From: a virus
Virus record (IMG/VR): IMGVR_UViG_3300046558_000178
Coordinates: 2,552 to 66,551 of that record
Reading direction: 5' to 3' (one strand)
Length of the DNA stretch: 64,000 bases
Shown here: piece after piece, positions 1 through 64,000 of the stretch
How the letters are laid out: each line of letters starts with the position of its first letter
How positions within the stretch are numbered: the stretch's first letter is position 1
Notes under the pieces: generated by a model
What the model was told of the DNA's origin: nothing
The model's input: only the letters and a program-made list of their open reading frames with translations
The model's database searches: none
Program-made: the position numbers and the translations under genes

Positions 1-60
1 GCTTGTCCATGTCTTCAGTGGTAACGCTCATAGTTTCTTTCGCGCCCTGTGGGCGAACGG

Positions 61-261
61 TTAGGCCGGCTCGGCGCCGACAACTTGGCCGGCGACTCGG
101 GCGGTCGCTTTCAATTCCGCCAGAATCATTTCGGCATGCTCGTGCGACAGCGCATAGATGTAGGTGGAGAATTTCCCATCCGCCGTATCGAATTCGAGAT
201 CAAATAGCAGCCATTTCCGGCCGCTGACGTGCGCAGTGAATTTCTGTGGGATGAAGTCCAT
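61..261 (-). CDS. Small hypothetical phage protein
   Basis: 66-aa ORF in the leftward operon, RBS-like AGAGAGG upstream. Confidence 0.65.
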   Translation of the reverse strand: MDFIPQKFTAHVSGRKWLLFDLEFDTADGKFSTYIYALSHEHAEMILAELKATARVAGQVVGAEPA

Positions 262-289
262 CGTGTGCCTCTCTGCCTTGGACGAATGA

Positions 290-658
290 TTAAAGGACGG
301 ACTTGCCGCGCACGTCCACGACGCCGACCTTATCTTTCAACCGGTCGACCTTTCCGCGCAGGCTCTTTTCTTCCTTCTTCAAAGCCGTCACGCGATCCTG
401 CATGTCGCTCAGATCCCGTTTGACGCTGGCATAGTCCTGCCAGGCCCGCTGCAGCGTCTGCGCCTGGTGGAGCAGGAAGTTGAACGGGTCAAATGCCTGA
501 TCGCATCGGGCGCAGTGAATCGTTCGCTCGTGCGCGTCGATGCGCAGCTGCTCGTGGTTGCAGAAATATGGCTTCCCGGCTGGCGGCTTTTCGATCAGCA
601 GCGTTTGCTCTGGCAGATCAGCAGGTTTGAAGGCGTGGATCACGTTGTCGTCGCTCAT
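290..658 (-). CDS. Hypothetical protein with Cys/His zinc motif and coiled coil
   Basis: CNH...CARC then heptad-rich C-terminus; GAGG RBS. Confidence 0.7.
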   Translation of the reverse strand: MSDDNVIHAFKPADLPEQTLLIEKPPAGKPYFCNHEQLRIDAHERTIHCARCDQAFDPFNFLLHQAQTLQRAWQDYASVKRDLSDMQDRVTALKKEEKSLRGKVDRLKDKVGVVDVRGKSVL

Positions 659-660
659 GG

Positions 661-864
661 CTATTCCTCATCCCTGATGATCGGCATCCGGCGCAGCCCA
701 CCGTTGACGGCCTCACCGTGAAGGATGCCGCTGCAATCCGCGTATGCGCGCTCGCCGTTCACCCGGGCCGTTTGCATACGGCGTTTCGGGCATTCGGGAT
801 GCGAGCAGCCGTCGAAGTGACGTTCGCCGCGCTGGCAGGTGTCGCACTTTTCGCGCTTAGCCAT
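661..864 (-). CDS. Small Cys-rich hypothetical protein
   Basis: Start MAKREKCDTC with GGAGG RBS; CxxC...CxxxxC. Confidence 0.6.
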   Translation of the reverse strand: MAKREKCDTCQRGERHFDGCSHPECPKRRMQTARVNGERAYADCSGILHGEAVNGGLRRMPIIRDEE

Positions 865-1324
865 GGTCAGCCTCCACGATATTGGAGACGACCCAAGTGC
901 GCACAATTTCAAATCGGCGCTCGGCGGCGTTTTTCACTTCGACGCGTTTCCATTCGTTCGGATATGGCTCACCAGTGCGCACCCATTCGTGCTCGCCCAC
1001 CGCCTCATCATTGATCCACATGATTTCGCGTGCCAAAGCTTCGGCGATGTTGAAGTTCGCGCCCAAAGCCTCAGAGTCGTAGGTGTCAATGCTTGCCAGG
1101 TTCAGCCCTTTGGCGTGGCCGACAACACCAAGCGCACAGAACTCGCCATCAGATTCCAGTTCGCCAGCAACTAGGCGCTTTCCCGGCATAGCGTCGAGCG
1201 CAGCCAGAAGTTCGCGCAACAGCGCCTGGCCGCGCTTGCCCTTGATAGCTGAATTGACGGCTCCACGGTAGCGAATAAGGCCCCACTGGTCATCGCAATC
1301 ATCGCTGTATCCGCTGCGGCTCAT
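857..1324 (-). CDS. Conserved phage hypothetical protein (MSRSGYSDD family)
   Basis: MSRSGYSDD...GKRGQALLRELLAALDAMP...CALG...LAREIMWINDE; coupled to neighbours. Confidence 0.75.
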   Translation of the reverse strand: MSRSGYSDDCDDQWGLIRYRGAVNSAIKGKRGQALLRELLAALDAMPGKRLVAGELESDGEFCALGVVGHAKGLNLASIDTYDSEALGANFNIAEALAREIMWINDEAVGEHEWVRTGEPYPNEWKRVEVKNAAERRFEIVRTWVVSNIVEADHG

Positions 1325-2343
1325 TTCGTCTCCCTTGCGGCGAGGGCGACGATCTGAGCATCGATAGCCTCATCCACTGTTTCGCGGGCAAAGCGCACGC
1401 CATGGAATGCCTGCCCAACTGACAGGTAAAACGCGCAAATTCCAGGCTCGCTAATATCACGCAGCCAGCGATAGCGTTCCGCATCCAAAGACAGTGCGAA
1501 GAACTTCGCGCGCAGCCAGTCTTGCCATTCGTTATCCAAAATTGGCATGATTTCAGCAAGCTCTTCATTTACGCAAGCGCACCTTGTCTTCTCGAAAACT
1601 AAGGCGCGCTCCGCTTTTTCGGCGCGATCCATCCAATACCCACAGAGCCGATCGAATGCTTGACGTTGCTGCTCCATCGCACCATCCTGCCCTTGGCTGC
1701 TACCGGCAGCGGCGAGCGCGGCGCGCACAACATCAACGGTAGCATCAGATACCGAACCCATTATCGCGCCGTCTTTCAAGCACTTTTCAACTTGGCGCCT
1801 TTGCTCATCGTTCAGTCTGATTTGTGCGGCGCGATATACCGGGAACATATCTGCGTATTGGCCATCTGCCTTCGGTGGCTCAGTAAGAAGTGCAACTTCA
1901 TAGGTTTCGCTCATGTAGCAGAATGGCTCATCACTCAGCGTGGCCGGTGCTGGCTTGGCTTCGCTCTGCGATTTCTTCGCCAGTTCTCGCACTTTATCGC
2001 ACGCGAAATACCATACGTCGCCGTGCTTATGCATCGCAAGCTTGCCAAGGTCCATATTGCCCGGTGCGCTGTTATGTACGGCTCGCGCATATCCTTTGTC
2101 GAAAGCTTCTTCGATGGCTTCGCCCTGCTGCGCCTGGAGGGCTGCGCGGAGGTCGGTGGCCGCGTCGGCGTTGTAATCACGCTGTGCCTGCATGAAGCTG
2201 GCGATTTCTTCCACATATCGCATCAGCTTGTCCGATGAGAACGTGAAGCTATCACCTTCAGCCTCTTCTGACGTGCCGCTAACAATAGCGAACCTCCGCG
2301 CCATGCGGTGTATGAGGAACTTGTTAAAAGGGGCTGCGCTCAT
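1321..2343 (-). CDS. Mosaic early-region hypothetical protein
   Basis: ATGA-coupled; DAERYRWLR motif typical of modular phage early proteins. Confidence 0.7.
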   Translation of the reverse strand: MSAAPFNKFLIHRMARRFAIVSGTSEEAEGDSFTFSSDKLMRYVEEIASFMQAQRDYNADAATDLRAALQAQQGEAIEEAFDKGYARAVHNSAPGNMDLGKLAMHKHGDVWYFACDKVRELAKKSQSEAKPAPATLSDEPFCYMSETYEVALLTEPPKADGQYADMFPVYRAAQIRLNDEQRRQVEKCLKDGAIMGSVSDATVDVVRAALAAAGSSQGQDGAMEQQRQAFDRLCGYWMDRAEKAERALVFEKTRCACVNEELAEIMPILDNEWQDWLRAKFFALSLDAERYRWLRDISEPGICAFYLSVGQAFHGVRFARETVDEAIDAQIVALAARETK

Positions 2344-3881
2344 GGCTGTCCTTCCGGTGCTGCACCAGCATAAAGGTTCACGCCGTTGCGGATTTCTTCG
2401 GACGGCGGCGCATACCATTTGATGCCATTCAGAGCGCTTTCATCGGTGATGGCAACAGTTGGGGCGGCAACTGGTGCAGGCTGGCTTACAGATTTGCGGG
2501 AACGGATTTCTTCCGCAATGGCGCATCCATCAGGGTTTCCAGTGTCCCAACCATCGGCAATTTCTGCCGCGGTCTCTAGGGCATCGTTGTAGGCTTCTGC
2601 CGAAGACACGGCAGGCTGGCGCAGGGCCATGCAGGCACTTGATGGAAACTGTGCCGCAAGATGCTGCCATTGTGCATAGAATTCTTGCCCCATGCCTCGG
2701 CAAGTGGTGGCATCATAAAAATTCCCGGTGCGGAAATAGACATTTTTCGGCAGCACTGGCAGTTCCTCGCCCATGGCTGGGGCCGGGGTGGCGTCACCGT
2801 AACCGCACGAATCGCAGGGCTCACTGAGCGGCGCATTGCCGTCGCTTTCCAGGCCGCTGTAGCCCGCGTGCTGCATGCCGGTATCGTTGCAGTCTTTGCA
2901 CCTTGGCGCTTCCGCCTTCGCTGGCTGTGCTGCGATGGATGCGCGCGCCGCTTGCCAAGTCTTCCACGAGAGCAGAGTATCCAAATTGACAGGCTCTCCG
3001 TCGTGCATTGGAATATAGCTGGTATATTTGTCCTCGTACCAAGCGCGCCATTCCGCCCGCTCATCCGGCGCTGCGCACTGTGCCTTAACAGCAGGTTGCG
3101 GCGCGGTAGAGCGATCACCAGTCGTGAAGGAACGCAAGCGTTTCAGGACTTCCGGCGCGTCTTTCTTCCGGCTGATCGCATAGCAAGCGGCGCCCAGCAA
3201 TCCACGAGGGACCACTATCGGGTCTTCGATATCTTGCGATTCCACCTTTACCGGTAGGCTAGTGCGTACGGAATTTTCGGCTTTTTCTGCGCGATCCATC
3301 CAATACCAACAGAGCCGTTCGGACGCTCCAACAGCGGCGGCAATCGCGGCGCGGGCGAACTTGCGGAAACCTTCGCTGGGGCGCGTGCCGGGCAAGCCGT
3401 GAACCATCAGCGCATCGATTTGCGCATCCGTCAGCGCGGGCTGTGCCTGCGGGGTGTCAAGATTTTCGAGCGCGGCGCGGCTTTGGCTTATCCATGCCGC
3501 ATACAGCGAGTCGAGATCATCGCCCTCTGCAGTGCAGAACGAGGACATGCTGTCTGGATCGTTGCCACACCGCTGGATTGCTTCGTCGTACGCGATGGCG
3601 GCGCGGGCGGCGCTGCGCAGTCCGACCAGTTCGGCCTCTTGTTGCTCCACCAGGGCGACCAGCTCGGAAATGGCGGCGGGATTGGCGGCGGCGATAAAAT
3701 CGCGATTCGCTTCGCTGACCGTGATTGTGCAGCAGCCATCGCGGAGAATTGCGCCATGCAGGACATCGCCATCGCCGCCGCGTGCGCTGCTCAGGCGCAG
3801 ATAGCTGTTGCTTGTCCACCACGCCCACTTGCCCGGCGTTGCCGCCTGCGCCAATTCCTTCAGTTTGTCGCGTTCCATCAT
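2340..3881 (-). CDS. Ead/Ea22-like mosaic early protein
   Basis: N-terminal LKELAQAATPGKW...NRDFIAAANPAAISELV motif; Ala/Pro linkers between modules. Confidence 0.75.
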   Translation of the reverse strand: MMERDKLKELAQAATPGKWAWWTSNSYLRLSSARGGDGDVLHGAILRDGCCTITVSEANRDFIAAANPAAISELVALVEQQEAELVGLRSAARAAIAYDEAIQRCGNDPDSMSSFCTAEGDDLDSLYAAWISQSRAALENLDTPQAQPALTDAQIDALMVHGLPGTRPSEGFRKFARAAIAAAVGASERLCWYWMDRAEKAENSVRTSLPVKVESQDIEDPIVVPRGLLGAACYAISRKKDAPEVLKRLRSFTTGDRSTAPQPAVKAQCAAPDERAEWRAWYEDKYTSYIPMHDGEPVNLDTLLSWKTWQAARASIAAQPAKAEAPRCKDCNDTGMQHAGYSGLESDGNAPLSEPCDSCGYGDATPAPAMGEELPVLPKNVYFRTGNFYDATTCRGMGQEFYAQWQHLAAQFPSSACMALRQPAVSSAEAYNDALETAAEIADGWDTGNPDGCAIAEEIRSRKSVSQPAPVAAPTVAITDESALNGIKWYAPPSEEIRNGVNLYAGAAPEGQP

Positions 3882-4024
3882 GCCGCACTCCATTCCGAAT
3901 ATGCTCTGACCATGGCGCCGGAATACAAGGCCACCATCACGATCAGCAGGATGATCAGGCCCCAGTTCGGGCCGGTTTGCGGTTTGTTTTCCATTGCAGG
4001 CCTTTCGGTTGATGTTGGGTTCAT
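3878..4024 (-). CDS. 48-aa single-TM protein (not in ORF track)
   Basis: MNPTSTERP...WGLIILLIVMVALYSGAM; ATGA overlaps on both sides. Confidence 0.55.
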   Translation of the reverse strand: MNPTSTERPAMENKPQTGPNWGLIILLIVMVALYSGAMVRAYSEWSAA

Positions 4025-4272
4025 GTGACCTCCTTTGCGGCTGCCCGCCTAACCCTGTCCCACGTTTTCTGGTTCATCAGCAGCACGGCGCCGCCGTTCA
4101 GACTGATGACTTGGCCGTCGGGAACGGTCTCCCAGTAGCCGAAGAAATCAGCCATCCACGCATTTGTCTTAGCGACCAGTTCAGGGTCTTGTATCCGCGC
4201 AAACTCAGGGCTGCACTGCATGCGTGGGCGCGCGGGCGAGATCTGGACCTTTGCCCCGAAGATTGAGGTCAT
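4021..4272 (-). CDS. Hypothetical phage protein
   Basis: 83-aa ORF coupled to neighbours. Confidence 0.65.
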   Translation of the reverse strand: MTSIFGAKVQISPARPRMQCSPEFARIQDPELVAKTNAWMADFFGYWETVPDGQVISLNGGAVLLMNQKTWDRVRRAAAKEVT

Positions 4273-4682
4273 GCTGCCCTCCGCTTCGGCGCCGCCGGCA
4301 GGTCCATCCAGGCCACAACCAGCGCCGATTCGATTGGCGTTGCATCGGCGTATCGCCAGACATCACCGTCACGGACGCCGGGCCACACTTCCTCATCCGA
4401 GAGCGCGAGCAGCACCAGGATATCGTCGTCCGGGAGGCGGTCGGCGACAGATGTCCAGCCGGTGGGCACCGAGCTGCGCAAGTCAGCGGTGGTGCCAATG
4501 CCGTCCAGCGCTTCGATTTCTTCCGTGGTCATGCCTATGCAGGCATTCCAGCACGCGGCTAGGCGTCGGGCGTCATCCCTCCTCATGCTAGCGGCGACAA
4601 TCATGCCCTTTGCACTGTTGATGTCGCAAGAATACTGCCAGACGGTCACATGCAGCCGCCCCTGGGTGTGCTGGCCGCTCAT
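4269..4682 (-). CDS. DUF551-like protein
   Basis: DARRLAACWNAC; WTSVADRLP...VVAWMDLPAAP motif; ATG overlaps rdgC stop. Confidence 0.7.
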   Translation of the reverse strand: MSGQHTQGRLHVTVWQYSCDINSAKGMIVAASMRRDDARRLAACWNACIGMTTEEIEALDGIGTTADLRSSVPTGWTSVADRLPDDDILVLLALSDEEVWPGVRDGDVWRYADATPIESALVVAWMDLPAAPKRRAA

Positions 4683-5947
4683 GATGCCGCTCCCGGCGCC
4701 GCCGCCATGTTGCGCACGCCCTTGGTCATCGCCGGCGCAGCGCTGTCCTCGCTTGCTTCTTCCATGTTGACGTAGGCGGCCAGCAGATGCATCTGGCGGT
4801 TGGTGTCGTATGTTGCCGTGCACAAGCTTGTTAAGGCACCCAGGTCGCTTACGCCGAGCTTGGCTGCTTCTGACTTGATCTCAGCACCCAGTTCGGCCAT
4901 GCGGCCAGCGAATTTATCGCCGAGGAGCGTCTGGGCGGCCGTATGCGCCTCGTACATCTTGGCTGCCACTTCCACCGTCCGGCGCGCTTTGCCGACGGTG
5001 CCGCCCAGTGCCAGCACCGTTTCGCCGCGTGTTGCGGGCGCAGGCTTCGCAACCGGTGCCGCGCCGTCCACCTCGCCACCCATCGCCTGCACCACATCAG
5101 CCAGCATCTTCGCCAGCTCGCCGGTCATCAGCGCAAAGTCGCCGTCGAAGCGCTCGTCGTCGTTGCGGGCGCTCTTGTTTTCCGTCAGCACGTCCAGCGC
5201 CCTGATCGACTTGATGGCCAGCGACTCGTCCAGCACAAAGCTGATCTTCGATTCCCAGGTCATCGCCAGGCGCGTGCACTGCTTGCCGGCGGCGATGTGT
5301 CGGCGTACGTCGTCCGCTTCCAGTGTGTGGCGCACGTACTTGACCTGGGCGCGGCTTTCGCCGGTGGCGCGCATGGTCGCATCGCGGTCGACCGTGAAGC
5401 CGGCCGGGGACTCGTCTGCTTGCAGCCATTCGGTCATCACACCCACCGGTGATCGCTGCACGCGCAGGCTTTCCAGCGGCATGCGGTCGACCGCCTTCAG
5501 CAGCAGCTTGATTACTTCATCGGCCTTACCCGGGCTGGCAGCGTCTACGACCAACCAGCCGTTGATCGGGTCGATCCAGACGGCCGTAGTGCTGGCGACG
5601 GAAAACGCCTTCGGCAGCAGTTCATCTGCTACGCGCTCGCGCAGTTCCTTCATGGCCTTCTTGCCGGGCGCGAAGCCTTGCGCTTCTTCCAGCTCGGCGC
5701 CGCGGGCCTTAGCCACCTGGTTGATAACGGTGGCGGGCAGCAGCTTCTTTTCGGTCTGAAGCTGAAGCAGCCATTGGCGGTTGACTACGTGGACCAGGTC
5801 GGCGCCGCGCGGTGCGGCCCAGCCTTGGCGCAACAGTTCGTTGCTGCTGGCGGGCGTGAAGGCGTGCGGCGCCAGGGCGGCGATCATCTGCTCGGCGGAA
5901 AACGCCCAGCCGGCGGGCACGCGGTATATTTGAGCGTTTTTGAACAT
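4679..5947 (-). CDS. rdgC: Recombination-associated protein RdgC with C-terminal extension
   Basis: MFKNAQIYR...EKKLLPATVI...ELLPKAF...FDGDFALMTGEL. Confidence 0.9.
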   Translation of the reverse strand: MFKNAQIYRVPAGWAFSAEQMIAALAPHAFTPASSNELLRQGWAAPRGADLVHVVNRQWLLQLQTEKKLLPATVINQVAKARGAELEEAQGFAPGKKAMKELRERVADELLPKAFSVASTTAVWIDPINGWLVVDAASPGKADEVIKLLLKAVDRMPLESLRVQRSPVGVMTEWLQADESPAGFTVDRDATMRATGESRAQVKYVRHTLEADDVRRHIAAGKQCTRLAMTWESKISFVLDESLAIKSIRALDVLTENKSARNDDERFDGDFALMTGELAKMLADVVQAMGGEVDGAAPVAKPAPATRGETVLALGGTVGKARRTVEVAAKMYEAHTAAQTLLGDKFAGRMAELGAEIKSEAAKLGVSDLGALTSLCTATYDTNRQMHLLAAYVNMEEASEDSAAPAMTKGVRNMAAAPGAAS

Positions 5948-5966
5948 GGTGGCTCCTGTGTTGTGC

Positions 5967-6671
5967 TTAGTCGTCGTAGCCGGGGTAGGCGGTGTCGAAG
6001 TCGTCCTCCGTGGCGCCGGCCGGGAAAATCAGTTTCGTCTTCGCGGTGTACATCTGGAACAGGCGCTTCTCGAAGGAGAAGAGTGGGCCGACAAACAGCT
6101 TGTTCTCGATGTCGTTGCCGTCGATAGTCAGGGCCCAGACTTCACCGCCGTTCCGGGTGCGCAGGCGGATGGCGCAGCTGTATTTGCTCGTGGCGCGCTC
6201 TTTGTCGATGAAGATGTCGGCGTAACCATCGCTGCTATCGGAATGCTGAATGTGCAGCGTGAATTCTTGGCCGCGCAGATCATCCGCGTCGTACTGATCC
6301 ATGCGGTGCGTCACGAATTCGGCCAGCAGATTCTCGAGCGTGATCTCGGCTGGCGCCGGCGACAGCATCTCGGAGATGTCCTTATCCAGCAGTTCGGTGA
6401 ACTGCTCGGTCATTGCGGCGCCAACGCGCTTCTGGATGATCTTGCCGACCAGGTCGCGGTAGGACGGCAGGTCGATGCCGGATAGGTTCACGTCAATGAG
6501 GCTGGCGACCTTCGCCTTGATGGCCTTGTTGAAGTCGCTGCTGTAGGTGAACTGGTCGGCAATGGCGGAAGTGACGGCCTTTGCTATGTGCGTCTCGATT
6601 GCCTGCTCGATGGTGCCGGATATAACCACGTTTTCGAATGCTGCGGCTACTGCGTTTTTCAGTGCGTCCAT
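5967..6671 (-). CDS. Hypothetical phage protein
   Basis: 234-aa ORF, AAGGA RBS, directly downstream of RT. Confidence 0.75.
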   Translation of the reverse strand: MDALKNAVAAAFENVVISGTIEQAIETHIAKAVTSAIADQFTYSSDFNKAIKAKVASLIDVNLSGIDLPSYRDLVGKIIQKRVGAAMTEQFTELLDKDISEMLSPAPAEITLENLLAEFVTHRMDQYDADDLRGQEFTLHIQHSDSSDGYADIFIDKERATSKYSCAIRLRTRNGGEVWALTIDGNDIENKLFVGPLFSFEKRLFQMYTAKTKLIFPAGATEDDFDTAYPGYDD

Positions 6672-6679
6672 GATTTTCC

Positions 6680-7975
6680 TTATTTGGTGGCAGATCTGAT
6701 GGATGGTCCGGTATGGCTGAACATTGCTTTGTAGGAGGAGAGCGCCTGGCTGCGGTCATACCCGCCGACCTCATGCTGGCGCAGGCGCTGGTGGTACCGC
6801 CGCCGGCCGTAGGCGCCGACGGAGACATGGTTTGGCCAGACGACGTAGCCGAGGAAGGGCACGCCGTCGGACACCGGTGCCAGGCGCACCTTTTTCGGAT
6901 GGATGGTCAGACCGTCGGCTGCCAGGCGCTCGACGATTGCGGCACTGATCGCCATCAGCTGCTCGCGGGATTCGCCCACGATCACCATGTCGTCCACGTA
7001 CCGGACGTAGTGGCGAACGCGCAGCACTTCCTTCACCCAATGGTCGAAATCGTTCAAGTAGACGTTTGCGAAAAGCTGGCTGCTCAAGTTTCCGATGGGC
7101 ATCCCCTTGTCCCGGGTGCGCCGATAGACGCTCGTGGCCGGGAATAAGTGATCATGCTCATCGCCCGACCGGAACGAGTCCACCAGGCTCACCAACAGCG
7201 TGCGGATGTCCTGGTCGCCGATGTAGCGCAGGACCCGCGCCTTCAAGAGAGAATGATTCACCGAATAGAAATACTTCGAAATGTCCAGCTGCAATACCCA
7301 CTTCGCATCCCGCGCGCGGGCGAAGCCGGCCACCCGGCGCACCGCAGCGTGCGTGCCGCGGCCCGGCAGGTTGCCGTATGTGTCCGCGATAAAGCGCGGC
7401 TGCCAGATTGGCAGCATGTAGTCGTAAAGCATCCAGTGGACGATTCGGTCCTTCATCGGCGCATCCACGACGTGGCGGAACTTCTTCTCGCGCACCACGA
7501 ACGTCTTGTACGGCCCGAAGGTGTACCGGCGTTCGCGCAGCTGCTGCTGGATGCTGGCAAGGTAGCGGAGTGGATCGTCGCCGAAGCGCTGCACGCGCGG
7601 GCTCTTGGACTTGTTTTTCCTGGCTTTCAGCCAGCAGCCGAACAGGCTGGACAGGTCGGTCATGCGGTGGAACTGTGCTGGCGCTGGGCCGCTTTCCGCT
7701 GCGGCACTCGGAAGCCCCGCAGCGGTCTTCGGTTTGGCGCTGGGCCGTGCTTTCGGGTTTATCCCAGGAGCTGATCGACCAAGAATTGGCTTTCCGTGAG
7801 CGGGCTCAGCGTCTAAGCATATAATTTTTGGGTCAGCGGAAGCCGACATTGTCGTTGGCGTTGGACGGATTCGCGTTGTTGAGCCTGAACACGCCGGCGT
7901 TGTCGCCGTCGTTCCAGTAGCCGCCGCGGATGAGCGCATTGCCGGACCTACCAGACCACCCCCTTCGTTGATCAT
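6680..7975 (-). CDS. DGR reverse transcriptase (start uncertain: 7975 or 7663)
   Basis: KARKNK, KDRIVHW, RGTHAA, LQLDISKYFYSVNH, GMPIGNLSSQLFAN (DGR-type SQ motif), YVRYVDD, FLGY; no maturase or endonuclease domain. Confidence 0.95.
   Translation of the reverse strand: MINEGGGLVGPAMRSSAAATGTTATTPACSGSTTRIRPTPTTMSASADPKIICLDAEPAHGKPILGRSAPGINPKARPSAKPKTAAGLPSAAAESGPAPAQFHRMTDLSSLFGCWLKARKNKSKSPRVQRFGDDPLRYLASIQQQLRERRYTFGPYKTFVVREKKFRHVVDAPMKDRIVHWMLYDYMLPIWQPRFIADTYGNLPGRGTHAAVRRVAGFARARDAKWVLQLDISKYFYSVNHSLLKARVLRYIGDQDIRTLLVSLVDSFRSGDEHDHLFPATSVYRRTRDKGMPIGNLSSQLFANVYLNDFDHWVKEVLRVRHYVRYVDDMVIVGESREQLMAISAAIVERLAADGLTIHPKKVRLAPVSDGVPFLGYVVWPNHVSVGAYGRRRYHQRLRQHEVGGYDRSQALSSYKAMFSHTGPSIRSATK
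7833..7949 (-). repeat. DGR template repeat (TR)
   Basis: 117 nt matching both VRs; nine AAY codons; ends TTCCGCTGACCC (IMH*-like). Confidence 0.95.
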
Positions 7976-8826
7976 GATGCTGCCTTTCCGGCGCGCAGCA
8001 GGCCGCCGACCAGGCGGCCAAGCTCAACGGCTAAGCCAGCGCGATGGTCGAACGCAAGTTTGAGCTTGCTTAGCCGTGGAGCCTGGGTCAGGTAGTGCTT
8101 GAGCAGATCGATGTCGGCCGAGATGGAGTGCAGCACCGCCCGGCGGTCCGCCGCTGTCCCGTAGGCGTAGACGTTGCCCATGACACGTGCCATGCACGCG
8201 CGCACGTTCTCGCCGAAGGTGGCGCGCAGGTCGCGTGGCATCTTGATGATGTCGTGCAGCAGCTGCGTGTCCAGGTCCTGGGCTTGTGTCTTCAGCTTAA
8301 AGCCGGCGCTGTCGGGGTTGGCCAGCATCTGTTTCGTCGCAGCCTGGTTGACCTCACCTCGGGCTCGCAGGTCTGCGATCACTTGCTGAACAATTTTGTC
8401 GGAGACTGCATTGAGCACTGAAGCATTGGCGCCGGCCTGGTCGGAAACGTAAAGCGTGTAGCCTTCGGCGCGGCTGCCGAGGTAGACCACGTACGGAATC
8501 TGGAATTCTTCCACCATGGACCACAGCCGCTTTTTGAAATTCCCGGCGGGGAAGCCCACGCGAATGTGTGGCGCGTCGCTGGTATTGACCAGTTTCAGCT
8601 GGTAGCCCTTGAGGGTATTGAGTGCGTGCGCGGTGCGATCGTAGCCGTGCAGGAAGCGGCCGACTTGCACCAGTACGAGGTGGCCGGGATGCTTCTGCTC
8701 CAGCTGGGCCGAGACGTCGGCCATCGGATCTTCCTGGCCAAGGCCGACCTCGATTCCACGATATGCGCGAATCGAGAACTGGCCCATCTCGGCCTGTGTC
8801 GGCACTTGCGATTCGGTTTTCGGCAT
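7972..8826 (-). CDS. DGR accessory protein: MutS-domain-I-like N-terminus fused to Avd-like helical bundle
   Basis: KHPGHLVLVQVGRFLHGYDRTA...VGFP resembles MutS-I; KMPRDLRATFGENVR...ELGRLVGGLLR resembles Avd; sits between target and TR. Confidence 0.8.
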   Translation of the reverse strand: MPKTESQVPTQAEMGQFSIRAYRGIEVGLGQEDPMADVSAQLEQKHPGHLVLVQVGRFLHGYDRTAHALNTLKGYQLKLVNTSDAPHIRVGFPAGNFKKRLWSMVEEFQIPYVVYLGSRAEGYTLYVSDQAGANASVLNAVSDKIVQQVIADLRARGEVNQAATKQMLANPDSAGFKLKTQAQDLDTQLLHDIIKMPRDLRATFGENVRACMARVMGNVYAYGTAADRRAVLHSISADIDLLKHYLTQAPRLSKLKLAFDHRAGLAVELGRLVGGLLRAGKAAS

Positions 8827-8851
8827 TTTCGTCCTGCCTATTCAATATTGA

Positions 8852-8907
8852 GAGGCCCGGTCACCGCTGCGCAGTGACCGGGAACCAGTGACCTGGGACC
8901 AGAGACC
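8852..8907 (-). other. Post-VR1 heptamer tract and hairpin (DGR target-recognition element)
   Basis: CCCGGTCACTGC-GCA-GCGGTGACCGGG stem-loop at 8856-8882. Confidence 0.8.
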
Positions 8908-9677
8908 TACAGGGGTTTGGTGCAGCGGAAGCCGACAAGGTCGTAGGCGTAGGACGGAGACGCGTGGTCGAGCCTGAACACGCCGGCGTAGTCGCCGTCG
9001 CCCCAGTAGCCGCCGCGGATGAGCGCAGTGCCGGACCAGTTGGCGCCGGCACGAGGCCGCCAGCCCATGCCACGTTCCATGGACGCATACGGCGCCGTGG
9101 CGATCGACGGCGAGTCGGCGGCAAAGGCCTGCGAGATCAGGCCATTGGCGTCGCCCTGGACGTCATCGAAGACCCAGGTAAAGGCGTTGCCTGCAGCGTC
9201 CACCACGGTCTGGTCGTCATCCAGGTAGAAGGCGCGGCGCTCGGAAGGGTCACGTGAAACGAAATCGCCGGCGTACGGTTCATCAACGTCGTCCAGGTCG
9301 AGGCGCAGGCCTTGGAACATGCTGCCCTCGCCGACGATTCCACTGACCCAGTTCGCCCGCTGCAGGAACAAGTTGAACGCCAGCGACAGCGCCTGGGTCT
9401 CGGTGATCAGCGCGAAGCCGGCATCGGCGCAGGCCTGGCGCGCATCGGAGTAGTTGATATCGACCCAGGGCTTGCCGGTGGCGCTTACAACAGCTTTGCC
9501 GTCTGCACCCTCCGAGCACAGGTACTGGCCGGCTTGGAAGGCTGGTACGACAATGCTCGGGCGCGTAACCACGCCTCCGACAATCACGCACGGCAGCGTG
9601 GTTTCGGGCACGGTGACGAACAGGTTTTTCTCGATTTCCGCTACTGCGTGCTGCTCGGTATGGGTTGCTGTGTTCAT
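8907..9677 (-). CDS. DGR target 1, CLec/FGE-sulfatase-fold protein
   Basis: PWVDINYSDARQAC, AGNAFTW, LIRGGYW...VGFRC; VR at C-terminus. Confidence 0.92.
   Translation of the reverse strand: MNTATHTEQHAVAEIEKNLFVTVPETTLPCVIVGGVVTRPSIVVPAFQAGQYLCSEGADGKAVVSATGKPWVDINYSDARQACADAGFALITETQALSLAFNLFLQRANWVSGIVGEGSMFQGLRLDLDDVDEPYAGDFVSRDPSERRAFYLDDDQTVVDAAGNAFTWVFDDVQGDANGLISQAFAADSPSIATAPYASMERGMGWRPRAGANWSGTALIRGGYWGDGDYAGVFRLDHASPSYAYDLVGFRCTKPL
8922..9038 (-). repeat. Variable repeat VR1
   Basis: 12 internal differences from TR (plus one at each edge), all at TR adenines. Confidence 0.95.
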
Positions 9678-9770
9678 GATGCTCCTTGGATGGGTGTAAG
9701 GACTTCAACTTGCTGCTGGATCGAACTGCGGGCGAGGATCAGGGCGGCTCGCCTGTGTAATTCACTCGAA

Positions 9771-9974
9771 TCATTTCGGCTCCTTCGGCCTTGGCGCGCG
9801 CCGCGCGTCGGCCAGCATGCGGTCCGCGACAGCCTGCAGACGGTCGCGGTCTTCAACCGCCGATTCGTTGGCGCGAAAACTCTTGCTGGACCGCAGGCTG
9901 GACCTCGTTCGGCACTGGCGCACTGCAGCTCGATCCAGGCGTGCCAGTCGTTGTTCCTCGGTTTCGGTTTGCAT
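9771..9974 (-). CDS. Small basic hypothetical protein
   Basis: 67-aa ORF, GGAGG RBS. Confidence 0.5.
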   Translation of the reverse strand: MQTETEEQRLARLDRAAVRQCRTRSSLRSSKSFRANESAVEDRDRLQAVADRMLADARRAPRPKEPK

Positions 9975-10076
9975 GCGCCCTCCGCAGCAATTTGGCGGCC
10001 CGCGCCGTAGCGCTGGCCAATCGGATTGAATGGCTGAATGTGTGGCCGGCGCACCAAGTGCTCCAGGCCGAGCGGA

Positions 10077-10220
10077 TTACGGATGCCATGCCGCATTCAC
10101 TTCCTGCAGGGCGACCAGCACCTGCTGCTGCGCCTCGTCATCGCTGCGCGCGGCATCTACATAGAACAGCCCCAGCAGGCTAAAGGCGGCGAGGACGCGG
10201 ATCCATGGGCGCCAGCTCAT
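10077..10220 (-). CDS. Small TM/secreted protein
   Basis: MSWRPWIRVLAAFSLLGLFYV; ATGA coupling. Confidence 0.45.
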   Translation of the reverse strand: MSWRPWIRVLAAFSLLGLFYVDAARSDDEAQQQVLVALQEVNAAWHP

Positions 10221-10360
10221 GGCAGACTCGCGATGGCGGCGCCGACCACATCGGCCAGCCATTCAGCCAGCGCGAGCAGCAGCATCACGGCCGTGATCAG
10301 GACGCTGCCGTTGCGCTCGCACCAGCCGCCGCGCGCTCCGAACACGATCCGCGCGCTCAC
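10217..10360 (-). CDS. Small membrane protein (not in ORF track)
   Basis: GTG start overlapping upstream stop; VLITAVMLLLALAEWLA hydrophobic stretch. Confidence 0.45.
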   Translation of the reverse strand: MSARIVFGARGGWCERNGSVLITAVMLLLALAEWLADVVGAAIASLP

Positions 10361-10590
10361 GACACAACTCCCGACCGGCCCGCCAACTGCATAGCGCCAC
10401 AGCGGAAGTAGTCATCCGCGCGGTGAGCGCCTGCAGGCATTTGCTCCGGCGCGTCCAGGCTACCGTCGTTCAGGACGGATTCGAGTCCGCTGTCCTGGTA
10501 GCGGAAGTGCAGCTGGTCGCTTACACGCAACCGGGAGTTCCTTCCACCGGTGGCGAGGCGCAGCTTTGAAGCGTGGTTTGCGTGCATCAC
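10357..10590 (-). CDS. Hypothetical protein
   Basis: 77-aa ORF with AGGAG RBS. Confidence 0.55.
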   Translation of the reverse strand: MMHANHASKLRLATGGRNSRLRVSDQLHFRYQDSGLESVLNDGSLDAPEQMPAGAHRADDYFRCGAMQLAGRSGVVS

Positions 10591-10602
10591 GATCTCCTGG
10601 TG

Positions 10603-10752
10603 CTAACGTGAGCGAACATTGGGCGTGCCGATCAGGCCCCAGCCGAGCTGGCGGCGAACTTCTTCAGGCGCTGGTGGCGGCAGGCGGGACAGTAAGCGCT
10701 GCTTTGTCCAGATGCGGACTTGCTCTTTGGTTGGGTGATTAACTGTTGCCAT
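10603..10752 (-). CDS. 49-aa protein with PPP-x-EEVRRQLGW motif
   Basis: MATVNHPTKEQVRIW...LPPPAPEEVRRQLGWGL; GGAG RBS; paralog at 26032. Confidence 0.7.
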   Translation of the reverse strand: MATVNHPTKEQVRIWTKQRLLSRLPPPAPEEVRRQLGWGLIGTPNVRSR

Positions 10753-10769
10753 GACTATCTCCAAGGAAT

Positions 10770-10818
10770 GGCCGCCGCTGCGCGGTGGCCGGTTACCCGT
10801 GACCTGGGGCCAGAGACC
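10770..10818 (-). other. Post-VR2 heptamer tract and hairpin
   Basis: GGCCACCGC-GCA-GCGGCGGCC at 10770-10790, same spacing from stop codon as at VR1. Confidence 0.75.
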
Positions 10819-11729
10819 TACAGGGTTTTGGTGCAGCGGAAGCCGACAAAGTCGACGGCGTAGGACGGAGTCGCGTAGCCGAGCCTGAACACGCCGGCGA
10901 CGTCGCCGTCGTTCCAGTAGCCGCCGCGGATGAGCGCACCGCCGGACCAGTCGCGGGCCCCGTCAGGGCGCCAGCCCATGCCGAACTGGCCAGAGGCGTA
11001 TGGGGCGACGATCAGGGATGGGGAGTCGTCAGCGAGGCGCGTGCACAGGCCATTGCTGTCGCCCTGGACGTCGTCGGAGGTCCAGGTGTAGATGTTGCCG
11101 GCTAGGCCGTAGACCTTTTCGCCGTTGGTCAGCACGTGCCAGCTGCGTTCTTCGGGATCATCACTCACGTAGTCAGCCGTCTGTGCGCTGCGCACCGTGC
11201 CCTTGTGCAGCCCCTGGAAGACCTTGCCGATGCCGACGGCGCCACCGGTCCAGTTTTCGGCCTGCTGGACTACATGCAGACGGATGGCAAGCTCCTGTGA
11301 CTCGCGCGCCAGCTCGTAGCCGACCGCCGAGCACGCAGCTGCTGCAGCGTTGAAGTTCACGTTCACCCATGGCTTCGCCGAGGCGCTCAGCTGGAGCGCA
11401 CCGTTATCGTCTTTCGACGCGGGGTACTTGGCGTATTTGAAGGCGGGAACGATGCGACCATTCGGCAGCAACGTCTCAGGCACGGTGACGAAGTGCTCGT
11501 CGGAGACCAGGCCCAGGTTGGACATCAGCGAGGGCGATCCGGACACGACGCGCTTCTCGGCGTCGAGAACGATCAGATGCAGGCCGGATGTGGCATGGCG
11601 GAACTTGGTGAAGCCCTCCCAGGCGCTTTCCACGGCCAGGCCGGTGATATTGCGGTCGTTCAGGCGCGCAGTGAAGGTGCGCTCCTCGATCAGTTCCAGT
11701 GCTGCAGGTTGGTTCATCGCTGTCTCCAT
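10818..11729 (-). CDS. DGR target 2, CLec/FGE-sulfatase-fold protein with extra N-terminal domain; first gene after pL
   Basis: Paralog of target 1 (FVTVPET, KPWV, FQGL, LAGNIYTW, LIRGGYW...VGFRC). Confidence 0.92.
   Translation of the reverse strand: METAMNQPAALELIEERTFTARLNDRNITGLAVESAWEGFTKFRHATSGLHLIVLDAEKRVVSGSPSLMSNLGLVSDEHFVTVPETLLPNGRIVPAFKYAKYPASKDDNGALQLSASAKPWVNVNFNAAAAACSAVGYELARESQELAIRLHVVQQAENWTGGAVGIGKVFQGLHKGTVRSAQTADYVSDDPEERSWHVLTNGEKVYGLAGNIYTWTSDDVQGDSNGLCTRLADDSPSLIVAPYASGQFGMGWRPDGARDWSGGALIRGGYWNDGDVAGVFRLGYATPSYAVDFVGFRCTKTL
10833..10949 (-). repeat. Variable repeat VR2
   Basis: 13 internal differences from TR (plus one at each edge), all at TR adenines. Confidence 0.95.
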
Positions 11730-11753
11730 CGGGTGATTGCTGCGTCGATGAAG

Positions 11754-11800
11754 ATATTAAACACCATGTTTAAAACTAATGCAAACACTATGTTTAAAAA
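11754..11800 (-). promoter_or_regulatory. pL/oL: two AAACA-N3-TGTTT operators overlapping TTGCAT-17-TTTAAT
   Basis: AAACACCATGTTT 11759-11771 and AAACACTATGTTT 11783-11795; near copy at oR. Confidence 0.8.
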
Positions 11801-11835
11801 GATGCGATTTTTTGCAAAACCGGGGCAGTGAGGCG

Positions 11836-11860
11836 AAAAAAAAGCCCGCGCGAGGCGGGC
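11836..11860 (-). terminator. Intrinsic terminator of cI transcript
   Basis: GCCCGC-CTCGC-GCGGGC followed by T8 on minus strand. Confidence 0.8.
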
Positions 11861-11923
11861 GTGGCACGGGGTGACGAATTAAGGCGACGCCAGCCGGTGG
11901 GAGGTAAGTTGTCTGCGCGTCAT

Positions 11924-12175
11924 CTATTGCGGCCCGGCGCTCCGAGCTGCCAGTATGCCGCGGTCAAACGCGCTGGAAGTTTGCGGCTCTGATTCTATGA
12001 ATGACCGCTCCGTAGGATCGGCTTTATTCCAATAGGCCATGCCCGCCTGGAAATGTGCTTCTTGTCGCGCGGCATGCCATTTCGAAAAAAATGAAAGCGG
12101 CTTAGTGGATGGGCCGTCTGCGCAACTGGGTGAACTGAGATCGGGCCCGGCGTTTATGTTGAAAGCCTTCTTCAT
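11924..12175 (-). CDS. Hypothetical immunity-region protein
   Basis: 83-aa ORF with GAGG RBS between cI and terminator. Confidence 0.55.
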   Translation of the reverse strand: MKKAFNINAGPDLSSPSCADGPSTKPLSFFSKWHAARQEAHFQAGMAYWNKADPTERSFIESEPQTSSAFDRGILAARSAGPQ

Positions 12176-12253
12176 GACGTGCCCTCAAATAGTAATAGAT
12201 GAGCTAACATATTAATGGACAATTGTTACTGGAAAACTATCCAATTGTTGCAC

Positions 12254-12964
12254 TCATATACGATCTGATTCCTTGCGGACTACGCGGCCGACGATGATGC
12301 ATTCTCCATTGCGGCACCGCTTGCGTGAGTACATGCGCTGGTCGGAGTTATCCGAAACCAGCCACCAGTCTCCCTGGTCGCGTACCAGGCGCTTGATCAC
12401 CGCCTCGCCCTCATAGTTGAACGCGTACACGGCGCCATCCTCCATACGCGTGTCAGCCGTGTTCACGATGACATGGTCGCCCTCGTAGAGGTTCGGCTCC
12501 ATGCTTTCGCCTCTCACCGATAGGGCGATGAGCTTCGCAGGGTAGTAGCCGTTACGGTCCACCCAGTACTTCGGCACGCTTTGCCGGCCGCCCTCGCGGT
12601 TATCAGGGGAGGTTTGGAATCCGGTGATGCCGGCTTGCAGCTGCAGCTTCACTTTCTGGATTTGATAGAAACCAGGGTCGCCATCTTCCGCGACCACCAC
12701 GGGGATGTAGTTGGCCAAGCCTGGCCCGACCATGTCGCCCACGCCATCGCGAAGCCAGATGGCATTGCACCCGATCACCTCCTGCGCGCTGAGCAACCCA
12801 TCGCTGGAGATGCCGCGCACCTCCCAGTTGTTCACCGTCTGCGGAGACACATTTAACAATTTGGCGACCGCACTTTGTCCTTCTGCATGGCGCAGCTCGG
12901 CAGCGGCCTGATAGAGGCGCGTCATTTGTGGGTGCATACCAACCCCATTCTCAGTATTTTTCAT
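12254..12964 (-). CDS. cI: CI-like repressor (HTH + S24 peptidase)
   Basis: QSAVAKLLNVSPQTVNNW HTH; VRGESMEP and VIKRL catalytic motifs; start codon approximate. Confidence 0.92.
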   Translation of the reverse strand: MKNTENGVGMHPQMTRLYQAAAELRHAEGQSAVAKLLNVSPQTVNNWEVRGISSDGLLSAQEVIGCNAIWLRDGVGDMVGPGLANYIPVVVAEDGDPGFYQIQKVKLQLQAGITGFQTSPDNREGGRQSVPKYWVDRNGYYPAKLIALSVRGESMEPNLYEGDHVIVNTADTRMEDGAVYAFNYEGEAVIKRLVRDQGDWWLVSDNSDQRMYSRKRCRNGECIIVGRVVRKESDRI

Positions 12965-12985
12965 AGCCTCAATGATCCCTGAACT

Positions 12986-13040
12986 AAACAAAATGTTGTT
13001 AAACATAGTGTTTGCGTTTTTCTTAAACATGGTGTGTAAT
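12986..13040 (+). promoter_or_regulatory. pR/oR: three AAACA-N3-TGTTT-like operators, TTGCGT-17-TGTAAT
   Basis: Sites at 12986-12998, 13001-13013, 13025-13037 between divergent cI and cro. Confidence 0.8.
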
Positions 13041-13046
13041 GTGGAT

Positions 13047-13289
13047 ATGGACGAGAAAAACCAAATTCAGGCCGACAAGGAGCTTATCGAGTCTTTGGGC
13101 GGACCTACCAGGCTGGCCGAGCTGCTCGGCTTCGACAAGGCAAAGGGCGGCGTGCAGCGCGTCCAAAACTGGATGACACGCGGCATTCCTGCGAGGGAAA
13201 AGCTGGCGCGGCCGGAGATTTTTCTTCAGCAGTTGGGCCGCGCCGGGCCAGGCACAGCCGACGTCGCCCCGGCCACCGTGGCCGACTAA
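13047..13289 (+). CDS. cro: Cro-like repressor
   Basis: LGGPTRLAELLG...VQRVQNWMTRGIP; divergent from cI. Confidence 0.85.
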   Translation: MDEKNQIQADKELIESLGGPTRLAELLGFDKAKGGVQRVQNWMTRGIPAREKLARPEIFLQQLGRAGPGTADVAPATVAD

Positions 13290-13355
13290 CCGAATTCACA
13301 AGCGCATCACCCGTTTCACCTGAACGCCTGCAACCCCACCCTTAGGAGAACCAGC

Positions 13356-13628
13356 ATGAAGACGAGTAGCAAAGCCCCGCGCAATGTCGTTGTTAAAGCC
13401 CTTCTTAACCCGGACGAGTTCTTGGATTTTCGTAATGCGTGTGCTGAATCCGATGTTTCGCATAGCAAGGCGCTCCGTGAGTTGGTGAGGGGCTTTGTTG
13501 CCCGCTGTAGGAATAGTAGTGGACCTCCTGCCAAGAAGGAATGGCCAAGTGCTGGCCAGAACATGGCCATGTTGATCACCGCGCGCCGGAGCTTGTTTGG
13601 CCCGCAGATGATCCCCCAACGTCTTTGA
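13356..13628 (+). CDS. Putative ribbon-helix-helix regulator in cII position
   Basis: VVVKALLNPDEF...SHSKALRELVR; AGGAG RBS. Confidence 0.6.
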   Translation: MKTSSKAPRNVVVKALLNPDEFLDFRNACAESDVSHSKALRELVRGFVARCRNSSGPPAKKEWPSAGQNMAMLITARRSLFGPQMIPQRL

Positions 13629-13698
13629 CGGCCGCCTGTGCTACCGCGTCGGCACGGACGGGACCGTGCAACAGGAATGATTTTTAACGGAGTAACTG

Positions 13699-14073
13699 AT
13701 GAAAAACATAGTGAACTGGACCCAATACATCGCCGTGCAGGTCGTGTTCTTTGCCTGCTTGTACGCGTGGAAGGTTGATCACATTGAAGGCGCGGGCGAC
13801 GTGCTGCAGAGCTTGCTGTGGGTGCTTGCCTTCGCGGGCATCGCGCTGGGGTTCTCGGATCCGCGCGGGGAAATCCAGCCGCGAAGCCATCTGCGGGGGA
13901 TTGTTGGCACCGTCAATTCCACCGTGCTGCTGACCATCCTCACCTGGTACGGCCATTTCATCCTCGTCATTTTCTACGCGCTGGGCCTGCTTGGCGCGAA
14001 GGTCTACCGCGACCAGTTCGGTGCCGACGGCAAGCCGCTGCCGGTCGCCACGCCGGCGCACGCCGAATCGTAG
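13699..14073 (+). CDS. Multi-pass membrane protein
   Basis: Three to four hydrophobic segments; GGAG RBS. Confidence 0.7.
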   Translation: MKNIVNWTQYIAVQVVFFACLYAWKVDHIEGAGDVLQSLLWVLAFAGIALGFSDPRGEIQPRSHLRGIVGTVNSTVLLTILTWYGHFILVIFYALGLLGAKVYRDQFGADGKPLPVATPAHAES

Positions 14074-14304
14074 CAACTCTCAATTTCACAACCACCAAGG
14101 AGAACCCCATGGAGACACCGCCATGAGCGAGCAGCACGCGCCACAGGAGCAGGACACTGCAACGCTGCCAATCCAGCCAGGCCACGTCATGGCCCGCGAG
14201 CACTACGAGCGCCTGGCGCGTGAGGCCGCGCAGCAGCAGAAATGAAAAAGGGCCGGCATGCAGGCCGGCCCAGTCTGAAACAGTAACCAGAGAGGTCACC
14301 CACG

Positions 14305-14511
14305 ATGCTACCACAGCAGCCGACTCCAAGCCCCCGAGCCAGCACGCCAACTGAGCGAATTATCAAAAGCGTCTTCGATTGGCGCAACAAGGACAAGGAC
14401 GCCATCGCGGCGAAGGGTGACCGCGATGCGCAGCGTGCGGAGTACCGCGCGCGCAACGAAATGCGCGAGGCGGTTGATGTCGCGCAACGCAAACAGGGTG
14501 ACCAGCCATGA
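14305..14511 (+). CDS. Hypothetical protein
   Basis: GAGG RBS; ATGA-coupled to next gene. Confidence 0.6.
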   Translation: MLPQQPTPSPRASTPTERIIKSVFDWRNKDKDAIAAKGDRDAQRAEYRARNEMREAVDVAQRKQGDQP

Positions 14512-14873
14512 CGGGCCGCCCAAACCCAATTCCGCTGGAGCAGGCCCTCGATATGGTCGAAGCCTTCGTGCGTGCACGCCGGCAAGTGAGGTTGGCCGAT
14601 CTGGCTGCCGCCATGGACCTGGGCATCAGCACCGTTCGGCACTATGCACGCGAGCTGGAACTCGATGGCCGGCTGCACAAGGTCAAACCATTCGGCGTAG
14701 GCCTGCCGCGCAGCGCCGTATGGGCAGCAGGGCCGGCGCCATTTGTCGAAGAACCTGCCGAGCACGAGGCCGTCCACGTCATGGTGCAGAAATGGAAGGC
14801 TGGGCCGACGCGTACCAGCTGGCTGGAAGCGCATTTCTTCGGCCGCGTTGCTGCGCATGGAGCACGGGCATGA
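14508..14873 (+). CDS. Winged-HTH protein
   Basis: LADLAAAMDLGISTVRHYARELELDGRL. Confidence 0.7.
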   Translation: MTGRPNPIPLEQALDMVEAFVRARRQVRLADLAAAMDLGISTVRHYARELELDGRLHKVKPFGVGLPRSAVWAAGPAPFVEEPAEHEAVHVMVQKWKAGPTRTSWLEAHFFGRVAAHGARA

Positions 14874-15790
14874 AGGCCATTGACCTATTCTCCGGCGCGG
14901 GCGGATTCTCGACCGGCGCTCGCATGGCCGGAATCGACGTGGTGTGGGCAGCCAATCACTGGCCGGCCGCCGTCGCGATCCACTCGCAGAACCACCCTGG
15001 CGCCGCCCACCTGTGCCAGGACCTGCACCAGGCAAACTGGCTTGACGTGCCCGCGCACGACATCCTGCTGGCGTCACCCTGCTGCCAGGGTCACAGCAAG
15101 GCGCGCGGCAAGGCCAGCGGCAACCCGCAGCACGACGCCAGCCGGTCCACCGCATGGGCCGTCGTCTCGGCCGCCGAATACCACCGGCCCGCCTTCGCCG
15201 TCATCGAGAACGTGCCCGAGTTCACGCGCTGGGCGCTTTACCCGGCCTGGTGCGCGGCGATGGGTGCCCTAGGCTATGCGCTGACGCCCATGATCGTCGA
15301 CGCCGCCGACCACGGCGCGCCCCAGCATCGCGAACGCCTTTTCATCGTCGCGGTCCGAGCCAAGCATCCGCTGATGATTCACTTGGATAAGCGCGCGTAT
15401 GTCCCGGCCAGCAGCTTCATCGACTTCGGCGTCGGCAAGTGGTCGCTGGTCGACAAGCCGGGTCGCGCCGCCGCGACGCTGCGCCGGGTCCAGGCAGGCC
15501 GCCGCGCGCACGGGAATCGCTTCGTCATGCCGTACTACGGTGGCGGGTCCGGCCTGACGGGTCGCTGCCTAAGCAGGCCACTGGGCACGATCACCACCCG
15601 CGACCGTTGGGGTGTTGTCGACGGCGACCGCACGCGCATGCTCACCACTCAGGAGTGCCGCGCCGCGATGGGTTTCCCCGATGACTACATCCTGCCGGCG
15701 GCGCACCGCGATGCTGTTCACATGCTCGGTAACGCCGTTTGCCCGCCGCCCGCGCGGGACGTCATCACAGCTATGTTGGAGGCAGCATGA
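14870..15790 (+). CDS. C5 DNA cytosine methyltransferase
   Basis: DLFSGAGG, SPCCQGHS, ENVPEF, PQHRER, LGNAV motifs. Confidence 0.93.
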   Translation: MKAIDLFSGAGGFSTGARMAGIDVVWAANHWPAAVAIHSQNHPGAAHLCQDLHQANWLDVPAHDILLASPCCQGHSKARGKASGNPQHDASRSTAWAVVSAAEYHRPAFAVIENVPEFTRWALYPAWCAAMGALGYALTPMIVDAADHGAPQHRERLFIVAVRAKHPLMIHLDKRAYVPASSFIDFGVGKWSLVDKPGRAAATLRRVQAGRRAHGNRFVMPYYGGGSGLTGRCLSRPLGTITTRDRWGVVDGDRTRMLTTQECRAAMGFPDDYILPAAHRDAVHMLGNAVCPPPARDVITAMLEAA

Positions 15791-15960
15791 CCACCAATCC
15801 TTTGCAAGGCAACGTCCTCGCCGACAAGGTCATCGCCGCGGCGCTGTACAACATCGATGCGCACCTGGCGCGCCTACAGGCGAAGGCGGCCATCGCTGCT
15901 GCAGCCCAGGCCATGCCAATGGCTGATCGCCGGCCGCTGCTTGACGGGAGCGCACCATGA
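15787..15960 (+). CDS. Small hypothetical protein
   Basis: ATGA-coupled 57-aa ORF. Confidence 0.5.
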   Translation: MTTNPLQGNVLADKVIAAALYNIDAHLARLQAKAAIAAAAQAMPMADRRPLLDGSAP

Positions 15961-16087
15961 TCCAGCGCCATGCCATGCCCACCGGCGCCCCAATGATCAC
16001 CGCGCGCTGCATACACGCACATATGCAGTATGCCGCGAAACTCGAATTCGCGTTCCTGATGCTGAAGCTGGGCGTGAGGACGGTGGC

Positions 16088-16885
16088 ATGAACCAGGCTG
16101 ACATTTTCTCAGCCGGCGCCCGGGTCCTGCCGCCGGAAATCTCCGATCTGATCGCGCGCGGCGCCATCTTCGTGATCAATCACAGTGGCGGCAAAGATTC
16201 GCAGGCCATGTACTTGATGCTGCGCCAGCACGTGCCGGCCAGTCAGCGCATCCTCGTGCACGCTGACCTGGGAGAAGTCGAGTGGTCCGGCGCAGTCGAC
16301 CAGATCCGCACCACTACCGACGGTGAGCCTCTGCATATCTGCCGGTCCCGGCGCGGCCTGCTGCAGATGATCCGTGAGCGCGGCATGTTCCCGAGCCCAA
16401 GCCAGCGCCAGTGCACATCTGACCTGAAGCGCGGGCCGATCGAGCGGACTATCCGCCAGCTCGGCGTCAAGCTGATCGTGAACTGCATGGGCATGCGCGC
16501 CGAGGAGTCATCCGGCCGCGCCAAGCTGACGCCGTTCAAGCTCAACGCGCGCAATAGCCGCGCTGGCCGGAAATGGTACGACTGGCTGCCGATCCACGAC
16601 CTGACCACCGATGAGGTGTTCGCTACCATCGCTGCAGCCGGCCAGCGCCCGCACTGGGTCTACGCCGCTGGCATGTCGCGCTTCAGCTGCTGCTTTTGCA
16701 TCATGAGCAGCAAAGCCGACCTGACTACGGCCGCGCGCCTGAATCCGGCGTTGTACCGTACCTACGTCGAGCTGGAGCGCAGCACCGGCCAAGTAATGCT
16801 GATGCCATCGAAGAAGTATGGGCGGCAGACCCTGGAGCAAGTGACCGGAGTTGCGGTTCAGGCGCTTGAAGGGAGTGCAGCGTGA
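16088..16885 (+). CDS. PAPS-reductase-family (PP-loop) protein
   Basis: SGGKDS, RQCTSDLKRGP, GMRAEESSGR, PHWVY, RFSCCFCI. Confidence 0.88.
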   Translation: MNQADIFSAGARVLPPEISDLIARGAIFVINHSGGKDSQAMYLMLRQHVPASQRILVHADLGEVEWSGAVDQIRTTTDGEPLHICRSRRGLLQMIRERGMFPSPSQRQCTSDLKRGPIERTIRQLGVKLIVNCMGMRAEESSGRAKLTPFKLNARNSRAGRKWYDWLPIHDLTTDEVFATIAAAGQRPHWVYAAGMSRFSCCFCIMSSKADLTTAARLNPALYRTYVELERSTGQVMLMPSKKYGRQTLEQVTGVAVQALEGSAA

Positions 16886-17100
16886 CCTCACCAAGCCTAG
16901 TCACCAGTCTGGATCAGCTTCAGCGCTCCCTCTGGCCCACCTACGTTCTCAAGCTTATTCCGGTACCCACATCGTGGGCAGAGGAAGTAGCAGCCGAAGT
17001 GATCGATGGCGGGCTCAACCTCGGAAAATTTCAGGTCTGCGGTGCATCGCTTGCAGGTCCACATGGTGCGCCTCCATGCAAAAAGGGAATCCTATCATGA
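16882..17100 (+). CDS. Hypothetical protein
   Basis: GTGA/ATGA coupling on both sides. Confidence 0.45.
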   Translation: MTSPSLVTSLDQLQRSLWPTYVLKLIPVPTSWAEEVAAEVIDGGLNLGKFQVCGASLAGPHGAPPCKKGILS

Positions 17101-17273
17101 TCTACGACCTCGCCCGCACAGAGCGCCAGCACCGCGCCATCCAGGCCGACACTAAGCCGCCACTGCATTTCGCCATGCGCACCTGCACCGGTGAGTGCCG
17201 CCGGCAGCGCTCGGTCGGGCAGTTCAGGGCTGGTAGCACGGTGTGCATGCGCTGCACGCGGAGGCAGGCATGA
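17097..17273 (+). CDS. Small zinc-finger protein
   Basis: CTGEC...CMRC. Confidence 0.55.
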   Translation: MIYDLARTERQHRAIQADTKPPLHFAMRTCTGECRRQRSVGQFRAGSTVCMRCTRRQA

Positions 17274-17281
17274 CGCTGAGT

Positions 17282-17743
17282 TTAGAAGTCGTCCGTTCCG
17301 AGCATGATTGTCGGTGGATGGTTGGCGCATCTGGCGTGGGCCAATGCCGCTTCGCGGATCTTGTCCAGATGGATCGAGAAAATTTCCATAAGCGACAAGT
17401 CCCCGGGGCCTGCCAACAAGAGGAGCGCGCTTCGGGATACTCGGCCTGGCCAGGTTCGCCCATTCAGCCGGACCCGGAAGGCGATGCAGTCATTGCCAGT
17501 TTCAATGGGTCGATCGATCTGGCCCAGATGGTTGTCGATGAATTCTCGCGCACGCGTTATCGCGTCTTCGGTCGCGAAGTTCTGCAGGACATGCCCCTCA
17601 GGAGTCACGCCGCGCTCAATAGTTGCTTGGCTTTTATCTGCCACGCGATAGTGACCGAGCCAGCCTGCACGAAGCGCCGAATATTCGACCTTCACATCGA
17701 TAACGTGCTCCCTGTACGGGACGGTTTCCTCGGAATGATTCAT
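17282..17743 (-). CDS. Counter-oriented moron with DUF1488-like C-terminus
   Basis: IAFRVRLNGRTWPGRVSRSAL...IREAA...IMLGTDDF; fills gap in the rightward operon. Confidence 0.6.
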   Translation of the reverse strand: MNHSEETVPYREHVIDVKVEYSALRAGWLGHYRVADKSQATIERGVTPEGHVLQNFATEDAITRAREFIDNHLGQIDRPIETGNDCIAFRVRLNGRTWPGRVSRSALLLLAGPGDLSLMEIFSIHLDKIREAALAHARCANHPPTIMLGTDDF

Positions 17744-17775
17744 GGCGCCCACCTTGTGAAAAAGGCAAGTATAGC

Positions 17776-18207
17776 ATGAGGCGCCCGTCCCTCAATCGCA
17801 GCGCCACGCCAATGAAACGTACCGCAATCGCGCGCGGCGAGCGCATCGAGGCCCGCGAGGTGTCGAAGCTACCCATGCCGGCGCGGAAGGCTACACTGAA
17901 GTCCAAGGGGCCACGCATGACGCCGATCCGGAAATCCGCACGCGACGAAGAATGCACGCTGCGCTTCCCGGTATGCAATGGCGACACGAAAACGACCGTA
18001 TGGGCGCACTCGAATAACTACCAGGACGGCAAGGGCGGCAGCATCAAGGCGCGCGACGAAGAGGGTTGCTATGCCTGCTTTGCATGTCACTCGTGGCTTG
18101 ATGGTGGCTACGCCGGCCATATGCTGCGCGAGACCGTTGAAGTATTTTTCAATCTGGCACGCATCAACAGCCAGGCCATTTTACGTAGGAAGGGATTGAT
18201 GAAATGA
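17776..18207 (+). CDS. DUF1364-like HNH/zinc nuclease-domain protein
   Basis: SARDEECTLRFPVC...TVWAHSN...ACFACHSWLDG. Confidence 0.8.
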   Translation: MRRPSLNRSATPMKRTAIARGERIEAREVSKLPMPARKATLKSKGPRMTPIRKSARDEECTLRFPVCNGDTKTTVWAHSNNYQDGKGGSIKARDEEGCYACFACHSWLDGGYAGHMLRETVEVFFNLARINSQAILRRKGLMK

Positions 18208-18623
18208 ACCTCGAATTTATCGCTCTGGGGGGGGGCTTGATCATGGGCGCCTTCTGCGTGTACGGCATCAGCCACAGCATCTGCAAGGCCAATGCCGCCA
18301 AAAAAGTTGCTCCGTACGAGACGGTGGACGGCGAGCGTCGCTACTTCACTCCAACGGAATGGGCTACCCGCCGCGACGCGCTGGCCGATCAGCTCTTCGG
18401 CGACGGCAAGAGGCCCGTCAAGGTCAGTCCGGAATTCGATGCCCCGCAGTTCTGCGCCGACTGGCTGGGCACCAATCCCGCACAGGTACGCAACCCGGTC
18501 GTGATGGTGCGCGGGATCAAGCGGGACAAGCACGGGCAAGTGGTTAAAAAGAACGGTGCGGAAGTGGAGACCTGGCTGAATTATTCCGCCGAGTGCGAGC
18601 GCCTCGGCATCAAGGAGACCTGA
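18204..18623 (+). CDS. Hypothetical protein with N-terminal TM
   Basis: ATGA-coupled; hydrophobic N-terminus. Confidence 0.7.
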   Translation: MNLEFIALGGGLIMGAFCVYGISHSICKANAAKKVAPYETVDGERRYFTPTEWATRRDALADQLFGDGKRPVKVSPEFDAPQFCADWLGTNPAQVRNPVVMVRGIKRDKHGQVVKKNGAEVETWLNYSAECERLGIKET

Positions 18624-18624
18624 C

Positions 18625-19470
18625 ATGAACGACCAACAAATCTACGCCCTGATGGCCAAGACCCCGAAAATCCGCGCGGTGCAGATCGCCGACGCGCTGG
18701 ATGTGGATCTCGAGGATGTGAACGAGAAGCTGCGCTTCCTGGTGAGCATGGGGGATATCGTACAGTCCAACGGATTTTCGCCTAACGGCCACGCCGCTCA
18801 AGTCTATGACTTGAGCGAGAAATCGCGCTCGCGCCAAGGTATCGCGCCACTGCCCGCGATCCAGCCGCCAGCGACCGAGCAGTCGGTGGCGTCAGTCGAA
18901 GCGCCCATGATGGCGCCGACACCCAGCGCTGCACCATCGGCCGCGCCAGCAGCGTCCATCTCGCCAACCAGCGACGAGCCCGGCCGCGCCGCGCGCGCCC
19001 TGGCCTTTATCGAAACGCACGGTAGCGCAACGGACGCCCAGCTGCGCGCCATCATGGGACTAAAGGACGACGTTTTCCCATCCTCCTACCTGAATATGGC
19101 CGTGAAGGCTGGCAAGGTCGTGAAGGTCGGCCGCGAGTGGAAGATCGGAGACGGCCGGCCGCTACGCCCGCTGAAGCGACAGCCAGCCTTCGGCGTGCCG
19201 CTGAACCTGCCGGGTGCCTCGCCGTTCGATGTGCCAACCCCACCGCCGGCGGCGCCAAAGGTAAAGCGTCAGACGGCCGCACCCGTGCCGACCGAGGCGC
19301 CAACACCGGCCCCACCAGCCGCGCCGGCGCAACCGCTGCGCTGCGGCGTTTGGTTGGACGGTATGTTCGAACTGCGCCGAGGCAGCGTTACGACGGAGTT
19401 GACCCAGGCCGAAGCGCAGGTGCTGCGCGCATTCCTGAATCGCGTGCTGCCGGCTGAGGAATCAGCGTGA
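18625..19470 (+). CDS. Winged-HTH protein with Pro/Ala linkers
   Basis: IRAVQIADALDVDLEDVNEKLRFLVSMGDI. Confidence 0.7.
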   Translation: MNDQQIYALMAKTPKIRAVQIADALDVDLEDVNEKLRFLVSMGDIVQSNGFSPNGHAAQVYDLSEKSRSRQGIAPLPAIQPPATEQSVASVEAPMMAPTPSAAPSAAPAASISPTSDEPGRAARALAFIETHGSATDAQLRAIMGLKDDVFPSSYLNMAVKAGKVVKVGREWKIGDGRPLRPLKRQPAFGVPLNLPGASPFDVPTPPPAAPKVKRQTAAPVPTEAPTPAPPAAPAQPLRCGVWLDGMFELRRGSVTTELTQAEAQVLRAFLNRVLPAEESA

Positions 19471-19494
19471 CCTTCACAAGAAGCGAGAATTGAC

Positions 19495-20298
19495 GTGGCC
19501 CGCGCACGAAATATAAAACCCAAGTTTTTCACCAATGAAGAATTGGTGGAACTGCCATTCGGCACGCGTCTGTTGTTTATCGGCCTCTGGACCATCGCTG
19601 ACCGCGAAGGTCGCATGGAGGACCGGCCGAAGAAGATCAAGATGGAACTGTTCCCGGCGGACGACTTCAATATCGATGCCGCCCTCAATGAGTTGCAAGC
19701 GTCAGGTTTCGTGGCCCGCTACGAGCATAACGGATCGAACTACATCCAAGTGCTGAATTTCTGCAAGCATCAAAACCCGCATAGGGATGAGCGTGCCAGC
19801 ACCATACCAGCACTGTGCGCGCACAGTGCAAGCACGGTGGTTGAACCTGAGTCGCACCCTGCCGCTCCGGCTGATTCTCCGATTGCTGATTCTCCGATAC
19901 CTGATACCGGATCCCTGAACCCAGAAGCGTCCGTCGCGCCAAGCGCTCCGGCGGACGCGCGGGTGACAGCTGCCGACTTGAGCATCGCCATGCGCAAAGC
20001 CGGCGTACAGGCCCAGTCCGCCGATCCTCGCCTGATCGCGCTAGCAGCTCAGGGCGTGCAGGCGGAGACCGCCACGGCCGCCTGTGCCGTGGCGGTGGAA
20101 GCCCAGGGTGTGGGAAAGGTCAAGCCCGGCTACGTGTTCGCGATTCTTGAACGCTGGGCGGCAGAGGCCGCGACCTTGAAGGTGACCGGCGCAGCGCCAC
20201 CACCGGCGCGCGCTGCACCACCGGGCCGCGTGTCGCGACACGTTGGATTCGACAAACTGGACTACTCTGAGGGCATTGAAAATGGACGAATTACGTAG
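19495..20298 (+). CDS. Phage replication initiator
   Basis: MARARNIKPKFFTNEEL...RLLFIGLWTIADREGR; precedes helicase loader. Confidence 0.85.
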   Translation: MARARNIKPKFFTNEELVELPFGTRLLFIGLWTIADREGRMEDRPKKIKMELFPADDFNIDAALNELQASGFVARYEHNGSNYIQVLNFCKHQNPHRDERASTIPALCAHSASTVVEPESHPAAPADSPIADSPIPDTGSLNPEASVAPSAPADARVTAADLSIAMRKAGVQAQSADPRLIALAAQGVQAETATAACAVAVEAQGVGKVKPGYVFAILERWAAEAATLKVTGAAPPPARAAPPGRVSRHVGFDKLDYSEGIENGRIT

Positions 20299-21061
20299 GA
20301 CCACAATCACCACGGAGACGCGTGCGGCTGATTGCGAGACCCACGGTGGATACGAGAGCACCGCCTTTAAGCTCGGCGCACGCATCATGCATTGGTCCTC
20401 CTGCCCGGCATGCGCTGGTGAGGCGCGCGCCGTGGAGATCGCGAAAGCTGCGCAGGAAGAGGCGGCTGTGCGCCAGCGGCAGCTTGAGACACGCTTGAGC
20501 CAGTCCGGCATACCGCAGCGGTACCGCAGCAAGAGCTTCGCGAATTTTGTTGCGACGGATGACGCGATGGAGCAAGCGCTGGCGACCGCGATGCGGTTCG
20601 CGCAGGATTTCGACCAGCATTTCGAGAAGGGCACGTTCATGGTCTTTTCCGGGCCGCCCGGCACCGGAAAGAGCCATCTGGCGACCGCTATCGCCCAGGC
20701 CGTGCTGGCGGGCGGCACGGCGATGTACACGTCGGCCATCGACGCTGTGCGCTTGATTCGCGATACCTGGCGCCGCAACTCGGAGCGCACCGAGTCACAG
20801 GTGCTCGCCATGCTTGCTTCCATCGATCTGCTGATCCTCGATGAGGTGGGCGTGCAGTACGGCACCGAGGCGGAGCAGGTGAACCTGTTCGACATCATCG
20901 ATAAGCGCTACCGCGACAAGATGCCGACCATCCTGCTGACGAACCAGAATCGTCCGGGCCTGAAGCAGTTCCTCGGCGACCGCAGTTTCGACCGGCTGCG
21001 CGAAGGTGGAATCTGGGTCACGTTCGACTGGGGCTCGCAGCGCGGCGCGGTGCCGGCATGA
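20282..21061 (+). CDS. DnaC/IstB-like helicase loader ATPase
   Basis: GIPQRY, GPPGTGKSHLA, LLILDEVG, DRLREGG. Confidence 0.92.
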   Translation: MDELRRTTITTETRAADCETHGGYESTAFKLGARIMHWSSCPACAGEARAVEIAKAAQEEAAVRQRQLETRLSQSGIPQRYRSKSFANFVATDDAMEQALATAMRFAQDFDQHFEKGTFMVFSGPPGTGKSHLATAIAQAVLAGGTAMYTSAIDAVRLIRDTWRRNSERTESQVLAMLASIDLLILDEVGVQYGTEAEQVNLFDIIDKRYRDKMPTILLTNQNRPGLKQFLGDRSFDRLREGGIWVTFDWGSQRGAVPA

Positions 21062-21303
21062 ACTGCCTCGGCTGCTCCCGCATGAACCTTCAGACCTACC
21101 CGAAGCACGCCGCGGTCGGCTTCGGCCACTGCCCGCTGGATATGGCCGGCGTCTTCAATAATTTGCGCATGGAGCGCCAGTGCAAGTCGTTCACGGCGGC
21201 GACGGCCGACGTGGTGGCCGCGCGCATCACATGGGACGAAAAGCGCCGAGGCGGGCAGGGCGGCAACACCGGTGCGGTGGGACCTACTGTTTCCACCATC
21301 TGA
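21058..21303 (+). CDS. Small Cys-containing hypothetical protein
   Basis: ATGA-coupled; CLGC...GFGHC. Confidence 0.6.
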   Translation: MNCLGCSRMNLQTYPKHAAVGFGHCPLDMAGVFNNLRMERQCKSFTAATADVVAARITWDEKRRGGQGGNTGAVGPTVSTI

Positions 21304-21359
21304 CCGAGTCCCAACCGATCACAATTAAACCAGGTGCATCCTTGATAAATAGTGAAATC

Positions 21360-21704
21360 ATGAAAGCAGCGAACATTCGACTGGCCACACTCCTTGGCTG
21401 GACCAGCCTCTTTGCCATCGGTGGGGCGCTACTCGGCACGCCGCCGGCCGGCCTGCCGAGTAGCCGCGGTCAGGCGCTGGTGCCGGACTGGTGTGGCGGT
21501 TGGGCGGCCGCCGGCGCGCTGATCGGCGCGCATGGCATCGATCTGGAGTGGGTGAATGGTGACACCGCCGTGACGGCGCTGGTGAATACATGCCAGATGT
21601 ACGAGAAATTCACCGAGCAGCTGGCGGACCATGCGACGCCTGACGATGCCGTTCGGCTCGCGGTCGTTCGCGCGGTAACGGCGATGTTGGAGCAGCGGTC
21701 ATGA
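21360..21704 (+). CDS. Phage ABA-sandwich-like protein
   Basis: LATLLGW...PDWCGGWAAAGALI...AVRLAVVRA. Confidence 0.6.
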   Translation: MKAANIRLATLLGWTSLFAIGGALLGTPPAGLPSSRGQALVPDWCGGWAAAGALIGAHGIDLEWVNGDTAVTALVNTCQMYEKFTEQLADHATPDDAVRLAVVRAVTAMLEQRS

Positions 21705-22075
21705 CGGGCATCGCCTGGAGGAAACCCGGCGCCGCCAAGAAGAAGCCGAAATACGGCAACTCGAAGGTGACATTGAACGGCGAGAAATTCGATTCGCGGG
21801 CCGAACTGGCGCGCTACCAGGTGCTGCTCAAGCTGCAGCACGCTGGCGGAATCAGCCAGCTCACCCGTCAGGTGTCGTTCGTGCTGGCGCCGAAGGCAGT
21901 CGTGGGCGGCAAGCTGAAGCGCAGCCTGATCTACCGGGCCGACTTCCAGTACCGCGACCACGCGACCGGGCGCATGGTGGTGGAGGACGTGAAGGGGATG
22001 CTGACCGAGGCCTATAAGATTAAGCGGCACTTGATGAAGACCCTGCACGGCATCGACATCCTGGAGACGTCATGA
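21701..22075 (+). CDS. DUF1064 family putative endonuclease
   Basis: KYGNSKV...FDSRAE...YRADFQY...VEDVKG. Confidence 0.88.
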   Translation: MTGIAWRKPGAAKKKPKYGNSKVTLNGEKFDSRAELARYQVLLKLQHAGGISQLTRQVSFVLAPKAVVGGKLKRSLIYRADFQYRDHATGRMVVEDVKGMLTEAYKIKRHLMKTLHGIDILETS

Positions 22076-23115
22076 GCGTGGACGTGTTCAAGCCTGGCAA
22101 GTCGAAGGTCTGGCATTACCGGTTCCAGGTGGGTGGCGTGCGCGTGCAGCGCAGCACGAAGTTGCGGGAGAAGGGCGCGGCCGAGAAGGTGGCCGAGCGG
22201 GCCTACTCGAACGCCGTAGAGCGCGCCAACGGCGGCAAGGTGATTCCGACGCTGGGTGAACTCTTCGCCGAGTGGGAGCAAGTGCGCGCCCCGGTGGCCA
22301 GCGCGGCACACCGCAAGGCGGTGGATGTAGTGCGGCGTCTGCACATGTACGACCTGGCCGACCTGCCGCTAAGCGCGCTTACCACCATCAGGATGGAGCG
22401 AGCCCGGAATCTGCACCTGCAGGATCACAAGCCCGCCTCCGTCAATCACTGGCTGCGGGTTATGAAGTTGATGGTCAACTGGGCGGTGGCGCGTGAGATT
22501 TTGCCGCGTCTGCCGTGGAAGTTGGCATTGATGAAAGTCCAGAAGCGACCACGCACCATTCTTCCGTTGGATGTGGCCATGGCGTGGTTCACCGAGGTCG
22601 ACGCCGCCACTCCGCGTACACCATTTGTGGCCACTGCCATCCGGCTGATGTTTGGCGCCGGCTTGCGCGAAAGCGAGGCGGCCAGTGCGCGATGGGAGTG
22701 GCTCGACTGGGAGCGTTGCACCTATACCCCTGGGGTGACCAAGGGCCGCGAAGCAGAACCTATCCCGCTGCCACAGTGGTTGCTCGACCACCTGACGCCG
22801 CGGCGCCAATCAGAGGGCTTGATCGCGCCGCGCGCTGATGGCACACAACTACCGGCTGGGTTCGCGCGCAGCACCATGGTGATCGCGAACATGAAGTGCC
22901 GGACCAAGGGCATCACGCCACACCGCCTACGCGGCAGCTTCGCCACACTGCTCTCGGAGAATGGCGCGAACATTCAGACCATCCAGGCGGTGATGCGGCA
23001 CAAGAGTCACACCACGACCATGACCTATTTGGAAAAGGACATGAGCAAGGTGTCTGCAGCCCAATCGAAAATAGCCGGAAAAATCGGGTTCGCAGGGCGA
23101 GAAAATGGCGAGTGA
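22072..23115 (+). CDS. Tyrosine recombinase (second, internal)
   Basis: GLRESE, TKG, HRLRGSFAT, MRHKS, TMTY catalytic set. Confidence 0.9.
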   Translation: MSVDVFKPGKSKVWHYRFQVGGVRVQRSTKLREKGAAEKVAERAYSNAVERANGGKVIPTLGELFAEWEQVRAPVASAAHRKAVDVVRRLHMYDLADLPLSALTTIRMERARNLHLQDHKPASVNHWLRVMKLMVNWAVAREILPRLPWKLALMKVQKRPRTILPLDVAMAWFTEVDAATPRTPFVATAIRLMFGAGLRESEAASARWEWLDWERCTYTPGVTKGREAEPIPLPQWLLDHLTPRRQSEGLIAPRADGTQLPAGFARSTMVIANMKCRTKGITPHRLRGSFATLLSENGANIQTIQAVMRHKSHTTTMTYLEKDMSKVSAAQSKIAGKIGFAGRENGE

Positions 23116-23158
23116 CTTCAAAGCGAGCCATATAGATATTGAATCTCCTGATGACTAG

Positions 23159-23359
23159 TGGTCATCAGTAAAAGACGAAGATGCCGAGCGCGTCCGCCAG
23201 GCGCAGGCGATTGCCGTACTGGCGCGACAGGTTAGGGAGGGTATCGTGATGGGGCGGGAGCGCTAGCGGGTGTTCGCCGATTTCCAATTCATCAGATTTC
23301 AGGCGCTGCTGGGTGCCGGCTTAACTGAGGCGCAGGCGATCCAGTTGGTGAAGTCGTAG
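23159..23359 (+). pseudogene. Possible gene remnant without start and with internal TAG
   Basis: Frame reads ...RQVREGIVMGRER*RVFADF...ALLGAGLTEAQAIQLVKS*; TAG at 23264. Confidence 0.4.
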
Positions 23360-23393
23360 GCCGTGCACAGGGATTGGATTGTGCAATCCAAAG

Positions 23394-24113
23394 TCAGGAC
23401 TTTTTTTTCTTCGGTTTTGCTGTTGGCTCGGCAGACTCCGATGTGACTGCGTTGATAATCTTATCCACTAAGGGGACGAATTTAGCCACGTCTGCAACGG
23501 TCGCGATAGCATGCAGCTGCGCACTCAGAAATAAGTTCGCTGAGCGTTTATCGTCAGCGTCAAGCCCGGCTTTGTTATCCTGATCAGCCTCCAAAATGCT
23601 GCGACAAAGGAAAGCGAGCAGCGCAAGAGCTGGCTGTGAGGCTGTCGTTGGCTGCCTGGTAACTATTTGCGCAGGTGGCGGATGCATGTCTGAAAGAGCA
23701 GGGAAGCGATCAGGTCGCTCAATGATCCAATTTGCGTACAGCTCGGCTAGATAGTGCGGTTCCACTTGATCAATCGAGCTAACCGGCTCGAGAGCGCTTG
23801 TTTCGTCGGGCGCATCAGCGACAGCTGCTTCGTAAGCTCTGGCAAAGGCACCAAACGACTTGTTGGGGCTTACATCCTCACGCGCACACCACTCTACATA
23901 TTCTGAAAGAAGCTCAAGCTTTCTTCGCTCGTTGGCCGCTCGCAATCCTGGTGCTCGAAGGCTTTCTTCCAGCCTCGCAACAATTTCGGCGTTCAAGGAG
24001 CGCCCGGCAGCCTCGGCAGTAGCCTCTATGCGAGCCTTTAATTCAGGCTGCATACGGACGCCGAAAGGTGCGATATGCGAAGTTGGTTGGCGTGTGTTTT
24101 TGGGATTGCTCAT
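23394..24113 (-). CDS. Arc/Mnt-family repressor with long C-terminal extension
   Basis: PFGVRMQPELKARIEATAEAAGRSLNAEIVARLEES. Confidence 0.85.
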   Translation of the reverse strand: MSNPKNTRQPTSHIAPFGVRMQPELKARIEATAEAAGRSLNAEIVARLEESLRAPGLRAANERRKLELLSEYVEWCAREDVSPNKSFGAFARAYEAAVADAPDETSALEPVSSIDQVEPHYLAELYANWIIERPDRFPALSDMHPPPAQIVTRQPTTASQPALALLAFLCRSILEADQDNKAGLDADDKRSANLFLSAQLHAIATVADVAKFVPLVDKIINAVTSESAEPTAKPKKKKS

Positions 24114-24167
24114 AGCTTCACAGTGTAATCAAAATGTGCTTGACTCGATAGCTTCATGGTGTAATCA
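24112..24167. promoter_or_regulatory. 20-bp direct repeats, putative Arc/Mnt operators
   Basis: ATAGCTTCACAGTGTAATCA 24112-24131 and ATAGCTTCATGGTGTAATCA 24148-24167 flanking TTGACT. Confidence 0.65.
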
Positions 24168-24201
24168 TTACAGCCTGAAGTCATTATTTGAGGAGGGTGA
24201 A

Positions 24202-24381
24202 ATGGCAAGTCCGATTCCCTCGTTTGGCGTACGTATGCCGCCTGAGTTGAAGGAGTGGCTTAGCGAGGAGGCAACCAGAAATCGCCGTAGCTTGAACGGC
24301 GAAATAATCAAGCGTTTGGAGGAGAGTAGGGCGCAGCAGAATCGCGCCAGGAAACCGAAGGACGAAAAAGCAAAGCCCTAA
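24202..24381 (+). CDS. Arc-family repressor
   Basis: SFGVRMPPELKEWLSEEATRNRRSLNGEIIKRLEES; GGAGG RBS. Confidence 0.88.
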   Translation: MASPIPSFGVRMPPELKEWLSEEATRNRRSLNGEIIKRLEESRAQQNRARKPKDEKAKP

Positions 24382-24447
24382 CCGAAGAAGCTGGGGAGCA
24401 GATCGGAAAGGGCTTTTGTCCACACAATTTTGAGAAGAGGTGAACAA

Positions 24448-25338
24448 ATGAATGTTACAGGGACAGCAGCTGTAAATCAAGGCTTGGCGTTTGAGCACGT
24501 GAGCTTCCAAGTCGTCTTTCGTGACCAGCAACAATGGTTGATGTTGAGCCAGCTCGCCGAAGCGCTCTATGGTAAAAGGGGATCGCAAAACGCGACCCCC
24601 TTTGAATCGCGGGTGCGCGATCTGTATCGTCGTCATTCAGACGAGTTCTCGGACAAGATGACGGCACTGGTGGAGATGGCCACTGCCGGCGGCAAGCAAA
24701 TGGTCCGCATATTTAGCCTGCGCGGCGCCCACCTTCTGGCCATGTTCGCGCGAACCGATGTGGCCAAGGCGTTCCGCCGGTGGGTGCTGGACTTGCTGGA
24801 ACGCGAAGTAATGGGGCAGGCGGCCGCGCCGGATGACTGCTGCCCTGATGCCCGCCAACAGCTGCAATGCGCCGTGCGCGCGCTGCAGTCCAAGATGACT
24901 TCCCATCAGGTCTACCGGCGCGTGCACCTGCAGTTCGGTGTGAACTCGATCGACGACCTGGGCGCGCGGATGCCGCAGGCCGTGGCGTTCGTGAACGGCT
25001 TGGCCGCCAGCTGGGAACTGGTCGACCAGCCCGCGCTGCCCGCGCCAGCACAAGGACTGAGCGCGCGAGACCTCGAGAACATGACTTGCCTGTGCAACGA
25101 GGTGGAATACGTGCGCAGCGCGTGGGGTGCCTATTGCCCACACCTGGAGGCTTTGACCCCGCTCATGGCCGGCCAGCTGGGCGAGCACATCCTCGGCGCA
25201 GCCGCTGCCGCGCGCCACCTGGTGCGCGATCACGACCTGCCGTCGGACCGCGAATACGCTGCCGGCTACCCTTGGCGCGGCAGCGACGTAGCCCGTCGCG
25301 CGTACGTGGACACCGCCCAAAACCAGCTCGCGAGCTGA
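24448..25338 (+). CDS. Phage antirepressor (Bro-N-like)
   Basis: LYRRHSDEF...RIFSLRGAHLLAMFARTDVAKAFRRWVLDLL. Confidence 0.85.
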   Translation: MNVTGTAAVNQGLAFEHVSFQVVFRDQQQWLMLSQLAEALYGKRGSQNATPFESRVRDLYRRHSDEFSDKMTALVEMATAGGKQMVRIFSLRGAHLLAMFARTDVAKAFRRWVLDLLEREVMGQAAAPDDCCPDARQQLQCAVRALQSKMTSHQVYRRVHLQFGVNSIDDLGARMPQAVAFVNGLAASWELVDQPALPAPAQGLSARDLENMTCLCNEVEYVRSAWGAYCPHLEALTPLMAGQLGEHILGAAAAARHLVRDHDLPSDREYAAGYPWRGSDVARRAYVDTAQNQLAS

Positions 25339-25423
25339 GCCATGGGCTGACCACGGCGCGTTTGGGGCTATTGGAAGAGGTCGCTCTGCTATTCTGTTCA
25401 CATGGACTGAAGGAGCCACCGAA

Positions 25424-25843
25424 ATGGATGACAAACTGTTGAATCAGTACTGCCTGGATTGGGTTCATTGGTGCTATACGCGCCGATATTACATAGCTCC
25501 TGGCGGGAAATCAGCGCTCGCGAACATGCAGCCCAGCAGGACCGGGTTGCCACCGAACGCTAGGAACAATCCAGACATGCAGTTCTTTAACATGGCACTA
25601 CACACCTTGGCCGACATGAAGGAGCATCATGACGCCATGGTGTGCTTCAACCTTTACTACGTCGAGCAGGCCGACAACGTGAAACGCCTGGCGGACCAAC
25701 TCGGCATCAGCCGGCCGACATACTACAATCGGGTGAAGTCATTCGCTCGCAAGGCATTCGCATTGTCCCAAAGCCTCAAGAAGGCGCACTTCGCGAACGA
25801 GCCAAGCGCGGCCCCAGATCAGGAGTTGGAGAAGGCTGCTTAG
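25424..25843 (+). CDS. Putative late-gene regulator (Q position, C-terminal HTH)
   Basis: VKRLADQLGISRPTYYNR; last gene before late promoter region. Confidence 0.65.
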   Translation: MDDKLLNQYCLDWVHWCYTRRYYIAPGGKSALANMQPSRTGLPPNARNNPDMQFFNMALHTLADMKEHHDAMVCFNLYYVEQADNVKRLADQLGISRPTYYNRVKSFARKAFALSQSLKKAHFANEPSAAPDQELEKAA

Positions 25844-25969
25844 TGTAAAGTTGAAGTTAGACATAATAGGGCGTGACATGCCTTTACACTTTGCCTCAAA
25901 ATAGCACCTGTTTTAGTAGTCTGAAAAATTGACTCTAACAGTTCGCTACTTACAAGATATGTCTGGGCG

Positions 25970-26002
25970 AAGGGCTCGCAGCTTCTGTTGCGGGCCTTTT
26001 TT
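25970..26002 (+). terminator. Intrinsic terminator in late leader (tR'-like)
   Basis: GGGCTCGCA...TGCGGGCCT hairpin followed by T-run. Confidence 0.65.
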
Positions 26003-26031
26003 CATTTCCGCGCCCGTTCCGCGAGGTCGCC

Positions 26032-26193
26032 ATGGCAGAGATTCAAGGATCGCTCAAGCAGCTGGTCCGCGACTACATGGACCGCCGCGCCGAGAGCGAC
26101 GATCCACCGCCGTCACGCGATGAAATCCGCCGTCAGTTGGGATGGGATTTGCTGCCGGAAAACAAGCGGCCAGACCAGGTCGATAAAGACTAA
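26032..26193 (+). CDS. 53-aa protein with PPP-x-DEIRRQLGW motif (not in ORF track)
   Basis: MAEIQGSLKQLVRDYMDRR...PPPSRDEIRRQLGWDL; GAGG RBS. Confidence 0.7.
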   Translation: MAEIQGSLKQLVRDYMDRRAESDDPPPSRDEIRRQLGWDLLPENKRPDQVDKD

Positions 26194-26208
26194 CCCAGGA
26201 GAATCATC

Positions 26209-26454
26209 ATGAGCACTACCATGCGCGCCAAGCTGGCCATCAACCGCATTGAACAACATACCGCGTCCGAGACGCTGCACTTCAACGCCGTCTGTAAGAG
26301 TAGCGCGTACCCGGCGGACGGCAGTGACGAAGACAACACTTTCGCCAAGTTCTCGCCGTCGGCGACCCTGTCAATCCAGATCACCAACCCAGCCCTGGTC
26401 GGCCAGTTCAAGGTGGGTGAAAAGTACTACGTTGACTTCACCCCGGCCGAATAA
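26209..26454 (+). CDS. Conserved phage hypothetical protein
   Basis: MRAK...EDNTFAKFSPSA...ITNP...YYVDFTPA; AGGAG RBS. Confidence 0.75.
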   Translation: MSTTMRAKLAINRIEQHTASETLHFNAVCKSSAYPADGSDEDNTFAKFSPSATLSIQITNPALVGQFKVGEKYYVDFTPAE

Positions 26455-26676
26455 CCGGTTAGCGGTAAGGCGCGCAATCCCGCGCGCTCATCCGCCAAAC
26501 AGAGTCTCCGCCGCCGCTACCAAGCGCCGGCCTTGCCGCCGCGCCCACGCGCTGCGGCTTTTTTATTTGAGGTGCCCTATGTCGTTGCTCGCAGTGATGC
26601 TGATCCTGTTCAGTGCCGACAAGCCCGCACCGGTACCCAGCGTGCCACGCGCGCCTAAGAGCACCTGGCCATACCC

Positions 26677-26877
26677 ATGCACCCGCACCACTACCGCGAC
26701 CTGATTGTGCGCGCCGTGCGCGCGGCCGACGGCAAGGTGCTGGAACAGCTCGTGGTTCAGCTCAGCGACGCCGCGCGGGCCCGCGAGATCCTGCGCGCCA
26801 AGGGCTATGGCCTGACCGGCATGTCGGCCAGCGCGACGGCGGCGCAGGTGCCGGATGCCAGATATTCAAAGGACTGA
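26677..26877 (+). CDS. Hypothetical protein
   Basis: 66-aa ORF in late operon. Confidence 0.55.
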   Translation: MHPHHYRDLIVRAVRAADGKVLEQLVVQLSDAARAREILRAKGYGLTGMSASATAAQVPDARYSKD

Positions 26878-26879
26878 CC

Positions 26880-27359
26880 ATGCGCAACATCGTGACCTCG
26901 CAACAAATATACCCGGTGTTGCAGGCACTGCTCGGCCTACCTGACCTGTGCACTCGATTCGAGCTGCGCGTCGCACACAACCAAGCCGTCACCGTCGAGT
27001 GCGAGTACTACCCGAGCTTGGACGTCAAGGGCATCGCGCAGCTGACTGCTGTCCTCGGCGAGTATGAACTCGTGCGGCGTGAGACACCAGTTGGTGCTCC
27101 TGCGCAGTCGCTTGATTGGTACGCATGGGCGCATGAGGCAGACCCTTTACTACAGGGCATGCCGTATGACGCATGGGTATGCCACCGCGCCGGAGTCGCA
27201 CATGTAGCGGAAGCTATTGGCTTCGACGCCTGGATGCGCGAGCGCACTGAGGTTGCACACCACGCTTTCATGAAGACGACCGGGCCGAAGCCGGCACCTC
27301 AGCGATTCGCTACTGGCGGCGATATTCCCGGCGGCTACTACCTGGTTGGTGAGAAATGA
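26880..27359 (+). CDS. Hypothetical protein
   Basis: AAGGA RBS; ATGA-coupled to next gene. Confidence 0.6.
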   Translation: MRNIVTSQQIYPVLQALLGLPDLCTRFELRVAHNQAVTVECEYYPSLDVKGIAQLTAVLGEYELVRRETPVGAPAQSLDWYAWAHEADPLLQGMPYDAWVCHRAGVAHVAEAIGFDAWMRERTEVAHHAFMKTTGPKPAPQRFATGGDIPGGYYLVGEK

Positions 27360-27601
27360 ACAGGGTGCAGCACATCACCAACAACGCTGTGCTCGGCGCG
27401 CCGGCCGGATGGGACCAGGGCGAACTGCCGTGCAGTGCGCTGCCGATCACGCGCGTCAGCTACGACGGCATCGCCGTCGTCATGTCGTACTGGAAGCCGA
27501 CCTCCGAAGAACTGGCTGTGCTCAATGATGGTGGATCCGTCGCGCTGTCGGTGATTGGCGTAACGATGCCGCCTGTGATGCTGTCGGTCGATCCGCAATG
27601 A
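27356..27601 (+). CDS. Conserved phage hypothetical protein
   Basis: LGAPAGWD...CSALP...SYWKPTSEEL. Confidence 0.7.
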   Translation: MNRVQHITNNAVLGAPAGWDQGELPCSALPITRVSYDGIAVVMSYWKPTSEELAVLNDGGSVALSVIGVTMPPVMLSVDPQ

Positions 27602-27918
27602 AGCTCACCCGTCTGCAGCCGCGGCTCAAGGCGACGAGCACTTCCCGCCTGACCACGCTCCAGACCCGCCCGGACGTGGTGGAGCGCAAGCGCGGCCGTG
27701 CCGGTGTGGCCGACCGCACGAGCATCAAGCGCCGTGACGAGGGCCTGTGCCAAGAGTGCTTGCGCATCGGTCGCCCTGGTCCCGGCTGGCTGGTGGACCA
27801 CATCGTACCCCTGTGGGAGGGCGGCACCGACGAAGCCGAGAACAAGCAGACGTTGTGCGAGGAGCACCACGACGCCAAGACGAAGCGCGAGGCGGCACGC
27901 CGTCACCGAGGGTATTGA
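27598..27918 (+). CDS. HNH endonuclease (packaging-associated)
   Basis: CQEC...VDHIVPL..GG...NKQTLC..HH..KT; directly upstream of terS. Confidence 0.9.
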   Translation: MKLTRLQPRLKATSTSRLTTLQTRPDVVERKRGRAGVADRTSIKRRDEGLCQECLRIGRPGPGWLVDHIVPLWEGGTDEAENKQTLCEEHHDAKTKREAARRHRGY

Positions 27919-28071
27919 TTGCGAAGATGACGCAGCGGCCCGCCTGACCATCCACAGGGGCAGGCGCAGCGCGAGGAGCACCCGGGGGCGGGTTGCATCT
28001 CTGCAACCTTTTGGGTGGACACCGCAATGTACCGCACGCGCAGAAAATAAGTCACCTGGAGGATTTTGTTA

Positions 28072-28563
28072 ATGGCTTTAACAGGCAAACGCAAGGCCTT
28101 TGCCGATGCCGTTTTCATAGGGAAAACCAATAAAGAGGCGGCAATCGCAGCGGGCTACAGCATTAACAGCGCGGGTCCGGCTGGATCACGTCTGGCGAAG
28201 TACCCAGAAGTCGTTGAGTACTTAGCTGCACGCCGAGCCGCATTACCTGATCGGGAGCAACAACAGTCGGAGCCAGCCGCCCCGGTCGCGCCCGCATCAT
28301 CGGACCCAGATGCACCGTTCAACCTCGCCCTGGCGCTTCAACATGATGACCCGCAGGCATTTCTCAAGGCGGCCATGAACGACATAGCCCTTGATCCACG
28401 CCAGCGCATCGACGCAGCAAAGGCGCTCATGCCATACACGCACCAGAGGTTGGGCGAGGGTGGAAAGAAGGATCAGAAGAACGCAGAGGCAAAAAAGGTT
28501 GCGAGCCGGTTTTCTCCCGCCGCGCCTCCGAAACTGGTGGCCGCTGGCGGTAAGAAGGTCTGA
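28072..28563 (+). CDS. Terminase small subunit
   Basis: AAIAAGYS HTH; RIDAAKALMPYTH; position. Confidence 0.85.
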   Translation: MALTGKRKAFADAVFIGKTNKEAAIAAGYSINSAGPAGSRLAKYPEVVEYLAARRAALPDREQQQSEPAAPVAPASSDPDAPFNLALALQHDDPQAFLKAAMNDIALDPRQRIDAAKALMPYTHQRLGEGGKKDQKNAEAKKVASRFSPAAPPKLVAAGGKKV

Positions 28564-28565
28564 TC

Positions 28566-30278
28566 ATGGAATGGACAACTACCTGCCTCGATTGGGAGCA
28601 CAGACTGATTGAGGGCAGGTCAATTATTCCAGCGCCGATCTTCATTGACCAAGCCGAGCAGGCGCTCGCGATCTTCAAGCAGCTGCGCGTCACCGACCTA
28701 CCAAAGTCAATCGTTGATGCTGAAACGGGCGATCTTCGAAGCCCGAACTTCGGGGAGTGTTCGGAGCAATGGGTCTTCGACTTCGTCGGCGCCATATTCG
28801 GGGCATACGACGCGGAGGCCGGCAAGCAGCTGATCCGGGAGTTCTTCCTGTTGATCAGCAAGAAGAACACGAAATCGACAATAGCCGCAGGAATCATGCT
28901 CACGGCGGTGATCCTGTGCTGGCGCGAGGAAGAGGAGCATCTGATCCTGGCGCCGACAAAGGAAGTTGCCGACAACAGTTTCAAGCCGGCGGCTGGCATG
29001 GTCCGCGCCGACGAAGAGCTCTCCGCCCTATTTCATATTCAAGACCACATTCGAACGATCACGCACCGGGTCTCGCGGGCTTCGCTCAAGGTGGTGGCCG
29101 CCGACACCGACACGGTCTCCGGCAAGAAGTCCGGGAAAGTTCTGGTCGACGAGCATTGGATTTTCGGCAGTCGAGCCAATGCAAGCGGCATGTTCATGGA
29201 AGCGACGGGCGGCCAGGTCTCGCGCGAAGAGGGGTGGGTCATCTACCTGTCCACCCAGAGCGAAGAGCCGCCGGCTGGCGTATTCAAGGAGAAGTTGGAC
29301 TACTACCGTGACGTGCGGGACGGGAAGATCGAGGATCGGAAATCACTCGGGGTGCTGTACGAATACCCCGAGAATATGATCAAGACGAAGGGTTATCTCA
29401 AGCCAGAGAACTTCTACATCACCAACCCAAACATGGGGCGGTCGGTCAGCAAGGAGTGGCTGGAGGATAACCTCAGGAAGAACCAGCCGAAGCAGGACGG
29501 CTCCTTCCGAAAATTTCTGGCGAAGCACCTGAACGTCGAAATTGGCATGAACCTGCGGTCGGACCGATGGGCCGGTGCGGACTTCTGGGAAGACGCGAAG
29601 GCGGGCTTCGTGATCACGCTCGATGAGTTGATCAGGCGTTGCGAAGTAATCGTTTTCGGGATCGATGGCGGCGGACTGGACGATTTGCTCGGGTTGGCGG
29701 CCATAGGCCGCGAACGCGAAACTCGCAGATGGTTGGTCTGGACGCATGCGTGGGCGCACAAGATTGTACTCAAACGGCGCGCAGAGATTGCGCCGCGGCT
29801 GCTGGACTTTCAGGCTGACGGCGACCTTACGATCGTTGACCGGCCGGGTGATGACGTAGCCGAATTGGCTGACATGGTGTGCAGGGTTCGGGATGCTGGA
29901 CTCCTTCCCGAAAAGCACGCAATCGGCGTCGACGCGGCAGGGATTGGCGACATCGTTGACGAGTTGACGTCCGATGAGCGAGGTTTTGAGGCCGGCCCCG
30001 ATGGGCAAATCATCGCAATCGGCCAGGGATGGCGCCTGAACGGGGCGATCAAGACCACAGAACGAAAAATAGCGGGCGGCGAAATGCTGCATGGCGACCA
30101 GCCAATGATGGCTTGGTGCGTTGGGAACGCTCGCGTCGAACAACAGAAGAACGCGATTTCTATCAACAAACAGGTGTCTGGCACCGCAAAGATCGACCCA
30201 TTGATGGGTGTGTTCGACGCAGTGACTTTGATGTCGCTCAATCCTGCCGCGAACGGTAAATCATTCTGGGAATCCTGA
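28566..30278 (+). CDS. Terminase large subunit
   Basis: ISKKNTKST Walker A, LVDE Walker B, GIDGGGLDDL nuclease, KIDP. Confidence 0.95.
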   Translation: MEWTTTCLDWEHRLIEGRSIIPAPIFIDQAEQALAIFKQLRVTDLPKSIVDAETGDLRSPNFGECSEQWVFDFVGAIFGAYDAEAGKQLIREFFLLISKKNTKSTIAAGIMLTAVILCWREEEEHLILAPTKEVADNSFKPAAGMVRADEELSALFHIQDHIRTITHRVSRASLKVVAADTDTVSGKKSGKVLVDEHWIFGSRANASGMFMEATGGQVSREEGWVIYLSTQSEEPPAGVFKEKLDYYRDVRDGKIEDRKSLGVLYEYPENMIKTKGYLKPENFYITNPNMGRSVSKEWLEDNLRKNQPKQDGSFRKFLAKHLNVEIGMNLRSDRWAGADFWEDAKAGFVITLDELIRRCEVIVFGIDGGGLDDLLGLAAIGRERETRRWLVWTHAWAHKIVLKRRAEIAPRLLDFQADGDLTIVDRPGDDVAELADMVCRVRDAGLLPEKHAIGVDAAGIGDIVDELTSDERGFEAGPDGQIIAIGQGWRLNGAIKTTERKIAGGEMLHGDQPMMAWCVGNARVEQQKNAISINKQVSGTAKIDPLMGVFDAVTLMSLNPAANGKSFWES

Positions 30279-30472
30279 TGCAAAAACTTACCGCAGCCAT
30301 CCCTGATGCCCTGATCGTCGTCGGTGGGGTCTCTGTCGCCTTCGGCGCCTGGATCTTGCACCCTGCGGCCGGCTTCATTACAGGCGGCGCGATCGCGATC
30401 ACTTTCGGCATCATGGCGGCCAAGGTCAAGGCGGATGCACGCGCCGCTGCCCGGGCCGGGGTGGCGGAATAA
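30278..30472 (+). CDS. Small membrane protein between terL and portal
   Basis: Two hydrophobic segments; typical position. Confidence 0.7.
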   Translation: MQKLTAAIPDALIVVGGVSVAFGAWILHPAAGFITGGAIAITFGIMAAKVKADARAAARAGVAE

Positions 30473-31704
30473 TGTCGTTCTTCGTAACGAGTGCCACGCG
30501 CCGCAACCAGGCATTTCAAGAGCCCTTCTGGCAGGAAATGGCCGGCTGGCTGTCGTCCGTAACCGGGAAGGCCGTCACGATCCGTACCGCGATCCAGGTC
30601 GCAACCGTATTCGCATGCTGTCGAGTGATTGGCAACGGCATTGCGCAAGTGCCGTTCAAGCTTATGCAGGAAAGCGCGGACGGAAGGAGTCGCGTTCCAG
30701 CCAAGTCACACCCGCTTTACAGGTTGATGACCCTGAAGCCCAATGGCTGGCAGACGAGCTTCGAGTTTCGTCAGATGCTGGCCTGGCACATCGAACTGTG
30801 CGGCAAGGCGTTCGTCTTCAAAAATCGCAGCGTAACCGGCAAGATACTGGAGCTGATTCCATTCGCTCCTGGTGCAGTGTCCATGCGACGCGATACGAAT
30901 CTGAACTTGTTCTATGATGCCGTCGGCCTCGACGGCACTATGCGCACCTTCACGCAAGATCAGATTTGGCATCTGCGCGGCCCGACGCTCGATGGTATCG
31001 AGGGGCTGGAGGTAATCAAGCTAGCGCGGGAAGCGATTGGCCTGGCGATGGCGACCGAGGAAGCGGTAGCCCAGTTGCACAAGAATGGTGTGCGTAATTC
31101 TGGTGTGTACGCCGTGGATGGAACACTCGACAAGGAGCAGCATAAATCGCTCAGCGCCTGGGTCAATCAGCAGTTCGGAGGCTTGCAGAATACTGGTAAG
31201 GCGATGATCCTCGACCGCGGCGCCAAGTTCCTGAATACGTCGATGAGCGGAATTGACGCCCAATCGCATGAAACACGAAAGCTGCAGATCGAGCAAATCT
31301 GCTCCTTCTTCGGCGTCCTTCCGATCAAGGTTGGCTATTCCGACAAAACCGCCACGTTTGCGAGCGCTGAGGAGTTCAACCGAGCTCACCGCGAAGACTG
31401 CCTGGCGCCGCGATGGGAGGCGTTCGAACAGTCGGCGGCGATTAGCCTGCTGACCGACAAGGAGCTGGAGCAGGGGCTTTACTTCAACTTCACCGAAGAA
31501 GGCATGATGCGCGGCTCGGCTAAGGACACGAAAGACGTGCTCCTCGGCTACGTCAACGGTGGCCTCATGTATCCGAACGAGGGGCGCGCACTGCTTGACC
31601 TGAATCCCGACCCGGACCCAGCGAGCGACAAGTTGCGCATCCCTGCAAATATCGTTGGCGACCCCGCCAAGGCGCCAACCGGCGCACCAGCAGCAAACCA
31701 GTAA
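30472..31704 (+). CDS. HK97-family portal protein
   Basis: VFACCRVI, HPLYRL..KPNGWQTSFEF, IWHLR, NEGRALLDL. Confidence 0.95.
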   Translation: MSFFVTSATRRNQAFQEPFWQEMAGWLSSVTGKAVTIRTAIQVATVFACCRVIGNGIAQVPFKLMQESADGRSRVPAKSHPLYRLMTLKPNGWQTSFEFRQMLAWHIELCGKAFVFKNRSVTGKILELIPFAPGAVSMRRDTNLNLFYDAVGLDGTMRTFTQDQIWHLRGPTLDGIEGLEVIKLAREAIGLAMATEEAVAQLHKNGVRNSGVYAVDGTLDKEQHKSLSAWVNQQFGGLQNTGKAMILDRGAKFLNTSMSGIDAQSHETRKLQIEQICSFFGVLPIKVGYSDKTATFASAEEFNRAHREDCLAPRWEAFEQSAAISLLTDKELEQGLYFNFTEEGMMRGSAKDTKDVLLGYVNGGLMYPNEGRALLDLNPDPDPASDKLRIPANIVGDPAKAPTGAPAANQ

Positions 31705-31713
31705 GGACAATCC

Positions 31714-32736
31714 ATGCCGAAACCCACTATGCAGCCGCAGGCCGCAGGCCGAGTCCTGTCCGCTGAAAACGAACGCCTGCTGCGCGAGGCGCGCGACAAC
31801 CTCGACACCGTGCTCTCCAAGCTGGCACTGGAAGACCCCGAGGATGCCGGCTCGATCCGCTACGTGAACCGCATGGCGCTCAAGCCCGGCCGCGTGCGCG
31901 TGAACGCCGACACCGGCAACGGCGAGGCTGAGGTGTTGATCTACGGCGACATCGGCGGCGGCTGGTGGGACGAGGGCATTACTGGCGAATCGATCACCAA
32001 CGAGATCGCGGCACTCGACGCCGACACGATCAACGTGCGCATCAACAGCGGTGGCGGGCTGGTGTTTGAGGGGTTGGCTATCTACCAGGCGTTCGCGCGC
32101 CACTCGGCCAAGATCATCGTCCACATCGACAGTATCGCCGCATCGATCGCCAGCGTGATCGCGATGGCCGGCGACGAAATCCGCATCAGCGAAGGTGCCA
32201 ACTTGATGATCCACAAGCCGTGGTCCGGCGTGTGGGGTGATGCGAACGCGATGCGGAAGGAGGCTGATGTTCTCGATCAGCTCGAAGCGGGTCTCATCAA
32301 CATCTATGCGGCGCGCACCGGCGCGAAGCGTTCCGACCTGGAAGCGTGGGTCAACGCCGAGACCTGGTTCCTCGGCCAGCAGGCGGTCGACGCCGGCTTT
32401 GCCGACTCGATGACCCCAGCGAAAAAGAAGAAGGCCGCCAGCTCGGCCCTGTTCAACCTGTTCAAACATGCTCCGCAGAGCCTACTGGCATCTGTCGACA
32501 CTCCAGAAATCCGCGCATTCGAAACTTTTCTCCGCGACGGAGAGGGTCTTTCGAACGCGCAGGCAAAGCGCATTGCCGCCCAGGCAGCGCGCGGGTTGGA
32601 TCGCGACGATCCAACCACCCCGCAAGTCAAGCCCCTCCGCGATGTTGGCGGCGAGCCTGCGGAAGAAGCAAACCGCGAGCTCGCGAAGCGGCTGGCGGCA
32701 AGCATCACCCAGTTCACCTCCACCATCAAGGAATAA
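31714..32736 (+). CDS. ClpP-type prohead protease
   Basis: INSGGG, AASIASVIAMAGD, MIHKPW, ETW. Confidence 0.92.
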   Translation: MPKPTMQPQAAGRVLSAENERLLREARDNLDTVLSKLALEDPEDAGSIRYVNRMALKPGRVRVNADTGNGEAEVLIYGDIGGGWWDEGITGESITNEIAALDADTINVRINSGGGLVFEGLAIYQAFARHSAKIIVHIDSIAASIASVIAMAGDEIRISEGANLMIHKPWSGVWGDANAMRKEADVLDQLEAGLINIYAARTGAKRSDLEAWVNAETWFLGQQAVDAGFADSMTPAKKKKAASSALFNLFKHAPQSLLASVDTPEIRAFETFLRDGEGLSNAQAKRIAAQAARGLDRDDPTTPQVKPLRDVGGEPAEEANRELAKRLAASITQFTSTIKE

Positions 32737-32739
32737 ATC

Positions 32740-33969
32740 ATGGCTGACAAAGACGCCGTTACTGAAGTAATGGAAGCGTTCAATGAGTTCAAGAAAACGA
32801 ACGACGAGAACCTGAAAAAGCAAAGCGCCGCGCTGGACGAAAAGCTCGACAAGATCAACAAGGTCTTCGATAAGCACGAGCCGATGAACCAACAACTCGT
32901 GATGATCGAGAAGCAGAACCAGGCGATGCAAACCCAACTCGATGCCATCGAGAAGATTGCCAACCGCGCCGGGCTGGGTGGTCAGGCCGACCCGCAAGCC
33001 AAGGCTGCGCAGGAATACCTGGCAGCCTTCGACCGCGTGATGCGCCGCCAGGCCGGTGATCGCGATCCTGCCGACATGCAGATCATCAAGGAGCGCTCGG
33101 CCGCGCTGGTCAAGGGTGACGACGCCAGCACCGGCTATCTGCTGGCTCCACCGGAAATGCAGAAGGAAATCATCAAGAACATCATCGAGATGACCCCGAT
33201 GCGCTCGCTGGCCACTGTGCGCAACATCGGCGTCAGCAGCTGGAAGGCCCCGAAGAAGACCGGCAACGGCGCGGCCTCCCGCATCGGTGAGACCCAAAAA
33301 CGCACCAATACCGGCGACCCGGCCTACGGCATGCTGGAAATCCACGCGCCGGAAATGTTCGCCCGCGTCGAAGTGTCGTTGCAGATGCTCGAGGACTCGG
33401 ACTACGACCTGGCGGCGGAGTTGCGCGAGGACGCATCCGACCAGTTCGCCGTGCGCGAGGGCCAGGAGTATGTGTCTGGCCTGGGTGGTTCGAGCCAAGC
33501 AGCCGGCTTCCTGCTGGACGCTGCCGGCCTGCCGTTCATCGTGAGCGGCGATGCTACCAAGATCACTGCCGATGGCCTGATCGACGCCTACCACGGCCTG
33601 AAAACCGCCTACGCCAAGAACGGCGTGTGGACGATGAATCGCTCGACCCTCGGCGCGATCCGCAAACTGAAGGACTCGACCAACCAGTACCTATGGGTTC
33701 CGGGCATTGCCAACAGCATCGCCAACACCATCGCAGGCGCTTCGTACGCCGAGATGTCGGACATGCCGAACATCGGAGCGAACTCCTACCCAGTCGCCTT
33801 CGCGGACTGGAAAAAGCTGTACGTCATCATCGACCGCGTCGGCATTTCGTTCCAGTCGGACTACATGACCGGCGCCGACGACGGCCTGGTGATCTTCCGC
33901 GCCCGTAAGCGCACCGGCGGCGGCGTGCGACAGACCGAAGCCGGCGTCCGCGTGAAGATTTCGACCTAA
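32740..33969 (+). CDS. HK97-family major capsid protein
   Basis: Coiled-coil delta domain, GYLLAP, MLEDS, LKDSTNQYLW, FRARKRTGG. Confidence 0.95.
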   Translation: MADKDAVTEVMEAFNEFKKTNDENLKKQSAALDEKLDKINKVFDKHEPMNQQLVMIEKQNQAMQTQLDAIEKIANRAGLGGQADPQAKAAQEYLAAFDRVMRRQAGDRDPADMQIIKERSAALVKGDDASTGYLLAPPEMQKEIIKNIIEMTPMRSLATVRNIGVSSWKAPKKTGNGAASRIGETQKRTNTGDPAYGMLEIHAPEMFARVEVSLQMLEDSDYDLAAELREDASDQFAVREGQEYVSGLGGSSQAAGFLLDAAGLPFIVSGDATKITADGLIDAYHGLKTAYAKNGVWTMNRSTLGAIRKLKDSTNQYLWVPGIANSIANTIAGASYAEMSDMPNIGANSYPVAFADWKKLYVIIDRVGISFQSDYMTGADDGLVIFRARKRTGGGVRQTEAGVRVKIST

Positions 33970-34030
33970 GCCATGACGATCCCCGGCTGATGCCGGGGAT
34001 TTCCGCAACCCATTTTGAGGAGCCTTCCCC

Positions 34031-34423
34031 ATGCGTGACCTGAAATCCAACATCAAGCCGATGCAGTCGCTGGTGCCGATCAGCCGCACCGCCGCCGCCA
34101 ACGGAGCCGGCGTTGACGTGTCCGGTTTCAACTCGGCCGTCGTCGTGTTCTCCAGCGGCGCGATCGGCGGCACCGCCGCCCCAACCTTCACCTTCGAGGT
34201 GCAGGAGAGCACTGACAACGTGAGCTTCACCGCCGTTGCGGACGCAGATATCCGCGGTGTCGAGCCCGTGGTGACAGCCGCTAACCAGGTTTCGATGGTC
34301 GGCTACATCGGATACAAGCGGTACATCCGTGCCGTGCTGAAGACGGTTTCCGGCACCACGCCAACCCTGGACTGCAGCGCAACGGTGATCCTCGGTAATC
34401 CGGCCAGCGTGCCAACTGTCTAA
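34031..34423 (+). CDS. Putative capsid decoration protein
   Basis: MRDLKSNI...NGAGVD...GYIGYKRYIR; beta-rich, follows capsid gene. Confidence 0.7.
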   Translation: MRDLKSNIKPMQSLVPISRTAAANGAGVDVSGFNSAVVVFSSGAIGGTAAPTFTFEVQESTDNVSFTAVADADIRGVEPVVTAANQVSMVGYIGYKRYIRAVLKTVSGTTPTLDCSATVILGNPASVPTV

Positions 34424-34465
34424 ATCTTATGCGGGGCGGCCAACCCGTCCCGTCAAGGGTCTCCC

Positions 34466-34825
34466 ATGAAAATTCTTATGTCCCAAACCGAACCAGGATC
34501 GGTTGACGGAATTCGTACTGCGGTCTATGCGGCCGGCGTGAAATATGACCTGAGCGCCACCGACGGCGAGCGTTTACTGGCTGCAGCGTTCGTGGCCGCC
34601 GGGATGGCGGAACACTTTGCGGCCGACGCTGCTCTGTCGGACGTTGGTAACGGCGCTGCGTCGGATGATGGCGACGAAGCTGCGGCGGGTCCGACCGACT
34701 CACCTTCGCAGAGCAGTGACATGAACAAGGCCGAAATGCAGGCCACATTGACTGAGAAGGGTATTGCTTTCCCGGTTGCCGCGAACAAAGCTGCCCTGCA
34801 AGCACTGCTTGACGCCGCCGAATGA
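34466..34825 (+). CDS. Head-associated protein with C-terminal HeH/LEM-like motif
   Basis: MNKAEMQATLTEKGIAFPVAANKAALQALL. Confidence 0.7.
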   Translation: MKILMSQTEPGSVDGIRTAVYAAGVKYDLSATDGERLLAAAFVAAGMAEHFAADAALSDVGNGAASDDGDEAAAGPTDSPSQSSDMNKAEMQATLTEKGIAFPVAANKAALQALLDAAE

Positions 34826-34853
34826 TCAACGTAGTCAAATAGGAGCGGAAAAA

Positions 34854-35447
34854 ATGGCAAAATTTGTACACTCGGACGTGCTGGATGGTGGCCTGAACGC
34901 GATCAAGAACGCGGCCATCCGCGTGCTGCTGGTGAACGGCTACACCGTTGGCGACAGCTACGCGACCGTCGTTGGTAACATGCTGGCCCAGGCCACCATG
35001 GCGTCTGGCGACTACACGCTGGCGTCAAGCGGCAACAACCGCACGCTGACCACGGCTACTAAGAATTCGACCGCCACCGCCGCGCAGGCCGACATCGTGT
35101 CCACGCGCTCGGCCACCGCCGGCTCGACCACTACGCTGACCGATAGCACGCAGGCGTGGACCGTCAACGCCTTCGCCAACAAGGTCGTCACCATCGTGGC
35201 CGGCACCGGCGCCGGGCAGTCGGCCATCATCACCAGCAACACCACCACCGCGCTGACCTTCCCGGCCCTATCCACCGCGCCGGACGCGACCAGTACCTAC
35301 CGTGTCAACAACAACCTGTACCTCGCATATTGCGACAATGTGTCCAAAGTCCTGATGGTGACCGATGAAACCAGCAACATCGCGGTGGGGAGCGGCGACA
35401 CGGTGAACTTCCCGTCAATTGTCTATACGAACGTGCAGCCAACGTAA
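34854..35447 (+). CDS. Putative virion fibre/structural protein
   Basis: MAKFVHSDVLDGGL...GDTVNFPS; Thr/Ala-rich. Confidence 0.75.
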   Translation: MAKFVHSDVLDGGLNAIKNAAIRVLLVNGYTVGDSYATVVGNMLAQATMASGDYTLASSGNNRTLTTATKNSTATAAQADIVSTRSATAGSTTTLTDSTQAWTVNAFANKVVTIVAGTGAGQSAIITSNTTTALTFPALSTAPDATSTYRVNNNLYLAYCDNVSKVLMVTDETSNIAVGSGDTVNFPSIVYTNVQPT

Positions 35448-35450
35448 GTC

Positions 35451-36560
35451 ATGACCTTCGCTGACAACTACGCTGGCGCGGCCGGCGCGCCGATTTACTG
35501 CGCCATGGATGCGCCATCGCCTGAACCATTGGGGGCGCTGCCTGCGTGGTTGGTCGGCAAGCCGTTAAACGAATGGTTCGATATACCCGGCACATCGGGA
35601 GCAGGTGGCTGCTCGCTTGAGGAATTCTCCGGCTGGGCGCTTGCCGGAACCAAATTGGTTGCGGCCGCTTGTGGCGGACATCATGTACCCGACAATAGAG
35701 TCAATGCCATCGAGTTGAACGTTGATGCGCCCGCATGGCCGACGACTCCATTGAACGCAGCATCACCATCGTCCGCATGGGCCCCAGATCAGCCTTATTG
35801 CACTGATGGCAAGCCATCGTCTCGGCACATTCGACATACCGCCAAGTGGATGCCAGAACTTAACCGGGTGATGCTGATCGGCGCGCCCGCGCTCTATACG
35901 ATAGTGAGTCCGGGCAGTAAGTCGAATGTGGATGGTTTCAATCTTGACACGAACGCCTGGGATGCAGCCGGGACGTACCCAAATATCATCGGCGGTGATC
36001 CCTATTGTGACGGTGGATCATGCCTTGACCCGAACGGTAACGCATGGGCCTACGGCTGCACGCGGAAATTCGACAAGACCACGCGCACCTGGTCCACCCC
36101 ACTGACCGCGACCGCCCCAAACCGGGTGCGCTTGCCATGGGCGCGTGCCGATGCACTGGACATGATGTTTGGACTGCAGCGCGGCGATGGATGGGCGGGC
36201 GCCGGCGCATCGGCGATCAGGCACGTTGGCAACGTCCAGGCGCAGATAACGTTCAATGCCAGCGCGGTGTACACGCAATTCTTGGCTGATCCAGCCTATG
36301 AGGCGGGCATGGATTATGACCCCGTCAATAACGTATTCCTGTTTTATTCCGGGAACATTGGTGGCTTGATATACAGGATAACGCCGAATACCGGCACCGT
36401 GTGGGACATGGACCTGTTCCCATACGGCCCGGGAAATGTGAACCCCGTCGCATCCACGGCAAGCACGCAAAGCCGGTTCACGTACGTCCCAGCCTTCAGG
36501 GGATTCGTTTTGCTACCCAAAAATTCCAGCAATCTTAAATTCATGAGGACCGCCCCATGA
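35451..36560 (+). CDS. Putative beta-propeller virion protein
   Basis: GGH, DGKPSSRH, repeated FxxxTxxW blades, YDPVNNVFL. Confidence 0.65.
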   Translation: MTFADNYAGAAGAPIYCAMDAPSPEPLGALPAWLVGKPLNEWFDIPGTSGAGGCSLEEFSGWALAGTKLVAAACGGHHVPDNRVNAIELNVDAPAWPTTPLNAASPSSAWAPDQPYCTDGKPSSRHIRHTAKWMPELNRVMLIGAPALYTIVSPGSKSNVDGFNLDTNAWDAAGTYPNIIGGDPYCDGGSCLDPNGNAWAYGCTRKFDKTTRTWSTPLTATAPNRVRLPWARADALDMMFGLQRGDGWAGAGASAIRHVGNVQAQITFNASAVYTQFLADPAYEAGMDYDPVNNVFLFYSGNIGGLIYRITPNTGTVWDMDLFPYGPGNVNPVASTASTQSRFTYVPAFRGFVLLPKNSSNLKFMRTAP

Positions 36561-38890
36561 CCTTCGCGGTACTGACTCATACCAAAGTTGGCGGCGCGAA
36601 CGGCGGCACCACGCCTACGATAGACACTACCGGCGCCAATCTGATCGTCATGTCCGCCGCTTATTCCGGCTCGGCCGCCATCAGCGACAGCAAGGGCAAC
36701 ACGTACACGCTCGGCCTGTCGCGCGGAAGTTCGATCATTGCGCTGTTTTACTGCATCAACCCCATTGTTGGAACCGGGCACACGTTCACCATAGCGGCGT
36801 CGGTGGGTTCAATTACTGTGGCGGCGTTCAGTTCAACGCTGACGCCGGCCGTGGACACTAGCGTGACATCGCAAGGTTCCAATGGCAATGGCCTGAATCA
36901 CACCATTGGTACTTCTGCCCTGACCCCAAGCGGAAACAACGGGTTGGTGGTGTCAGCTGGTAGTTTCCCTGCCGCATACGGCGGCGTGCTGACCGCCGGC
37001 AGCGGCTTCGCACTGGCCGACAGCCAGAACTATGTCAGCGGTACAAATTTCGGCTGCGACCTGGTGTGCCAGATCCAGACCACGGCCAGCACGATCGCGG
37101 CCAATGCGGTGGTGTCCAGTTGGGGGAGTAACGCGCTCGTATCCGATAGTGTTTCCATGGCGTTCAAGGATGTCGTGCCACCCGCGACGATTAACCTCGT
37201 TGGCGCAAGCCTGTCTCAGTCAGCCTCGATCAGCGCCGGCGCGATAACTGTCACGGCAGGTTCCTCGGGCACGGTAGCGATTACCAATCCAGTTTCCTTT
37301 GCCGGCTTCCAGCGCGCGGGCGCCATTGGATCGATCCCGATCACAGGCACGGTGACGGGCGCGGCCGAGGACATCGAGGCAAGCTTTAACGGCGGCGCCT
37401 ACCAGACCATCGCCACGTCCGTCGCGGCAGGCAGTTACAGTGGCGTGCTAACCGGGCAGGCGCAGGGGCAGGGCACTCTCACGGTACGCAAGAAAATCAC
37501 CAACACCGCCTTGGCTACGGTGGCAAACGTCGGCATCGGCGACGTGTTTCTGATCGGCGGTGACAGCATTAGCGAAGGGCGTGGCGCGTCGGCGCAGTCG
37601 TATAGCCACGCCACATTGCACGCTGCGGACTTTCGCCAGGACGACGCATGGAAGGACGGCAACGACGCGACCGACACCGGCACGAGCGCGGGCTCGCATT
37701 GGCCGCTGCTTGCTACGCACATTATGGCCTCGCAGGGTGTGCCGGTGTTCTTCATCTCCTGCGGCACCGGCGGAACCGACGTTGCGGGCTCCAATAGCTC
37801 ATGGGCCAAACCAGGCGGCGACTACAACGTCATGGTGCAGCAGGTGATCGATTCGCGCGCCGGCGGCGTCAAAGCGGTGCTAATGCACCTTGGCCCGAAC
37901 GCGATTGTCAACAGCAACAACGCCGCAATCGCGCTGGCGACCTACCGGACCGCGCTCGACACACTGGCCAGCAACTTGGCCGGTGATGTGGCCGGCGCTC
38001 CTAAGCTTCACGTTGGCATCTGCGGCGAGGTCGGCACCGGGAACCCGCCTGACCGGCGCACGGCCGAGGACAATATCCGTGGCGGTATCTTATCGGCATG
38101 GAATAACAACGGCGCGGCCATCAAGCCCGGCCCGGTGTTGATCGAGCAGGACTACGGCGACAACGTCCATCCGAGCACGACGCCGCAGCTGCAGGTGGTT
38201 GCGGATCGCTGGTGGGCGGCCATCAGCCAATCGCTGTACGGTGGCACGAACGGACGCGGGCCGCGTTTGTCCAGCGCGCAGTGGAACATCGGCCGCACGG
38301 TGCTGACCGTTACATTCGACCGAGCGCTGAAAACCGGCCTGACCTTCGCCACGCAGCCGTGGATCGTTAAGGACAACGGCGCGGCGATGACAGTGAGCAG
38401 CGTCGCATACCACAGCACCAACGCGAGTGCGATCCTGATCACCACCAGCGCCGCTGCGACCGGCCCCGCTAATACCACCACACTGACGTTTGCCAGCGGA
38501 GATGACGCCGTGGGCCGTGTTATCCCGATTTCCACGGATATCACGTTGCCCAGTGCAGGCGCGGTGAACCTGCCGGCCGAGCCGATCTACGCGGCGGCCG
38601 TGGCGGAATTGGTTGCTGGAACTATCACGCACAACCCACTGGCGCGCAACACAGATTCAGGCGCAGCAGGGGCTTCGCGCCAGTTGTGGAACAATGAAGT
38701 AGGCCTGGTTATCTACTTCTACTCGATGACGACCGGCTTGCCGGTGACAAGTAAAACTGGTTGGGCCACGGACGGCGCGGGCGTGCCACCGGCCACGTCG
38801 GATGTGTTGCTGGTGCCTGGAACGAGTTACGATGTGCGCTACGTTCTAGCCGGCGGCGCGCGCGGTTCTGCTGTTTTGGTAGCTGCATGA
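36557..38890 (+). CDS. Virion protein with SGNH/sialate-O-acetylesterase-like domain
   Basis: GIGDVFLIGGDSISEG, GTGGT, DNVHP; flanked by beta-rich domains. Confidence 0.7.
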   Translation: MTFAVLTHTKVGGANGGTTPTIDTTGANLIVMSAAYSGSAAISDSKGNTYTLGLSRGSSIIALFYCINPIVGTGHTFTIAASVGSITVAAFSSTLTPAVDTSVTSQGSNGNGLNHTIGTSALTPSGNNGLVVSAGSFPAAYGGVLTAGSGFALADSQNYVSGTNFGCDLVCQIQTTASTIAANAVVSSWGSNALVSDSVSMAFKDVVPPATINLVGASLSQSASISAGAITVTAGSSGTVAITNPVSFAGFQRAGAIGSIPITGTVTGAAEDIEASFNGGAYQTIATSVAAGSYSGVLTGQAQGQGTLTVRKKITNTALATVANVGIGDVFLIGGDSISEGRGASAQSYSHATLHAADFRQDDAWKDGNDATDTGTSAGSHWPLLATHIMASQGVPVFFISCGTGGTDVAGSNSSWAKPGGDYNVMVQQVIDSRAGGVKAVLMHLGPNAIVNSNNAAIALATYRTALDTLASNLAGDVAGAPKLHVGICGEVGTGNPPDRRTAEDNIRGGILSAWNNNGAAIKPGPVLIEQDYGDNVHPSTTPQLQVVADRWWAAISQSLYGGTNGRGPRLSSAQWNIGRTVLTVTFDRALKTGLTFATQPWIVKDNGAAMTVSSVAYHSTNASAILITTSAAATGPANTTTLTFASGDDAVGRVIPISTDITLPSAGAVNLPAEPIYAAAVAELVAGTITHNPLARNTDSGAAGASRQLWNNEVGLVIYFYSMTTGLPVTSKTGWATDGAGVPPATSDVLLVPGTSYDVRYVLAGGARGSAVLVAA

Positions 38891-41800
38891 GCATCGCCAC
38901 CTTCACCCTGAAGTCGGCGACGAGCTCCGCAGCGGCGCCATTCTCGACCGGCCACGCATTCAAGCGCGGCGACGTGCCGGTCGGGTCGCAGCTTGTTAGC
39001 GGCCTGTCTGATATGCAGGTAGTGGCGAAGAACGCCTGGCCGGACGGCTCGCTGAAGTTCGCCGTGATCTCTGGTCGTGCGGCGCTGACAGGCGGCACCG
39101 CGCTGCCTGTGGTGCTGTCGATCGGCACGCCGGCCGGTGGTACGGCGCTCACCACCGCCGACTTGAAGGCCACCGGCATCACTGCCACCACCGACGCGGG
39201 GGGCTTCGGCTCGGCGTCATGGGCCACCACGGATTGGGATGCGCCGTTGCAGACGTGGATCAGCGGCCCGAGGATGAGCAGCTGGATTTACCGCAAGCAG
39301 ATTGGCAGCGATCCTCATCTGGTGGCCTTTCTGGAGGTGCGGCTGTATGCTGGCGGCGAGGTGAACGTGCTGCCGTGGTTGGAGAACGGCTACTTCCGCG
39401 TGGCGGCTCCAACCAATAAGAGCGACACCTACACCTTCACGCTGGGTGGCACCTCGCGTTTTAGTCTGGCCATCGACCTGAAACACCATCAGCGCACGGT
39501 GCTGATCAACGGCACGGCACTATCCTATTGGCTTGGTGTGGAGCCTGGCGTGACGCCACTGGTGGATCCCGCTTACATCCAGGCCACCGAACTGGTGCCG
39601 ACATACTCCGCCGTGCTGGCGGCTGGCGCGGCCCGCGTGACTGCGCAGGTGGCGACCTTTGCCCCGCTCCAGCAGGGTAATTTCGACTACAGCTCCGATT
39701 CGATGGCGCAGTCCGGCTACCAGCGCCCAATTGGCCTGCTGCCGGAGCACGACATGCTGTACCTGGTGGCTGATCCTGCTGACCGCCCGGCACTGCACGC
39801 CTCAGTGGTGCGCAATGGCTACTCCGCCGGCCGCTATGGCATCCACTTCCGCGACGAGACGACAATAACGCAGAGCCCACCAGCATTCTCCAGCTACCCG
39901 ACACTGGTGTTGGACCCTGCTGGTATCAAGGACACCGGTGGCTCGACCACCAGCACCTACACGCCGGCCACCACAGGTGGCAGCGGTCCTCAGTGGGACG
40001 CGGCGCACTGCCCCAGCGTGGGCTACATGGCGTATCTGCTGACCGGACGTTTTTACTTCAAAGAGGAAGTCCAGTTCGCCACCATCGCCAACCATTTCGC
40101 GGTCACCGATTGGGTGCGTGGTGGCGGCAATGGCACGCCGGCCTACACCCCAAGGGCTGGATTCACTGGCGCGTCCGGCATCTGCAACTCGATGACGCAG
40201 ACACGACAAGGTTCCTGGCGTTTCCGCACGCTGGCGCAGGCGCTCGCCGCCACGCCGGATGCGGGCGACCCTTTGCGCAGCGAGTTGGTGGCCAGCGTCG
40301 AGGCAAATTGCGAGTACTTCCACCAGATATATGTGGCGCAGTCCAACAATCCGTTTGGCGTCATCGAGCCGGCAGCGGACGAGATTTACACCGACGTTGC
40401 CACCGACCGGCGCATGGTGCCAATCTGGCAGCAGGATTTCGGCACCGCCGCATGGGGTATGGCGCTCGCGCTTGACCTGCCAATATCGACCGCCAAAAAA
40501 GTCAAGATGGTGGCTTTCTTCGCATGGAAAGCCAGGTCGGTCGTGCATCGCCTGGGCCTTTCATCCGGTTACCGCTTCGAGCAGGCCGGCGTGTATGAAT
40601 ACCCTGCCTCGGCGTCCACCACGCCGGATTTTCAGCATGGCACCGGCCCATGGTACGCCGATGACGCGGCGGCCTACGCGGCCACATCGGTGGGCAAGCA
40701 AGCCCGCGCGCAGACTGACAATGTGCTGGATTACTTCCTGGTTGATTACGGTCCGCCCGAGAAAAGCGTGTGGGCCAACCTGGTGCCAGCCATCGCCTAC
40801 GCCACCCGCCATGGGGTGACTGGCGCCGTGGCCGCCTACGTGCGCCTGACCGGCGCATCCAACTACTCAACAATGACGGCTGGTTTCAACACCACGCCAG
40901 TCTGGTCGGTGATGCCGGCTGCAGCGACGGTGCTGTCACCGGCGGTAGGTATAGGCCACGTTACGCGTGTGGACACCACCGACTATATCAGCGGCGTGAC
41001 GGTGTGCGGCGATGCCGGCTTCGGCGTGCTGGCGTCCGAGATCCCGGAAGGTTTCGCGAATCCGTCTATGCTGGCCAACGACGTGGATGGCGCAGACCCG
41101 GCGAACACCGTCTACCGAGTGCAGGTGCTGACGGGGCCCAGCGTGGGCTCGCTTGTCGTGTACGAGGATGGCTCCGCCGTCTACACGCCGCCAAGCGCCG
41201 GCTACGTCGGCGTGGCAGCCGGTACGCATCGCGTCTGGAAGAACAATGAGCCGGCCTACGACGATACCTACAGCTTCACCAGCGGCAGCCAGGTCGGCAC
41301 CGCCAACCTGACCGGGGCCAATCTCAGCGGGCCAGCCACGGTGTCGGTGGGTGCAGTTACGGTGACTCGCACCGTGAACCTGACCGGCACGAACCTGTCG
41401 CAGTCGGCCACGGTCACCAGTGGTGCCGTCACCGTCCCGCACGCTGTGAACTTGGCCGGCGCCGACCTGAGCCAAACAGCCATCGTGAGCAGCGGCGCGG
41501 TGACGATAACGCCGCCGGCGCCGCCTCCGCTAGATCTGCGCTTTGCTCGCCCAACGGCAGATGTCACTGCCGGCGACTGGCTGCCGTCGTCCGGATCCAG
41601 CCTGTGCACCATGATAAACGAGCCGAGCGCGGACAATTCCGACTTCATCTACACCACCACGCCGGGGAGTTCTGCGGAGGTCCTGCTGAATCCGGTACAA
41701 GATCCTGGCACCAGCAACGGCCAAGTGGTGCGGTATCAGGTGTGGTCTCTTACTGGCGCCGGCGTGACTGTGGAGTTTAAGCAAGGCGCCCAAGTCATCG

Positions 41801-41922
41801 CTAGATGGAACCACGCGACGCTGCCAACGGTACCAACGATTTATGCCCGGATGCTCTCACCATCGGAATGCGACAGCATCACCGACTATACCAACCTACA
41901 GATTAAATTCACGGCGGTGTAA
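38887..41922 (+). CDS. Large virion protein, polysaccharide-lyase-like (PcRGLX/YetA-like) N-terminal region
   Basis: AFKRGDVP...WPDGSLKFA motif, helical middle, three 24-aa repeats near C-terminus. Confidence 0.65.
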   Translation: MSIATFTLKSATSSAAAPFSTGHAFKRGDVPVGSQLVSGLSDMQVVAKNAWPDGSLKFAVISGRAALTGGTALPVVLSIGTPAGGTALTTADLKATGITATTDAGGFGSASWATTDWDAPLQTWISGPRMSSWIYRKQIGSDPHLVAFLEVRLYAGGEVNVLPWLENGYFRVAAPTNKSDTYTFTLGGTSRFSLAIDLKHHQRTVLINGTALSYWLGVEPGVTPLVDPAYIQATELVPTYSAVLAAGAARVTAQVATFAPLQQGNFDYSSDSMAQSGYQRPIGLLPEHDMLYLVADPADRPALHASVVRNGYSAGRYGIHFRDETTITQSPPAFSSYPTLVLDPAGIKDTGGSTTSTYTPATTGGSGPQWDAAHCPSVGYMAYLLTGRFYFKEEVQFATIANHFAVTDWVRGGGNGTPAYTPRAGFTGASGICNSMTQTRQGSWRFRTLAQALAATPDAGDPLRSELVASVEANCEYFHQIYVAQSNNPFGVIEPAADEIYTDVATDRRMVPIWQQDFGTAAWGMALALDLPISTAKKVKMVAFFAWKARSVVHRLGLSSGYRFEQAGVYEYPASASTTPDFQHGTGPWYADDAAAYAATSVGKQARAQTDNVLDYFLVDYGPPEKSVWANLVPAIAYATRHGVTGAVAAYVRLTGASNYSTMTAGFNTTPVWSVMPAAATVLSPAVGIGHVTRVDTTDYISGVTVCGDAGFGVLASEIPEGFANPSMLANDVDGADPANTVYRVQVLTGPSVGSLVVYEDGSAVYTPPSAGYVGVAAGTHRVWKNNEPAYDDTYSFTSGSQVGTANLTGANLSGPATVSVGAVTVTRTVNLTGTNLSQSATVTSGAVTVPHAVNLAGADLSQTAIVSSGAVTITPPAPPPLDLRFARPTADVTAGDWLPSSGSSLCTMINEPSADNSDFIYTTTPGSSAEVLLNPVQDPGTSNGQVVRYQVWSLTGAGVTVEFKQGAQVIARWNHATLPTVPTIYARMLSPSECDSITDYTNLQIKFTAV

Positions 41923-42102
41923 ATGGACGTCAGAGTCGGTGAAGTTTATTTCGATGCTCTCGGCAATGCAACAAACGTCGGATGGGTGGAGTTTGATGTG
42001 ATGGCCGTTGTTTGTGTCCGAGGGCCAGAAGGCCCCGGATATACTCCTCACCGAAATGAGCAAATGACCCGACCAGTCGCAATACAAAGGAACGACCGAT
42101 GA
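41923..42102 (+). CDS. 59-aa hypothetical protein (not in ORF track)
   Basis: Abuts upstream stop, ATGA overlap downstream. Confidence 0.55.
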   Translation: MDVRVGEVYFDALGNATNVGWVEFDVMAVVCVRGPEGPGYTPHRNEQMTRPVAIQRNDR

Positions 42103-42659
42103 CCACACGACTGATCACGCCGCCGGCCGCGCTGCCGGTCACTTTGGCAGCCGCAAAGAAGAATTTAAAGATCGACGGAACCGATCAAGACGATGAGGTC
42201 AGTGACTGGGTGAGGGGCATTGCGTCACACGTCGAGCACTACACGGGCCGCGCGCTGATCGCGCAACAGTGGCGCGTGACGCTCGACAGGTTCCCTGACG
42301 CCATCAACCTCGAAAAATCACCCATCGTGTCGGTGGAAGGCGTGCAGTTCCTCGATGCGGATGGTGTGCTTCAGACACTGGACCCGGCTGATTACATTGT
42401 CGACGCGGTCTCCGAGCCTGGCTATGTGGTGCCGGGGCGCGGCAAGGCGTGGCCAGCCACCTATCGGGAGATCAATGCCGTGAGCGTGGACTACACCTGC
42501 GGATACGGCGCCAGCCCGGCGGCTATCCCGGCTGGAATCAAGCTGTACATCCTGGCGAAGCTACGCGAACAGTTCGACCCGGCGGTGCGCATGGAGCGTG
42601 ATACCGTCCAGAGCAGTTTCATCGACAGCCAACTGGACCCATTCAAGGTGTACGCATGA
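42099..42659 (+). CDS. Head-tail connector (phiE125 gp8-like)
   Basis: PVTLAAAKKNLKID...EHYTGRALIAQQW. Confidence 0.88.
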   Translation: MTTRLITPPAALPVTLAAAKKNLKIDGTDQDDEVSDWVRGIASHVEHYTGRALIAQQWRVTLDRFPDAINLEKSPIVSVEGVQFLDADGVLQTLDPADYIVDAVSEPGYVVPGRGKAWPATYREINAVSVDYTCGYGASPAAIPAGIKLYILAKLREQFDPAVRMERDTVQSSFIDSQLDPFKVYA

Positions 42660-42976
42660 GCTTCGCCGCCACGCTACGCCACAAAGTCTCAATCCAAGAG
42701 CTTCCGTCCGGTAGTGACGCCAACGGCCAACCGCTGACCGACTGGGTGGAGCTATGCGCGCCATACGCGGATATCCTCGGCACCGGTGGGTTAGAGACGA
42801 TCAAGGGCGGAGCAGTCACCTCCATTGTGAAGAAGTCAATCAGGATCCGTTACCGGACCAACGTGACTGCGGGCATGCGGGTGGTGCACGGCGTGACGAT
42901 CTACAACATCCTGGCCGTGGTACCTGACGAACGCGGCCGAGTTTATACGGACCTTATCTGCGAGACGACCGGATGA
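42656..42976 (+). CDS. Head closure protein
   Basis: LRHKVSIQ...IRIRYR..VTAGMRV. Confidence 0.88.
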   Translation: MSFAATLRHKVSIQELPSGSDANGQPLTDWVELCAPYADILGTGGLETIKGGAVTSIVKKSIRIRYRTNVTAGMRVVHGVTIYNILAVVPDERGRVYTDLICETTG

Positions 42977-43494
42977 CACTCCTTCGCGTTGATATGGCCG
43001 GGCTGAACGACATATTGGACCAGATTGGCGACCACGCCGAGGCAGCAGCGCGCCCAGCCGCGCAGGCTGCCGCGCAGGTTCTGTATGACGAGGTGGGGAG
43101 GAACGTGGCACTCTTGGGCCGAAAGACGGGCAACTTGACCAGCGCCATATACCAGGCCTTTTCCTCAGCTAATAGCGGGCCAGGACATGCGACTTACCAC
43201 GTGAGCTGGAATAAGCGCAAAGCGCCGCATGGAGGTCTGGTCGAGTTCGGACACATCCAGCGCTACGTCTCGTATGTGGGGAGTGACGGCAATTGGTACA
43301 CCGCAATCCGCCCTTCGATGAGAGGAAAGCCAAAGCCGACACGGAATGCCTCCCAGGCCGTGAAGGATGCCTATTACGTGCTGCTGCCGGCGCCCAAGCA
43401 GGTCGCCGCGCAGTCGTTCGTCCGCAAAGCGACATCAAAGTTCGATGCAGCGGCGGCCGCCGCGCAGGCAAAGTTGCTTGAGGAAATTCAATGA
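42973..43494 (+). CDS. HK97 gp10-like tail completion protein
   Basis: KTGNLTSAI, APHGGLVEFGH, SFVRKA. Confidence 0.82.
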   Translation: MTLLRVDMAGLNDILDQIGDHAEAAARPAAQAAAQVLYDEVGRNVALLGRKTGNLTSAIYQAFSSANSGPGHATYHVSWNKRKAPHGGLVEFGHIQRYVSYVGSDGNWYTAIRPSMRGKPKPTRNASQAVKDAYYVLLPAPKQVAAQSFVRKATSKFDAAAAAAQAKLLEEIQ

Positions 43495-43844
43495 CACTGG
43501 AATTGACCTTGGTGGCCGTGTTGAAAACGGTCTGCGTCCGGACCTTCACTGACTTCGCTCAGCCAAATACTGCGCGCCCATACGTCACCTTTCAACAAAT
43601 TGGTGGCCAGGCAATAGAAGTGCTGGGTAAGGAGGTTCCTTCGAAGGAAAACGCCGAGATGCAAATAAACGTTTGGGCGGATTCCCGCCCTGAAGCGAAG
43701 GCGTTGATTAAGAGCATTGAGCAGGCCCTCATCCTGAGTACAGAATTTCAAGCCACTCCACTGGCCGCGGCCGCCTCCGACTTTGACTCGAGCATCCCGG
43801 TCTATAGCAGCAGGCAGGACTTCAGCATATGGGCTGACCGGTAA
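43491..43844 (+). CDS. DUF3168 tail terminator
   Basis: PYVTFQQIGG, QINVWA, QDFSIW. Confidence 0.85.
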   Translation: MTLELTLVAVLKTVCVRTFTDFAQPNTARPYVTFQQIGGQAIEVLGKEVPSKENAEMQINVWADSRPEAKALIKSIEQALILSTEFQATPLAAAASDFDSSIPVYSSRQDFSIWADR

Positions 43845-43865
43845 CGCGCCCAATTCAAAAAAACA

Positions 43866-43940
43866 AGCCGCCTTGAGAAATCAGGCGGCTTTTTTCATGC
43901 CCGAAAGGGTTTCACGACGCCCGCTTTTGCGGGTTTTTTC
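43866..43940 (+). terminator. Tandem hairpin/T-tract elements before tail tube gene
   Basis: AGCCGCCTTGA-GAAA-TCAGGCGGCT-T6 and CCCGC-TTTT-GCGGG-T6. Confidence 0.6.
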
Positions 43941-43958
43941 ATTTTAGAGGCCCACAAA

Positions 43959-44606
43959 ATGGCGTTTTCGCTTCCCAATGGCACCAGCTATTCGCTGGCC
44001 GCCACCTATGCAGCCGCAATCGCAGTCACCGCCGCCACGAACGCGTCCGAGGCAGTCCTGACCACAGCAGCAAACACCTACGCAGTGGGTGACCTGCTGG
44101 AATACACGTCGGGATGGACCCGGGCAAACAATCGCATTTTCCGCGTCAAGCTAGCGACCGGTACGAGCGCGACCCTGGAAGGGTTCGATACCACCCTGAC
44201 TTCGCTATTCCCCGCCGGCGCTGGCGTGGGCTCGCTCCGCAAAATCCTGACCTGGACGCCGATCACCCAAGTGATCTCCTGCGAACCTTCGGGCGGCGAC
44301 GCGAAGTTTGCGACGGTCGAGCCGATGGATACCGACACGGAACTCAACATCCCTGCCGGTTACTCGGCCCAGTCGTTGGCCATGACCATCGGCGACGACC
44401 CAACTCTGCCCCATCACGCGGCGCTGAAGGCCGTATCCGATGCGCGCAAGATCAACGCTCTGCAAGCCCAATTGCCGAGCGGCAGCAAGATCTTCTACAA
44501 CGGTTATTGCACGTTCGATGAAACGCCGTCGCTGACGAAAGGCCAGGTCATGGCCGTGAAGGCGAGCTTCGCCTTGCAGGGACGCGCGGTCCGTTACGCC
44601 AGCTAA
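43959..44606 (+). CDS. Major tail tube protein
   Basis: MAFSLPNGT...TNASEAV...SGWTRANNRIFRV; position. Confidence 0.88.
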   Translation: MAFSLPNGTSYSLAATYAAAIAVTAATNASEAVLTTAANTYAVGDLLEYTSGWTRANNRIFRVKLATGTSATLEGFDTTLTSLFPAGAGVGSLRKILTWTPITQVISCEPSGGDAKFATVEPMDTDTELNIPAGYSAQSLAMTIGDDPTLPHHAALKAVSDARKINALQAQLPSGSKIFYNGYCTFDETPSLTKGQVMAVKASFALQGRAVRYAS

Positions 44607-44691
44607 CCACCACGTTTTCGCCCGGTCGAGGGCTTTCCAGCCGGCGGGTCATTCCCGTCGGTCTTTTTCACCCACCAGAAAGAAAACAATT

Positions 44692-45114
44692 ATGGCGAAA
44701 ATTATCCTCGGCAAACCGCCGGAGTCGTTCCAGCGCACCCTGGCTTTCCTGCAAGTAGACGGCAGCCCTGGCAGTATGGGCGTGACTTACATCTACCGTA
44801 CCCGCACCGAATTCGGCGCCTTCACTGACGGCCTGATCGAACAGGGCCGCGCCGCTGCCGCCGCCGAAATGGACAAGCTAGCCGACTTGGCCAAGCAGGG
44901 CCAACCCATCCCCGAACTGACCCAATCGGAGATCCTTGCCCGTGAAGCGAAGGCGAATGTCGGCTACGTCATGAGCTGCATCAAGGGCTGGGACTTGGAC
45001 GTCCCATTCGACCTGGCCGCCGTCATGCAGCTGGCTGATGAAGTTCCTGCTGCGATCCACTCGATCTGCGACAACTACCGCGCCGCTATCGTCGAAGGCC
45101 GCCAGGGAAACTGA
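44692..45114 (+). CDS. Tail assembly chaperone (gpG-like)
   Basis: GWDLDVPF...EGRQGN ending on slippery GGGAAAC. Confidence 0.88.
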   Translation: MAKIILGKPPESFQRTLAFLQVDGSPGSMGVTYIYRTRTEFGAFTDGLIEQGRAAAAAEMDKLADLAKQGQPIPELTQSEILAREAKANVGYVMSCIKGWDLDVPFDLAAVMQLADEVPAAIHSICDNYRAAIVEGRQGN

Positions 45115-45416
45115 CCGGCGCCGCCCGCGCACTGTACACGCCTGGCCCGACCGACGATCAGCTGAAATCTGCCGGCCTGACCCGTGCCGACTTCACCGAA
45201 AACGACTTCGAAGTGTGGCCGGAAAACTGGCCGGCATTTCGGTTGTTGGTCGACCTGCAGACACAGTGGCGCGGTGGCGGCGCCGGCCTGGACTACAACG
45301 TCATGTTCCACAAGATGGACCGCATAGGCCTGACTTCCGAGCAATACGATGCCCTGGAGGATGATATGCGCATCCTGGAACAGGCAGCAATGAGCGCGAT
45401 GCACGAGAAAGATTGA
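45105..45416 (+). CDS. gpT-like -1 frameshift extension (DUF1799-like)
   Basis: -1 frame open from slippery site: VWPENWPAF...TQWR...GLDY. Confidence 0.8.
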   Translation, partial: GKLTGAARALYTPGPTDDQLKSAGLTRADFTENDFEVWPENWPAFRLLVDLQTQWRGGGAGLDYNVMFHKMDRIGLTSEQYDALEDDMRILEQAAMSAMHEKD

Positions 45417-45423
45417 GGAATCG

Positions 45424-48400
45424 ATGACCGAAGAACGTCGCATCCAGCTTGTCGCCGAGGTTGACGCCACCGGCGCGCGCACTGGCCTGAATGAAATCAG
45501 CCGCGAAGCCGGAACAATGGCCGCCAGCGTTGCGCGCTCCAGTGAGCAGGCCGAAGCTGCGGTTGCCGGTGTTGGAGGGGGCGCTACGCGATCGGCGCAG
45601 CAGGTGGAAGCCAACACCCGCAACCTGATCGCCTCGATCCAGCGTCAGACGGCTGCGCTTGAAGCGGGTTCGCGTAGCGGTAGTGCATATTATGATGTAT
45701 TGGCGCGTCAGCGCGGGGTCGACCCGGCCAGGCTGGACCGATACCTCGCGCAGCTGCACGCGGTTGAGGCGGCTCAGGTGAGTGCTACGGCCGCGCAACA
45801 AGCGGCGGCCGAGGCGGCACTCAATGAAGCAGCCGCCCAGCGGGAGGTCGCCAAAGCCCAGGCTGGTCGCGACGCCTTTTTGTCAGGCCTGCGTGAGCAG
45901 ATCCAGATCTACGGACGTTCGTCGGAGGAGATCCTGCGATACCGCGCCGCTCAGGCCGGTGAGGCCGATGCGGCGGCGCCGATGATTTTGCAGTTGCAGA
46001 ACATCAGGGTGGCGCATGAGGCAGCGGCGGATGCTGCGCGCGCGGAGGCGAATGCCGAACGACAGGCCGCTCAGGCCCAGACAAGTCGGGAATCGCTGCT
46101 GACCGGCTTGCGCGAGCAAATTGCGCTGTACGGAAAATCCACCGAGGAAGTGCTCCGATACCGCGCCGCTCAGGCCGGCGCTGCCGACGCGGCTGCACCA
46201 CTGATCGCGCAACTTGAGCGCATGCGGGCCGCGCAGGCGGCTGTCGCCGAGGAGGCCCGTGCCAGCGAGCGCGCTCAACAGCAGGCTGCGCAGGCGCAGG
46301 CCGGCCGGGACACGTTTATTGCCAACCTCCAGCAGCAGTCCGCCGCAATTGGACGGACCCGCGCGGAACTCCTCGAACTTCAGGCTGCACAGTTGGGTGT
46401 GGCCGGCCAAGCCGCGCCGTTCATCGCCAGGTTGCGAGAAGCGGAGCAGGGGCTGAACAATACGGGTATGTCCGCCCGCGCCACTGCAGCTGCGCTACGG
46501 GGTGTGCCGGCGCAGTTCACGGACATCGTGGTCTCATTGCAGGGCGGACAGGCTCCACTGACGGTTTTGTTGCAACAAGGCGGACAACTCCGCGACATGT
46601 TCGGCTCGACCGGCGGCGCGGCGCGCGCGCTTGGCGGGTATGTACGGGGGCTTATCACCCCTTACACCTTGGCTGCCGCCGCGGCTGTCGGCCTGGCCTA
46701 TGCGCACCACGTGGGCGCAGAGGAAGCGCAGGCATATAGCCGGGCGCTGATCCTCTCAAACAATGCGGCAGGCGCAACCGGCGATGGTCTGGCTGAAGCC
46801 GCGCGGCGCATCGGCCAAATATCCGGGAACCAGGGCGCCGCCGCTGGCGCCCTGGTACAGCTTGCGGAAACCGGCCGTGTGCCGGCGGAGAGCATGCAGC
46901 GGTTCGCTCAAGTGGCCGTTGAGGCGCAGAAGGTAATCGGGCGCAGCGTGACCGATACCGTGGCCGACTTTGCCGCGCTCGGAAAAACGCCATTGGAAAC
47001 GCTCGACCAGATCAACCAGAAATACCGGTTCATCACGGCGTCGACTTACGCCCAGGTGAAAGCACTTCAGGATCAAGGCCGTGCGGCCGAGGCTGCCGAT
47101 GTAGCGCAGCAGGCGTATGCCGACGGCATCGACAAGCAGCGCCAAAAAGTGCTGGACAGTCTGTCCGACTGGGAACGTGGCTGGATCCGAATTAAGAAGG
47201 CAGCAGCTGGCGCACTCGACTCGGTACTCGACTTCGGACGCGGAGCTACCGACTTCGAAAAACTCAACGCCCTGCTGACTGCCCGCGAGACGATCGAGGC
47301 GAATATGGCTCGCGCCGAGCAGGAGCGCGATAAAGGTGCCGTCGCGCGATACCAGAAGCAGCTTGATCGTAATAAGAATGACATCAATGCCATTCGTGCC
47401 AAAGGAGACGCAGCGCGACAGACTGCCCAGGAGGAAAAGGAGAGCGACCGCCTCGCCGAGGCTAAAAACAAATGGCTCAAGGATGGCGATCAGTTCCTGA
47501 CTCGTGCGGCCCAACTGGAACGCGATGTGACCAGGGCGCGCAACGAGGGCGCCGCCGCTGGCGAATCGCAAGCTGAAATTGAAAAACGCGTCGGCAACAT
47601 TCGCAAGCGATACTCCGATATCTTCAATGATGGCATCGATTCCAACATTGAGGCGCTAAAGCGCCGCGCCGCCGTCGAGGACGTATTGACCCAGCGCGCC
47701 GTCGCTGCGATCACAGCGCGACGCGGCGCCGGCGACATTCGCGAAGAAGATTCGATCAATCAAACCGCTGATGCCGAAGACCAAGCGTTCCAGCGCCGGC
47801 GCGCTAACTTGGTGGCCGAGCTTGCGCTTGCAAAAGGTAAGCAGAATAGCTTGAAAGAGCAGCAGTCCCTGAGTGGGCAGATCGACGTTCTCGATGCTCA
47901 GCGCACCAGTGCGCAATTGGGCCGTGGCTATGCGCTCGCCGCTCTCACCCGGCAACGTCTGCTCGACAGTGACCGTCTCCGCAACGCGGGTGTCGCATCA
48001 GCGCAGGATGAGCGCCAGGCGTTGATTGATCAAATCAAGGCGCAACGCGAATCCAACGAAGAAATTGGCCTGGTTGGCGGCGATCTCCTGAACGTGCGCT
48101 TGCGGCGTGCTGAAGTAATCGCTGGATTGAAGGAAGAGAGCGCCGCCGCGCTGGAGGCTATTGAGCCGGGTGGCGCCCTAGCACAACAGTATCGTGACCA
48201 GGCGGCGGCAATGCGGAAGTTGTCCGACGAGAACCGAGCCGGCTTCGTCAAGGAGCGCGACCCGTACGCCAACCTGATTTCCTCGGTCCGACGCTACGGC
48301 GACGAGGCTTCAAACGTAGGCGCGCAGGTGGGTGACGCGCTGACCAATAGTTTCCGTAGTGCTGAGGACGCCTTCGTTCAATTCGCCACGACCGGCAAAC

Positions 48401-48894
48401 TTAGCTTCAAAAGCCTTGCCTCGTCCATCCTGGCGGACATCGCGCGAATTCAGGCGAAGAAGGCTATCGCCGGCCTTATCAACATGGCCATCGGCGCATT
48501 TTCCGGCGGAAGCCAGCCGACGAGTGGCCCGGGAACTTCAGGGTGGGATGGCTACGGCAATACGATCGATGTAGCTGGGGCTCGGGCGGCCGGCGGCCCG
48601 GTCACGGGCGGTTTGCCGTATCTGGTCGGCGAGAAGGGGCCGGAGGTCTTCACCCCATCAACGAGCGGCCGCATCATCGCCAATCATGCGCTGGGCGGCG
48701 GGTCTGGCGGGGACGTCAACATCACCATGGTGACTAATGTCACGTCCAGCAGCGCAAATACCGAAGTGTCGGGCGGTGACGGCACGCAGGCGCGCGCCGC
48801 GGCCGATGCTCTGAACGCCAAATTCAAGCAGGTGATCGCACAGGAAATGCGGCAGGGTGGCCTGCTGTGGAATATGAAAATGGGGCGCGGATGA
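45424..48894 (+). CDS. Tail tape measure protein
   Basis: Ala-rich helical; QFTDIVVSLQGGQ.PLTVLLQQGGQLRD lambda-type motif. Confidence 0.95.
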   Translation: MTEERRIQLVAEVDATGARTGLNEISREAGTMAASVARSSEQAEAAVAGVGGGATRSAQQVEANTRNLIASIQRQTAALEAGSRSGSAYYDVLARQRGVDPARLDRYLAQLHAVEAAQVSATAAQQAAAEAALNEAAAQREVAKAQAGRDAFLSGLREQIQIYGRSSEEILRYRAAQAGEADAAAPMILQLQNIRVAHEAAADAARAEANAERQAAQAQTSRESLLTGLREQIALYGKSTEEVLRYRAAQAGAADAAAPLIAQLERMRAAQAAVAEEARASERAQQQAAQAQAGRDTFIANLQQQSAAIGRTRAELLELQAAQLGVAGQAAPFIARLREAEQGLNNTGMSARATAAALRGVPAQFTDIVVSLQGGQAPLTVLLQQGGQLRDMFGSTGGAARALGGYVRGLITPYTLAAAAAVGLAYAHHVGAEEAQAYSRALILSNNAAGATGDGLAEAARRIGQISGNQGAAAGALVQLAETGRVPAESMQRFAQVAVEAQKVIGRSVTDTVADFAALGKTPLETLDQINQKYRFITASTYAQVKALQDQGRAAEAADVAQQAYADGIDKQRQKVLDSLSDWERGWIRIKKAAAGALDSVLDFGRGATDFEKLNALLTARETIEANMARAEQERDKGAVARYQKQLDRNKNDINAIRAKGDAARQTAQEEKESDRLAEAKNKWLKDGDQFLTRAAQLERDVTRARNEGAAAGESQAEIEKRVGNIRKRYSDIFNDGIDSNIEALKRRAAVEDVLTQRAVAAITARRGAGDIREEDSINQTADAEDQAFQRRRANLVAELALAKGKQNSLKEQQSLSGQIDVLDAQRTSAQLGRGYALAALTRQRLLDSDRLRNAGVASAQDERQALIDQIKAQRESNEEIGLVGGDLLNVRLRRAEVIAGLKEESAAALEAIEPGGALAQQYRDQAAAMRKLSDENRAGFVKERDPYANLISSVRRYGDEASNVGAQVGDALTNSFRSAEDAFVQFATTGKLSFKSLASSILADIARIQAKKAIAGLINMAIGAFSGGSQPTSGPGTSGWDGYGNTIDVAGARAAGGPVTGGLPYLVGEKGPEVFTPSTSGRIIANHALGGGSGGDVNITMVTNVTSSSANTEVSGGDGTQARAAADALNAKFKQVIAQEMRQGGLLWNMKMGRG

Positions 48895-49226
48895 CAACGA
48901 CATTCACCTGGCAGCACGATGCTAAACCCACTGGCACCACGACGCTGCGAGTACTGACGGCGCAGTTCGGCGACGGATACAAGCAGACCGCCGCCGACGG
49001 CCTGAACAACAAGGTTCAGAGTTGGCCGCTGACCTTCACGGGCACGTCGGCCAAGCTGACGCCGATCCGGGACTTCCTTGACGCGCGCGGCGGCTACCAG
49101 TCCTTCCTCTGGACGCCGCCGCTCGGTACTCAGGCGCTATTCAAGAGCGCGACCTATGCGATGCGCCACCTCGGCGGCGATGCCTACGAGATTTCGACAA
49201 CATTTGAGCAGAGCTTCCAGCCATGA
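48891..49226 (+). CDS. Minor tail protein M-like
   Basis: AQFGDGYKQ...GLN...SFLWTPP. Confidence 0.9.
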   Translation: MTTTFTWQHDAKPTGTTTLRVLTAQFGDGYKQTAADGLNNKVQSWPLTFTGTSAKLTPIRDFLDARGGYQSFLWTPPLGTQALFKSATYAMRHLGGDAYEISTTFEQSFQP

Positions 49227-49909
49227 TCACCACAGACATCCAGGCGCTTGAGCCGGGCGCCAAGGTCGAGCTATTTGAACTCGACGCCACCATGATTGCG
49301 GGTGGCAGCCTCTTGCGCTTTCACGGCTACCAGCAGGCCGGCGTGATCTGGTGGCAGGGCCACGAGTACACCGCGTGGCCGATCCAGGCCGACGGCTTCG
49401 CGAAGACCGCCGAAGGCCAGCAGCCGATGCCGAAGCTGTCGGTGGGGAACGTCGACGGCTCGATCTCGGCGCTGTGCATCGTCATGGACGACATGGTGGG
49501 CGCCAAGCTGATCCGGCACGTCACATTCGGGAAGTACCTGGACGAGCTGAATTTCCCCGGTGGGAATCCGACCGCGGATTCGTCGCAGGAATTCCCGATC
49601 GACGTCTGGTACATCGAGCAGAAGACAACGGAAACGAATGAGGTGGTCGAATTCGAGCTGATGAGCGCGCTGGACTTTCAGGGGCAGATGCTGCCGCGGC
49701 GCCAAATCATCGCCAATCTGTGCTCGTTCCCATACAAGGGCCCCTATTGTGGCTACATTCCCGGGGCGATGTTCGATGCAAATGATCAGCCGGTCACCGA
49801 TCCCGCGCTGGACGTGTGCAGCAAGCGCTTGGGCGGCTGTAAGAAGCGGTTCGGCCCCACCAACGTCCTCAACTTTGGCGGCTTCCCGGCCGCAGCACTG
49901 ACTCAATGA
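49223..49909 (+). CDS. Minor tail protein L-like
   Basis: VELFELD...LPRRQI...C...DVCSKRLGGCKKRF..FGGFP. Confidence 0.92.
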   Translation: MITTDIQALEPGAKVELFELDATMIAGGSLLRFHGYQQAGVIWWQGHEYTAWPIQADGFAKTAEGQQPMPKLSVGNVDGSISALCIVMDDMVGAKLIRHVTFGKYLDELNFPGGNPTADSSQEFPIDVWYIEQKTTETNEVVEFELMSALDFQGQMLPRRQIIANLCSFPYKGPYCGYIPGAMFDANDQPVTDPALDVCSKRLGGCKKRFGPTNVLNFGGFPAAALTQ

Positions 49910-50646
49910 ATCTCCAACCTCAAATTGAAGCGGCGATCCGCGCGCACGCGGAGCAGGTATACCCGCGCGAGTGCTGCGGCCTGGTTGTTGTCGTGAAAGG
50001 CCGGGCGCGCTACATCGCCTGCGCTAATACGGCAACCGGCACCGAGCATTTCATCCTGCCAGGCGAGGACTACGCGTCCGCTGAGGAATTAGGCGAGATC
50101 ATCGCGGTCGTCCACTCACACCCGGATGCGCCGGCGGCGCCGAGCCAGGCCGACCTGGTGTCGTGCGAGTCGTCCGGACATCAATGGCACATCGTGCGGG
50201 TCGACCTGGCGGACGACTCGCCGGCCGCAGGCGAGATCGTATCGTTCGAGCCGACCGGCTACCAGGCACCGCTGGTCGGTCGCCAGTTCGCGCACGGCGT
50301 ACTGGACTGCTACCAGCTGATCGTGGACTGGTACGCGCGGGAGCGCGGCATCACGCTCAAGCAGTTCGCGCGCGCAGACGAATGGTGGAACGACGGCAAG
50401 AGCGACCTCTACACGGAGGGATTCCCGCAAGCCGGCTTCGTCAAGATCGCGGACGGTGAGCAGCCCCAGGCGGGGGACGTGATCCTGATGCAGATCCGTG
50501 CGAAGAACGGCGTGCCGAACCACGCCGCAATCTATCTCGGTGACGGTCTGATGCTGCACCACCTATACGGCAGGCTGTCGAGCCGCGATATCTACGGCGG
50601 CTTCTACCTCGAAAACACGCGCTCGATCCTGCGCTACAAGGCATGA
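49906..50646 (+). CDS. Tail tip assembly protein K-like (JAB + NlpC/P60)
   Basis: PRECCG, HSHP...PSQAD, GVLDCY, NHAAIY. Confidence 0.92.
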   Translation: MNLQPQIEAAIRAHAEQVYPRECCGLVVVVKGRARYIACANTATGTEHFILPGEDYASAEELGEIIAVVHSHPDAPAAPSQADLVSCESSGHQWHIVRVDLADDSPAAGEIVSFEPTGYQAPLVGRQFAHGVLDCYQLIVDWYARERGITLKQFARADEWWNDGKSDLYTEGFPQAGFVKIADGEQPQAGDVILMQIRAKNGVPNHAAIYLGDGLMLHHLYGRLSSRDIYGGFYLENTRSILRYKA

Positions 50647-51299
50647 ACACGATGGATACTGTCCGTACCATACGGCTTTACGGCAAACTGGGTACCCGTT
50701 TTGGCCGCGTCCACCGCCTGGCGGTTGGCAGCACCGCAGAGGCGGTCCGCGCCTTGGGTGTGCTGCTGCCTGGCTTCACGCACGAGCTGATGACCAGCCG
50801 CGAGCGCGGCATCAGCTACGCCTGTTTTCTCGGAAAAACCAACATCGGCAAAGACCAGTTGCAGTTATCGGGCGGCGCCGAAGACATCCGGATTGCGCCG
50901 GTGATGGCTGGCGCAAAACAGGGCGTGCTGCAGACGATTCTTGGGGCGGTCCTGATTGTAGTTGGCGTTGTGGTGACTGGTCTCAGTTATGGGTGGGCCG
51001 CGCCGGTCGGCGGCGCCATCGGCAAGATGGGCGTCGCGATGATGCTTGGTGGTGTGATCCAGATGTTGTCGCCTCAACAGCAGCAGCAATCGGCGAAGGA
51101 CAGTCCAGAAAACGGAACGTCCTACAACTTCAACGGGCCGGTGAACACCACCGCTCAAGGCAATCCCGTGCCGGTCCTATACGGCCGCATGATCGTCGGT
51201 TCGGCGGTAATCTCGGCCGGCATCATGGCGCAGGACCAGGCTTACTACGGCGCTCCTACGCCGCGCGGCAGCATCCCGCACGCACTCGACCTGCTTTAA
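50643..51299 (+). CDS. Tail assembly protein I-like
   Basis: IRLYGKLG..FG, QGNPVPVLYG. Confidence 0.92.
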   Translation: MNTMDTVRTIRLYGKLGTRFGRVHRLAVGSTAEAVRALGVLLPGFTHELMTSRERGISYACFLGKTNIGKDQLQLSGGAEDIRIAPVMAGAKQGVLQTILGAVLIVVGVVVTGLSYGWAAPVGGAIGKMGVAMMLGGVIQMLSPQQQQQSAKDSPENGTSYNFNGPVNTTAQGNPVPVLYGRMIVGSAVISAGIMAQDQAYYGAPTPRGSIPHALDLL

Positions 51300-51308
51300 G
51301 GATTACGT

Positions 51309-54300
51309 ATGACCGATATTATTGGCTATGGCGGCGGCAAGGGCGGCGGCGGGCAGCATGTGCATTACGAGGCCACTGACAGCCTTCACAGCACCTCCTA
51401 CGCACGCGTGCTGGATTTGGTATCGGAAGGCGAGATCGTGGGATTGGCCAAGGGGCTGCAGTCGATCTACTTGGACGGCACGCCGATCGAGAGCGCCAAC
51501 GGAGCCAGCAACTTCAAGGACGTCGCGGTCGATTTTCGCACCGGGACGCAAGGGCAGGATTACATCCCTGGCTTCCCAGATGTGGAAAATGAAGTGGGCG
51601 TGGGCGTGGAGCTGCGCTCAGGCGCGCCATGGGTACATGCCATCAGCAATCTGGCACTTTCTGCCATCCGTATCACGCTCGCCGTGCCGGCACTGAGCCA
51701 GGCCAATACGACAAACGGCGACATCAACGGCTACAAGATCGACTACCAAATCGAGATGTCCAAGGATGGTGGCGCGTACTCGGTGGTGCTGTCGAACAGT
51801 TTCAACGGCAAGACGACGACGCAGTATGCGCGCAGCGCGCGGGTCGACCTGCCGCCGGCCACTTCCGGCTGGTCGATCCGAGTCACTCGGCTGACGGCCA
51901 ATGCGAACACCGCGGCGATTGCCGACACCACGACGGTAGTCAGCTACACCGATGTGATCGACGCCAAGCTGCGCTACCCCATGTCGGCTATTGTCGGCGT
52001 GCAGGTCGACGCAAAGCAGTTCCAGAACGTCCCAACGCGCTCCTATGATCTGCTGGGCCGCATCATTCAGGTGCCGACCAATTACGACCCGGTCGCGCGC
52101 ACCTACGGCGGCGTGTGGGACGGGACCTTCAAACCCGCATGGACCGACAACCCGGCCTGGGTGTTCCGCGATCTCGCGCTGAATGATCGCTACGGCCTGG
52201 GCCACCGTATCACTGCCACACAGCTGGATAAGTGGTCGCTATACGCGATCGCCCGCTACTGCGACGAGATGGTGCCAGACGGGAAGGGCGGCACCGAGCC
52301 GCGCCTCACCTGCAATCTTTATCTCCAGTCGCAGAAGCAAGCCTACGCAGTCCTTCAGGATATCGCCTCGGTCTTCCGGGGTATCGCGTACTGGGGCGGC
52401 GGCAGCATCATCGCCTCGGCGGACATGCCGATGGACCCTGTCTACGTCTACACGGCGGCCAATGTCATCGGCGGCAAATTCTCGCGCGTCGGCAGCGGCA
52501 AGGCGACGCGCTACACCGTCGCCCTGGTGAGCTGGAACGACCCGGCCGACTTCTACAAGGCCAAGGTCGAGTACGTCGAAGACGCGGAGGGCATCAAGCG
52601 CTACGGCATCCAGCAGGTGAGCCTGACCGCCTTCGGCTGCACGTCGCAGGGTCAGGCGCAGCGCGCCGGGCGGTGGGCGCTGGCCACTTCGCGCCTGGAG
52701 ACGGGCATGATCAGCTTCGACGTGGGTATGGACGGCGCCATCGCGTTGCCTGGCCAGATCGTCCGGATCGCGGATCCGTCGCGCATGGGGCGCCGCAATG
52801 GCGGGCGTGTCAAAGCAGCATCGGACCGCGTGGTGGTGTTGGACAAGGCGCCCACGATCAGCGCGGGCGACCGCCTCACCGTGATCCTGCCGTCAGGCGT
52901 GAGCGAGACCCGTACCGTGCAATCCATCGCCGGCGACGCCGTTACGGTGACCGCCGACTGGACGGCCCTGCCGGTGGCCGAGTCAGTCTGGTCGGTGGAC
53001 AATAGCGACCTGGTGGCGCCCACCTATAAGGTCCTGTCGGTGACCGAGAAGGACGGGCTGACCTTCAGTATCACCGCCACCCAGCACGAGCCTGGAAAAT
53101 TCGCGTTTGTGGACGCGAATACGGCGGTGGTGACGCGCCCTGAGACGGCGCTGGACGTGGCCAGCCAGGCGGCGCCCAGCTCTGTGACGGTGAGCGCCTT
53201 CACGGTGTCGCTGCAGGATGTGCAGAAGCTCGCGCTGACGGTATCTTGCGCGCCGGTGCCGGGCGCGACCGCCTACGAGGGAGCATACCGCCGCGATAAC
53301 GGCAACTGGCTCATCCTGCCTCGCCAGCCCGGGCCCAGCTTCGACGTCATCGACGTGCTGCCGGGCACGTACACCGCAAAGCTCAGCGCCGTGAACTCCA
53401 TCGGCATCACGTCGGTCGAGATGCTGTCCGCGCCAACCGTGGTGGGAAAGGATGCAAATCCGAAAAACGCCGGAGTGATCCTGACCGCGAGCGCGGCCAC
53501 GTTCCACGTCAGCGATACCGGAACAAATCCGGCCGTCATCAGCTTCACGGCCAACCTGATTGACCTAGTGGGGACGGTGACGTTTTCCGCCGTGGGCGCC
53601 ACGCTCTCGGTCAGCGGCAACACCGCGACGCTTTCGTACGCCGATATGCCCGGCACGCTTGCCTCGATCACCGCGACCATTACTTCGCTTGGCCAGCCCT
53701 TCAGCGACACGTGCGACATTACCAAGGTGTCCGACGGCACGACCTCGTACACGTGGATCAAATACGGCACCTCGGCGGCCGGCGCCGGCCTGACGGACAA
53801 TCCTGCCGGGATGTCTTACATCGGCCTGGCGTTCAACAGAACCACCGCCACCGAGTCGACGAACGCGGGCGACTACACCTGGTCGCTTATCAAGGGTTCG
53901 AACGGCGCAGACGGCACGTCCGTGCACGTCGGCATGGTGTACCTGCAGTCACCCACCCAGCCGACCACGCCGACCGGCGGCAGCTTCAACTTCTCGACCG
54001 CTGTGCTCACCGCACCGGCGGGCGGCTGGGCGACGACCCAGCCCGCCGTGAGCACCACGCCGACCTGGGTGGCCCAGTACGCGTTCACGGCCGCGACGAT
54101 TGGCGCCACTGTTACCGGTGGGACCTGGTCCACGCCGGTCGCGGTGTCGCGGCAGGGTGCAGATGGGGTAACCGGCTCGCAGTCGTCCGTCGCGCGGATG
54201 TACCAGTTTGCGCCCGCCACGCCCGCAAAGCCGACTGGCACCACCTCGTTCAACTGGCCGACGTCCGTCAACAGCGGCTACTCGGCCTCCGATGGGTGGA

Positions 54301-56498
54301 GCGTCGGCGTGCCCACCAATCCCGGCACGCCCGGCTGGCGGCTGTACGTGGCCGAAATGCCGATTACGGCCGCTGGCGGCGTGTCGACGTCGAGCGTGAC
54401 GTATTCCGCGTCCACAGTGTCCGCCTGGGCCCAGAACGGTGCCAACGGCAATTCGGGCGTGCAGAATGCCATGCCGACGGTCTACCAGTGGGCGGCGACC
54501 ATCCCCAGCGCGCCCGCCGGCGCCGCAACCTACACCTGGGCCACGTCGTCGTTCGGCGCGGCGCCCGCCAGCTGGTCATTGACTCCCGGCACATCGCCGT
54601 CGCCTGGCTTTACCCTGTGGGCCGCAAGGGTCGCGCTCACCGATTCCGCCGCCAATGCTACGACAGCATTCAACTGGGCCAGCTCGGGCATCACGGCTGC
54701 GGGCTACGCTGGCACGAATGGCACTGGCACGCCGGGCGCGGAGGGCGCATCCTATGTCACAGCCTACTGTGCATCGAGCACGGCATCGACCACCACTGCG
54801 CCATCGGCCACGACTGGCCGCACAAGCCTGCCAGCCACCAACAGCGGCGGCCTCGTCGGCACCTACTCGGCGACCGTACCCGCGCTGAGCTCGGGCCAAT
54901 TCCTCTACCAGACGGACGGCATCTATAACCCGGCGACCAATCAAGTCATCTGGTCGATCCCCTATTGGTCGTCGCTTAAGGTCGCCTCGCTGTCGGCCAT
55001 CGTCGTCAATACCGGCGACCTTAATATCTCGGGCACGATCAAGAGCGCGAACGATAAGTTTCAAGTCAATGCGTCGGGCGATGTGATTATGCGCTCGGCG
55101 TCGCTGCAGGACGCGGCCGGTAATGTGATCATCGGCCTAGGCGCCCCCCTGGCTGCCGGCTATGAAGCGCCGAACACGAAGAATAGCGATATCGTGGTCG
55201 GCGGCGCGAATCTGTACCCGGACGGTGGATTTGAGCGGGGTACCCATCCCTGTACCGAGCGCAGTGCTATTGCCGCTATGGCCATTAGCAGCAATATCAG
55301 TGGGCTAGTACCTTATGAAGGCAGTAAATTTCTGTTCTTCGATACTGTTGCTGGCAGCAACCTGGACATGTATCTCTATCTGGGCGGACCATTGTGTCCG
55401 GTTAAGCCGGGGCATCAGTACGTATTTAGCTTCATGTATGCCACAGCGACGAATTCGAGCATTGCTGGTAGTAGCTCGTATCTGCGATTGTCTAATGGTT
55501 CGCATGTTTTCATTCCTTTACCTGTGGCAAATACCAGCGCCGTATGGACCCGTTGTGAAATGCTTTGGACATGTCCCGCAGGCATAACCACGATCGAGGC
55601 GCGATTCGGCATTCACTGTGATTACTACTGTTGGATGTCAGTTGACTGTATCAAACTGGAAGAAGGGAATAAGCGTACGCAGTGGGGGCCCGCGCAGGTT
55701 GATATTGATGCAGATATCGCGCTGGCGCAATCCGCCGCCGACGCCGCCAATAATGCCATCAACGACGCCACCACCGGGCTTGCTCAACGCCTGCGCTCCA
55801 ATGCCGCCAACGTCCTCTCCGGCGGCGCTGGCATTGCAGTCGGCTCGCTGACTTGGAACGCCAGCGGCGCGCGCACTGGTGGGTATGGCGTTGGGCTCAC
55901 GTCGTCGGGCCTTGTTGGCTATCTAAGCGACGGCACGCTGTTTTTCTCACTTAGCCCAGGCGGCTTGGCAATCAAGGGCGACATCAGCGGATCGACCGGC
56001 ACGTTCGGCGATGTCTCTATTGGCACCAAAATGTATTCGGGCCAGACCGCGTATGACGTGGGGGCCGGCTTCTGGATGTCCGGCGGTGGCACGCCGCAGA
56101 TGTCGATCGGGGTTGCCGGTGGCCCAGCGCTACTCTGGAACGGGTCGAACTTGATTATCCGGAAGGCGACGTTCGACGCGTTTTCGGCAAGTGTAAGCGG
56201 CGGCCTGCTCACCGCCGTGGCCAACGGCTTCCAGGGCTACGGAAACCTGACAGCAACTGCGTCAGGTGGCTCGGCCCCATATCAATACACCTGGAGCGTC
56301 ACCTACAGCAGCGCCAGCGGTATCGCAGTCAGTTATACCGTATCGGCCGGGGCCGGCACTTCCGTGACCTCATTCGGGGGATCGGCGTCGAACATGCAGA
56401 TCCAGGCGACGATTACCTTAACCGTCACGGACAGTAATGGCCGCACCGCGACGGTTCTTCGGCAGCATAACGTCACTCATGGGACCTACGGCGGATGA
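51309..56498 (+). CDS. Central tail fibre / host specificity protein J-like
   Basis: LDLVSEGEI, WTDNPAW, GCTSQGQAQRAG; long repetitive C-terminal half. Confidence 0.93.
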   Translation: MTDIIGYGGGKGGGGQHVHYEATDSLHSTSYARVLDLVSEGEIVGLAKGLQSIYLDGTPIESANGASNFKDVAVDFRTGTQGQDYIPGFPDVENEVGVGVELRSGAPWVHAISNLALSAIRITLAVPALSQANTTNGDINGYKIDYQIEMSKDGGAYSVVLSNSFNGKTTTQYARSARVDLPPATSGWSIRVTRLTANANTAAIADTTTVVSYTDVIDAKLRYPMSAIVGVQVDAKQFQNVPTRSYDLLGRIIQVPTNYDPVARTYGGVWDGTFKPAWTDNPAWVFRDLALNDRYGLGHRITATQLDKWSLYAIARYCDEMVPDGKGGTEPRLTCNLYLQSQKQAYAVLQDIASVFRGIAYWGGGSIIASADMPMDPVYVYTAANVIGGKFSRVGSGKATRYTVALVSWNDPADFYKAKVEYVEDAEGIKRYGIQQVSLTAFGCTSQGQAQRAGRWALATSRLETGMISFDVGMDGAIALPGQIVRIADPSRMGRRNGGRVKAASDRVVVLDKAPTISAGDRLTVILPSGVSETRTVQSIAGDAVTVTADWTALPVAESVWSVDNSDLVAPTYKVLSVTEKDGLTFSITATQHEPGKFAFVDANTAVVTRPETALDVASQAAPSSVTVSAFTVSLQDVQKLALTVSCAPVPGATAYEGAYRRDNGNWLILPRQPGPSFDVIDVLPGTYTAKLSAVNSIGITSVEMLSAPTVVGKDANPKNAGVILTASAATFHVSDTGTNPAVISFTANLIDLVGTVTFSAVGATLSVSGNTATLSYADMPGTLASITATITSLGQPFSDTCDITKVSDGTTSYTWIKYGTSAAGAGLTDNPAGMSYIGLAFNRTTATESTNAGDYTWSLIKGSNGADGTSVHVGMVYLQSPTQPTTPTGGSFNFSTAVLTAPAGGWATTQPAVSTTPTWVAQYAFTAATIGATVTGGTWSTPVAVSRQGADGVTGSQSSVARMYQFAPATPAKPTGTTSFNWPTSVNSGYSASDGWSVGVPTNPGTPGWRLYVAEMPITAAGGVSTSSVTYSASTVSAWAQNGANGNSGVQNAMPTVYQWAATIPSAPAGAATYTWATSSFGAAPASWSLTPGTSPSPGFTLWAARVALTDSAANATTAFNWASSGITAAGYAGTNGTGTPGAEGASYVTAYCASSTASTTTAPSATTGRTSLPATNSGGLVGTYSATVPALSSGQFLYQTDGIYNPATNQVIWSIPYWSSLKVASLSAIVVNTGDLNISGTIKSANDKFQVNASGDVIMRSASLQDAAGNVIIGLGAPLAAGYEAPNTKNSDIVVGGANLYPDGGFERGTHPCTERSAIAAMAISSNISGLVPYEGSKFLFFDTVAGSNLDMYLYLGGPLCPVKPGHQYVFSFMYATATNSSIAGSSSYLRLSNGSHVFIPLPVANTSAVWTRCEMLWTCPAGITTIEARFGIHCDYYCWMSVDCIKLEEGNKRTQWGPAQVDIDADIALAQSAADAANNAINDATTGLAQRLRSNAANVLSGGAGIAVGSLTWNASGARTGGYGVGLTSSGLVGYLSDGTLFFSLSPGGLAIKGDISGSTGTFGDVSIGTKMYSGQTAYDVGAGFWMSGGGTPQMSIGVAGGPALLWNGSNLIIRKATFDAFSASVSGGLLTAVANGFQGYGNLTATASGGSAPYQYTWSVTYSSASGIAVSYTVSAGAGTSVTSFGGSASNMQIQATITLTVTDSNGRTATVLRQHNVTHGTYGG

Positions 56499-57085
56499 AC
56501 CAATACGTTGTCGCAGACCTATCCTGGCGCGTGATGGGCTTCATCGAAGCCGACGAGCCGCCGGAGATGGAAGATCGCCTGGTTGCAGAAATGCCGGATA
56601 CGGTACCGCACTGGCCGGAGGCGCCGTATCCCGAGGCTGAGCTGATTTATTCCGGCGGCAACCTGCATTGGCACGACCCCCGCCCGGTGGGTGAGGTCGC
56701 GGCCAGGTGCATCGCCGCGATCGATGCGGACGCCGATGCCGCGCGGCTGCTGGCTATCGGTGACCCTGGTCGCTCGCTTGAGTATCTGCAGGCCGAGGCG
56801 GCAGCGCGGACCTGGTGTGCTGCTGCCTACGCCGGCGCCGCGCCGGAAGATGTCGCCAGCTGGGCGGACGCGAAGGAGTGGACCAACCAGCAAGCGGCCG
56901 ACGACATCATTGCCACGGCCGACCGCTGGCGCGCCGCCCTGAGCGCGATTCGCCGGCTGCGCCTGCTGGCGAAGGAGGGGATTCGTCGAATCGCCGCCGA
57001 TGTGGCTGGCACGAACGCGGAGATCGACACCGTCCTGACCACCTTTCAATCCGACCTTACCGACCTGATGCAAGGAGTTCCATGA
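56495..57085 (+). CDS. Putative tail fibre assembly protein
   Basis: IDADADAAR...EYLQAEAAAR...IRRLRL; follows J. Confidence 0.65.
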   Translation: MNQYVVADLSWRVMGFIEADEPPEMEDRLVAEMPDTVPHWPEAPYPEAELIYSGGNLHWHDPRPVGEVAARCIAAIDADADAARLLAIGDPGRSLEYLQAEAAARTWCAAAYAGAAPEDVASWADAKEWTNQQAADDIIATADRWRAALSAIRRLRLLAKEGIRRIAADVAGTNAEIDTVLTTFQSDLTDLMQGVP

Positions 57086-57540
57086 GCACCATCAAAGTGA
57101 TTTTCACCCACCGCCGCTGGAACCCGATCTCGTGGCTCATTCGCTGGGCCATGCCGCGCAGCCGCTTCGCTTTCGCCTTGTCCTCGCACGCCATCGTGGT
57201 CGGCCCGGACCAGTGCTACGAGGCGACGATGCTGCACGGCGTGCGCGCGGTGGATTACGCCAAGGCCATTGATGGCCAGGTCATTGTCCGGGAGCGCCGG
57301 TACCAGGTTCCGGACGCGGCCGCCGGCCTGGCGTGGGCGGCGGAGCAGGCCAGGCGCAAGGTGCCTTATGACTGGCGCGGCGCGCTGGGCCTGAGTCTCG
57401 CACCTGGCCGAGACTGGGCCGAGGCGGACGCCTTCTTCTGCTATGAATTTGCGGCTGCCGTGCTGCGCGCTGGCGGCCGCGACCTGTTCTCCGACCTGTC
57501 GCACGTCGGCGAGACAGCGCTACTCGCCATCAACCCATGA
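57082..57540 (+). CDS. Permuted papain-like (YiiX/C92-like) protein
   Basis: SHA...EA...HGV, PYDW, FFCYEF. Confidence 0.65.
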   Translation: MSTIKVIFTHRRWNPISWLIRWAMPRSRFAFALSSHAIVVGPDQCYEATMLHGVRAVDYAKAIDGQVIVRERRYQVPDAAAGLAWAAEQARRKVPYDWRGALGLSLAPGRDWAEADAFFCYEFAAAVLRAGGRDLFSDLSHVGETALLAINP

Positions 57541-57572
57541 CCAACCAGCCCCGCTTCGGCGGTTTTTATTCT

Positions 57573-58019
57573 ATGAAAGCTTCCATGCCCGCTATCGAAA
57601 CCACCTCCGCCGGCGCCGGCGCCCTCATCAAGATTTTCGGCGTGCCGGCGCTGGCCGGCGCCGCCGCCACGGCGCTGACGTTCCTGTTCATGTGGCCCAA
57701 GAGCCGCCGCGAGGCGTTCGTGCGGTTCACATCCTCCATCCTGACGTCGGCGATCCTCGGACCGCTGCTGGTGATCGCCATGCACAGCTGGTGGCCGAGC
57801 CTATTTTCATCGGCGCGCGACGTGACCGCGCTGTATGGCGCTGATCCAGCTCTGGGGATGCTGTTCGTGTCCGGGCCCATCATGGTACTGGCCGGCCTGC
57901 CGTCGTGGTGGTTGTTAGGCGGCGTCGTGCTGTGGTTGGAGCGGCGCCGTGGCAAGGATATCGCGGAGATGGCGCACGATGCGGCTGAGGCCGTCAAGGA
58001 TGTGCGAGGTGCACTATGA
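57573..58019 (+). CDS. Putative holin
   Basis: Three hydrophobic segments, immediately before endolysin. Confidence 0.7.
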   Translation: MKASMPAIETTSAGAGALIKIFGVPALAGAAATALTFLFMWPKSRREAFVRFTSSILTSAILGPLLVIAMHSWWPSLFSSARDVTALYGADPALGMLFVSGPIMVLAGLPSWWLLGGVVLWLERRRGKDIAEMAHDAAEAVKDVRGAL

Positions 58020-58531
58020 CACTCGACCAACTGCTGCAAATCATGCCCTTCGCCCGCAAGCGCGCGCCTGGCTTCCTCGATGCTCTGAACGCGACCATGG
58101 CCGAATTCGACATCAACTCGCCGGAGCGCCAGGCCGCCTTTATCTCCCAGATTGGTCACGAGTCTGGCCAGCTGCAGTATGTGAGGGAGTTGGCCAGCGG
58201 CGATGCGTATGAGATGCGCAAGGATCTGGGCAACACATGGCCAGGTGACGGCCGCCGCTACAAGGGGCGCGGCCTGCTGCAGATCACCGGCCGCGCCAAC
58301 TATGCTGCGTGTGGCGCCGCGCTCGGCCTGGACCTGGTCGAGCAGCCTGATCTGCTGGAGCAGTACGGCAACGCATGCCGCTCGGCGGGGTGGTTCTGGA
58401 AGACACATGGCCTGAACGAGTTGGCCGATGCCGGTGACCAGGTGAAGGTGACGCGACGCGTGAACGGCGGCACCAATGGCCTGGATGACCGCATGACGTT
58501 GTTCCGCATCGCGCAGCAGGTGCTGGCATGA
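58016..58531 (+). CDS. GH19-family endolysin
   Basis: FISQIGHESG, YKGRGLLQITGRANY, VNGGTNGLDDR. Confidence 0.93.
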   Translation: MTLDQLLQIMPFARKRAPGFLDALNATMAEFDINSPERQAAFISQIGHESGQLQYVRELASGDAYEMRKDLGNTWPGDGRRYKGRGLLQITGRANYAACGAALGLDLVEQPDLLEQYGNACRSAGWFWKTHGLNELADAGDQVKVTRRVNGGTNGLDDRMTLFRIAQQVLA

Positions 58532-58905
58532 GCGCGCTCGGCAGGAAGCTGTACGACATGGGCGATAGTCAGGTCGCTTTCGATTGCCCTGGCTGTGGCG
58601 AGGTTCATGTGCTGCCCGTGGCGCCGGCCGCCAGCGGCACGCCACGCCCGATATGGGGCTTCAACGGCAACGGCGACGCGCCGACGTTCACACCATCGGT
58701 GCTAGCCACCAACGGCCATTACATGCAGGGATACACCGGCCCGGAATGCTGGTGCAACTTCACCGCGCGGACGGGCCGAGTGTCGCCATTCAAATGCGGC
58801 ATCTGTCACAGCTTCGTCACCGATGGCCAGATCCAGTTTCTCAGCGACTGCACGCATGCGCTCGCCGGGCAGACAGTGTCACTTCCAGACTGGAGCAAAT
58901 CGTGA
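58528..58905 (+). CDS. Cys/His zinc-binding protein (DUF6527-like)
   Basis: CPGC...H, WGFNG...PTFTPSV, CHSFVTDGQIQFLSDCTH. Confidence 0.7.
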   Translation: MSALGRKLYDMGDSQVAFDCPGCGEVHVLPVAPAASGTPRPIWGFNGNGDAPTFTPSVLATNGHYMQGYTGPECWCNFTARTGRVSPFKCGICHSFVTDGQIQFLSDCTHALAGQTVSLPDWSKS

Positions 58906-59297
58906 GCGCGCTCGACACGCTGGCTGGTGCTGCCGGCGACCAGGTCTGGAAGGTGGCCGCTGCCGCGCTGGCCGGCCTGCTCCTGGTGGTGGGCGTGGCT
59001 GGCGGAACGGCCCTGTGGCTGCAAGACCGCGCACTGACCCAGGCGCAGGCCGACCTGAAGGCGGCGAACATCCGCGCCGATGACTACCAATCCGCGATCC
59101 GCGAACAGAACCGCGCCACCGAGGCGCTGGCCAAGGCCAAGGTCGAGGCTGACGCGCGCGGCGCTGCTGCCCGGGCCCAGGCGGCGGAGCAGGGCAAGCG
59201 GTTCGACGGCGCACTTCAGCAGATGGCCGGTGTGCACGCCACGAGCTGCGCGGGCGCCATGCCCTTTGTGAACAAGCTGTGGGAGGATGTGCGATGA
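58902..59297 (+). CDS. Rz-like i-spanin
   Basis: N-terminal TM then coiled coil; lysis cassette. Confidence 0.75.
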   Translation: MSALDTLAGAAGDQVWKVAAAALAGLLLVVGVAGGTALWLQDRALTQAQADLKAANIRADDYQSAIREQNRATEALAKAKVEADARGAAARAQAAEQGKRFDGALQQMAGVHATSCAGAMPFVNKLWEDVR

Positions 59298-59548
59298 AGG
59301 CGATGCTGATGATGACCGCGCTGTTGACCGGCTGCGCCAGCGCGCCGCCGGCGATGCAAACCGTGGAGGTGCCGGTCTATGTGCCGTGCGTGAAGGATGC
59401 GGACATTCCCGCCACACCTGTTTATGAGTTTGACCGGCTGCAGCCGGGCGCCGCCGACGGCGAAAAGGTCCTGGCGCTGGCGCGGGACTGGCCGCGCGGC
59501 AGGGCATATGAGGCCCTGCTGCGCGTGGCTATTGAGGGGTGTCTGTAG
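59294..59548 (+). CDS. Rz1-like o-spanin lipoprotein
   Basis: Lipobox LLTGC; Pro-rich VEVPVYVPC. Confidence 0.8.
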   Translation: MKAMLMMTALLTGCASAPPAMQTVEVPVYVPCVKDADIPATPVYEFDRLQPGAADGEKVLALARDWPRGRAYEALLRVAIEGCL

Positions 59549-59864
59549 TAGCGGTGCGCCGTGGTCGGGATGGACGCCCTTTCGATTCTTTCGTGTGGCA
59601 CTCCATTCAGGAAATGAGAGGAATGCCCGGGAAGCTGCCGGATGCGGCGGTGTGATGCTGCTCAGCTACATAGACTGGCGAAATTGCAACAAAATTGCGC
59701 ACTGCAATATCTTGTTGCACATGCCTTGCGCAACCATGCAGGATTTGCGATACACTTCGATCATCATCTTGTTGACGGCGTTGTCAACAAGGCAGTAGGT
59801 ATGTTGGCAGCACAAGTGTGCGAACAAAGCAAGACCAGCATAGCTGGCTGTTACGGAGCACAAA

Positions 59865-60074
59865 ATGAAAACGATCGTACGGATTATTACAGATGGCATT
59901 CTTGCCATAGCCGACACATACACGTCGCCACGCGAATACAGTCGACCCGCCCAAGACGGCTTCTTGAAAGATAAGGAAAACCTGCGGAGTGATGTCAGGC
60001 AGGTAGGGGAAGACTTAAGCCAAACAATTACAAAATATGGCCAACAATCAAACCAGCCTTCAAGCTACCGATAA
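59865..60074 (+). CDS. Small moron protein
   Basis: GGAG RBS; D.ENLRSD..QVGEDL motif; lower GC. Confidence 0.6.
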   Translation: MKTIVRIITDGILAIADTYTSPREYSRPAQDGFLKDKENLRSDVRQVGEDLSQTITKYGQQSNQPSSYR

Positions 60075-60498
60075 AGATGGTCAAACCGTGTCGGTGCAAC
60101 ACACCCAGACCGACAGCCCAATCCTTCCAGCTGCAAATCTTAAGGCGCTGGCTGATATTCGCCCCGACCTTATTGATTTTGTACTGGATCAAACAAGAAC
60201 TGAAGCAGATCATCGCCGCAAAAGCCAGGGCCGTGTCGAGGGCTTCGTCTTCGTTGAAAGAATCTCAGGAGTAGTTGCTGGTGCTATTATCGCGCTCTTC
60301 GTTTTTGCGCTAGGTGGGTACCTCGTGCTCCAGGGGCATGATTGGGCTGGAGTGGCCATATGCGGTACAACGTTAGTCGGCATAGTTAGCTTGTTCGTAT
60401 CCCGCCAGTGGTCCGCCCGCGCGCCGACGCAGATCCCGGAAAAACCGACGAAGCGAACCACGTCGAAAAAAGCTTTGCCGAGCAAAATAAGGCACTAA
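60037..60498 (+). CDS. DUF2335-like two-TM membrane protein
   Basis: SPILP...L..I.P...EADHRR followed by two TM helices. Confidence 0.7.
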   Translation: MANNQTSLQATDKDGQTVSVQHTQTDSPILPAANLKALADIRPDLIDFVLDQTRTEADHRRKSQGRVEGFVFVERISGVVAGAIIALFVFALGGYLVLQGHDWAGVAICGTTLVGIVSLFVSRQWSARAPTQIPEKPTKRTTSKKALPSKIRH

Positions 60499-60591
60499 GC
60501 CTGCCCACCGCGGGATTTTTTCCGCCCAACTGGTGGTATTCCCTGCTAAATTGCGGCGGGGCCAGAGCCCGGCGGACCTTGCTACTGGAGA

Positions 60592-61275
60592 TTAGGCGCT
60601 GCCGGGCATCGCAACTTCATCCGCCAAGTACTCACCCTGATTCCGCACGCTCCCCACCGCCTTGTCGACCATGTACCACGCGAAGCTGTCGGGCCCCAAC
60701 GCCATTGACCGCGCCAGCTCGGCGGCCTGCTCGCTGGAGATTGCCGGGTCAAGCCAGGTCGTCGCGTCCGCCGCGGTGAACACCACCGGCCGCCTGTCGT
60801 GGATGTCGACCATGCCGCCCTGGGCGTCGGCCGTGACGATCGTGAAGCCGTGCGATGCCGCGTGCTCGGTCGGCTCGCCGAAGCAGGCGAGGGCGGCCAT
60901 GTACAGCGGTCCGCCGTCCACGTGGTGGATGTGCCAGGGCTGCTTCGCACCTTTCTCGCCAGTCCACTCATACCAGCCGTCCGCCGGCACAATGCAGCGT
61001 CCGCGCGTCAGCAGTTGCCCCCAGTAGTGGTTCGTGACTTTCTCCAGCCGCGCGTTTACCGCGACCGGCACCTTCCCTTGAGCCCACACCGCCTGGTAGC
61101 CCCAGTGCAGGTCGTCTAGCAGCAGCGCGCCGCCCTCAACGCGGAGCACTGGCCGGCGCATCGTCGGCGCCACGTTCCAGCACGGCGCGGCGGTGCTGCG
61201 ATTGACGAATTCATCCACCCAGCCGATATCGGCCAGCGCCTTCTCTACGTCGCTCTGATGGAACCGTCCGCACAT
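60592..61275 (-). CDS. SOS-response-associated peptidase (SRAP/YedK family)
   Basis: MCGRF start, NVAPT, NARLE, RCIVPADGWYEW, IHDRRPV. Confidence 0.93.
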   Translation of the reverse strand: MCGRFHQSDVEKALADIGWVDEFVNRSTAAPCWNVAPTMRRPVLRVEGGALLLDDLHWGYQAVWAQGKVPVAVNARLEKVTNHYWGQLLTRGRCIVPADGWYEWTGEKGAKQPWHIHHVDGGPLYMAALACFGEPTEHAASHGFTIVTADAQGGMVDIHDRRPVVFTAADATTWLDPAISSEQAAELARSMALGPDSFAWYMVDKAVGSVRNQGEYLADEVAMPGSA

Positions 61276-61328
61276 GTGGCCTCCGCGTTGTCGTCTTGGC
61301 ACTTTACAATAAAACGTCAGGCGATATA

Positions 61329-61344
61329 CTGTATGAATGTACAG
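61329..61344. promoter_or_regulatory. LexA (SOS) box
   Basis: CTGT-ATGAATGT-ACAG within ATACTGT...ACAGTAT between divergent genes. Confidence 0.88.
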
Positions 61345-61359
61345 TATCAGTGAGATGTC

Positions 61360-61689
61360 GTGAAAGTTATTGTGACCCCTATGCGGCGGCGCGGAGTTGA
61401 GATCCCGAGGCGGATGCTGAGGGACCGCAGTACGGCCATTTACAAGGGCACGTTGGTCATCATGGATGTGACGGATCAAGGGCTGCGGCGACCGGTCAAG
61501 CTGGCGCGCCTGCACGTCAAGCTACGCGCCGCAGCTATGGAATTGGTCGAGCCGCACATCATCTGGGCAAACGACGGGAAATTCGTGCTGGCTGGATTTG
61601 AGCGCGTGCGGAACGAAGCCGGCGAACTGGTCGACTTCGCTCAGTCCTGGCTTTGCGAGATCGACACGCGACCGGCCGAGGCGGCTTAA
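61360..61689 (+). CDS. Small SOS-regulated hypothetical protein
   Basis: MRRRGV...LAGFER...AQSWLC; divergent from SRAP, shares LexA box. Confidence 0.7.
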   Translation: MKVIVTPMRRRGVEIPRRMLRDRSTAIYKGTLVIMDVTDQGLRRPVKLARLHVKLRAAAMELVEPHIIWANDGKFVLAGFERVRNEAGELVDFAQSWLCEIDTRPAEAA

Positions 61690-61691
61690 AA

Positions 61692-63125
61692 TTAAGCCGA
61701 TGCGCGCGGGAAGGCAATAATCTCCGCCCCTGCCGATCCAGCCAGGACCTGCTCGATGCGCCGACCCAGCGCCGCCCACGCCTCGCGCTTCTCCTCGGCA
61801 TAGTCGTGATGGAGGTAATGCCGCCGGACCTTGCTGCCCCCCAGCACGTGATTCTGGCAGCGATCGATGACATCGAGCGAGACCCCGAGTTTTTGCATCA
61901 TCGTCGCGCCGGTGCGCCGCAGGTCGTGCGAGGTCCAGGCGCCGTTCTTGCCGCCGCCCAGCACCATCGTGTTGTCGCTCACCCGATTCTTCAGCGGCGC
62001 GCGCGGTGTGCCATCCCTTTTTTTATTGAACATGCCCTGGCGGTCGCGCAGCTGCTTGGTGATTGCCTTCACGTCGATGTGGGTTTCCTCGCTGTTGGCA
62101 GGGAAGCACCAGTCGGTGTGGCCGGTCAGCTTGTGCAACTGGCGGAATTGCTCCAGCGCGAACGCCGACAGGTAGACCATCAGGTCGCCCACGCTATCCT
62201 TCACGTTGGCCTTGGGGATGAACCACGTGCCGGCCTCGAGGTCGACATGCTCCCATCTGGACATCGAGGTCTCGCCGACGCGGCACAGGGTCGAGAGCAT
62301 GATCCAGACGGCCAGCTGCGTGCTCTGCTTGAGCGGCTGCGGCACGATGCGCTTGTTCGGTGCCGCGTCGTATTCGGCCTGGCGCCGGACGAAGATATCG
62401 CGCAGCTCGATGATCTCGGTATCGGGCAGCACCCGCTCGCTCTGGTAATCCATATCGAAGCCGGGTGCGACGATCTTGTCGATCTCGATCAGATCCATCG
62501 GATCACCCTCCACCAGCAGCTTGCGCCACGGCTGCCGCTTGCGGGCCCAGCGGAACATCTGCGTCAGCTCGTCGCGCAGCATCACGGCCGAGCGGTTCAC
62601 GCCGCGGTCGACCATGGCGCGCAGCACGCCGCGCAGGTCGTGCTCGGTCAGGTCCTTCACTGCGGTGGCGCCGATGGTTGGCAGCACGTCCGCGCCGAAC
62701 GAGCGTTTCAGTTCGGCGTTGCCGTCTTTGCGCCGCACGCCGTCGGCAATCCAGGCGTCGAACAGGTCCTGGACGGTCAGGTTGCTGGCGCGCTGCAGTT
62801 CGATCTCGGCCAGCTTGAGGGCAATCTCCTCCTGGCGCTCGTGGCGCAGCAGCTTCTTCTCGACGGCGGGGTCCATGCCGTCCGCAACTTTCATCCGCGC
62901 ATCGTCGCGCCTGGCGCGTATCGCCGCCAAGCTGTCCGCCGGCCAAGTGCCGCAGGCAACGTCCCTCGACTTGCCGTCGAAACGGTATCGATAGTAGAAT
63001 GATATCGAAACGGCACCATCGGCCTTCGCGCGCACGCGCCCCAAAAGGTTGCCTTCTTCGCGTAGAATGGCGCCTGCCTGGCCCGGTTTGACCGCCTCCA
63101 ATTCCCGCTGTGTGAGCTTCTTCAT
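61692..63125 (-). CDS. int: Prophage integrase (arm-binding domain + tyrosine recombinase)
   Basis: FYYRYRFDGK...GTWPADSLAAIR arm domain; CRVGE, HDLRRT, QNH, HY; next to att. Confidence 0.95.
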   Translation of the reverse strand: MKKLTQRELEAVKPGQAGAILREEGNLLGRVRAKADGAVSISFYYRYRFDGKSRDVACGTWPADSLAAIRARRDDARMKVADGMDPAVEKKLLRHERQEEIALKLAEIELQRASNLTVQDLFDAWIADGVRRKDGNAELKRSFGADVLPTIGATAVKDLTEHDLRGVLRAMVDRGVNRSAVMLRDELTQMFRWARKRQPWRKLLVEGDPMDLIEIDKIVAPGFDMDYQSERVLPDTEIIELRDIFVRRQAEYDAAPNKRIVPQPLKQSTQLAVWIMLSTLCRVGETSMSRWEHVDLEAGTWFIPKANVKDSVGDLMVYLSAFALEQFRQLHKLTGHTDWCFPANSEETHIDVKAITKQLRDRQGMFNKKRDGTPRAPLKNRVSDNTMVLGGGKNGAWTSHDLRRTGATMMQKLGVSLDVIDRCQNHVLGGSKVRRHYLHHDYAEEKREAWAALGRRIEQVLAGSAGAEIIAFPRASA

Positions 63126-63153
63126 TTTTTATAAGGGGTCGGAGGTCGTGATT

Positions 63154-63177
63154 TTTACCCCTACATTTACCCCTACA
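63154..63177. repeat. Tandem 12-bp direct repeat, putative integrase arm sites
   Basis: TTTACCCCTACA x2 between int and att core. Confidence 0.7.
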
Positions 63178-63305
63178 GTTTTTTGAATTTGCAGTGTACC
63201 TCTTGGAATGCTATGGAACAATAAAATTTTTAAGTCTTTGATTCTTATGGTGAAAAATTGGTGCTTGATGCTTTCTGGAATCTCCTGAAATGCTCGCAAT
63301 TTCTG

Positions 63306-63350
63306 ATGGGGTGCAAGGGGTCGGAAGTTCGAATCTTCTCGCCCCGACCA
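63306..63350 (+). other. attR core: 3' half of tRNA-Pro(GGG)
   Basis: ATGGGGTGCAAGGGGTCGGAAGTTCGAATCTTCTCGCCCCGACCA: anticodon loop, T arm, CCA; 5' half absent. Confidence 0.88.
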
Positions 63351-63791
63351 GACAACGATCAATGAAATCAAAGGGTTGAGAAGCGATGCTTTCTTGACCT
63401 TTTTTCATTTCCGGGCCTGTGCGTGATTCATGCGCCAATTCTTTTACGGCTCTGCTATCGTTGCGTCCAGTTGCGCCATCGCATCAAACACTCCCCACCT
63501 TTGCATCGTCCGCCATGGGTGAGCCTCCTGCGGCGAGCCTGAACGAATTGGCTGGGGCAACGCCGTGCATATGTCGGTTTTTAAGTGGGGGGGCGTCGTC
63601 ATTTATTGTGATATTTGGCGAAAATTGCCGAATAAATGCCCACGTATTGTACTGAAATAGTTGCTTTTACGCATATTTTTTGGCTATGCCCGGGCCGCTC
63701 GTTTATAATTTGAACTGAACGTTGGCGCCATTCTGCTGTGCATGAATCGCGGGTTCGGACGATTTTTTCTACAGAGCTCGAGGTTTCTAAT

Positions 63792-64000
63792 ATGTACGGT
63801 CAGGGCGTCAGTTTTTCCATTGCCAGGCATGCGGCCTGGGCGCCTGGCCTGACAACGGCCGAGGAGTGGGCGAACTGGGCAGTGGCGCCGTTTGTCATTC
63901 AGGCCGGCGTCGAAGCCGGCGTCAAGATGATGCCGCCGATGCTGCGCCGGCGAGCGGGCGCCTTGGGTAAGATGGCGCTGGAAGTGGCGTATCAATGCCT
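63792..64000 (+). CDS. Host beta-ketoacyl synthase chain-length factor (aryl-polyene type), 5' part
   Basis: FSIARHAAWAPGL...W..W...MPPMLRRRAGALGKMALEVA. Confidence 0.75.
   Translation, partial: MYGQGVSFSIARHAAWAPGLTTAEEWANWAVAPFVIQAGVEAGVKMMPPMLRRRAGALGKMALEVAYQC

Follow-up and report, generated by a model that had tools for sequence, protein, structure and literature searches.

The phage DNA analysed here carries a complete diversity-generating retroelement (DGR), comprising a reverse transcriptase (RT), an MSL-Avd fusion protein (MSL, MutS-like), a template repeat (TR) and two targets with an FGE-type C-type-lectin (CLec) fold. We judge it probable, at roughly 60%, that this DGR has been active in recent evolution, that it makes up the part nearest the promoter in the leftward early operon, itself under repressor control, of a lambda-like temperate siphovirus, and that its targets are soluble, leaderless, early-made variable binders that are not part of the virion and act in the infected cell. 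The DNA derives from rhizosphere (soil) metagenomes, and the window, i.e. the whole stretch of 64,000 nucleotides that was analysed, is part of a virus record of 66,551 bases. Its nearest relatives are found as prophages in Betaproteobacteria, among them Oxalobacteraceae. Searches against 50,697 GenBank phage records returned no match, either by megablast with positions 4000-13500 or by tblastn with the MSL-Avd protein and target 2; scans of the window for Rfam families and for tRNAs found none.

Components of the retroelement

The cassette and the elements embedded in it are as follows:

6680-7663, minus strand: DGR reverse transcriptase (RVT_1, 1e-24; phrog_1423, 1e-102)
7833-7949, minus strand: TR, with nine AAY codons in the frame of the targets
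7972-8826, minus strand: MSL-Avd accessory protein of 284 aa, with a predicted MutS-domain-I-like N-domain and Avd (phrog_3206, Foldseek)
8856-8882, minus strand: GC-rich hairpin downstream of VR1, with a 12-bp stem and a GCA loop (fold z-score -3.1)
8907-9677, minus strand: target 1, 256 aa, a bare FGE-type CLec domain (phrog_2889, 3e-20; phrog_9572, 4e-13)
8922-9038, minus strand: VR1, with 14 mismatches to TR
9674-10590, minus strand: putative small ORFs of 77, 50, 61 and 140 aa between the targets (conserved by tblastn in the related loci L002-L005)
10606-10752, minus strand: orf53, a small conserved early protein often found beside N-domain targets (present in 12 related loci)
10770-10790, minus strand: imperfect GC-rich inverted repeat with a GCA loop downstream of VR2, within the VR-specific 3' flank
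10818-11729, minus strand: target 2, 303 aa, a beta-rich N-domain of about 75 aa followed by an FGE-type CLec domain (FGE-sulfatase, 1e-4)
10833-10949, minus strand: VR2, with 15 mismatches to TR

The best match of the RT in the PDB is the Bordetella DGR RT (8ub7_A, 1e-36), which ranks above group II and retron RTs. The protein contains the motifs IGNLSSQ and YVDD, [I/L]GxxxSQ being the signature of DGR RTs. Which start codon it uses is uncertain, as its reading frame continues across TR as far as 7975.

The accessory gene had been overlooked in the original prediction. The C-terminal half of its product is an Avd domain according to phrog_3206 (3e-5) and to Foldseek, which retrieves bAvd (8ub7_E, TMt 0.81); the Pfam bAvd model reaches 0.0097 at 16.8 bits, under the 40-bit cut-off. 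For the N-domain, Foldseek retrieves Taq MutS (1ewq_B, 9.4e-4 over 99 columns, rmsd 3.6) and many further MutS chains. Pfam MutS_I did not match the protein, a profile of the MSL-Avd alignment found nothing significant in the PDB, and hhalign against the N-termini of host MutS proteins, which placed GRFLH opposite GDFYE, gave an E-value of 0.018 at a probability of 2.6%; the likeness to MutS domain I would hence be one of fold only. There are at least 356 homologues, and among 120 listed most measure 280-285 aa. MSL accessories, like multiple targets, are already known in DGRs (PMC5758913): the MSL-containing DGRs (Architecture D of Wu et al.) would share with the present one an accessory MutS-like N-terminal domain together with Avd, and their reported MSL sizes, 112-283 aa, extend to its length. 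However, MSL and avd are described as separate genes in PMC5758913, whereas here MSL and Avd form one polypeptide.

TR, which has 26 adenines in 117 positions, aligns with both VRs without gaps, as had been predicted. All 29 mismatches, 14 in VR1 and 15 in VR2 (12 and 13 when the two boundary positions are left aside), fall at TR adenines, and the internal ones all lie inside the nine AAY codons, which indeed allow 15^9 = 3.8e10 amino-acid combinations per target. With 24 internal adenines among 115 positions, the hypergeometric chance of finding 12 of 12 or 13 of 13 mismatches at adenines is 4.4e-10 or 5.1e-11. Since BLAST with TR finds only TR, VR1 and VR2, both in the window and in the whole record, the head and tail genes hold no VR, in line with the same prediction. 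Both VRs constitute the last 39 or so codons of their targets, ahead of GFRCTKxL and the stop codon. Beyond them, the 3' flanks of VR1 and VR2 have 58 of 77 positions in common, as against only 18 of 77 for the TR flank. None of 200 shuffles folds as well as the VR1 hairpin, while the VR2 inverted repeat folds no better than its shuffles.

The two targets are paralogous, with 48% identity. Target 2 likely begins at its second ATG, at 11717; its AF2 model (pLDDT 92) matches FGE, TaqVP (5vf4) and Mtd (1yu0) in Foldseek, and phmmer found nothing significant for it in the PDB. The N-domain scores at best 0.87 in the ESM Atlas, where it hits no named family. Target 1 has about 17 residues ahead of its CLec domain. 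The claim that these are compact CLec proteins devoid of signal peptide and fibre stalk is borne out: we saw no hydrophobic leader, signal peptide, lipobox or membrane segment in either (by inspection of the sequence rather than with a dedicated predictor), and 510 homologues are short against a single, weak one of 532 aa or more. Family searches with the small ORFs between the targets gave no match. A complex prediction for orf53 with the N-domain of target 2 (residues 1-85) scored 0.00, which is no evidence either way.

In several respects the element resembles the DGR of BPP-1 (mtd-avd-TR-brt): both belong to temperate phages and have homologous RTs, an Avd-fold accessory, adenine-only differences between TR and VR, and a CLec fold whose C-terminal end is the VR; a 3' flank particular to the VR and carrying a GC hairpin would be a further common trait. 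However, BPP-1 has a single target, Mtd, a virion structural protein at the trimeric tip of the tail fibre that serves host attachment, as reported in the Roux preprint and PMC8008677. Here, two small FGE-type targets (two to four in relatives) stand first in an early operon under cI control, a MutS-I-like domain is joined to Avd, and the structural genes lack a VR. The targets share their short length and FGE-sulfatase CLec subtype with the variable proteins Treponema TvpA and Thermus TaqVP (category 'b' of Wu et al., VR class CLec1), a category for which no other motif is reported in 52 of 71 targets (PMC5758913). Those are targets of cellular DGRs, whereas the present ones are phage early-operon genes without export signals.

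Position in the leftward early arm

Upstream of target 2 lies a control region with the following elements:

11735-11815, minus strand: pL-like control region directed towards target 2, its operators overlapping promoter-like -35 and -10 elements
11759-11775 and 11783-11799, minus strand: two 17-bp operators at pL (motif search)
11844-11860, minus strand: terminator-like hairpin of six G-C pairs, then TTTTTTTT, a T-run, ending the cI-orf83 transcript ahead of pL
12254-12964, minus strand: cI-type repressor with HTH and S24 peptidase (Peptidase_S24, 1.6e-20; phrog_4, 1e-39)
12997-13037: 17-bp operator pair at cI/cro (motif search)
13047-13289, plus strand: cro-like gene

The operator motif AAACACNATGTTTAAAA has six matches against 0.04 expected; two are at pL and two at cI/cro, with a spacing of 24 bp at both places. 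Moreover, the pL region and the cro-side region align without gaps, with 56 of 81 positions identical. The pL hexamers were picked out by eye, and a consensus promoter scan did not call pL. As in lambda, the leftward promoter has the same operators as the divergent promoters of cI and cro, and by this likeness to OL and OR the transcription of the cassette would be early and repressor-dependent.

Two points of the original prediction hold here, namely that target 2 is the first gene after the pL operators and that the DGR occupies a leftward, repressor-controlled early arm remote from the structural genes. The latter, with TerL at 28566 and the J-like gene at 51309, lie 17-40 kb from the targets in the window. 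The prediction had also placed rdgC directly after RT; rdgC is indeed found beyond (4679-5947), but the order fails since a 234-aa ORF (phrog_2600, 5967-6671) intervenes. The co-directional leftward array runs on into RdgC and a weak Ea22-like ORF. With the lambda pL operon the locus shares an S24 cI, paired operators duplicated on the cro and leftward sides, and a leftward array with RdgC and Ea22-like genes. It differs in that a DGR target comes first after pL, no N-like antiterminator was recognised, and the integrase of the record sits at the far right end (61692-63125) rather than at the end of the leftward array.

Related prophages and the site of target action

The early-operon layout, which the original prediction proposed to seek in related prophages, was found in 35 loci, mostly betaproteobacterial prophages, with two to four targets each. 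With an iterated HMM, 24 of the 35 have a cI/HTH ORF on the same strand upstream of the targets (11 in the first pass); a Pfam check of ten such ORFs gave S24 for five, HTH only for three and no match for two. In none of the 35 does a relative of TerL, portal, MCP or J occur within 10 kb. Two loci (L019 and L035) have an integrase 2-4 kb beyond RT. In sister prophages the N-domain of target 2 recurs in a fusion with a variable domain of the Lcl_C type, encoded at the corresponding place after cI. In another relative (L017), a protein with an N-terminal DUF4406, a domain for which we know of no established function, and a CLec domain is a true DGR target, adenines accounting for 10 of its 11 mismatches. 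The Duganella provirus G006 retains the module (identities of 75% for RT, 82% for MSL-Avd and 61% for target 2) but has a tail set of a different type, in which no tail gene of the window has a tblastn match; this one fully compared relative is the basis of the argument for independence from the tail.

Because the cassette is positioned directly behind a repressor-controlled early promoter and not among the tail genes, the variable targets probably act inside the infected cell, as far as can be read from the sequence. The lack of a leader or fibre stalk, the bare CLec domain of target 1, the DUF4406 fusion and the coupling of the module to an unrelated tail in G006 offer indirect support for this role.

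Placement in the early region may nevertheless be compatible with incorporation of the targets into virions. It is possible, though doubtful, that they associate with the virion and serve in receptor binding or adhesion, as in BPP-1, while being encoded in an accessory-rich early arm; the DGR would then be for host-range switching, and the N-domain of target 2 would dock on the tail or capsid. The classic receptor-binding tip is a CLec fold that has its VR at the C-terminus. This fold is also typical for receptor binders: most viral structural neighbours of the target model in BFVD are tail-fibre proteins tipped with CLec, and Mtd is among its PDB matches. A conserved N-domain with exchangeable variable domains is likewise what a docking module is expected to look like, and in surveys unannotated viral targets have been inferred to be probably structural (Roux preprint, 10.1101/2020.04.01.020958). 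Yet neither a tail-module location nor the N-terminal fibre or attachment region of Mtd-like tail-fibre proteins was found for these targets: the distance from the structural genes is repeated in the 35 relatives, a docking domain is missing from target 1 as well as from the third targets seen in relatives, and no close homologue forms the tip of a long fibre. The DUF4406 domain and the retention of the module in G006 beside a tail set without detectable similarity also speak against a virion role.

That the targets are extracytoplasmic but not in the virion, being either set free on lysis, when they would bind debris or glycans of the cell surface, or expressed in the lysogen from an unrecognised promoter as exclusion or adhesion factors, appears improbable. 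Known targets of cellular DGRs are reported to be mostly surface-displayed (PMC5758913, Roux preprint); against this stand the lack of any visible export or membrane-anchoring signal, the terminator between the cI transcript and target 2, and operators that overlap the only promoter-like site. In addition, PADLOC matched none of ten early-arm proteins to a defence model.

The relatives also bear on whether the element works. TR is 100% identical to that of the window in L003 and L005 and 99% identical in L004 (BLAST), and across nine VRs from the window and these three loci all 138 mismatches to the window TR are at adenines, which upholds the predicted adenine-specific variation. In assembled Logan contigs of other rhizosphere runs, 40 of 244 differences were listed, and 11 of the 12 VR differences among these 40 are at TR-adenine sites. 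In one run there is a contig gap at 10671-10847, from which nothing is concluded. Relatives that share TR exactly have VRs of their own, distinct at adenines alone, so the element has been at work, and the comparison of VRs with TR and relatives suggests that it was active in recent evolution. That the cassette is a passenger no longer working, its VR differences mere relics, we consider very improbable: the uncertain RT start in an ORF running across TR would fit, but all parts are intact, RT retains YVDD and IGNLSSQ, relatives combine an identical TR with VRs that all differ, at adenines only, and contigs from other samples add further adenine-site variants.

Proposed function and implications

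For targets acting within the infected cell, the following course of events is proposed. In a lysogen the cassette would be silent, with cI bound at the two pairs of operators and transcription of cI ended by the 11844-11860 terminator. Upon induction or infection, pL would drive target 2, the small ORFs, target 1, MSL-Avd, TR and RT as a single early unit. RT with Avd would then copy the TR RNA, misincorporating opposite adenines, and while phage genomes replicate the cDNA would take the place of VR1 or VR2 in them, directed there by the flank that only the VRs have; the heteroduplex of cDNA and VR, with its mismatches, may be dealt with by the MutS-I-like domain. The targets would function in phage-host or phage-phage conflict, with the conserved N-domain of target 2 as the constant effector or docking end. 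Tentatively, one might go further and view the DGR of this large temperate-phage family as an adaptive counter-measure, in which the first early-left products are hypervariable lectin-fold binders, rediversified at each replication burst, that recognise and neutralise variable intracellular host factors (e.g. defence proteins) or products of rival prophages; their effector end would be an invariant N-terminal module, either the N-domain of target 2 or, in one relative, DUF4406.

A non-structural DGR target in a phage is not new. Quimbyvirus, a gut Bacteroides phage, is reported to have a second target in a defence-related island, likewise outside the structural module and proposed to function in phage-host conflict (Benler et al. 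2021, PMC8008677). As described there, however, it retains a target in the structural module, and its non-structural target is far from RT; here every target is in the early arm beside RT, the repressor-operator module can be identified and the layout is conserved in many prophages. In the literature searched we found no description of a DGR inside a cI/pL early operon, though members of the family may be tabulated in supplements to PMC5758913 and to the Roux study, nor of one in the Oxalobacteraceae genera Duganella, Massilia, Janthinobacterium and Herminiimonas.

Phage DGRs have been viewed nearly exclusively as means of changing host range through virion proteins, and intracellular DGR targets have been discussed for cellular genomes. 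In the family described here, the whole cassette with all of its two to four targets appears to be wired to the immunity switch and decoupled from the tail module. The MutS-I-like/Avd fusion may offer a handle on the processing of the mismatched cDNA-target intermediate. The family is conserved and easily recognised: MSL-Avd proteins number more than 350 and target homologues more than 500. The benefit of hypervariable non-structural proteins to a phage, and the time at which a phage DGR fires, would therefore be testable in cultured hosts of the related prophages, such as Duganella sp. BJB476 and Pseudoduganella rivuli FT92W.

The DGR cassette and its accessory protein

All components of the diversity-generating retroelement (DGR) lie on the minus strand.

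Components of the cassette, in order, and the genes that follow it
10818-11729, minus: target 2, 303 aa, first in the cassette order
between target 2 and target 1, minus: several small ORFs
8907-9677, minus: target 1, 256 aa
7972-8826, minus: accessory ORF, 284 aa
7833-7949, minus: template repeat (TR), between the accessory ORF and the reverse transcriptase (RT)
6680-7663, minus: RT, with a frame open as far as 7975
5967-6671, minus: phrog_2600 ORF, neighbour after the RT
4679-5947, minus: RdgC, neighbour after the phrog_2600 ORF

The original prediction placed rdgC directly after the RT; this needs correction, because the phrog_2600 ORF sits between the two. The RT itself matches phrog_1423 (1e-102), contains the motifs IGNLSSQ and YVDD, and finds its nearest solved structure in the Bordetella DGR RT (8ub7_A, 1e-36), with group II intron and retron RTs ranking behind.

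The C-terminal half of the accessory protein matches Avd (phrog_3206, 3e-5; Foldseek to 8ub7_E, TMt 0.81). In fold, its N-terminal half resembles MutS domain I: it overlays Taq MutS 1ewq_B (E 9e-4) over 99 columns at rmsd 3.6, and many further MutS chains are matched by this half in the fold search. A MutS relationship at the sequence level appears weak: Pfam MutS_I does not match the 284-aa protein and in five host genomes detects only the canonical mutS gene, while a profile-profile comparison with the host MutS N-termini, aligning GRFLH to GDFYE, gives E 0.018 at a probability of 2.6%. We recovered 356 homologues; among the 120 matches listed, lengths run from 258 to 297 aa (mostly 280-285) and identities from 63 to 98%. 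The MutS-domain-I-like-Avd fusion (MSL-Avd), in which Phe58 and His60 are conserved, is a real protein kept across these homologues. Wu et al. describe MutS-like MSL accessories of 112-283 aa, found in 16 DGRs in which avd is present too (PMC5758913, in the portions consulted). We found no description of a single-chain MSL-Avd in the literature searched, the comparison with their MSLs being by text only.

Adenine-specific variation in the window and its relatives

On the minus strand, TR 7949..7833 forms gap-free alignments with variable repeat VR1 of target 1 (9038..8922, 14 mismatches in 117 positions) and with VR2 of target 2 (10949..10833, 15 in 117), the mismatches falling exclusively at TR adenines (26 of 117 positions). 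Once two boundary positions are removed, the 12 and 13 internal mismatches originally reported are reproduced, and all of them lie, as had been stated, within the nine AAY codons of the TR read in the target frame. The hypergeometric chance of their falling only on the 24 internal adenines among 115 positions is 4e-10 for 12/12 and 5e-11 for 13/13. The estimate of 15^9 (about 4e10) combinations per target recomputes to 3.8e10. BLAST with the TR against the window and against the full 66,551-base record, in which the window spans bases 2552-66551, returns just TR, VR1 and VR2, in agreement with the view that the head and tail genes carry no VR. Past the TR-homologous part, VR1 and VR2 have 3' flanks that agree at 58 of 77 positions, 35 of them within the first 37, and the TR flank is like them at just 18 of 77. 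Downstream of each VR is a GC-rich inverted repeat whose loop is GCA; the VR1 hairpin folds with a z of -3.1, and the imperfect VR2 repeat folds no better than shuffled sequences.

The same cassette is found in IMG/VR relatives. The window TR is identical in two of these (L003, L005) and changed by one base in a third (L004), and the VRs of all three are unlike each other and unlike those of the window. The absence of adenine-specific variation in relatives had been named as the sign of an inactive element; what we observe is that 138 of 138 mismatches to the TR over nine VRs are at adenines, and in relatives adenines beyond the AAY codons are hit too. A further relative, L002, has three VRs and a TR that falls beyond its contig. 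Each VR differs from the window TR at one or two non-adenine positions, and one C-to-T change recurs in every one of them, suggesting that the TR of L002 itself has changed. When the VRs of three more distant loci are each compared with their own TR, the mismatches at adenines are 10/11, 14/15 and 14/16 (L017), 15/16, 16/17, 17/19 and 20/22 (L034), and 13/14, 17/18 and 16/16 (L011).

In contigs from four other rhizosphere metagenome runs, 11 of 12 VR differences, among the differences listed, are at TR-adenine sites, the remaining one being the C-to-T change of L002; being differences between contigs, these would support activity and are not a measurement of it. Contig ends in other samples also tend to fall on or close to the TR and VRs (window 7900-7950, 8900-9040 and 10650-10910); examples are run X2 (records 1, 5 and 7) and several records of X3-X5. 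Such assembly breakage is expected of hypervariable repeats. Taken together, the DGR is almost certainly real and has been active.

The probable early-operon setting and its conservation

By its gene content the record is a lambda-like siphovirus.

Principal landmarks of the phage map
12254-12964, minus: cI (HTH + S24)
13047-13289, plus: cro-like gene
20243, plus: DnaC-like loader
24430, plus: anti-repressor
28566, plus: TerL
30472, plus: portal
32740, plus: major head protein
43959, plus: major tail protein
51309-56498, plus: J-like central fibre
58016, plus: endolysin
61692-63125, minus: integrase

Two copies of the 17-mer AAACACNATGTTTAAAA lie directly upstream of target 2 (11759-11799) and two more between cI and cro (12997-13037), with a 24-bp spacing at both sites and 6 matches in total against 0.04 expected. 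The target-2-facing and cro-facing regions align without gaps (56 of 81 positions identical, with an almost identical 42-nt core), and a hairpin bearing a T-run (11860-11844), ahead of the operator module, is predicted to end the cI-orf83 transcript. On the simplest reading an operator-promoter pair would have been duplicated, as in OL/OR, consistent with the earlier proposal that target 2 is the first gene after the operators of the leftward early promoter, pL. The pL-type promoter hexamers were identified by eye, and a consensus scan did not call a promoter upstream of target 2. From 11729 down to 290 the genes, RdgC among them, are co-directional with short gaps; one ORF of this leftward array has a weak Ea22-like match (E 4e-4, under the cut-off). 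On sequence grounds it is probable that the cassette is placed in the predicted early operon.

The predicted layout recurs in related prophages: the order cI or HTH gene, targets, MSL-Avd, TR and RT, frequently accompanied by RdgC, is kept in 9 IMG/VR and 26 genome loci (35 in all, with one Duganella prophage counted twice, as L006 and L014). The 26 were found in Pseudoduganella, Duganella, Herminiimonas, Undibacterium, Solimicrobium, Telluria, Thauera, Aromatoleum, Methylotenera and Gallionella, as well as in MAGs; L014 is from Duganella sp. BJB476 and L011 from Pseudoduganella rivuli FT92W. MSL-Avd was detected in 30 of the 35, and cassettes usually have 2-4 targets. Upstream on the same strand, phmmer detects a cI-like ORF in 11/35 loci and an iterated HMM in 24/35; ten of the latter's additional hits, checked in Pfam, comprise 5 with S24, 3 with the Cro/C1 HTH only and 2 with no match. 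Queries with the window's own TerL, portal, major capsid protein (MCP) and J found relatives within 10 kb of the cassette in 0/35 loci.

Multi-target DGRs are known, two targets being present in 13% of DGRs, as are FGE-type (formylglycine-generating-enzyme subtype) targets without other motifs (both PMC5758913, portions consulted). The literature searched yielded no description of an entire cassette, every target included, forming the part of a cI-controlled early operon nearest the promoter, nor of this layout conserved across a large betaproteobacterial prophage family.

Several other features of the map were observed. A DNA methyltransferase (phrog_116, 2e-79) and, after it, a protein with a PAPS-reductase domain (Pfam 9e-12) lie at 14417-16885 (plus), immediately right of the immunity region, and may form a DNA-modification pair; in many related loci methyltransferase homologues are on the far side of cI. 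Besides the right-end integrase, adjoined by an SRAP (SOS-response-associated peptidase) gene (60592-61515, minus; Pfam 4e-46), there is a second tyrosine-recombinase gene mid rightward early region (22072-23115, plus; Phage_integrase, Pfam 4.5e-17; phrog_1, 2e-45), which the Duganella provirus G006 conserves at 61% identity. A 1053-aa ORF (38761-41922, plus), between the head genes and the head-tail adaptor, and a preceding block of small ORFs (36050-38544, minus) lack PHROG and Pfam matches and together look like an insertion within the structural module.

The targets and their likely site of action

In fold comparison the AlphaFold model of target 2 (pLDDT 92) is similar to formylglycine-generating enzymes, to TaqVP (5vf4), itself a DGR variable protein, and to Mtd (1yu0), a fold class that corresponds to category 'b' targets as described in the consulted portions of Wu et al. 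(PMC5758913). The two targets are 48% identical; target 1 is approximately a bare C-type-lectin (CLec) domain, to which target 2 adds a beta-rich N-domain of about 75 residues. This N-domain is rare (9 clusters among 1.84 billion representatives), and in 3 of the 9 its partner is instead a domain of Lcl_C (DUF1566) type, with E values of 1e-4 to 2e-5 that are under the cut-off. Its presence on both FGE-type and Lcl_C-type targets therefore points to a constant N-module paired with exchangeable variable domains. In the sister prophages L044-L046 a DGR with its own TR and RT and three Lcl_C/DUF1566-type targets occupies the same place after cI (about 7977-13770), with 11/11, 12/12 and 12/12 mismatches at adenines; phmmer detected no homologue of MSL-Avd in them, and a 5' extension of the RT ORF contains the TR. 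Two further IMG/VR loci (L041, L043) carry the N-domain/Lcl_C protein twice, the copies being some 6 kb apart and oppositely oriented; with neither RT nor TR detected in the 16.5 kb covered, these may be orphan or remote targets. A conserved ORF of 49-55 aa, orf53 (10606-10752, minus, in the window; also in L041-L043; consensus MT.TTHP.K.QVR.W..QR..SRLPPP.PEEIRRQLGW), usually adjoins N-domain targets, whether the variable domain is of FGE or Lcl_C type.

The main alternative to an intracellular role is that the targets are virion-associated binders. Among viruses, the structural neighbours of the target model are mainly long CLec-tipped tail fibres, and surveys take unannotated viral targets to be structural (Roux preprint 10.1101/2020.04.01.020958, portions consulted). 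Exceptions exist in the sources as consulted: Quimbyvirus has a DGR target beyond the structural module, in a defence-related island (PMC8008677), and a CotH-kinase viral target is another (the same preprint). Several indirect observations here run against virion association. In line with the original statement that signal peptides are lacking, neither target has a hydrophobic N-terminal segment; target 1 has a single hydrophobic stretch, FVTVPETTLP, which belongs to a conserved beta region of the fold. Target homologues number 510 at 166-531 aa, with one weak match (29% identity) of at least 532 aa, a length comparison that is weak evidence. A confirmed target in L017 is a fusion of DUF4406 (2e-25), a member of the nucleoside 2-deoxyribosyltransferase-like clan, to the CLec domain. 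The carriage of the rare N-domain with exchangeable variable domains may point the same way, and could equally fit a docking module.

The provirus G006 points away from virion association too: it retains the module (identities: RT 75%, MSL-Avd 82%, target 2 61%, target 1 54%, RdgC 58%) beside different tail genes, including a 1828-aa tape measure and a phrog_24210 fibre. The window's tail genes and MCP have no tblastn match in this provirus, its TerL and portal are 22% and 29% identical to the window's, and TR-like sequence occurs in it only as the cassette's own TR with its three VRs. This is indirect evidence that the DGR module would be independent of tail type. We regard virion-associated binding, the main rival reading, as unlikely. 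That the targets serve counter-defence is a similarly tentative suggestion. The best-supported reading, to which we assign a probability of roughly 55-60%, is that the hypervariable targets are non-virion proteins that would act inside the cell.

Follow-up and report, generated by a model that had tools for sequence, protein, structure and literature searches.

A MutS domain I-like module fused to Avd in the accessory protein of a phage-borne DGR

MutS-like modules have been described before among the accessory genes of DGRs. An MSL class of such genes, encoding proteins of 112-283 aa, was established by Wu et al. 2018 (PMC5758913). In the available text of that study, MSL genes occur in 16 of 372 DGRs, exclusively in those that also carry avd. 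The same text reports three DGR RTs that bear C-terminal MutS_I motifs. Therefore, as far as this source goes, the module recurs in physical or genetic association with RT-Avd. The original prediction for the locus studied here stated that stand-alone MutS-like genes have been noted at some DGRs, which is correct, the MSL class (PMC5758913) being their published counterpart. The literature that we searched contained no functional test of MSL proteins.

Here we describe a gene, msl-avd, in which a module of this kind and an Avd domain form a single protein. The gene lies in a window of 64,000 nucleotides (positions 2,552 to 66,551 of the virus record IMGVR_UViG_3300046558_000178, which is 66.5 kb long). 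Its N-terminal half resembles published MSL/Msl (PMC5758913; Bacteroides Msl, 10.1101/2024.11.15.621889) in being a small MutS-I-like module within an avd-containing DGR cassette. However, the available descriptions present MSL as a separate gene, whereas here the module and Avd share one protein, with the module as its N-terminal half. The C-terminal half resembles bAvd of BPP-1 (4DWL; RNP 8UB7), likewise a basic four-helix bundle of ~110 aa directly upstream of TR and RT, but bAvd lacks the ~170 N-terminal residues (tail, Msl, and linker helix) of the msl-avd protein. In the DGR RTs with MutS_I (PMC5758913, as available), the module is also covalently joined to a core DGR protein, but this protein is the RT and not Avd.

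In the article texts that we searched, we found no description of an Msl-Avd fusion. Since the MSL range of 112-283 aa reaches the size of the msl-avd protein, fused forms may sit in the supplementary table of PMC5758913. The two parts are already known as separate genes, and their fusion would be the new element.

The DGR cassette and its natural activity

The original prediction placed a MutS/Avd fusion within one ORF at 7972-8826, and this was borne out. The ORF encodes 284 aa on the (-) strand, and the plus-strand frame over the same positions is riddled with stops. The gene is flanked by a variable target gene on one side and by the TR and RT of the DGR on the other, with the following cassette features:

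6680..7663 (-), DGR reverse transcriptase (RVT_1 E 1e-24; RT alignment)
7664..7826 (-), spacer between the TR and the RT start, analogous to the BPP-1 Sp RNA segment by position only
7827..7948 (-), template repeat TR, beginning 24 nt past the msl-avd stop (repeat family D1; TR/VR alignment)
7972..8826 (-), msl-avd, 284-aa DGR accessory protein with an Msl domain and Avd (uninterrupted ORF, family, both folds)
8856..8882 (-), GC-rich hairpin with a 12-bp stem (one G-T pair) and a GCA loop (DNA fold of 8827-8925)
8907..9677 (-), target gene 1, 256 aa, with a weak FGE-sulfatase/C-type-lectin-like match; VR1 at 8916-9037
10818..11729 (-), target gene 2, 303 aa; VR2 at 10827-10948

The RT probably starts at M105 (MTDLSS...), since this residue is where tblastn alignments to related loci start. 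A longer RT ORF, reaching 7975, was rejected, its codons 1-104 being the TR and the spacer read in another frame. RVT_1 is the sole Pfam family on the cassette RT at E<=1, with no MutS_I extension reported. The role of Sp in the DGR RNA of BPP-1 is treated in 10.1101/2023.10.23.563531. The two target genes are separate from each other and lie up to 3 kb away from the TR.

The repeats carry the mark of adenine-directed mutagenesis. The TR differs from VR1 at 14 of its adenines and at one other position, and from VR2 in the same numbers (14 and 1). In phages whose TR is identical or 99% identical, the VRs show 11-17 differences from those of the window and from one another, all at TR adenines. 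In four public runs, examined as Logan contigs, 11 of the 12 VR1 variant places listed hit TR-adenine sites, which make up 28 of the 122 positions; these variants may stem from related strains, and cross-mapping from the second VR is possible at 85% likeness. The public runs listed for the sequence include no RNA data set. Because the VRs of near-identical phages differ only at TR-adenine sites, we regard the DGR cassette as active. That it mutates its own VRs at TR adenines in nature is strongly supported.

The two halves of the msl-avd protein

The protein divides into a tail, two domains, and a linker, encoded as follows:

8737..8826 (-), N-terminal tail, residues 1-30 (pLDDT <50 at residues 1-9 and 16-29)
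8443..8736 (-), Msl domain, residues ~31-128, modelled as a MutS domain I fold (AF2 model, Foldseek, hhalign)
8653-8655 (-), Msl loop codon F58
8647-8649 (-), Msl loop codon H60
8317..8442 (-), linker, residues ~129-170, with a long helix at 143-169 (model secondary structure)
7990..8316 (-), Avd domain, residues ~171-279, basic, pI 9.84 (profiles, model, Foldseek)

The strings on which the original prediction was built are all present, namely K45-HPGHLVLVQVGRFLHGYDRTAHAL, IRVGFP at 88-93, and ELGRLVGGLLR close to the C-terminus. The prediction read the first two as a MutS domain I pattern and suggested modelling each half with AlphaFold and Foldseek. The models agree with it on both sides: the N-domain model leads to MutS/MSH and the full-length model leads to bAvd chains. 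An AF2 model of residues 28-142 alone reaches a pLDDT of 89.4 and a pTM of 0.82. Searched with Foldseek against the PDB, this domain-only model gives 41 matches at E<=1e-3, and all 38 of those listed are MutS/MSH chains, with a TMq of 0.65-0.68 at best, an rmsd of 3.1-3.6 A, and ~20% identity over ~100 columns. Small proteins of this fold are close by in other collections: in BFVD, the Msl domain is best matched by giant-virus MutS proteins and by small phage proteins of 74-153 aa labelled "MutS domain I", and of its 30 nearest ESM-Atlas clusters, 28 consist of small MutS_I proteins (101-130 aa for the top three listed).

At the level of sequence, the case for homology of the window protein to MutS is weak. 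Using hhalign, the family N-domain profile matches six MutS N-termini (E. coli and five host genomes) with an E of 1.4e-4 and a probability of 53%; against E. coli MutS alone, the register is identical and the probability only 6.5%. PF01624 is matched by 16 of 27 relatives (best E 9e-5) but not by the window protein, either at E<=1 or, in six frames, at E<=1e-3. When the family profile was run against PDB sequences at E<=10, MutS and Avd were both missing from the results, which held only chance-level matches such as SIGIRR and an S-layer protein (E 0.24-1). Altogether, the modelling confirms the predicted MutS domain I fold of the Msl half. With MutS domain I (PF01624; E. coli MutS ~10-115; Taq MutS 1EWQ), the Msl domain has the sequence landmarks HP..L, G-x-F, and G-[FI]-P in common. 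Compared with whole MutS, the msl-avd protein lacks the connector, core, clamp, and ATPase domains, and therefore it cannot be a mismatch-repair enzyme.

Within the Msl domain, the mismatch-contact loop of MutS is the best-conserved stretch. The hhalign alignment pairs HPGHLVLVQVGRFLHGY with HPEILLFYRMGDFYELF, and VGFP with AGIP; therefore, F58 corresponds to F36 of E. coli MutS and H60 to E38. Phe-X-Glu is the mismatch-contact motif of MutS. In this register, checked against E. coli MutS, its Phe is kept and its Glu is replaced by His/Gln, the G-D-F36-Y-E38 stretch of MutS giving way to Q54-x-G56-[KR]-F58-L59-H60. In addition to the change of E38 to His (Gln in few members), D35 of MutS domain I becomes Lys/Arg in Msl. 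Residues Q54, G56, F58, and L59 are invariant. The retained stacking Phe and the His in place of Glu, both part of the original prediction, thus extend beyond the window: F58 is Phe in 27 of 27 aligned relatives, and H60 is His in 26 of them and Gln once. A Glu at this position was found in none of 79 loci and in none of 140 stored proteins fitting the motif pattern. Since Glu is absent from every member examined, mismatch specificity is not to be assumed. According to their PDB titles, E38T, E38Q, and E38A mutants of E. coli MutS were all the same crystallised on a G.T mismatch. With a pI of 7.16 and a charge of +0.2, the Msl domain of the window is close to neutral, and the family means are a pI of 9.15 and a charge of +3.4. 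The tail residues P9, E13, G24, and G28 are invariant across 27 relatives despite the low model confidence in this region.

The C-terminal half was predicted to be an Avd four-helix bundle with an accessory role in a DGR, and both points are supported. The model places helices at 171-194, 198-222, 228-247, and 253-279. The window protein matches NCBIfam NF033474 DivGenRetAVD (E 1.5e-6, residues 181-277, 28.4 bits against a cut-off of 80), Pfam bAvd PF22296 (E 0.0097, 16.8 bits against a cut-off of 40), and the PHROG "Avd protein of DGR" (E 3.4e-5), all under the curated cut-offs. bAvd is the sole Pfam family on the protein at E<=1, and it is matched by 27 of 27 relatives (best E 4.3e-6). The full-length model superposes on 8ub7_C with a TMt of 0.79 and an rmsd of 2.8, and on 4dwl_B with a TMt of 0.74; for this two-domain query, the Foldseek E-values to bAvd chains are just 4e-3 to 2e-2. 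Across the 66.5-kb record, an Avd-like match was obtained at one place only, within the msl-avd ORF. By homology with BPP-1, the Avd half would assemble into a barrel of five subunits, bind both the RT and the DGR RNA, and be required for making cDNA. A predicted complex from the RT and Msl-domain alignments scored 0.00 against a mark of 0.32, which is uninformative either way.

Conservation of the fused gene

At least 356 near-length homologues (~284 aa, full coverage) occur in phages and prophages, mostly of Betaproteobacteria; Duganella is one of the host genera. A tblastn search of 50,697 GenBank phage records gave no match. The gene order of target, msl-avd, and RT is conserved: of 83 loci, 80 have an RT match downstream of msl-avd, and of 58 viral loci, 56 have a target upstream. 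Of the 27 viral and bacterial loci that we checked, 25 have a single ORF of 280-290 aa when the first ATG is taken as the start, and the other two, both from the same assembly, carry frameshifts. Mean pairwise identity is 68.9% for Msl, 52.6% for the linker, and 71.5% for Avd, and dN/dS is 0.18 (median), 0.41, and 0.22, respectively. These alignments strongly support purifying selection on both the Msl and the Avd halves.

Searches for a natural split form of msl-avd, which were word-limited, found none. No shorter protein was returned when residues 28-142 were used to look for relatives of stand-alone or split form. With a profile built from ten N-domains, 26 proteins were retrieved, consisting of fragments or shorter members of the msl-avd family and one protein from the query alignment. 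Locus scans with four individual proteins gave no split or stand-alone form, and a scan with a smaller alignment gave three loci, including a fused 271-aa gene and a copy truncated by an inserted element. The only stand-alone relative returned by phmmer is a 132-aa protein with 29% identity, in which Cys-X2-Cys motifs, zinc-ribbon-like by eye, precede the Msl-like part.

Possible roles of the Msl half

We consider it very likely that the description of the protein is correct as it stands, that is, a basic four-helix C-terminal half of Avd type, the record's only Avd, joined to an N-terminal half of MutS-I fold that keeps the Phe and replaces GDFYE with G-[K/R]-F-L-H, under purifying selection and in a cassette whose VRs mutate naturally. 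In our favoured explanation, msl-avd encodes the only accessory protein of an active DGR carried by a phage and is a natural fusion of two modules that are elsewhere separate genes; taken together with the mechanism outlined below, this explanation is put forward with some hesitation.

A mechanism can be outlined on this basis. Through its fusion to Avd, the Msl domain would ride in several copies on the RT-Avd particle, where it would bind irregular or mismatched duplex formed by adenine-mutagenised cDNA and the parental VR strand. Since the mismatch-contact domain is present and the clamp, connector, and ATPase domains are not, Msl could occupy the lesion without calling MutL. Host MutS would be kept from reverting the heteroduplex, and the retrohoming yield would be raised. 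The presence of K/R57 and H60 in place of the acidic D35 and E38 would fit binding without discrimination or repair signalling. That Msl on the RT-Avd particle binds cDNA:VR mismatches and keeps host MutS off is a tentative suggestion, and we are slightly more guarded still about shielding of the mismatched cDNA:VR heteroduplex from host MutS. The strongest version is doubtful: a built-in anti-mismatch-repair device in which ATPase-less MutS "reader heads" on the Avd barrel would use the G-K/R-F-L-H loop to hide the heteroduplex until replication fixes the allele.

Several observations bear on this shielding mechanism. Canonical MutS is encoded in five of five host genomes. In Bacteroides, a mutS knockout is reported to raise VR mutagenesis 5-10 fold, and the available text supports all-or-nothing repair of the heteroduplex (10.1101/2024.11.15.621889). 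In engineered E. coli DGR systems, mismatch repair is described as being suppressed with a dominant-negative MutL. When a pentameric partner was artificially fused to the C-terminus of Avd, reverse transcription and adenine misincorporation are reported to have stayed unchanged (10.1101/2023.10.23.563531). Against the mechanism, domain I of full MutS works jointly with a clamp domain, which the msl-avd protein lacks; the weak sequence-level match to MutS, the Avd profile scores under the cut-offs, the missing Glu, and the near-neutral Msl domain of the window also count against it. As a further counterpoint, mutS deletion in E. coli, where the BPP-1 DGR has been reconstituted, had no effect on repair of a reporter with an 18-nt insertion, which the authors take not to be a MutS substrate (PMC12875486, as available).

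Alternatively, Msl may act during reverse transcription, gripping the template:primer or RNA:cDNA duplex and aiding mismatch extension or product holding. The growing RNA:cDNA duplex is mispaired at every misread adenine, the Avd fusion here and the MutS_I motifs on three RT C-termini (PMC5758913) put the module at the polymerase, and the conserved loop, with F58 in all 27 relatives, is consistent with such a role. However, bRT-Avd of BPP-1 is reported to misincorporate and extend without Msl (10.1101/2023.10.23.563531), and MSL is present in just 16 of 372 DGRs (PMC5758913). MutS domain I is known as a reader of DNA:DNA mismatches and is not known to bind RNA:DNA hybrids. We regard this alternative as unlikely.

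The same domain could instead recognise the target site or an intermediate, such as distorted DNA at the VR end (IMH, hairpin or cruciform, fork, D-loop), and guide integration. The hairpin at 8856..8882, located 25 nt past the stop codon of target gene 1, has a similar counterpart after target gene 2; repeats of this kind are described as essential for efficient retrohoming in Bordetella and Legionella DGRs (PMC5758913), and two target genes up to 3 kb off the TR must be located. Against this, hairpin-dependent targeting in BPP-1 works without Msl, and domain I is not known to recognise branched DNA. The whole 99-nt stretch 8827-8925 has only a slight folding advantage over its shuffles (z -1.95), and the stretch on the VR2 side has none (z +0.63). 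Target recognition seems more unlikely still.

It is improbable that the N-domain has no nucleic-acid role and is a structural or protein-binding appendage, for example one that stabilises the oligomer or docks host or phage proteins. The loss of Glu in all members and the non-basic window domain would fit such an appendage, as would the conserved disordered tail (P9, E13, G24, and G28), which resembles a peptide-binding motif. Yet the best-conserved stretch is the very loop that contacts mismatches (Q54, G56, F58, and L59 without exception, and H60 in all but one of the 27 relatives), and the dN/dS of 0.18 and the family-mean charge of +3.4 also argue against it. Finally, a sequencing or assembly artefact that merged adjacent msl and avd genes has practically no chance of being the explanation, being refuted by the 356 same-length homologues, the single ORF in 25 of 27 loci, and independent public-run contigs that span the gene.

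The Msl-Avd fusion bears on how DGR cDNA is installed in mutagenic retrohoming and on what allows an intermediate so rich in mismatches to evade repair. It physically ties a MutS-like module to the RT-Avd particle in a naturally active cassette. It also offers a compact three-gene system (target, msl-avd, and RT) with residue-level predictions at F58, H60, and K/R57. A possible use lies in engineered DGR mutagenesis, where, in the available descriptions, dominant-negative MutL now suppresses mismatch repair. If the Msl half proves to be without effect, the finding would be a mere variant of domain architecture. If the module does act as an anti-mismatch-repair device, its occurrence in stand-alone, RT-fused, and Avd-fused form would suggest, by Rosetta-stone reasoning, that MSL proteins in general act within the RT-Avd particle.

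Layout and activity of the cassette

The gene under study, msl-avd, encodes a two-domain protein in which both domains are under selection and which is the sole Avd of an active diversity-generating retroelement (DGR). It is a 284-aa open reading frame (ORF) on the minus strand at 7972-8826; the plus-strand reading of this interval is closed by stops. The minus strand carries every cassette gene, in the order target 2, target 1, msl-avd, template repeat (TR), spacer, and reverse transcriptase (RT), and the virus record holding the window (66.5 kb) is complete by CheckV rating.

Features of the DGR cassette (window positions, strand, basis)
10818-11729 (-), target gene 2, with variable repeat VR2 at 10827-10948
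8907-9677 (-), target gene 1, with variable repeat VR1 at 8916-9037
7972-8826 (-), msl-avd, ORF
7827-7948 (-), template repeat, TR/VR alignment
Between TR and RT (-), spacer of ~160 nt, sequence
Start placed at 7663 (-), reverse transcriptase, RVT_1 at E 1e-24

The RT start was put at 7663 because matches in related loci begin at M105. A start at 7975, as in the listed ORF (7664-7975 extra), was rejected, since codons 1-104 of that ORF run through the TR and spacer in a different frame. This longest RT ORF, from 7975, overlaps the msl-avd stop codon, and gene callers will probably make this RT too long.

The window cassette is an active DGR. Comparison of the TR with VR1 and with VR2 gives 14 differences at TR adenines and 1 elsewhere, the latter at the 3' end, the expected site of IMH-type differences. 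In addition, three phage contigs carry a TR identical or 99% identical to that of the window, and their VRs differ from the window and from each other at 11-17 positions, all of them TR adenines and 0 elsewhere. Among the variant places listed in VR1 from contigs of four public rhizosphere metagenome runs, 11 of 12 fall on TR-adenine sites, which make up 28 of the 122 VR1 positions; the contigs were aligned at 85% likeness, so that strain mixtures and some cross-mapping are possible among the metagenome variants. A GC-rich 12-bp hairpin with a GCA loop, at 8856-8882 (-), follows target gene 1 after 25 nt, and target gene 2 is followed after about 25 nt by a similar GC-rich GCA-loop hairpin at about 10770-10790 (-); both are placed like the retrohoming hairpin/cruciform in the DGR of Bordetella phage BPP-1.

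Several flanking genes deserve mention. An RdgC homologue (422 aa; PF04381, E 7e-104) is encoded at 4679-5947 (-), two genes downstream of the RT, and 21 of 83 related loci have an RdgC match no more than about 5 kb from the cassette, either immediately behind the RT or on the upstream side of the targets; this nearness may reflect plain phage synteny or a recombination-related partner. A cI/LexA-type repressor (12254-13030, -; Peptidase_S24 E 1.6e-20, HTH at the N-terminus) and a DUF551 protein (4269-4823, -) lie on the DGR flanks, which is consistent with a temperate phage.

The two halves of the protein

The C-terminal half matches Avd profiles, namely NCBIfam DivGenRetAVD (E 1.5e-6, residues 181-277), Pfam bAvd (E 0.0097), and the PHROG "Avd protein of DGR" (E 3.4e-5), all under the curated cut-offs for the window protein; bAvd is matched by 27 of 27 aligned relatives. 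Four helices span 171-279 in the full-length AF2 model (pLDDT 74), with a long linker helix ahead of them, and Foldseek aligns the model with bAvd of the BPP-1 particle (8ub7_C, TMt 0.79) and with free Avd (4dwl_B, TMt 0.74). This part is basic (pI 9.84). When all six frames of the entire record were searched with both Avd models, the sole match lay within the msl-avd ORF. Therefore, the fused protein is the only Avd of the cassette.

For the N-terminal half, some sequence-level results speak against a MutS relationship: the window protein has no match to Pfam MutS_I at E<=1, a six-frame search for MutS_I gave none at E<=1e-3, and PDB sequences searched with a family profile yielded no MutS. 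In favour of it, PF01624 is matched by 16 of 27 relatives (best E 9e-5). The confident AF2 model of residues 28-142 alone (pLDDT 89.4, pTM 0.82) matches 41 PDB chains at E<=1e-3, and all 38 of those listed are MutS, MSH2, MSH3, or MSH6 (best TMq 0.68; about 100 columns aligned with an rmsd of 3.1-3.6 A and roughly 20% identity), with titles that include MutS E38T, E38Q, and E38A mutants on a G.T mismatch. Searched against the viral structure library, the domain best resembles MutS proteins of giant viruses along with small proteins from phages (74-153 aa) that are annotated as "MutS domain I" or "DNA mismatch repair protein", and the nearest ESM-Atlas clusters are small MutS_I proteins in 28 of 30 cases, the top three being 101-130 aa long. 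The predicted MutS-like/Avd fusion at 7972-8826 is confirmed.

MutS stacks F36 on the mismatch and contacts it through E38. We aligned the N-domain profile by hhalign with six MutS N-termini, that of E. coli and five from genomes carrying the msl-avd prophage family (E 1.4e-4, probability 53%). This pairs HPGHLVLVQVGRFLHGY with HPEILLFYRMGDFYELF and VGFP with AGIP, placing F58 on E. coli F36, H60 on E38, and R57 on D35; aligning the profile to E. coli MutS by itself had led to an identical register, at a probability of only 6.5%. F58 is shared by all 27 relatives; position 60 holds His in 26 and Gln in 1, and position 57 holds Lys or Arg in 24. The loop pattern is matched at 79 of 83 loci (F-L-H 75, F-L-Q 4), and Glu at position 60 occurs in 0 of 140 stored proteins matching it. 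The original prediction of a retained Phe and a Glu-to-His exchange was right.

The N-terminal tail (residues 1-30; 8737-8826, -) is modeled with low confidence, yet P9, E13, G24, and G28 are invariant and its P-T-x-x-E motif is kept even where relatives share just 35-40% identity; the tail may serve in peptide docking.

Spread and conservation of the fusion

The Msl-Avd fusion is real and under selection. A near-length homologue search returned at least 356 proteins at E<=1e-3 (258-297 aa for the 120 listed). The family is compact, with 40 cluster representatives at 50% identity, 17 of them at E<=1e-30. We compared 83 loci, 58 viral and 25 bacterial, the latter mostly from Betaproteobacteria (Duganella, at 82% identity, Undibacterium, Pseudoduganella, Thauera, Aromatoleum, and Gallionella) and one from a Lysobacteraceae MAG. 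An RT match lies downstream of msl-avd in 80 of 83 loci; of the remaining three, one is decayed and two lie at contig ends. Another two loci hold short RT fragments only. In 56 of 58 viral loci msl-avd has a target gene upstream, and both exceptions begin at a contig end. Measured from the first ATG, 25 of 27 loci checked encode a protein of 280-290 aa; the remaining two copies, both from a single assembly, are frameshifted. The Msl and Avd domains show mean pairwise identities of 68.9% and 71.5%, against 50-53% for tail and linker, and median NG86 dN/dS in 11 ungapped genes, with dS near saturation, is 0.18, 0.22, 0.41, and 0.29 for Msl, Avd, linker, and tail, respectively. Word-limited protein and locus searches found no natural split form.

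Some loci depart from this layout. In L094 (1039-1871), the msl-avd copy stops after about 108 residues, directly followed by an ORF that, as judged by eye, resembles a MerR-type HTH fused to a serine recombinase, IS607-like; the gene looks like it was cut by an insertion element. L093 (883-2753) holds a more distant fused gene (271 aa) after a VR-bearing target gene, and a TR-like stretch behind it runs into an N6/N4 DNA methylase ORF (PF01555, E 2.6e-24) that stands in place of the RT within a 2.8-kb contig. In the viral locus L034 (4998-6692), without an RT match, the msl-avd frame continues to 564 aa and is followed by unrelated genes, which looks like a decayed cassette. Both copies on an Undibacterium arcticum contig (L081, L084) are interrupted, at 71 and 82 aa from the first ATG, and an intact 284-aa protein is on record for this species, which points to long-read assembly frameshift errors or real decay. 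Public names within the family conflict: besides "hypothetical protein" and "polyhydroxyalkanoate synthesis regulator phasin", UniRef calls one member "DNA mismatch repair protein MutS" and NCBI lists another as "four helix bundle protein".

Known accessory proteins and possible mechanism

MSL (MutS-like) accessory genes were defined in 16 of 372 DGRs (Wu et al. 2018, PMC5758913); the proteins have 112-283 aa and always occur alongside avd, one of them in the Legionella DGR, and three RTs end in a C-terminal MutS_I motif. That paper's main text uses neither "fused" nor "fusion". Because the upper MSL size limit equals the msl-avd family size, its supplements may list Msl-Avd fusions; our literature search, which covered sources other than these supplements, returned no account of such a fusion nor a functional test of MSL. 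Msl is also named in three Bacteroides DGRs (Macadangdang et al., 10.1101/2024.11.15.621889), and two reviews or surveys list MSL among DGR accessory proteins. In msl-avd, two known kinds of DGR accessory protein, MSL and Avd, are joined in what appears to be a new domain fusion, which does not amount to a new type of system.

By homology, the Avd half would form a pentameric barrel binding the RT N-terminal extension and spacer RNA, as described for Avd (10.1101/2023.10.23.563531). In that work, a pentamer-forming protein placed artificially on the Avd C-terminus left reverse transcription and adenine misincorporation unimpaired. Both termini of an up-down four-helix bundle should lie at the same end and, given this harmless C-terminal fusion, an addition that arose naturally at the N-terminus could plausibly leave the core undisturbed. 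Several Msl domains would then be carried per RT-Avd particle, where they could bind the mismatch-dense cDNA:VR heteroduplex and, once bound, block host MutS. We hold this multi-copy binding and blocking to be possible rather than probable. Canonical MutS is present in five of five host genomes. In a DGR without Msl, mutS knockout raised VR mutagenesis 5-10 fold, in an all-or-nothing pattern (10.1101/2024.11.15.621889), and DGR engineering papers have used dominant-negative MutL against mismatch repair. The change of both acidic loop residues, to Lys/Arg and to His, would fit tighter, non-signalling binding.

Action of Msl on the mismatched RNA:cDNA duplex during synthesis appears unlikely, and recognition of distorted target DNA somewhat more so. 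That Msl is a protein-binding or structural appendage is the least probable of these three readings. The earlier interpretation stands in part: the MutS-like domain, Avd, and DGR accessory role are supported, and the proposed shielding of the heteroduplex from host mismatch repair stays tentative. Common in betaproteobacterial prophages, msl-avd offers a useful handle on MSL function.

Follow-up and report, generated by a model that had tools for sequence, protein, structure and literature searches.

Among described systems, the closest to the element studied here is the target of the BPP-1-type DGR, which consists of the (GC)14/IMH sequence and a hairpin or cruciform downstream of VR (Guo et al. 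2011, PMC3240598). BPP-1 is reported to edit preferentially where the lagging-strand template is the strand complementary to the cDNA, and the same 2026 study still calls unknown the route by which mutagenised DGR cDNA reaches and enters its target (PMC12875486). The accessory protein Avd is described as a homopentamer of basic character with affinity for DNA, RNA and the reverse transcriptase (RT), with no detectable sequence specificity in its nucleic-acid binding (PMC5758913). A second system for comparison is the DNA mini-hairpin. The sequences GCGNAGC and GCGNNAGC are described as exceptionally stable in DNA form, with a much lower stability as RNA, and as poor substrates for SSB binding (PMC13037366). 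The statement of the earlier note on this locus that GNA triloops are very stable in single-stranded DNA agrees with that source and with PMC3201870.

The window analysed here (the whole stretch of 64,000 nucleotides of viral DNA) contains a DGR cassette with the following features.

6680 to 7700, minus strand: reverse transcriptase gene (Pfam RVT_1, E 1e-24).
7827 to 7948, minus strand: TR, followed by the spacer RNA region.
7972 to 8826, minus strand: accessory gene, 284 aa, with a MutS-domain-I-like N-terminal part and an Avd C-terminal part.
8856 to 8882, minus strand: hairpin 1, CCCGGTCACTGC gca GCGGTGACCGGG, whose 12-bp stem contains a single T.G wobble and is closed by a GCA triloop (mini-hairpin top GCGCAGC).
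8873 to 8907, minus strand: heptad ladder 1, which starts at the G of the TAG stop codon and whose last heptad doubles as the hairpin 5' arm.
8907 to 9677, minus strand: target gene 1, 256 aa, a paralogue of target gene 2 with VR1 at its 3' end (PHROG 2889 and 9572).
8916 to 9037, minus strand: VR1, whose 3' end TTCCGCTGCACCAA (8917-8930) is an IMH-like boundary.
10770 to 10790, minus strand: hairpin 2, GGCCACCGC gca GCGGCGGCC, a 9-bp stem with one sense-strand A.C mismatch and a GCGCAGC top.
10784 to 10818, minus strand: heptad ladder 2, whose last heptad doubles as the hairpin 5' arm.
10818 to 11729, minus strand: target gene 2, 303 aa, C-type-lectin/FGE-sulfatase-like, with VR2 at its 3' end (PHROG 2889 and 9572).
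10827 to 10948, minus strand: VR2, repeat family D1, 88% identical to TR.

The true start of the RT gene is uncertain because the listed open reading frame (to 7975) overlaps TR. The Pfam FGE-sulfatase family matches target gene 2 at E 1.1e-4, short of the curated cut-off, and target gene 1 only at E 0.051. The cassette combines a DGR-type RT next to TR, a TR/VR pair that differs at adenines only, an Avd-type accessory protein and an IMH/IMH* pair. Over the 114-nt core, which contains 24 TR adenines, VR1 has 12 and VR2 has 13 mismatches with TR, all located at TR adenines and none elsewhere. The VR end TTCCGCTGCACCAA and the TR end TTCCGCTGACCCAA correspond to IMH and IMH*, respectively; the homology stops there, and the IMH role is putative. 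In three TR-bearing loci of close relatives, 137, 137 and 136 of 137 nt of TR are identical to the window, and every VR difference from the window falls at a TR adenine. In locus L004, with no TR in the stretch examined, 1 or 2 of the 14-20 VR differences lie off TR adenines. This pattern of changes argues that the cassette of the window is an active DGR. The RT has 23.6-35.9% identity with phage DGR RTs (tblastn) among the 40 matches listed of 161 records; no RT of deposited phages exceeds 36% among those 40, and all 161 are below 60%. Because identities among the deposited-phage matches listed are so low, the cassette has no annotated relative. A genome-contig search with target protein 1 as the sole query gave no match.

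The tract that follows each VR is built in the same way. Read on the minus strand from the G of TAG at 8907, the VR1 ladder is GGTCTCT GGTCCCA GGTCACT GGTTCCC GGTCACT and is followed by GCGCAGC GGTGACC, the heptad run and hairpin together spanning 8907-8859. The VR2 ladder, read from 10818, is GGTCTCT GGCCCCA GGTCACG GGTAACC GGCCACC, followed by GCGCAGC GGCGGCC (heptad run and hairpin, 10818-10770). Both VRs therefore present five GGTCNCN heptads in register, leading into a hairpin with a GC-GCA-GC top, and our re-reading of the heptads is identical to the listing in the earlier note. On both strands of the 64-kb window, GG at six or more of seven positions spaced by 7 nt occurs only at the two post-VR sites (starts at 8907, 8900 and 10818, all on the minus strand; none on the plus strand). 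Tandem Repeats Finder describes the VR1 tract as period 14 with 2.6 copies (score 53) and does not report the VR2 tract. The similarity of the two paralogues, 85% over 213 nt, stops exactly at the 3' end of the hairpin (8859/10770). As sense single-stranded DNA, the VR1 hairpin folds with -16.3 kcal/mol (z -3.29, 200 shuffles), while the VR2 hairpin at -11.4 kcal/mol (z 0.08) is no better than shuffles. The suggestion that the stem arms change in compensation between VR1 and VR2 holds in part: one double change (T-A to C-G) and one change of T.G to C-G preserve pairing, but one change of A-T to A.C breaks a pair.

It is useful to compare this element with the target of BPP-1 (PMC3240598). As in BPP-1, a GC-rich inverted repeat is located directly 3' of VR, at a flexible distance, and is absent past TR; the sense-strand loop is conserved, with G first and A last. 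The stems are 9-12 bp long and start about 33 nt past the point where TR homology stops, at the upper limit of the published range (4-34 bp). TR diverges from both VRs past ...GCTG(AC/CA)CCAAA, and neither ladder, as had been claimed, nor target hairpin is found 3' of TR (7827-7948). The window differs from BPP-1 in its loops, which have 3 nt (GCA) and not the 4-nt GRNA, although the G...A frame is retained, in a stem whose sequence is largely fixed and not free, and in a conserved heptad array of 28-35 nt in place of a 4-bp spacer of unimportant sequence. Both copies in the window read GCGCAGC, with the C-G closure and the sheared G.A frame of a mini-hairpin. Judged by position and sequence, what follows each ladder is the target stem-loop already known from DGRs, and it takes the shape of a GCG(N)NAGC mini-hairpin.

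The same module was compared in related phages and betaproteobacterial prophages. The window and related loci gave 127 distinct IMH-like sites, of which 91 carry a GC-N3/4-GC hairpin; one spurious row was dropped, leaving 90 VR ends, in which the GC/GC closure is a search condition. Periodicity in register with the hairpin is present in these homologous DGRs, where the earlier note had placed its check: at least three of the last four heptads are in register, each with at least four of five fixed positions, in 82/90 VR ends, and all four are in 64/90. The run is four heptads long in 64 VR ends and five in 20. The lag-7 autocorrelation is 0.574, compared with 0.268 in shuffles (z 33), and the value at lag 14 is 0.563. 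Among 70 non-redundant sequences the ladder carries 1.36 bits of information per position and the hairpin 3' arm 1.58, while the linker between IMH and ladder has 0.38 and the 30 nt past the hairpin 0.18.

Each VR, and never TR, is followed by a variable linker of 0-14 nt and then by one fixed ladder-hairpin module. The consensus is GGTCTCT / GRTCNCT / GGTCNCN / GGTCRCY, with four or five heptads, and across the clade the last heptad is the 5' arm of a 9-12-bp hairpin with a GC-GNA-GC or GC-GNNA-GC cap. The module is kept as a block in the whole clade of phage and prophage DGRs. It is found in 23 of 24 betaproteobacterial prophage loci, and the 24th has the diverged form AGACTCT AGGCCCT GGACCCT AGACCCT plus hairpin. 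Each heptad has its own consensus, with a likeness within sequences no greater than across sequences (z -0.6 to 1.3), and GGTCTCT, the one most distant from the hairpin, ranks among the best conserved. One phage, L006, has VRs with four and VRs with five heptads. Since stop codons precede the ladder (TAG) or interrupt it (TCTCTGATC), coding is not the constraint on it. These comparisons argue that the module is no chance product of a single duplication.

Other origins or structures for the ladder were considered and rejected. Concerted evolution or slippage among heptads leaves no signal in the similarity within and across sequences. Pairing of the 3' arm with upstream heptads in other registers meets mismatches at the free positions in most sequences, and the RNAalifold consensus fold contains the hairpin only, with the heptads unpaired. 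A G-quadruplex formed from GG every 7 nt conflicts with a third heptad that opens with GA in 42/90 VR ends and with other lineages that lack GG.

The hairpin stem shows covariation, with double changes at 5 of 9 pairs and 97.4% of cells paired, compared with 92.4% in shuffles (0/500 as high). The 738 stem cells comprise 622 Watson-Crick pairs, 102 sense-strand G.T pairs, 6 A.C and 8 others. At least one G.T is present in 49 of 55 distinct stems, and the G.T share is about 14% of cells, compared with about 4-5% in two other DGR sets. Because G.T pairs number 102 when the stem is read as the sense strand but only 6 as the antisense strand, the structure appears to be a sense-strand hairpin and no symmetric cruciform. 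In this it differs from the two-stranded cruciform of BPP-1 (PMC3240598), since the antisense hairpin here would bear the mismatches. The bias points to selection of the hairpin on the sense strand only. The loops of the clade have the G..A frame in 82/90 cases, as GNA in 44 and as GNNA (GTAA, GTCA, GTGA and others) in 38, the latter mostly with a pyrimidine at position 2.

The accessory gene had been described as an Avd fusion, and this is supported by PHROG, Foldseek and VIA-align. Residues about 29-133 resemble the mismatch-binding domain I of MutS, and residues about 175-284 correspond to the Avd four-helix bundle. The protein matches PHROG 3206 ('Avd protein of DGR') at E 3.4e-5 and Pfam bAvd at E 0.0097, short of its cut-off; Pfam MutS_I gives no match at E up to 5. 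The AlphaFold model (pLDDT 76.6) matches 1ewq_B in Foldseek with E 1.6e-3 and probability 1.00. In VIA-align the Avd part superimposes on 4dwl_C with Z 14.8 and an rmsd of 1.8 over 107 aa, and the N-terminal domain on 3thy_B (MSH3 in a MutSbeta-loop complex) with Z 11.3 and an rmsd of 2.6 over 99 aa, and on 1ewq_B (Taq MutS) with Z 11.0. MutS inserts the Phe of its Phe-X-Glu motif at a mismatch. The positions of this motif are presumably those of Phe58, nearly invariant in 22 accessory sequences, and His60, invariant in them. The family motif is G-x-F-[YL]-[HE]; unlike MutS domain I, the accessory protein here reads Phe-Leu-His, and distant MSL proteins have G.FYH or G.FYE.

The fusion protein occurs in 52 of 57 loci of the RT clade and is absent from all 167 loci examined in other DGR lineages. 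Across the ladder-bearing lineages the accessory proteins are only 52-65% identical. A profile search with the MutS-like domain found 64 proteins, short stand-alone MutS-like ones included. The protein resembles the MSL (MutS-like) accessory genes of DGRs (Wu et al. 2018, PMC5758913) in having a MutS-domain-I-like fold that is always accompanied by Avd; by the main-text description of those genes, it differs in that the two parts form one polypeptide.

We infer that the ladder most likely serves the Avd-type accessory oligomer as a docking array in single-stranded DNA, which partly supports the earlier note's reading of it as an additional recognition element, for example for an oligomeric Avd fusion. 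The module would act as single-stranded sense DNA, exposed when the coding strand of the target is the lagging-strand template, and this strand would be the one to which the antisense cDNA must anneal. The mini-hairpin would resist melting and SSB coating, thus marking the site and keeping it open. The ladder would serve as a sequence-specific docking array for the DGR's own Avd-type oligomer, with approximately one heptad per subunit, and in this clade Avd would be fused to a MutS-domain-I-like reader of DNA distortion. Docking would bring the particle of RT, Avd, RNA and cDNA beside IMH. The explanation as a whole, with the tract as the downstream half of the signal that marks the target sites of this active DGR and the ladder as the accessory docking array, is tentative, and we would place its chance somewhat below even.

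The ladder resembles iterons and other tandem protein-binding repeats, being made of short direct repeats with fixed spacing and with fixed and free positions beside a structural element. It differs from iterons in that a 7-nt period is off the duplex helical repeat, and the array here is probably read as single-stranded DNA. Several observations speak against docking. A pentamer with strictly one heptad per subunit fits poorly with the four and five heptads of L006, and Avd is reportedly without sequence specificity (PMC5758913). The co-occurrence of ladder and fusion is confounded by common descent, being that of one clade. A G.T-rich stem would suit an RNA hairpin equally, and the arrays of other lineages use other units with a plain short Avd. 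The ladder is no universal requirement, because BPP-1 is reported to work with its 4-bp spacer (PMC3240598).

A different reading, which we consider unlikely, is that the module re-primes synthesis. The hairpin would be of the SSB-excluding single-strand-origin type on the lagging-strand template and the ladder a cluster of primase start trinucleotides (CTG of DnaG type, GTC of T7 type). Primer synthesis would then take place immediately 3' of IMH, and the nascent strand would soon incorporate the annealed RNA-cDNA. The sense strand of 42 non-redundant ladders contains CTG 81 times and GTC 88 times, compared with 14 CAG and 7 GAC, and most sequences have CTG or CTA at the two 5' heptad junctions. 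DnaG is reported to start on d(CTG) and d(CTA) (PMC2978363) and T7 primase on d(GTC) (PMC2978363; PMC12839067), but the DnaG preference is gammaproteobacterial and may not hold for the betaproteobacterial enzyme. The lagging-strand preference of BPP-1 editing fits as well (PMC12875486), as do the TAATCTG, TTCTG and AACTG arrays with 7-8-nt spacing before the hairpin in other DGR lineages. The mini-hairpins GCGAAAGC and GCGTTAGC are described at the G4, St-1 and alpha3 primase origins. With these origins and ssiA (Hirao review, PMC13037366) the module shares an identical top motif, GCGCAGC here, a phage context, DNA expected to be single-stranded and primase-type trinucleotides nearby; it differs in being tied to a retroelement target, with no origin function suggested, and in having the trinucleotides 5' of the hairpin.

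However, primase sites need neither strict 7-nt spacing nor fixed GGTC positions, the spacers of the Pseudomonas-type DGR clade are AT-rich and lack CTG or CTA, and no primase is found among the 35 phage ORFs examined. At the G4 origin the primer start site lies 3' of the hairpin, opposite to the layout of the ladder CTGs. Overexpressing or weakening DnaG left BPP-1 editing unchanged, a result that its authors call inconclusive (PMC12875486).

The presence of a MutS-like domain also raises the reading that the heptads re-anneal out of register. The MutS-domain-I-like part would then recognise the resulting 7-nt loop-out or mismatched duplex in combination with the stem G.T pairs. The N-terminal domain does match domains that bind mismatches and insertion loops (MSH3 and Taq MutS, above), its motif retains the Phe that MutS inserts at a mismatch, and G.T pairs are enriched in the stems. 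On the other hand, neighbouring heptads differ at the variable positions and would therefore form poor out-of-register duplexes, ladder-like arrays exist without a MutS-like domain, and His replaces the Glu of Phe-X-Glu. A single clade supplies all the evidence, and we regard this reading as quite unlikely.

It is improbable that the module works in the target mRNA, as a 3' stabiliser, processing site or translational coupling element unrelated to homing. An RNA hairpin would be consistent with the sense-only bias and with the large number of G.U-compatible pairs, and the module lies within transcribed intergenic space. Against this, it is located 3' of every VR whatever gene comes next, and never of TR. 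No T-run follows either hairpin (the tails are GGGCCTCTCAAT and ATTCCTTGG), and neither is among the 3 terminator-like sites in 7700-12300. Rfam gives no family match for the module, with just two sub-threshold chance matches elsewhere. In addition, GCG(N)NAGC tops are reported to be far more stable as DNA than as RNA (PMC13037366), and the homologous position in BPP-1 is described as a proven DNA-level homing element (PMC3240598).

Slightly more improbable still is a neutral relic, in which the heptads would be decayed slippage duplications of the hairpin 5' arm, kept by descent or as spacer length. All heptads resemble that arm (GGTCRCY), the copy number of four or five varies even within one phage, and Tandem Repeats Finder sees the period-14 duplication in VR1. 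But a relic would not be expected to hold 1.36 bits per position against 0.18-0.38 in the flanks while the accessory proteins are only 52-65% identical, to be among its best conserved in the heptad farthest from the hairpin, or to lack excess similarity within sequences. Finally, pairing of the ladder with cDNA-attached DGR spacer RNA, as an extension of the primer RNA-IMH pairing proposed for BPP-1 by Naorem et al. (PMC5703328), is very improbable and was rejected: the spacer RNA does contain ...GCAGCGGAA, complementary to the IMH core TTCCGCTGC, but RNAduplex against the 260 nt downstream of TR gives energies that shuffled ladders equal (mean z -0.11, n=80), no complementary periodic array occurs on either strand of the window, and within a single phage the free heptad positions vary from VR to VR.

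Returning to the docking array, weaker arrays with 7-8-nt spacing (TAATCTG, TTCTG, AACTG) are located directly 5' of the hairpin in other DGR lineages. Because such arrays also accompany a plain short Avd, the MutS-like part is not required for them. The L093 lineage was discarded as a clean example, its ATCTG repeats falling within the coding region. A broader proposal, which we hold to be doubtful, is that 7-8-nt sense-strand arrays in hairpin register are a general third cis element of DGRs besides IMH and hairpin. The unit would be lineage-specific (GGTCNCN; TAATCTG, AACTG and others), read by pentameric Avd at about one unit per subunit on single-stranded DNA of the lagging-strand template, and would provide the missing target-finding step of the RT-Avd-RNA-cDNA particle.

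Literature searches, whose scope stopped short of the supplements of Guo et al. 2011 and Wu et al. 2018, returned no described periodic spacer at DGR targets, and the heptad ladder seems to be undescribed. To the known cis elements of DGRs, IMH and the stem-loop, this clade adds a sharply bounded and strongly conserved periodic element. Comparison across the clade also provides evidence that only on the sense strand is the stem-loop required, which fits the lagging-strand-template preference reported for editing (PMC12875486). Such a conserved signal may contribute to an explanation of target finding by the mutated copy. Should the ladder prove to be a docking site, it would also provide a rule by which targets, remote ones included, could be designed or predicted and DGRs ported as mutagenesis tools.

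The window comprises most of a 66.5-kb IMG/VR virus record and belongs to a temperate, lambda-like siphovirus with genes for integrases, an S24/CI-type repressor, terminase, capsid, tape-measure and gpJ-like proteins. No close deposited phage was found: all 161 records matching the reverse transcriptase (RT) are less than 60% identical to it, and the 40 of them listed range from 23.6 to 35.9%. A complete diversity-generating retroelement (DGR) is located on the minus strand, with the following features.

10818-11729, minus strand, target gene 2
8907-9677, minus strand, target gene 1
7972-8826, minus strand, accessory gene (284 aa)
7827-7948, minus strand, template repeat (TR)
minus strand, reverse transcriptase (RVT_1, E 1e-24)

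The 114-nt core of the TR contains 24 adenines. The variable repeats VR1 and VR2, at the 3' ends of target genes 1 and 2, differ from this core at 12 and 13 positions, respectively, all at adenines and 0 elsewhere. Three close relatives have a TR that matches the window's at 137, 137 and 136 of 137 nt, and wherever their VRs depart from those of the window, the position is a TR adenine. This distribution shows that the DGR is active on both targets. In L004, a related locus whose retrieved stretch contains no TR, 1 or 2 of 14-20 VR differences from the window are not at TR adenines. The DGR is placed in the early region (4679-13030), far from the tail genes and flanked by a CI/S24-type repressor gene (12254-13030) and an RdgC-like gene (4679-5947). 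Its targets are small C-type-lectin-like proteins (256 and 303 aa), not tail fibres. Upstream of target gene 2 is a hairpin resembling a terminator, GCCCGCCTCGCGCGGGC with eight T after it (11844-11860, minus strand), which a sub-threshold Rfam 'Trp leader' match covers.

A hairpin, CCGCTGCGG...CCGCAGCGGAA, lies in the DGR RNA past the TR (window 7690-7730, plus-strand coordinates). The 3' arm of this hairpin complements the core TTCCGCTGC of the IMH, the motif at the VR end, over 9 nt in the VR and 8 nt in the TR, and the same motif is found in the relatives L005, L006, L022, L023, L028-L030 and L035. This complementarity agrees with the proposed pairing of a primer RNA with the IMH.

The heptads and GC-GCA-GC hairpin that the earlier note described after both VRs match the window sequence exactly. 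The heptads form an in-register ladder, of which the last heptad is the 5' arm of the hairpin. Across both strands of the 64 kb, no other place has GG in 6 or more of 7 steps spaced 7 nt apart; TRF lists the VR1 ladder with a period of 14 and has no entry for that of VR2. The TR lacks the tract, as had been noted: its similarity to the VRs ends after ...CCAAA, with neither ladder nor hairpin there, while the similarity between the target paralogues ends precisely at the last hairpin base. The suggested compensation between the stem arms of VR1 and VR2 holds only in part, with one true double change and one wobble-to-pair change, but also one pair-to-mismatch change. Folding as single-stranded DNA clearly exceeds shuffles for VR1 (z -3.3) and is no better than shuffles for VR2 (z 0.08). 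CCWGG, GGWCC, GATC and CCCGGG sites are present within ladders, and the phage has a C-5 cytosine DNA methylase gene at 14417-15790 (plus strand). A 49-codon ORF (10602-10751, minus strand), preceded by GGAG, starts with ATG at 10751, 18 nt past the second hairpin.

Related viral loci were gathered through the accessory protein (29), target 1 (6) and the RT (60, mostly 65-94% identical). A profile of the accessory N-domain gave 24 bacterial loci, which are prophages of Duganella, Undibacterium, Thauera, Aromatoleum and other Betaproteobacteria. The VR-end motif, searched with at most 2 mismatches in the viral loci and the window, occurs at 127 distinct sites, and 91 of these are followed by a hairpin closed by GC...GC. 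The other 36 are mostly chance matches within genes; among them are four genuine VR ends with a ladder and different loops, and two with a degenerate ladder. One spurious row was removed, leaving 90 sequences. Registered on the loop, 82 of the 90 have three or more of their final four heptads fitting GGTC.C. at four or more of five positions, and in 64 all four fit. The heptad run is four long in 64 sequences and five in 20; five rows are out of register (L033 twice, L035:2785, L071 and L072). The consensus is specific to each heptad: GGTCTCT, G[GA]TC[AC]CT, GGTCNC[GC] and GGTC[GA]C[CTG].

For 82 distinct spacers, the autocorrelation is 0.574 at lag 7 (0.268 in shuffles) and 0.563 at lag 14; the lag-7 z of 33 overstates independence, since the sequences are related. 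Among 70 sequences below 85% identity, the ladder has an information content of 1.36 bits/position and the 3' arm one of 1.58, compared with 0.38 in the IMH linker and 0.18 in the next 30 nt. Translation stops at a TAG preceding the ladder or at a TGA within it, and therefore coding is not the source of the conservation. Heptads are no more alike within one sequence than across sequences, which gives no sign of ongoing slippage. Owing to the linker, the IMH-to-loop distance varies from 31 to 46 nt without quantisation; ladder and hairpin thus make up a single module on a flexible tether. The same module is found in 23 of 24 prophage loci. In the most distant locus, L286 (Burkholderiaceae MAG contig, about 4200-4290; N-domain 39% identical), a diverged ladder AGACTCT AGGCCCT GGACCCT AGACCCT precedes the hairpin GCAGGGGC-aaa-GCCCCTGC. 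The periodicity expected in homologous DGRs is therefore present at 82/90 viral VR ends and 23/24 prophage loci, and these alignments confirm the original observation and show it to be more general than a single sequence could reveal.

In 42 sequences, 97.4% of stem cells are paired, against 92.4% in shuffles (reached by 0/500) and 25-64% in slid controls, and five of nine stem pairs have changes on both sides. The hairpin helix is the only one predicted by RNAalifold, with the ladder left unpaired. The 738 stem cells of 82 distinct hairpins comprise 622 Watson-Crick pairs, 102 sense-strand G.T, 6 A.C (equivalent to G.T on the antisense strand) and 8 others; at least one G.T occurs in 49 of 55 distinct stems. 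This asymmetry means that selection acts on the hairpin of the sense strand alone. In two other DGR sets the imbalance has the same sign and is weaker (8 vs 4 and 10 vs 2). Such a bias agrees, from an independent direction, with BPP-1, for which a 2026 study (PMC12875486) reports a preference for editing when the lagging-strand template is the strand that can pair with the cDNA, and suggests that the stem-loop prolongs an open state.

The loop is of the G..A type in 82/90 sequences, the GC/GC closure being a condition of the search and not an independent result. Loop and closure read GCGNAGC or GCGNNAGC, the 'mini-hairpin DNA' motif. The Hirao review (PMC13037366) credits this motif with extraordinary stability in DNA, far lower stability in RNA and poor SSB binding, and places it at N4 promoters and at phage origins that depend on primase. 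The DGR stem-loop of Guo et al. has 7-10 bp and a sense-strand GRNA tetraloop 4-34 bp from the VR, and the BPP-1 spacer is 4 bp of unimportant sequence (PMC3240598). The hairpin thus represents a variant of an already described type of element. A periodic spacer is not mentioned in the available portion of that paper, and a literature search for one in DGRs found no description.

Other DGR lineages were compared. In set B (80 loci around Cruim01-like RTs, L103-L182), each VR is followed by a spacer of roughly 30 nt, AT-rich in GC-rich phages and of period 4/8/12 (e.g. TTATTGATTAATTCGCTTATTTAAT), directly adjoining the hairpin CCGGCCG-cttg-CGGCCGG. The spacer is patterned here too, but in another style. 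In set C (80 diverse loci with RTs 24-50% identical to the query), repeated 4-mers number 51 in 21 non-redundant spacers against 42.2 ± 2.9 in shuffles (3/500 reach this), while equal lengths after the TR show no excess (35 vs 38.1). The repeats are spaced 7, 8, 14 or 15 nt in 6/21 spacers, as in TAATCTG-GGTTCTG-...-TAATCTG and AACTG-CCCACTG-CGTAACTG-CGCACTG, with a GATA-looped hairpin directly after. Loci with a short bAvd (L185-L191, L203-L211) carry TAATCTG/TTCTG or AACTG repeats at 7-8-nt spacing that stop 0-2 nt short of a hairpin with a GATA or GGTA loop, and 8/9 tested elements with arrays of this type encode a plain short bAvd. From these patterns, periodic arrays before the target hairpin are recurrent, not universal, and not tied to the MutS-like domain.

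The accessory protein was correctly surmised to be an Avd fusion. Avd makes up the C-terminal part (PHROG 3206, E 3.4e-5; 4dwl_C, Z 14.8, rmsd 1.8 Å over 107 residues), and residues 29-133 fold like MutS domain I (Foldseek 1ewq_B, E 1.6e-3; MSH3, Z 11.3; Taq MutS, Z 11.0) in a model of mean pLDDT 76.6. The part fused to Avd is thus a predicted reader of DNA distortion. The fusion occurs in 52/57 loci of the RT clade and 0/167 loci of other DGR lineages; stand-alone 'MSL' accessory genes, always alongside avd, are described by Wu et al. (PMC5758913). The motif GRFLHGYD stands where distant relatives show G.FYH or G.FYE.

Ladder and hairpin together make up a conserved unit specific to VRs, in which the ladder is single-stranded and the hairpin forms on the sense strand. 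This unit may act as sense single-stranded DNA on the lagging-strand template, where the mini-hairpin could serve as an SSB-resistant mark. Among DGR proteins, DNA binding is known only for Avd, joined in this element by the MutS-like domain fused to it. We tentatively favour the ladder as a docking array for an Avd-type oligomer, although the case falls somewhat short of even. Its fixed and free positions recur with a period better matched to an extended single strand than to a duplex, and the ladder is lineage-specific, as co-evolution with a DGR-encoded reader would predict. However, nucleic-acid binding by Avd is reported to lack sequence specificity (PMC5758913), one phage uses both 4 and 5 heptads, and BPP-1 needs no ladder (PMC3240598).

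Alternatively, the ladder could be a cluster of primase start sites, a reading that draws on PMC2978363 and on the trinucleotides of its sense strand (81 CTG and 88 GTC against 14 CAG and 7 GAC), or a source of slipped loops for the MutS-like domain. Pairing of the ladder with the DGR RNA is another candidate, but no excess complementarity was found. The view of the module as an RNA element is weakened by the DNA-specific stability of the loop, the strict link of module to VR, and hairpins followed by no T-run. A neutral relic is contradicted by conservation well above the flanks (0.18-0.38 bits/position) and by heptads that resemble each other no more within sequences than across them. Both the heptad ladder, in register with the hairpin, and the bias toward the sense strand appear to be new, and both are open to direct testing.
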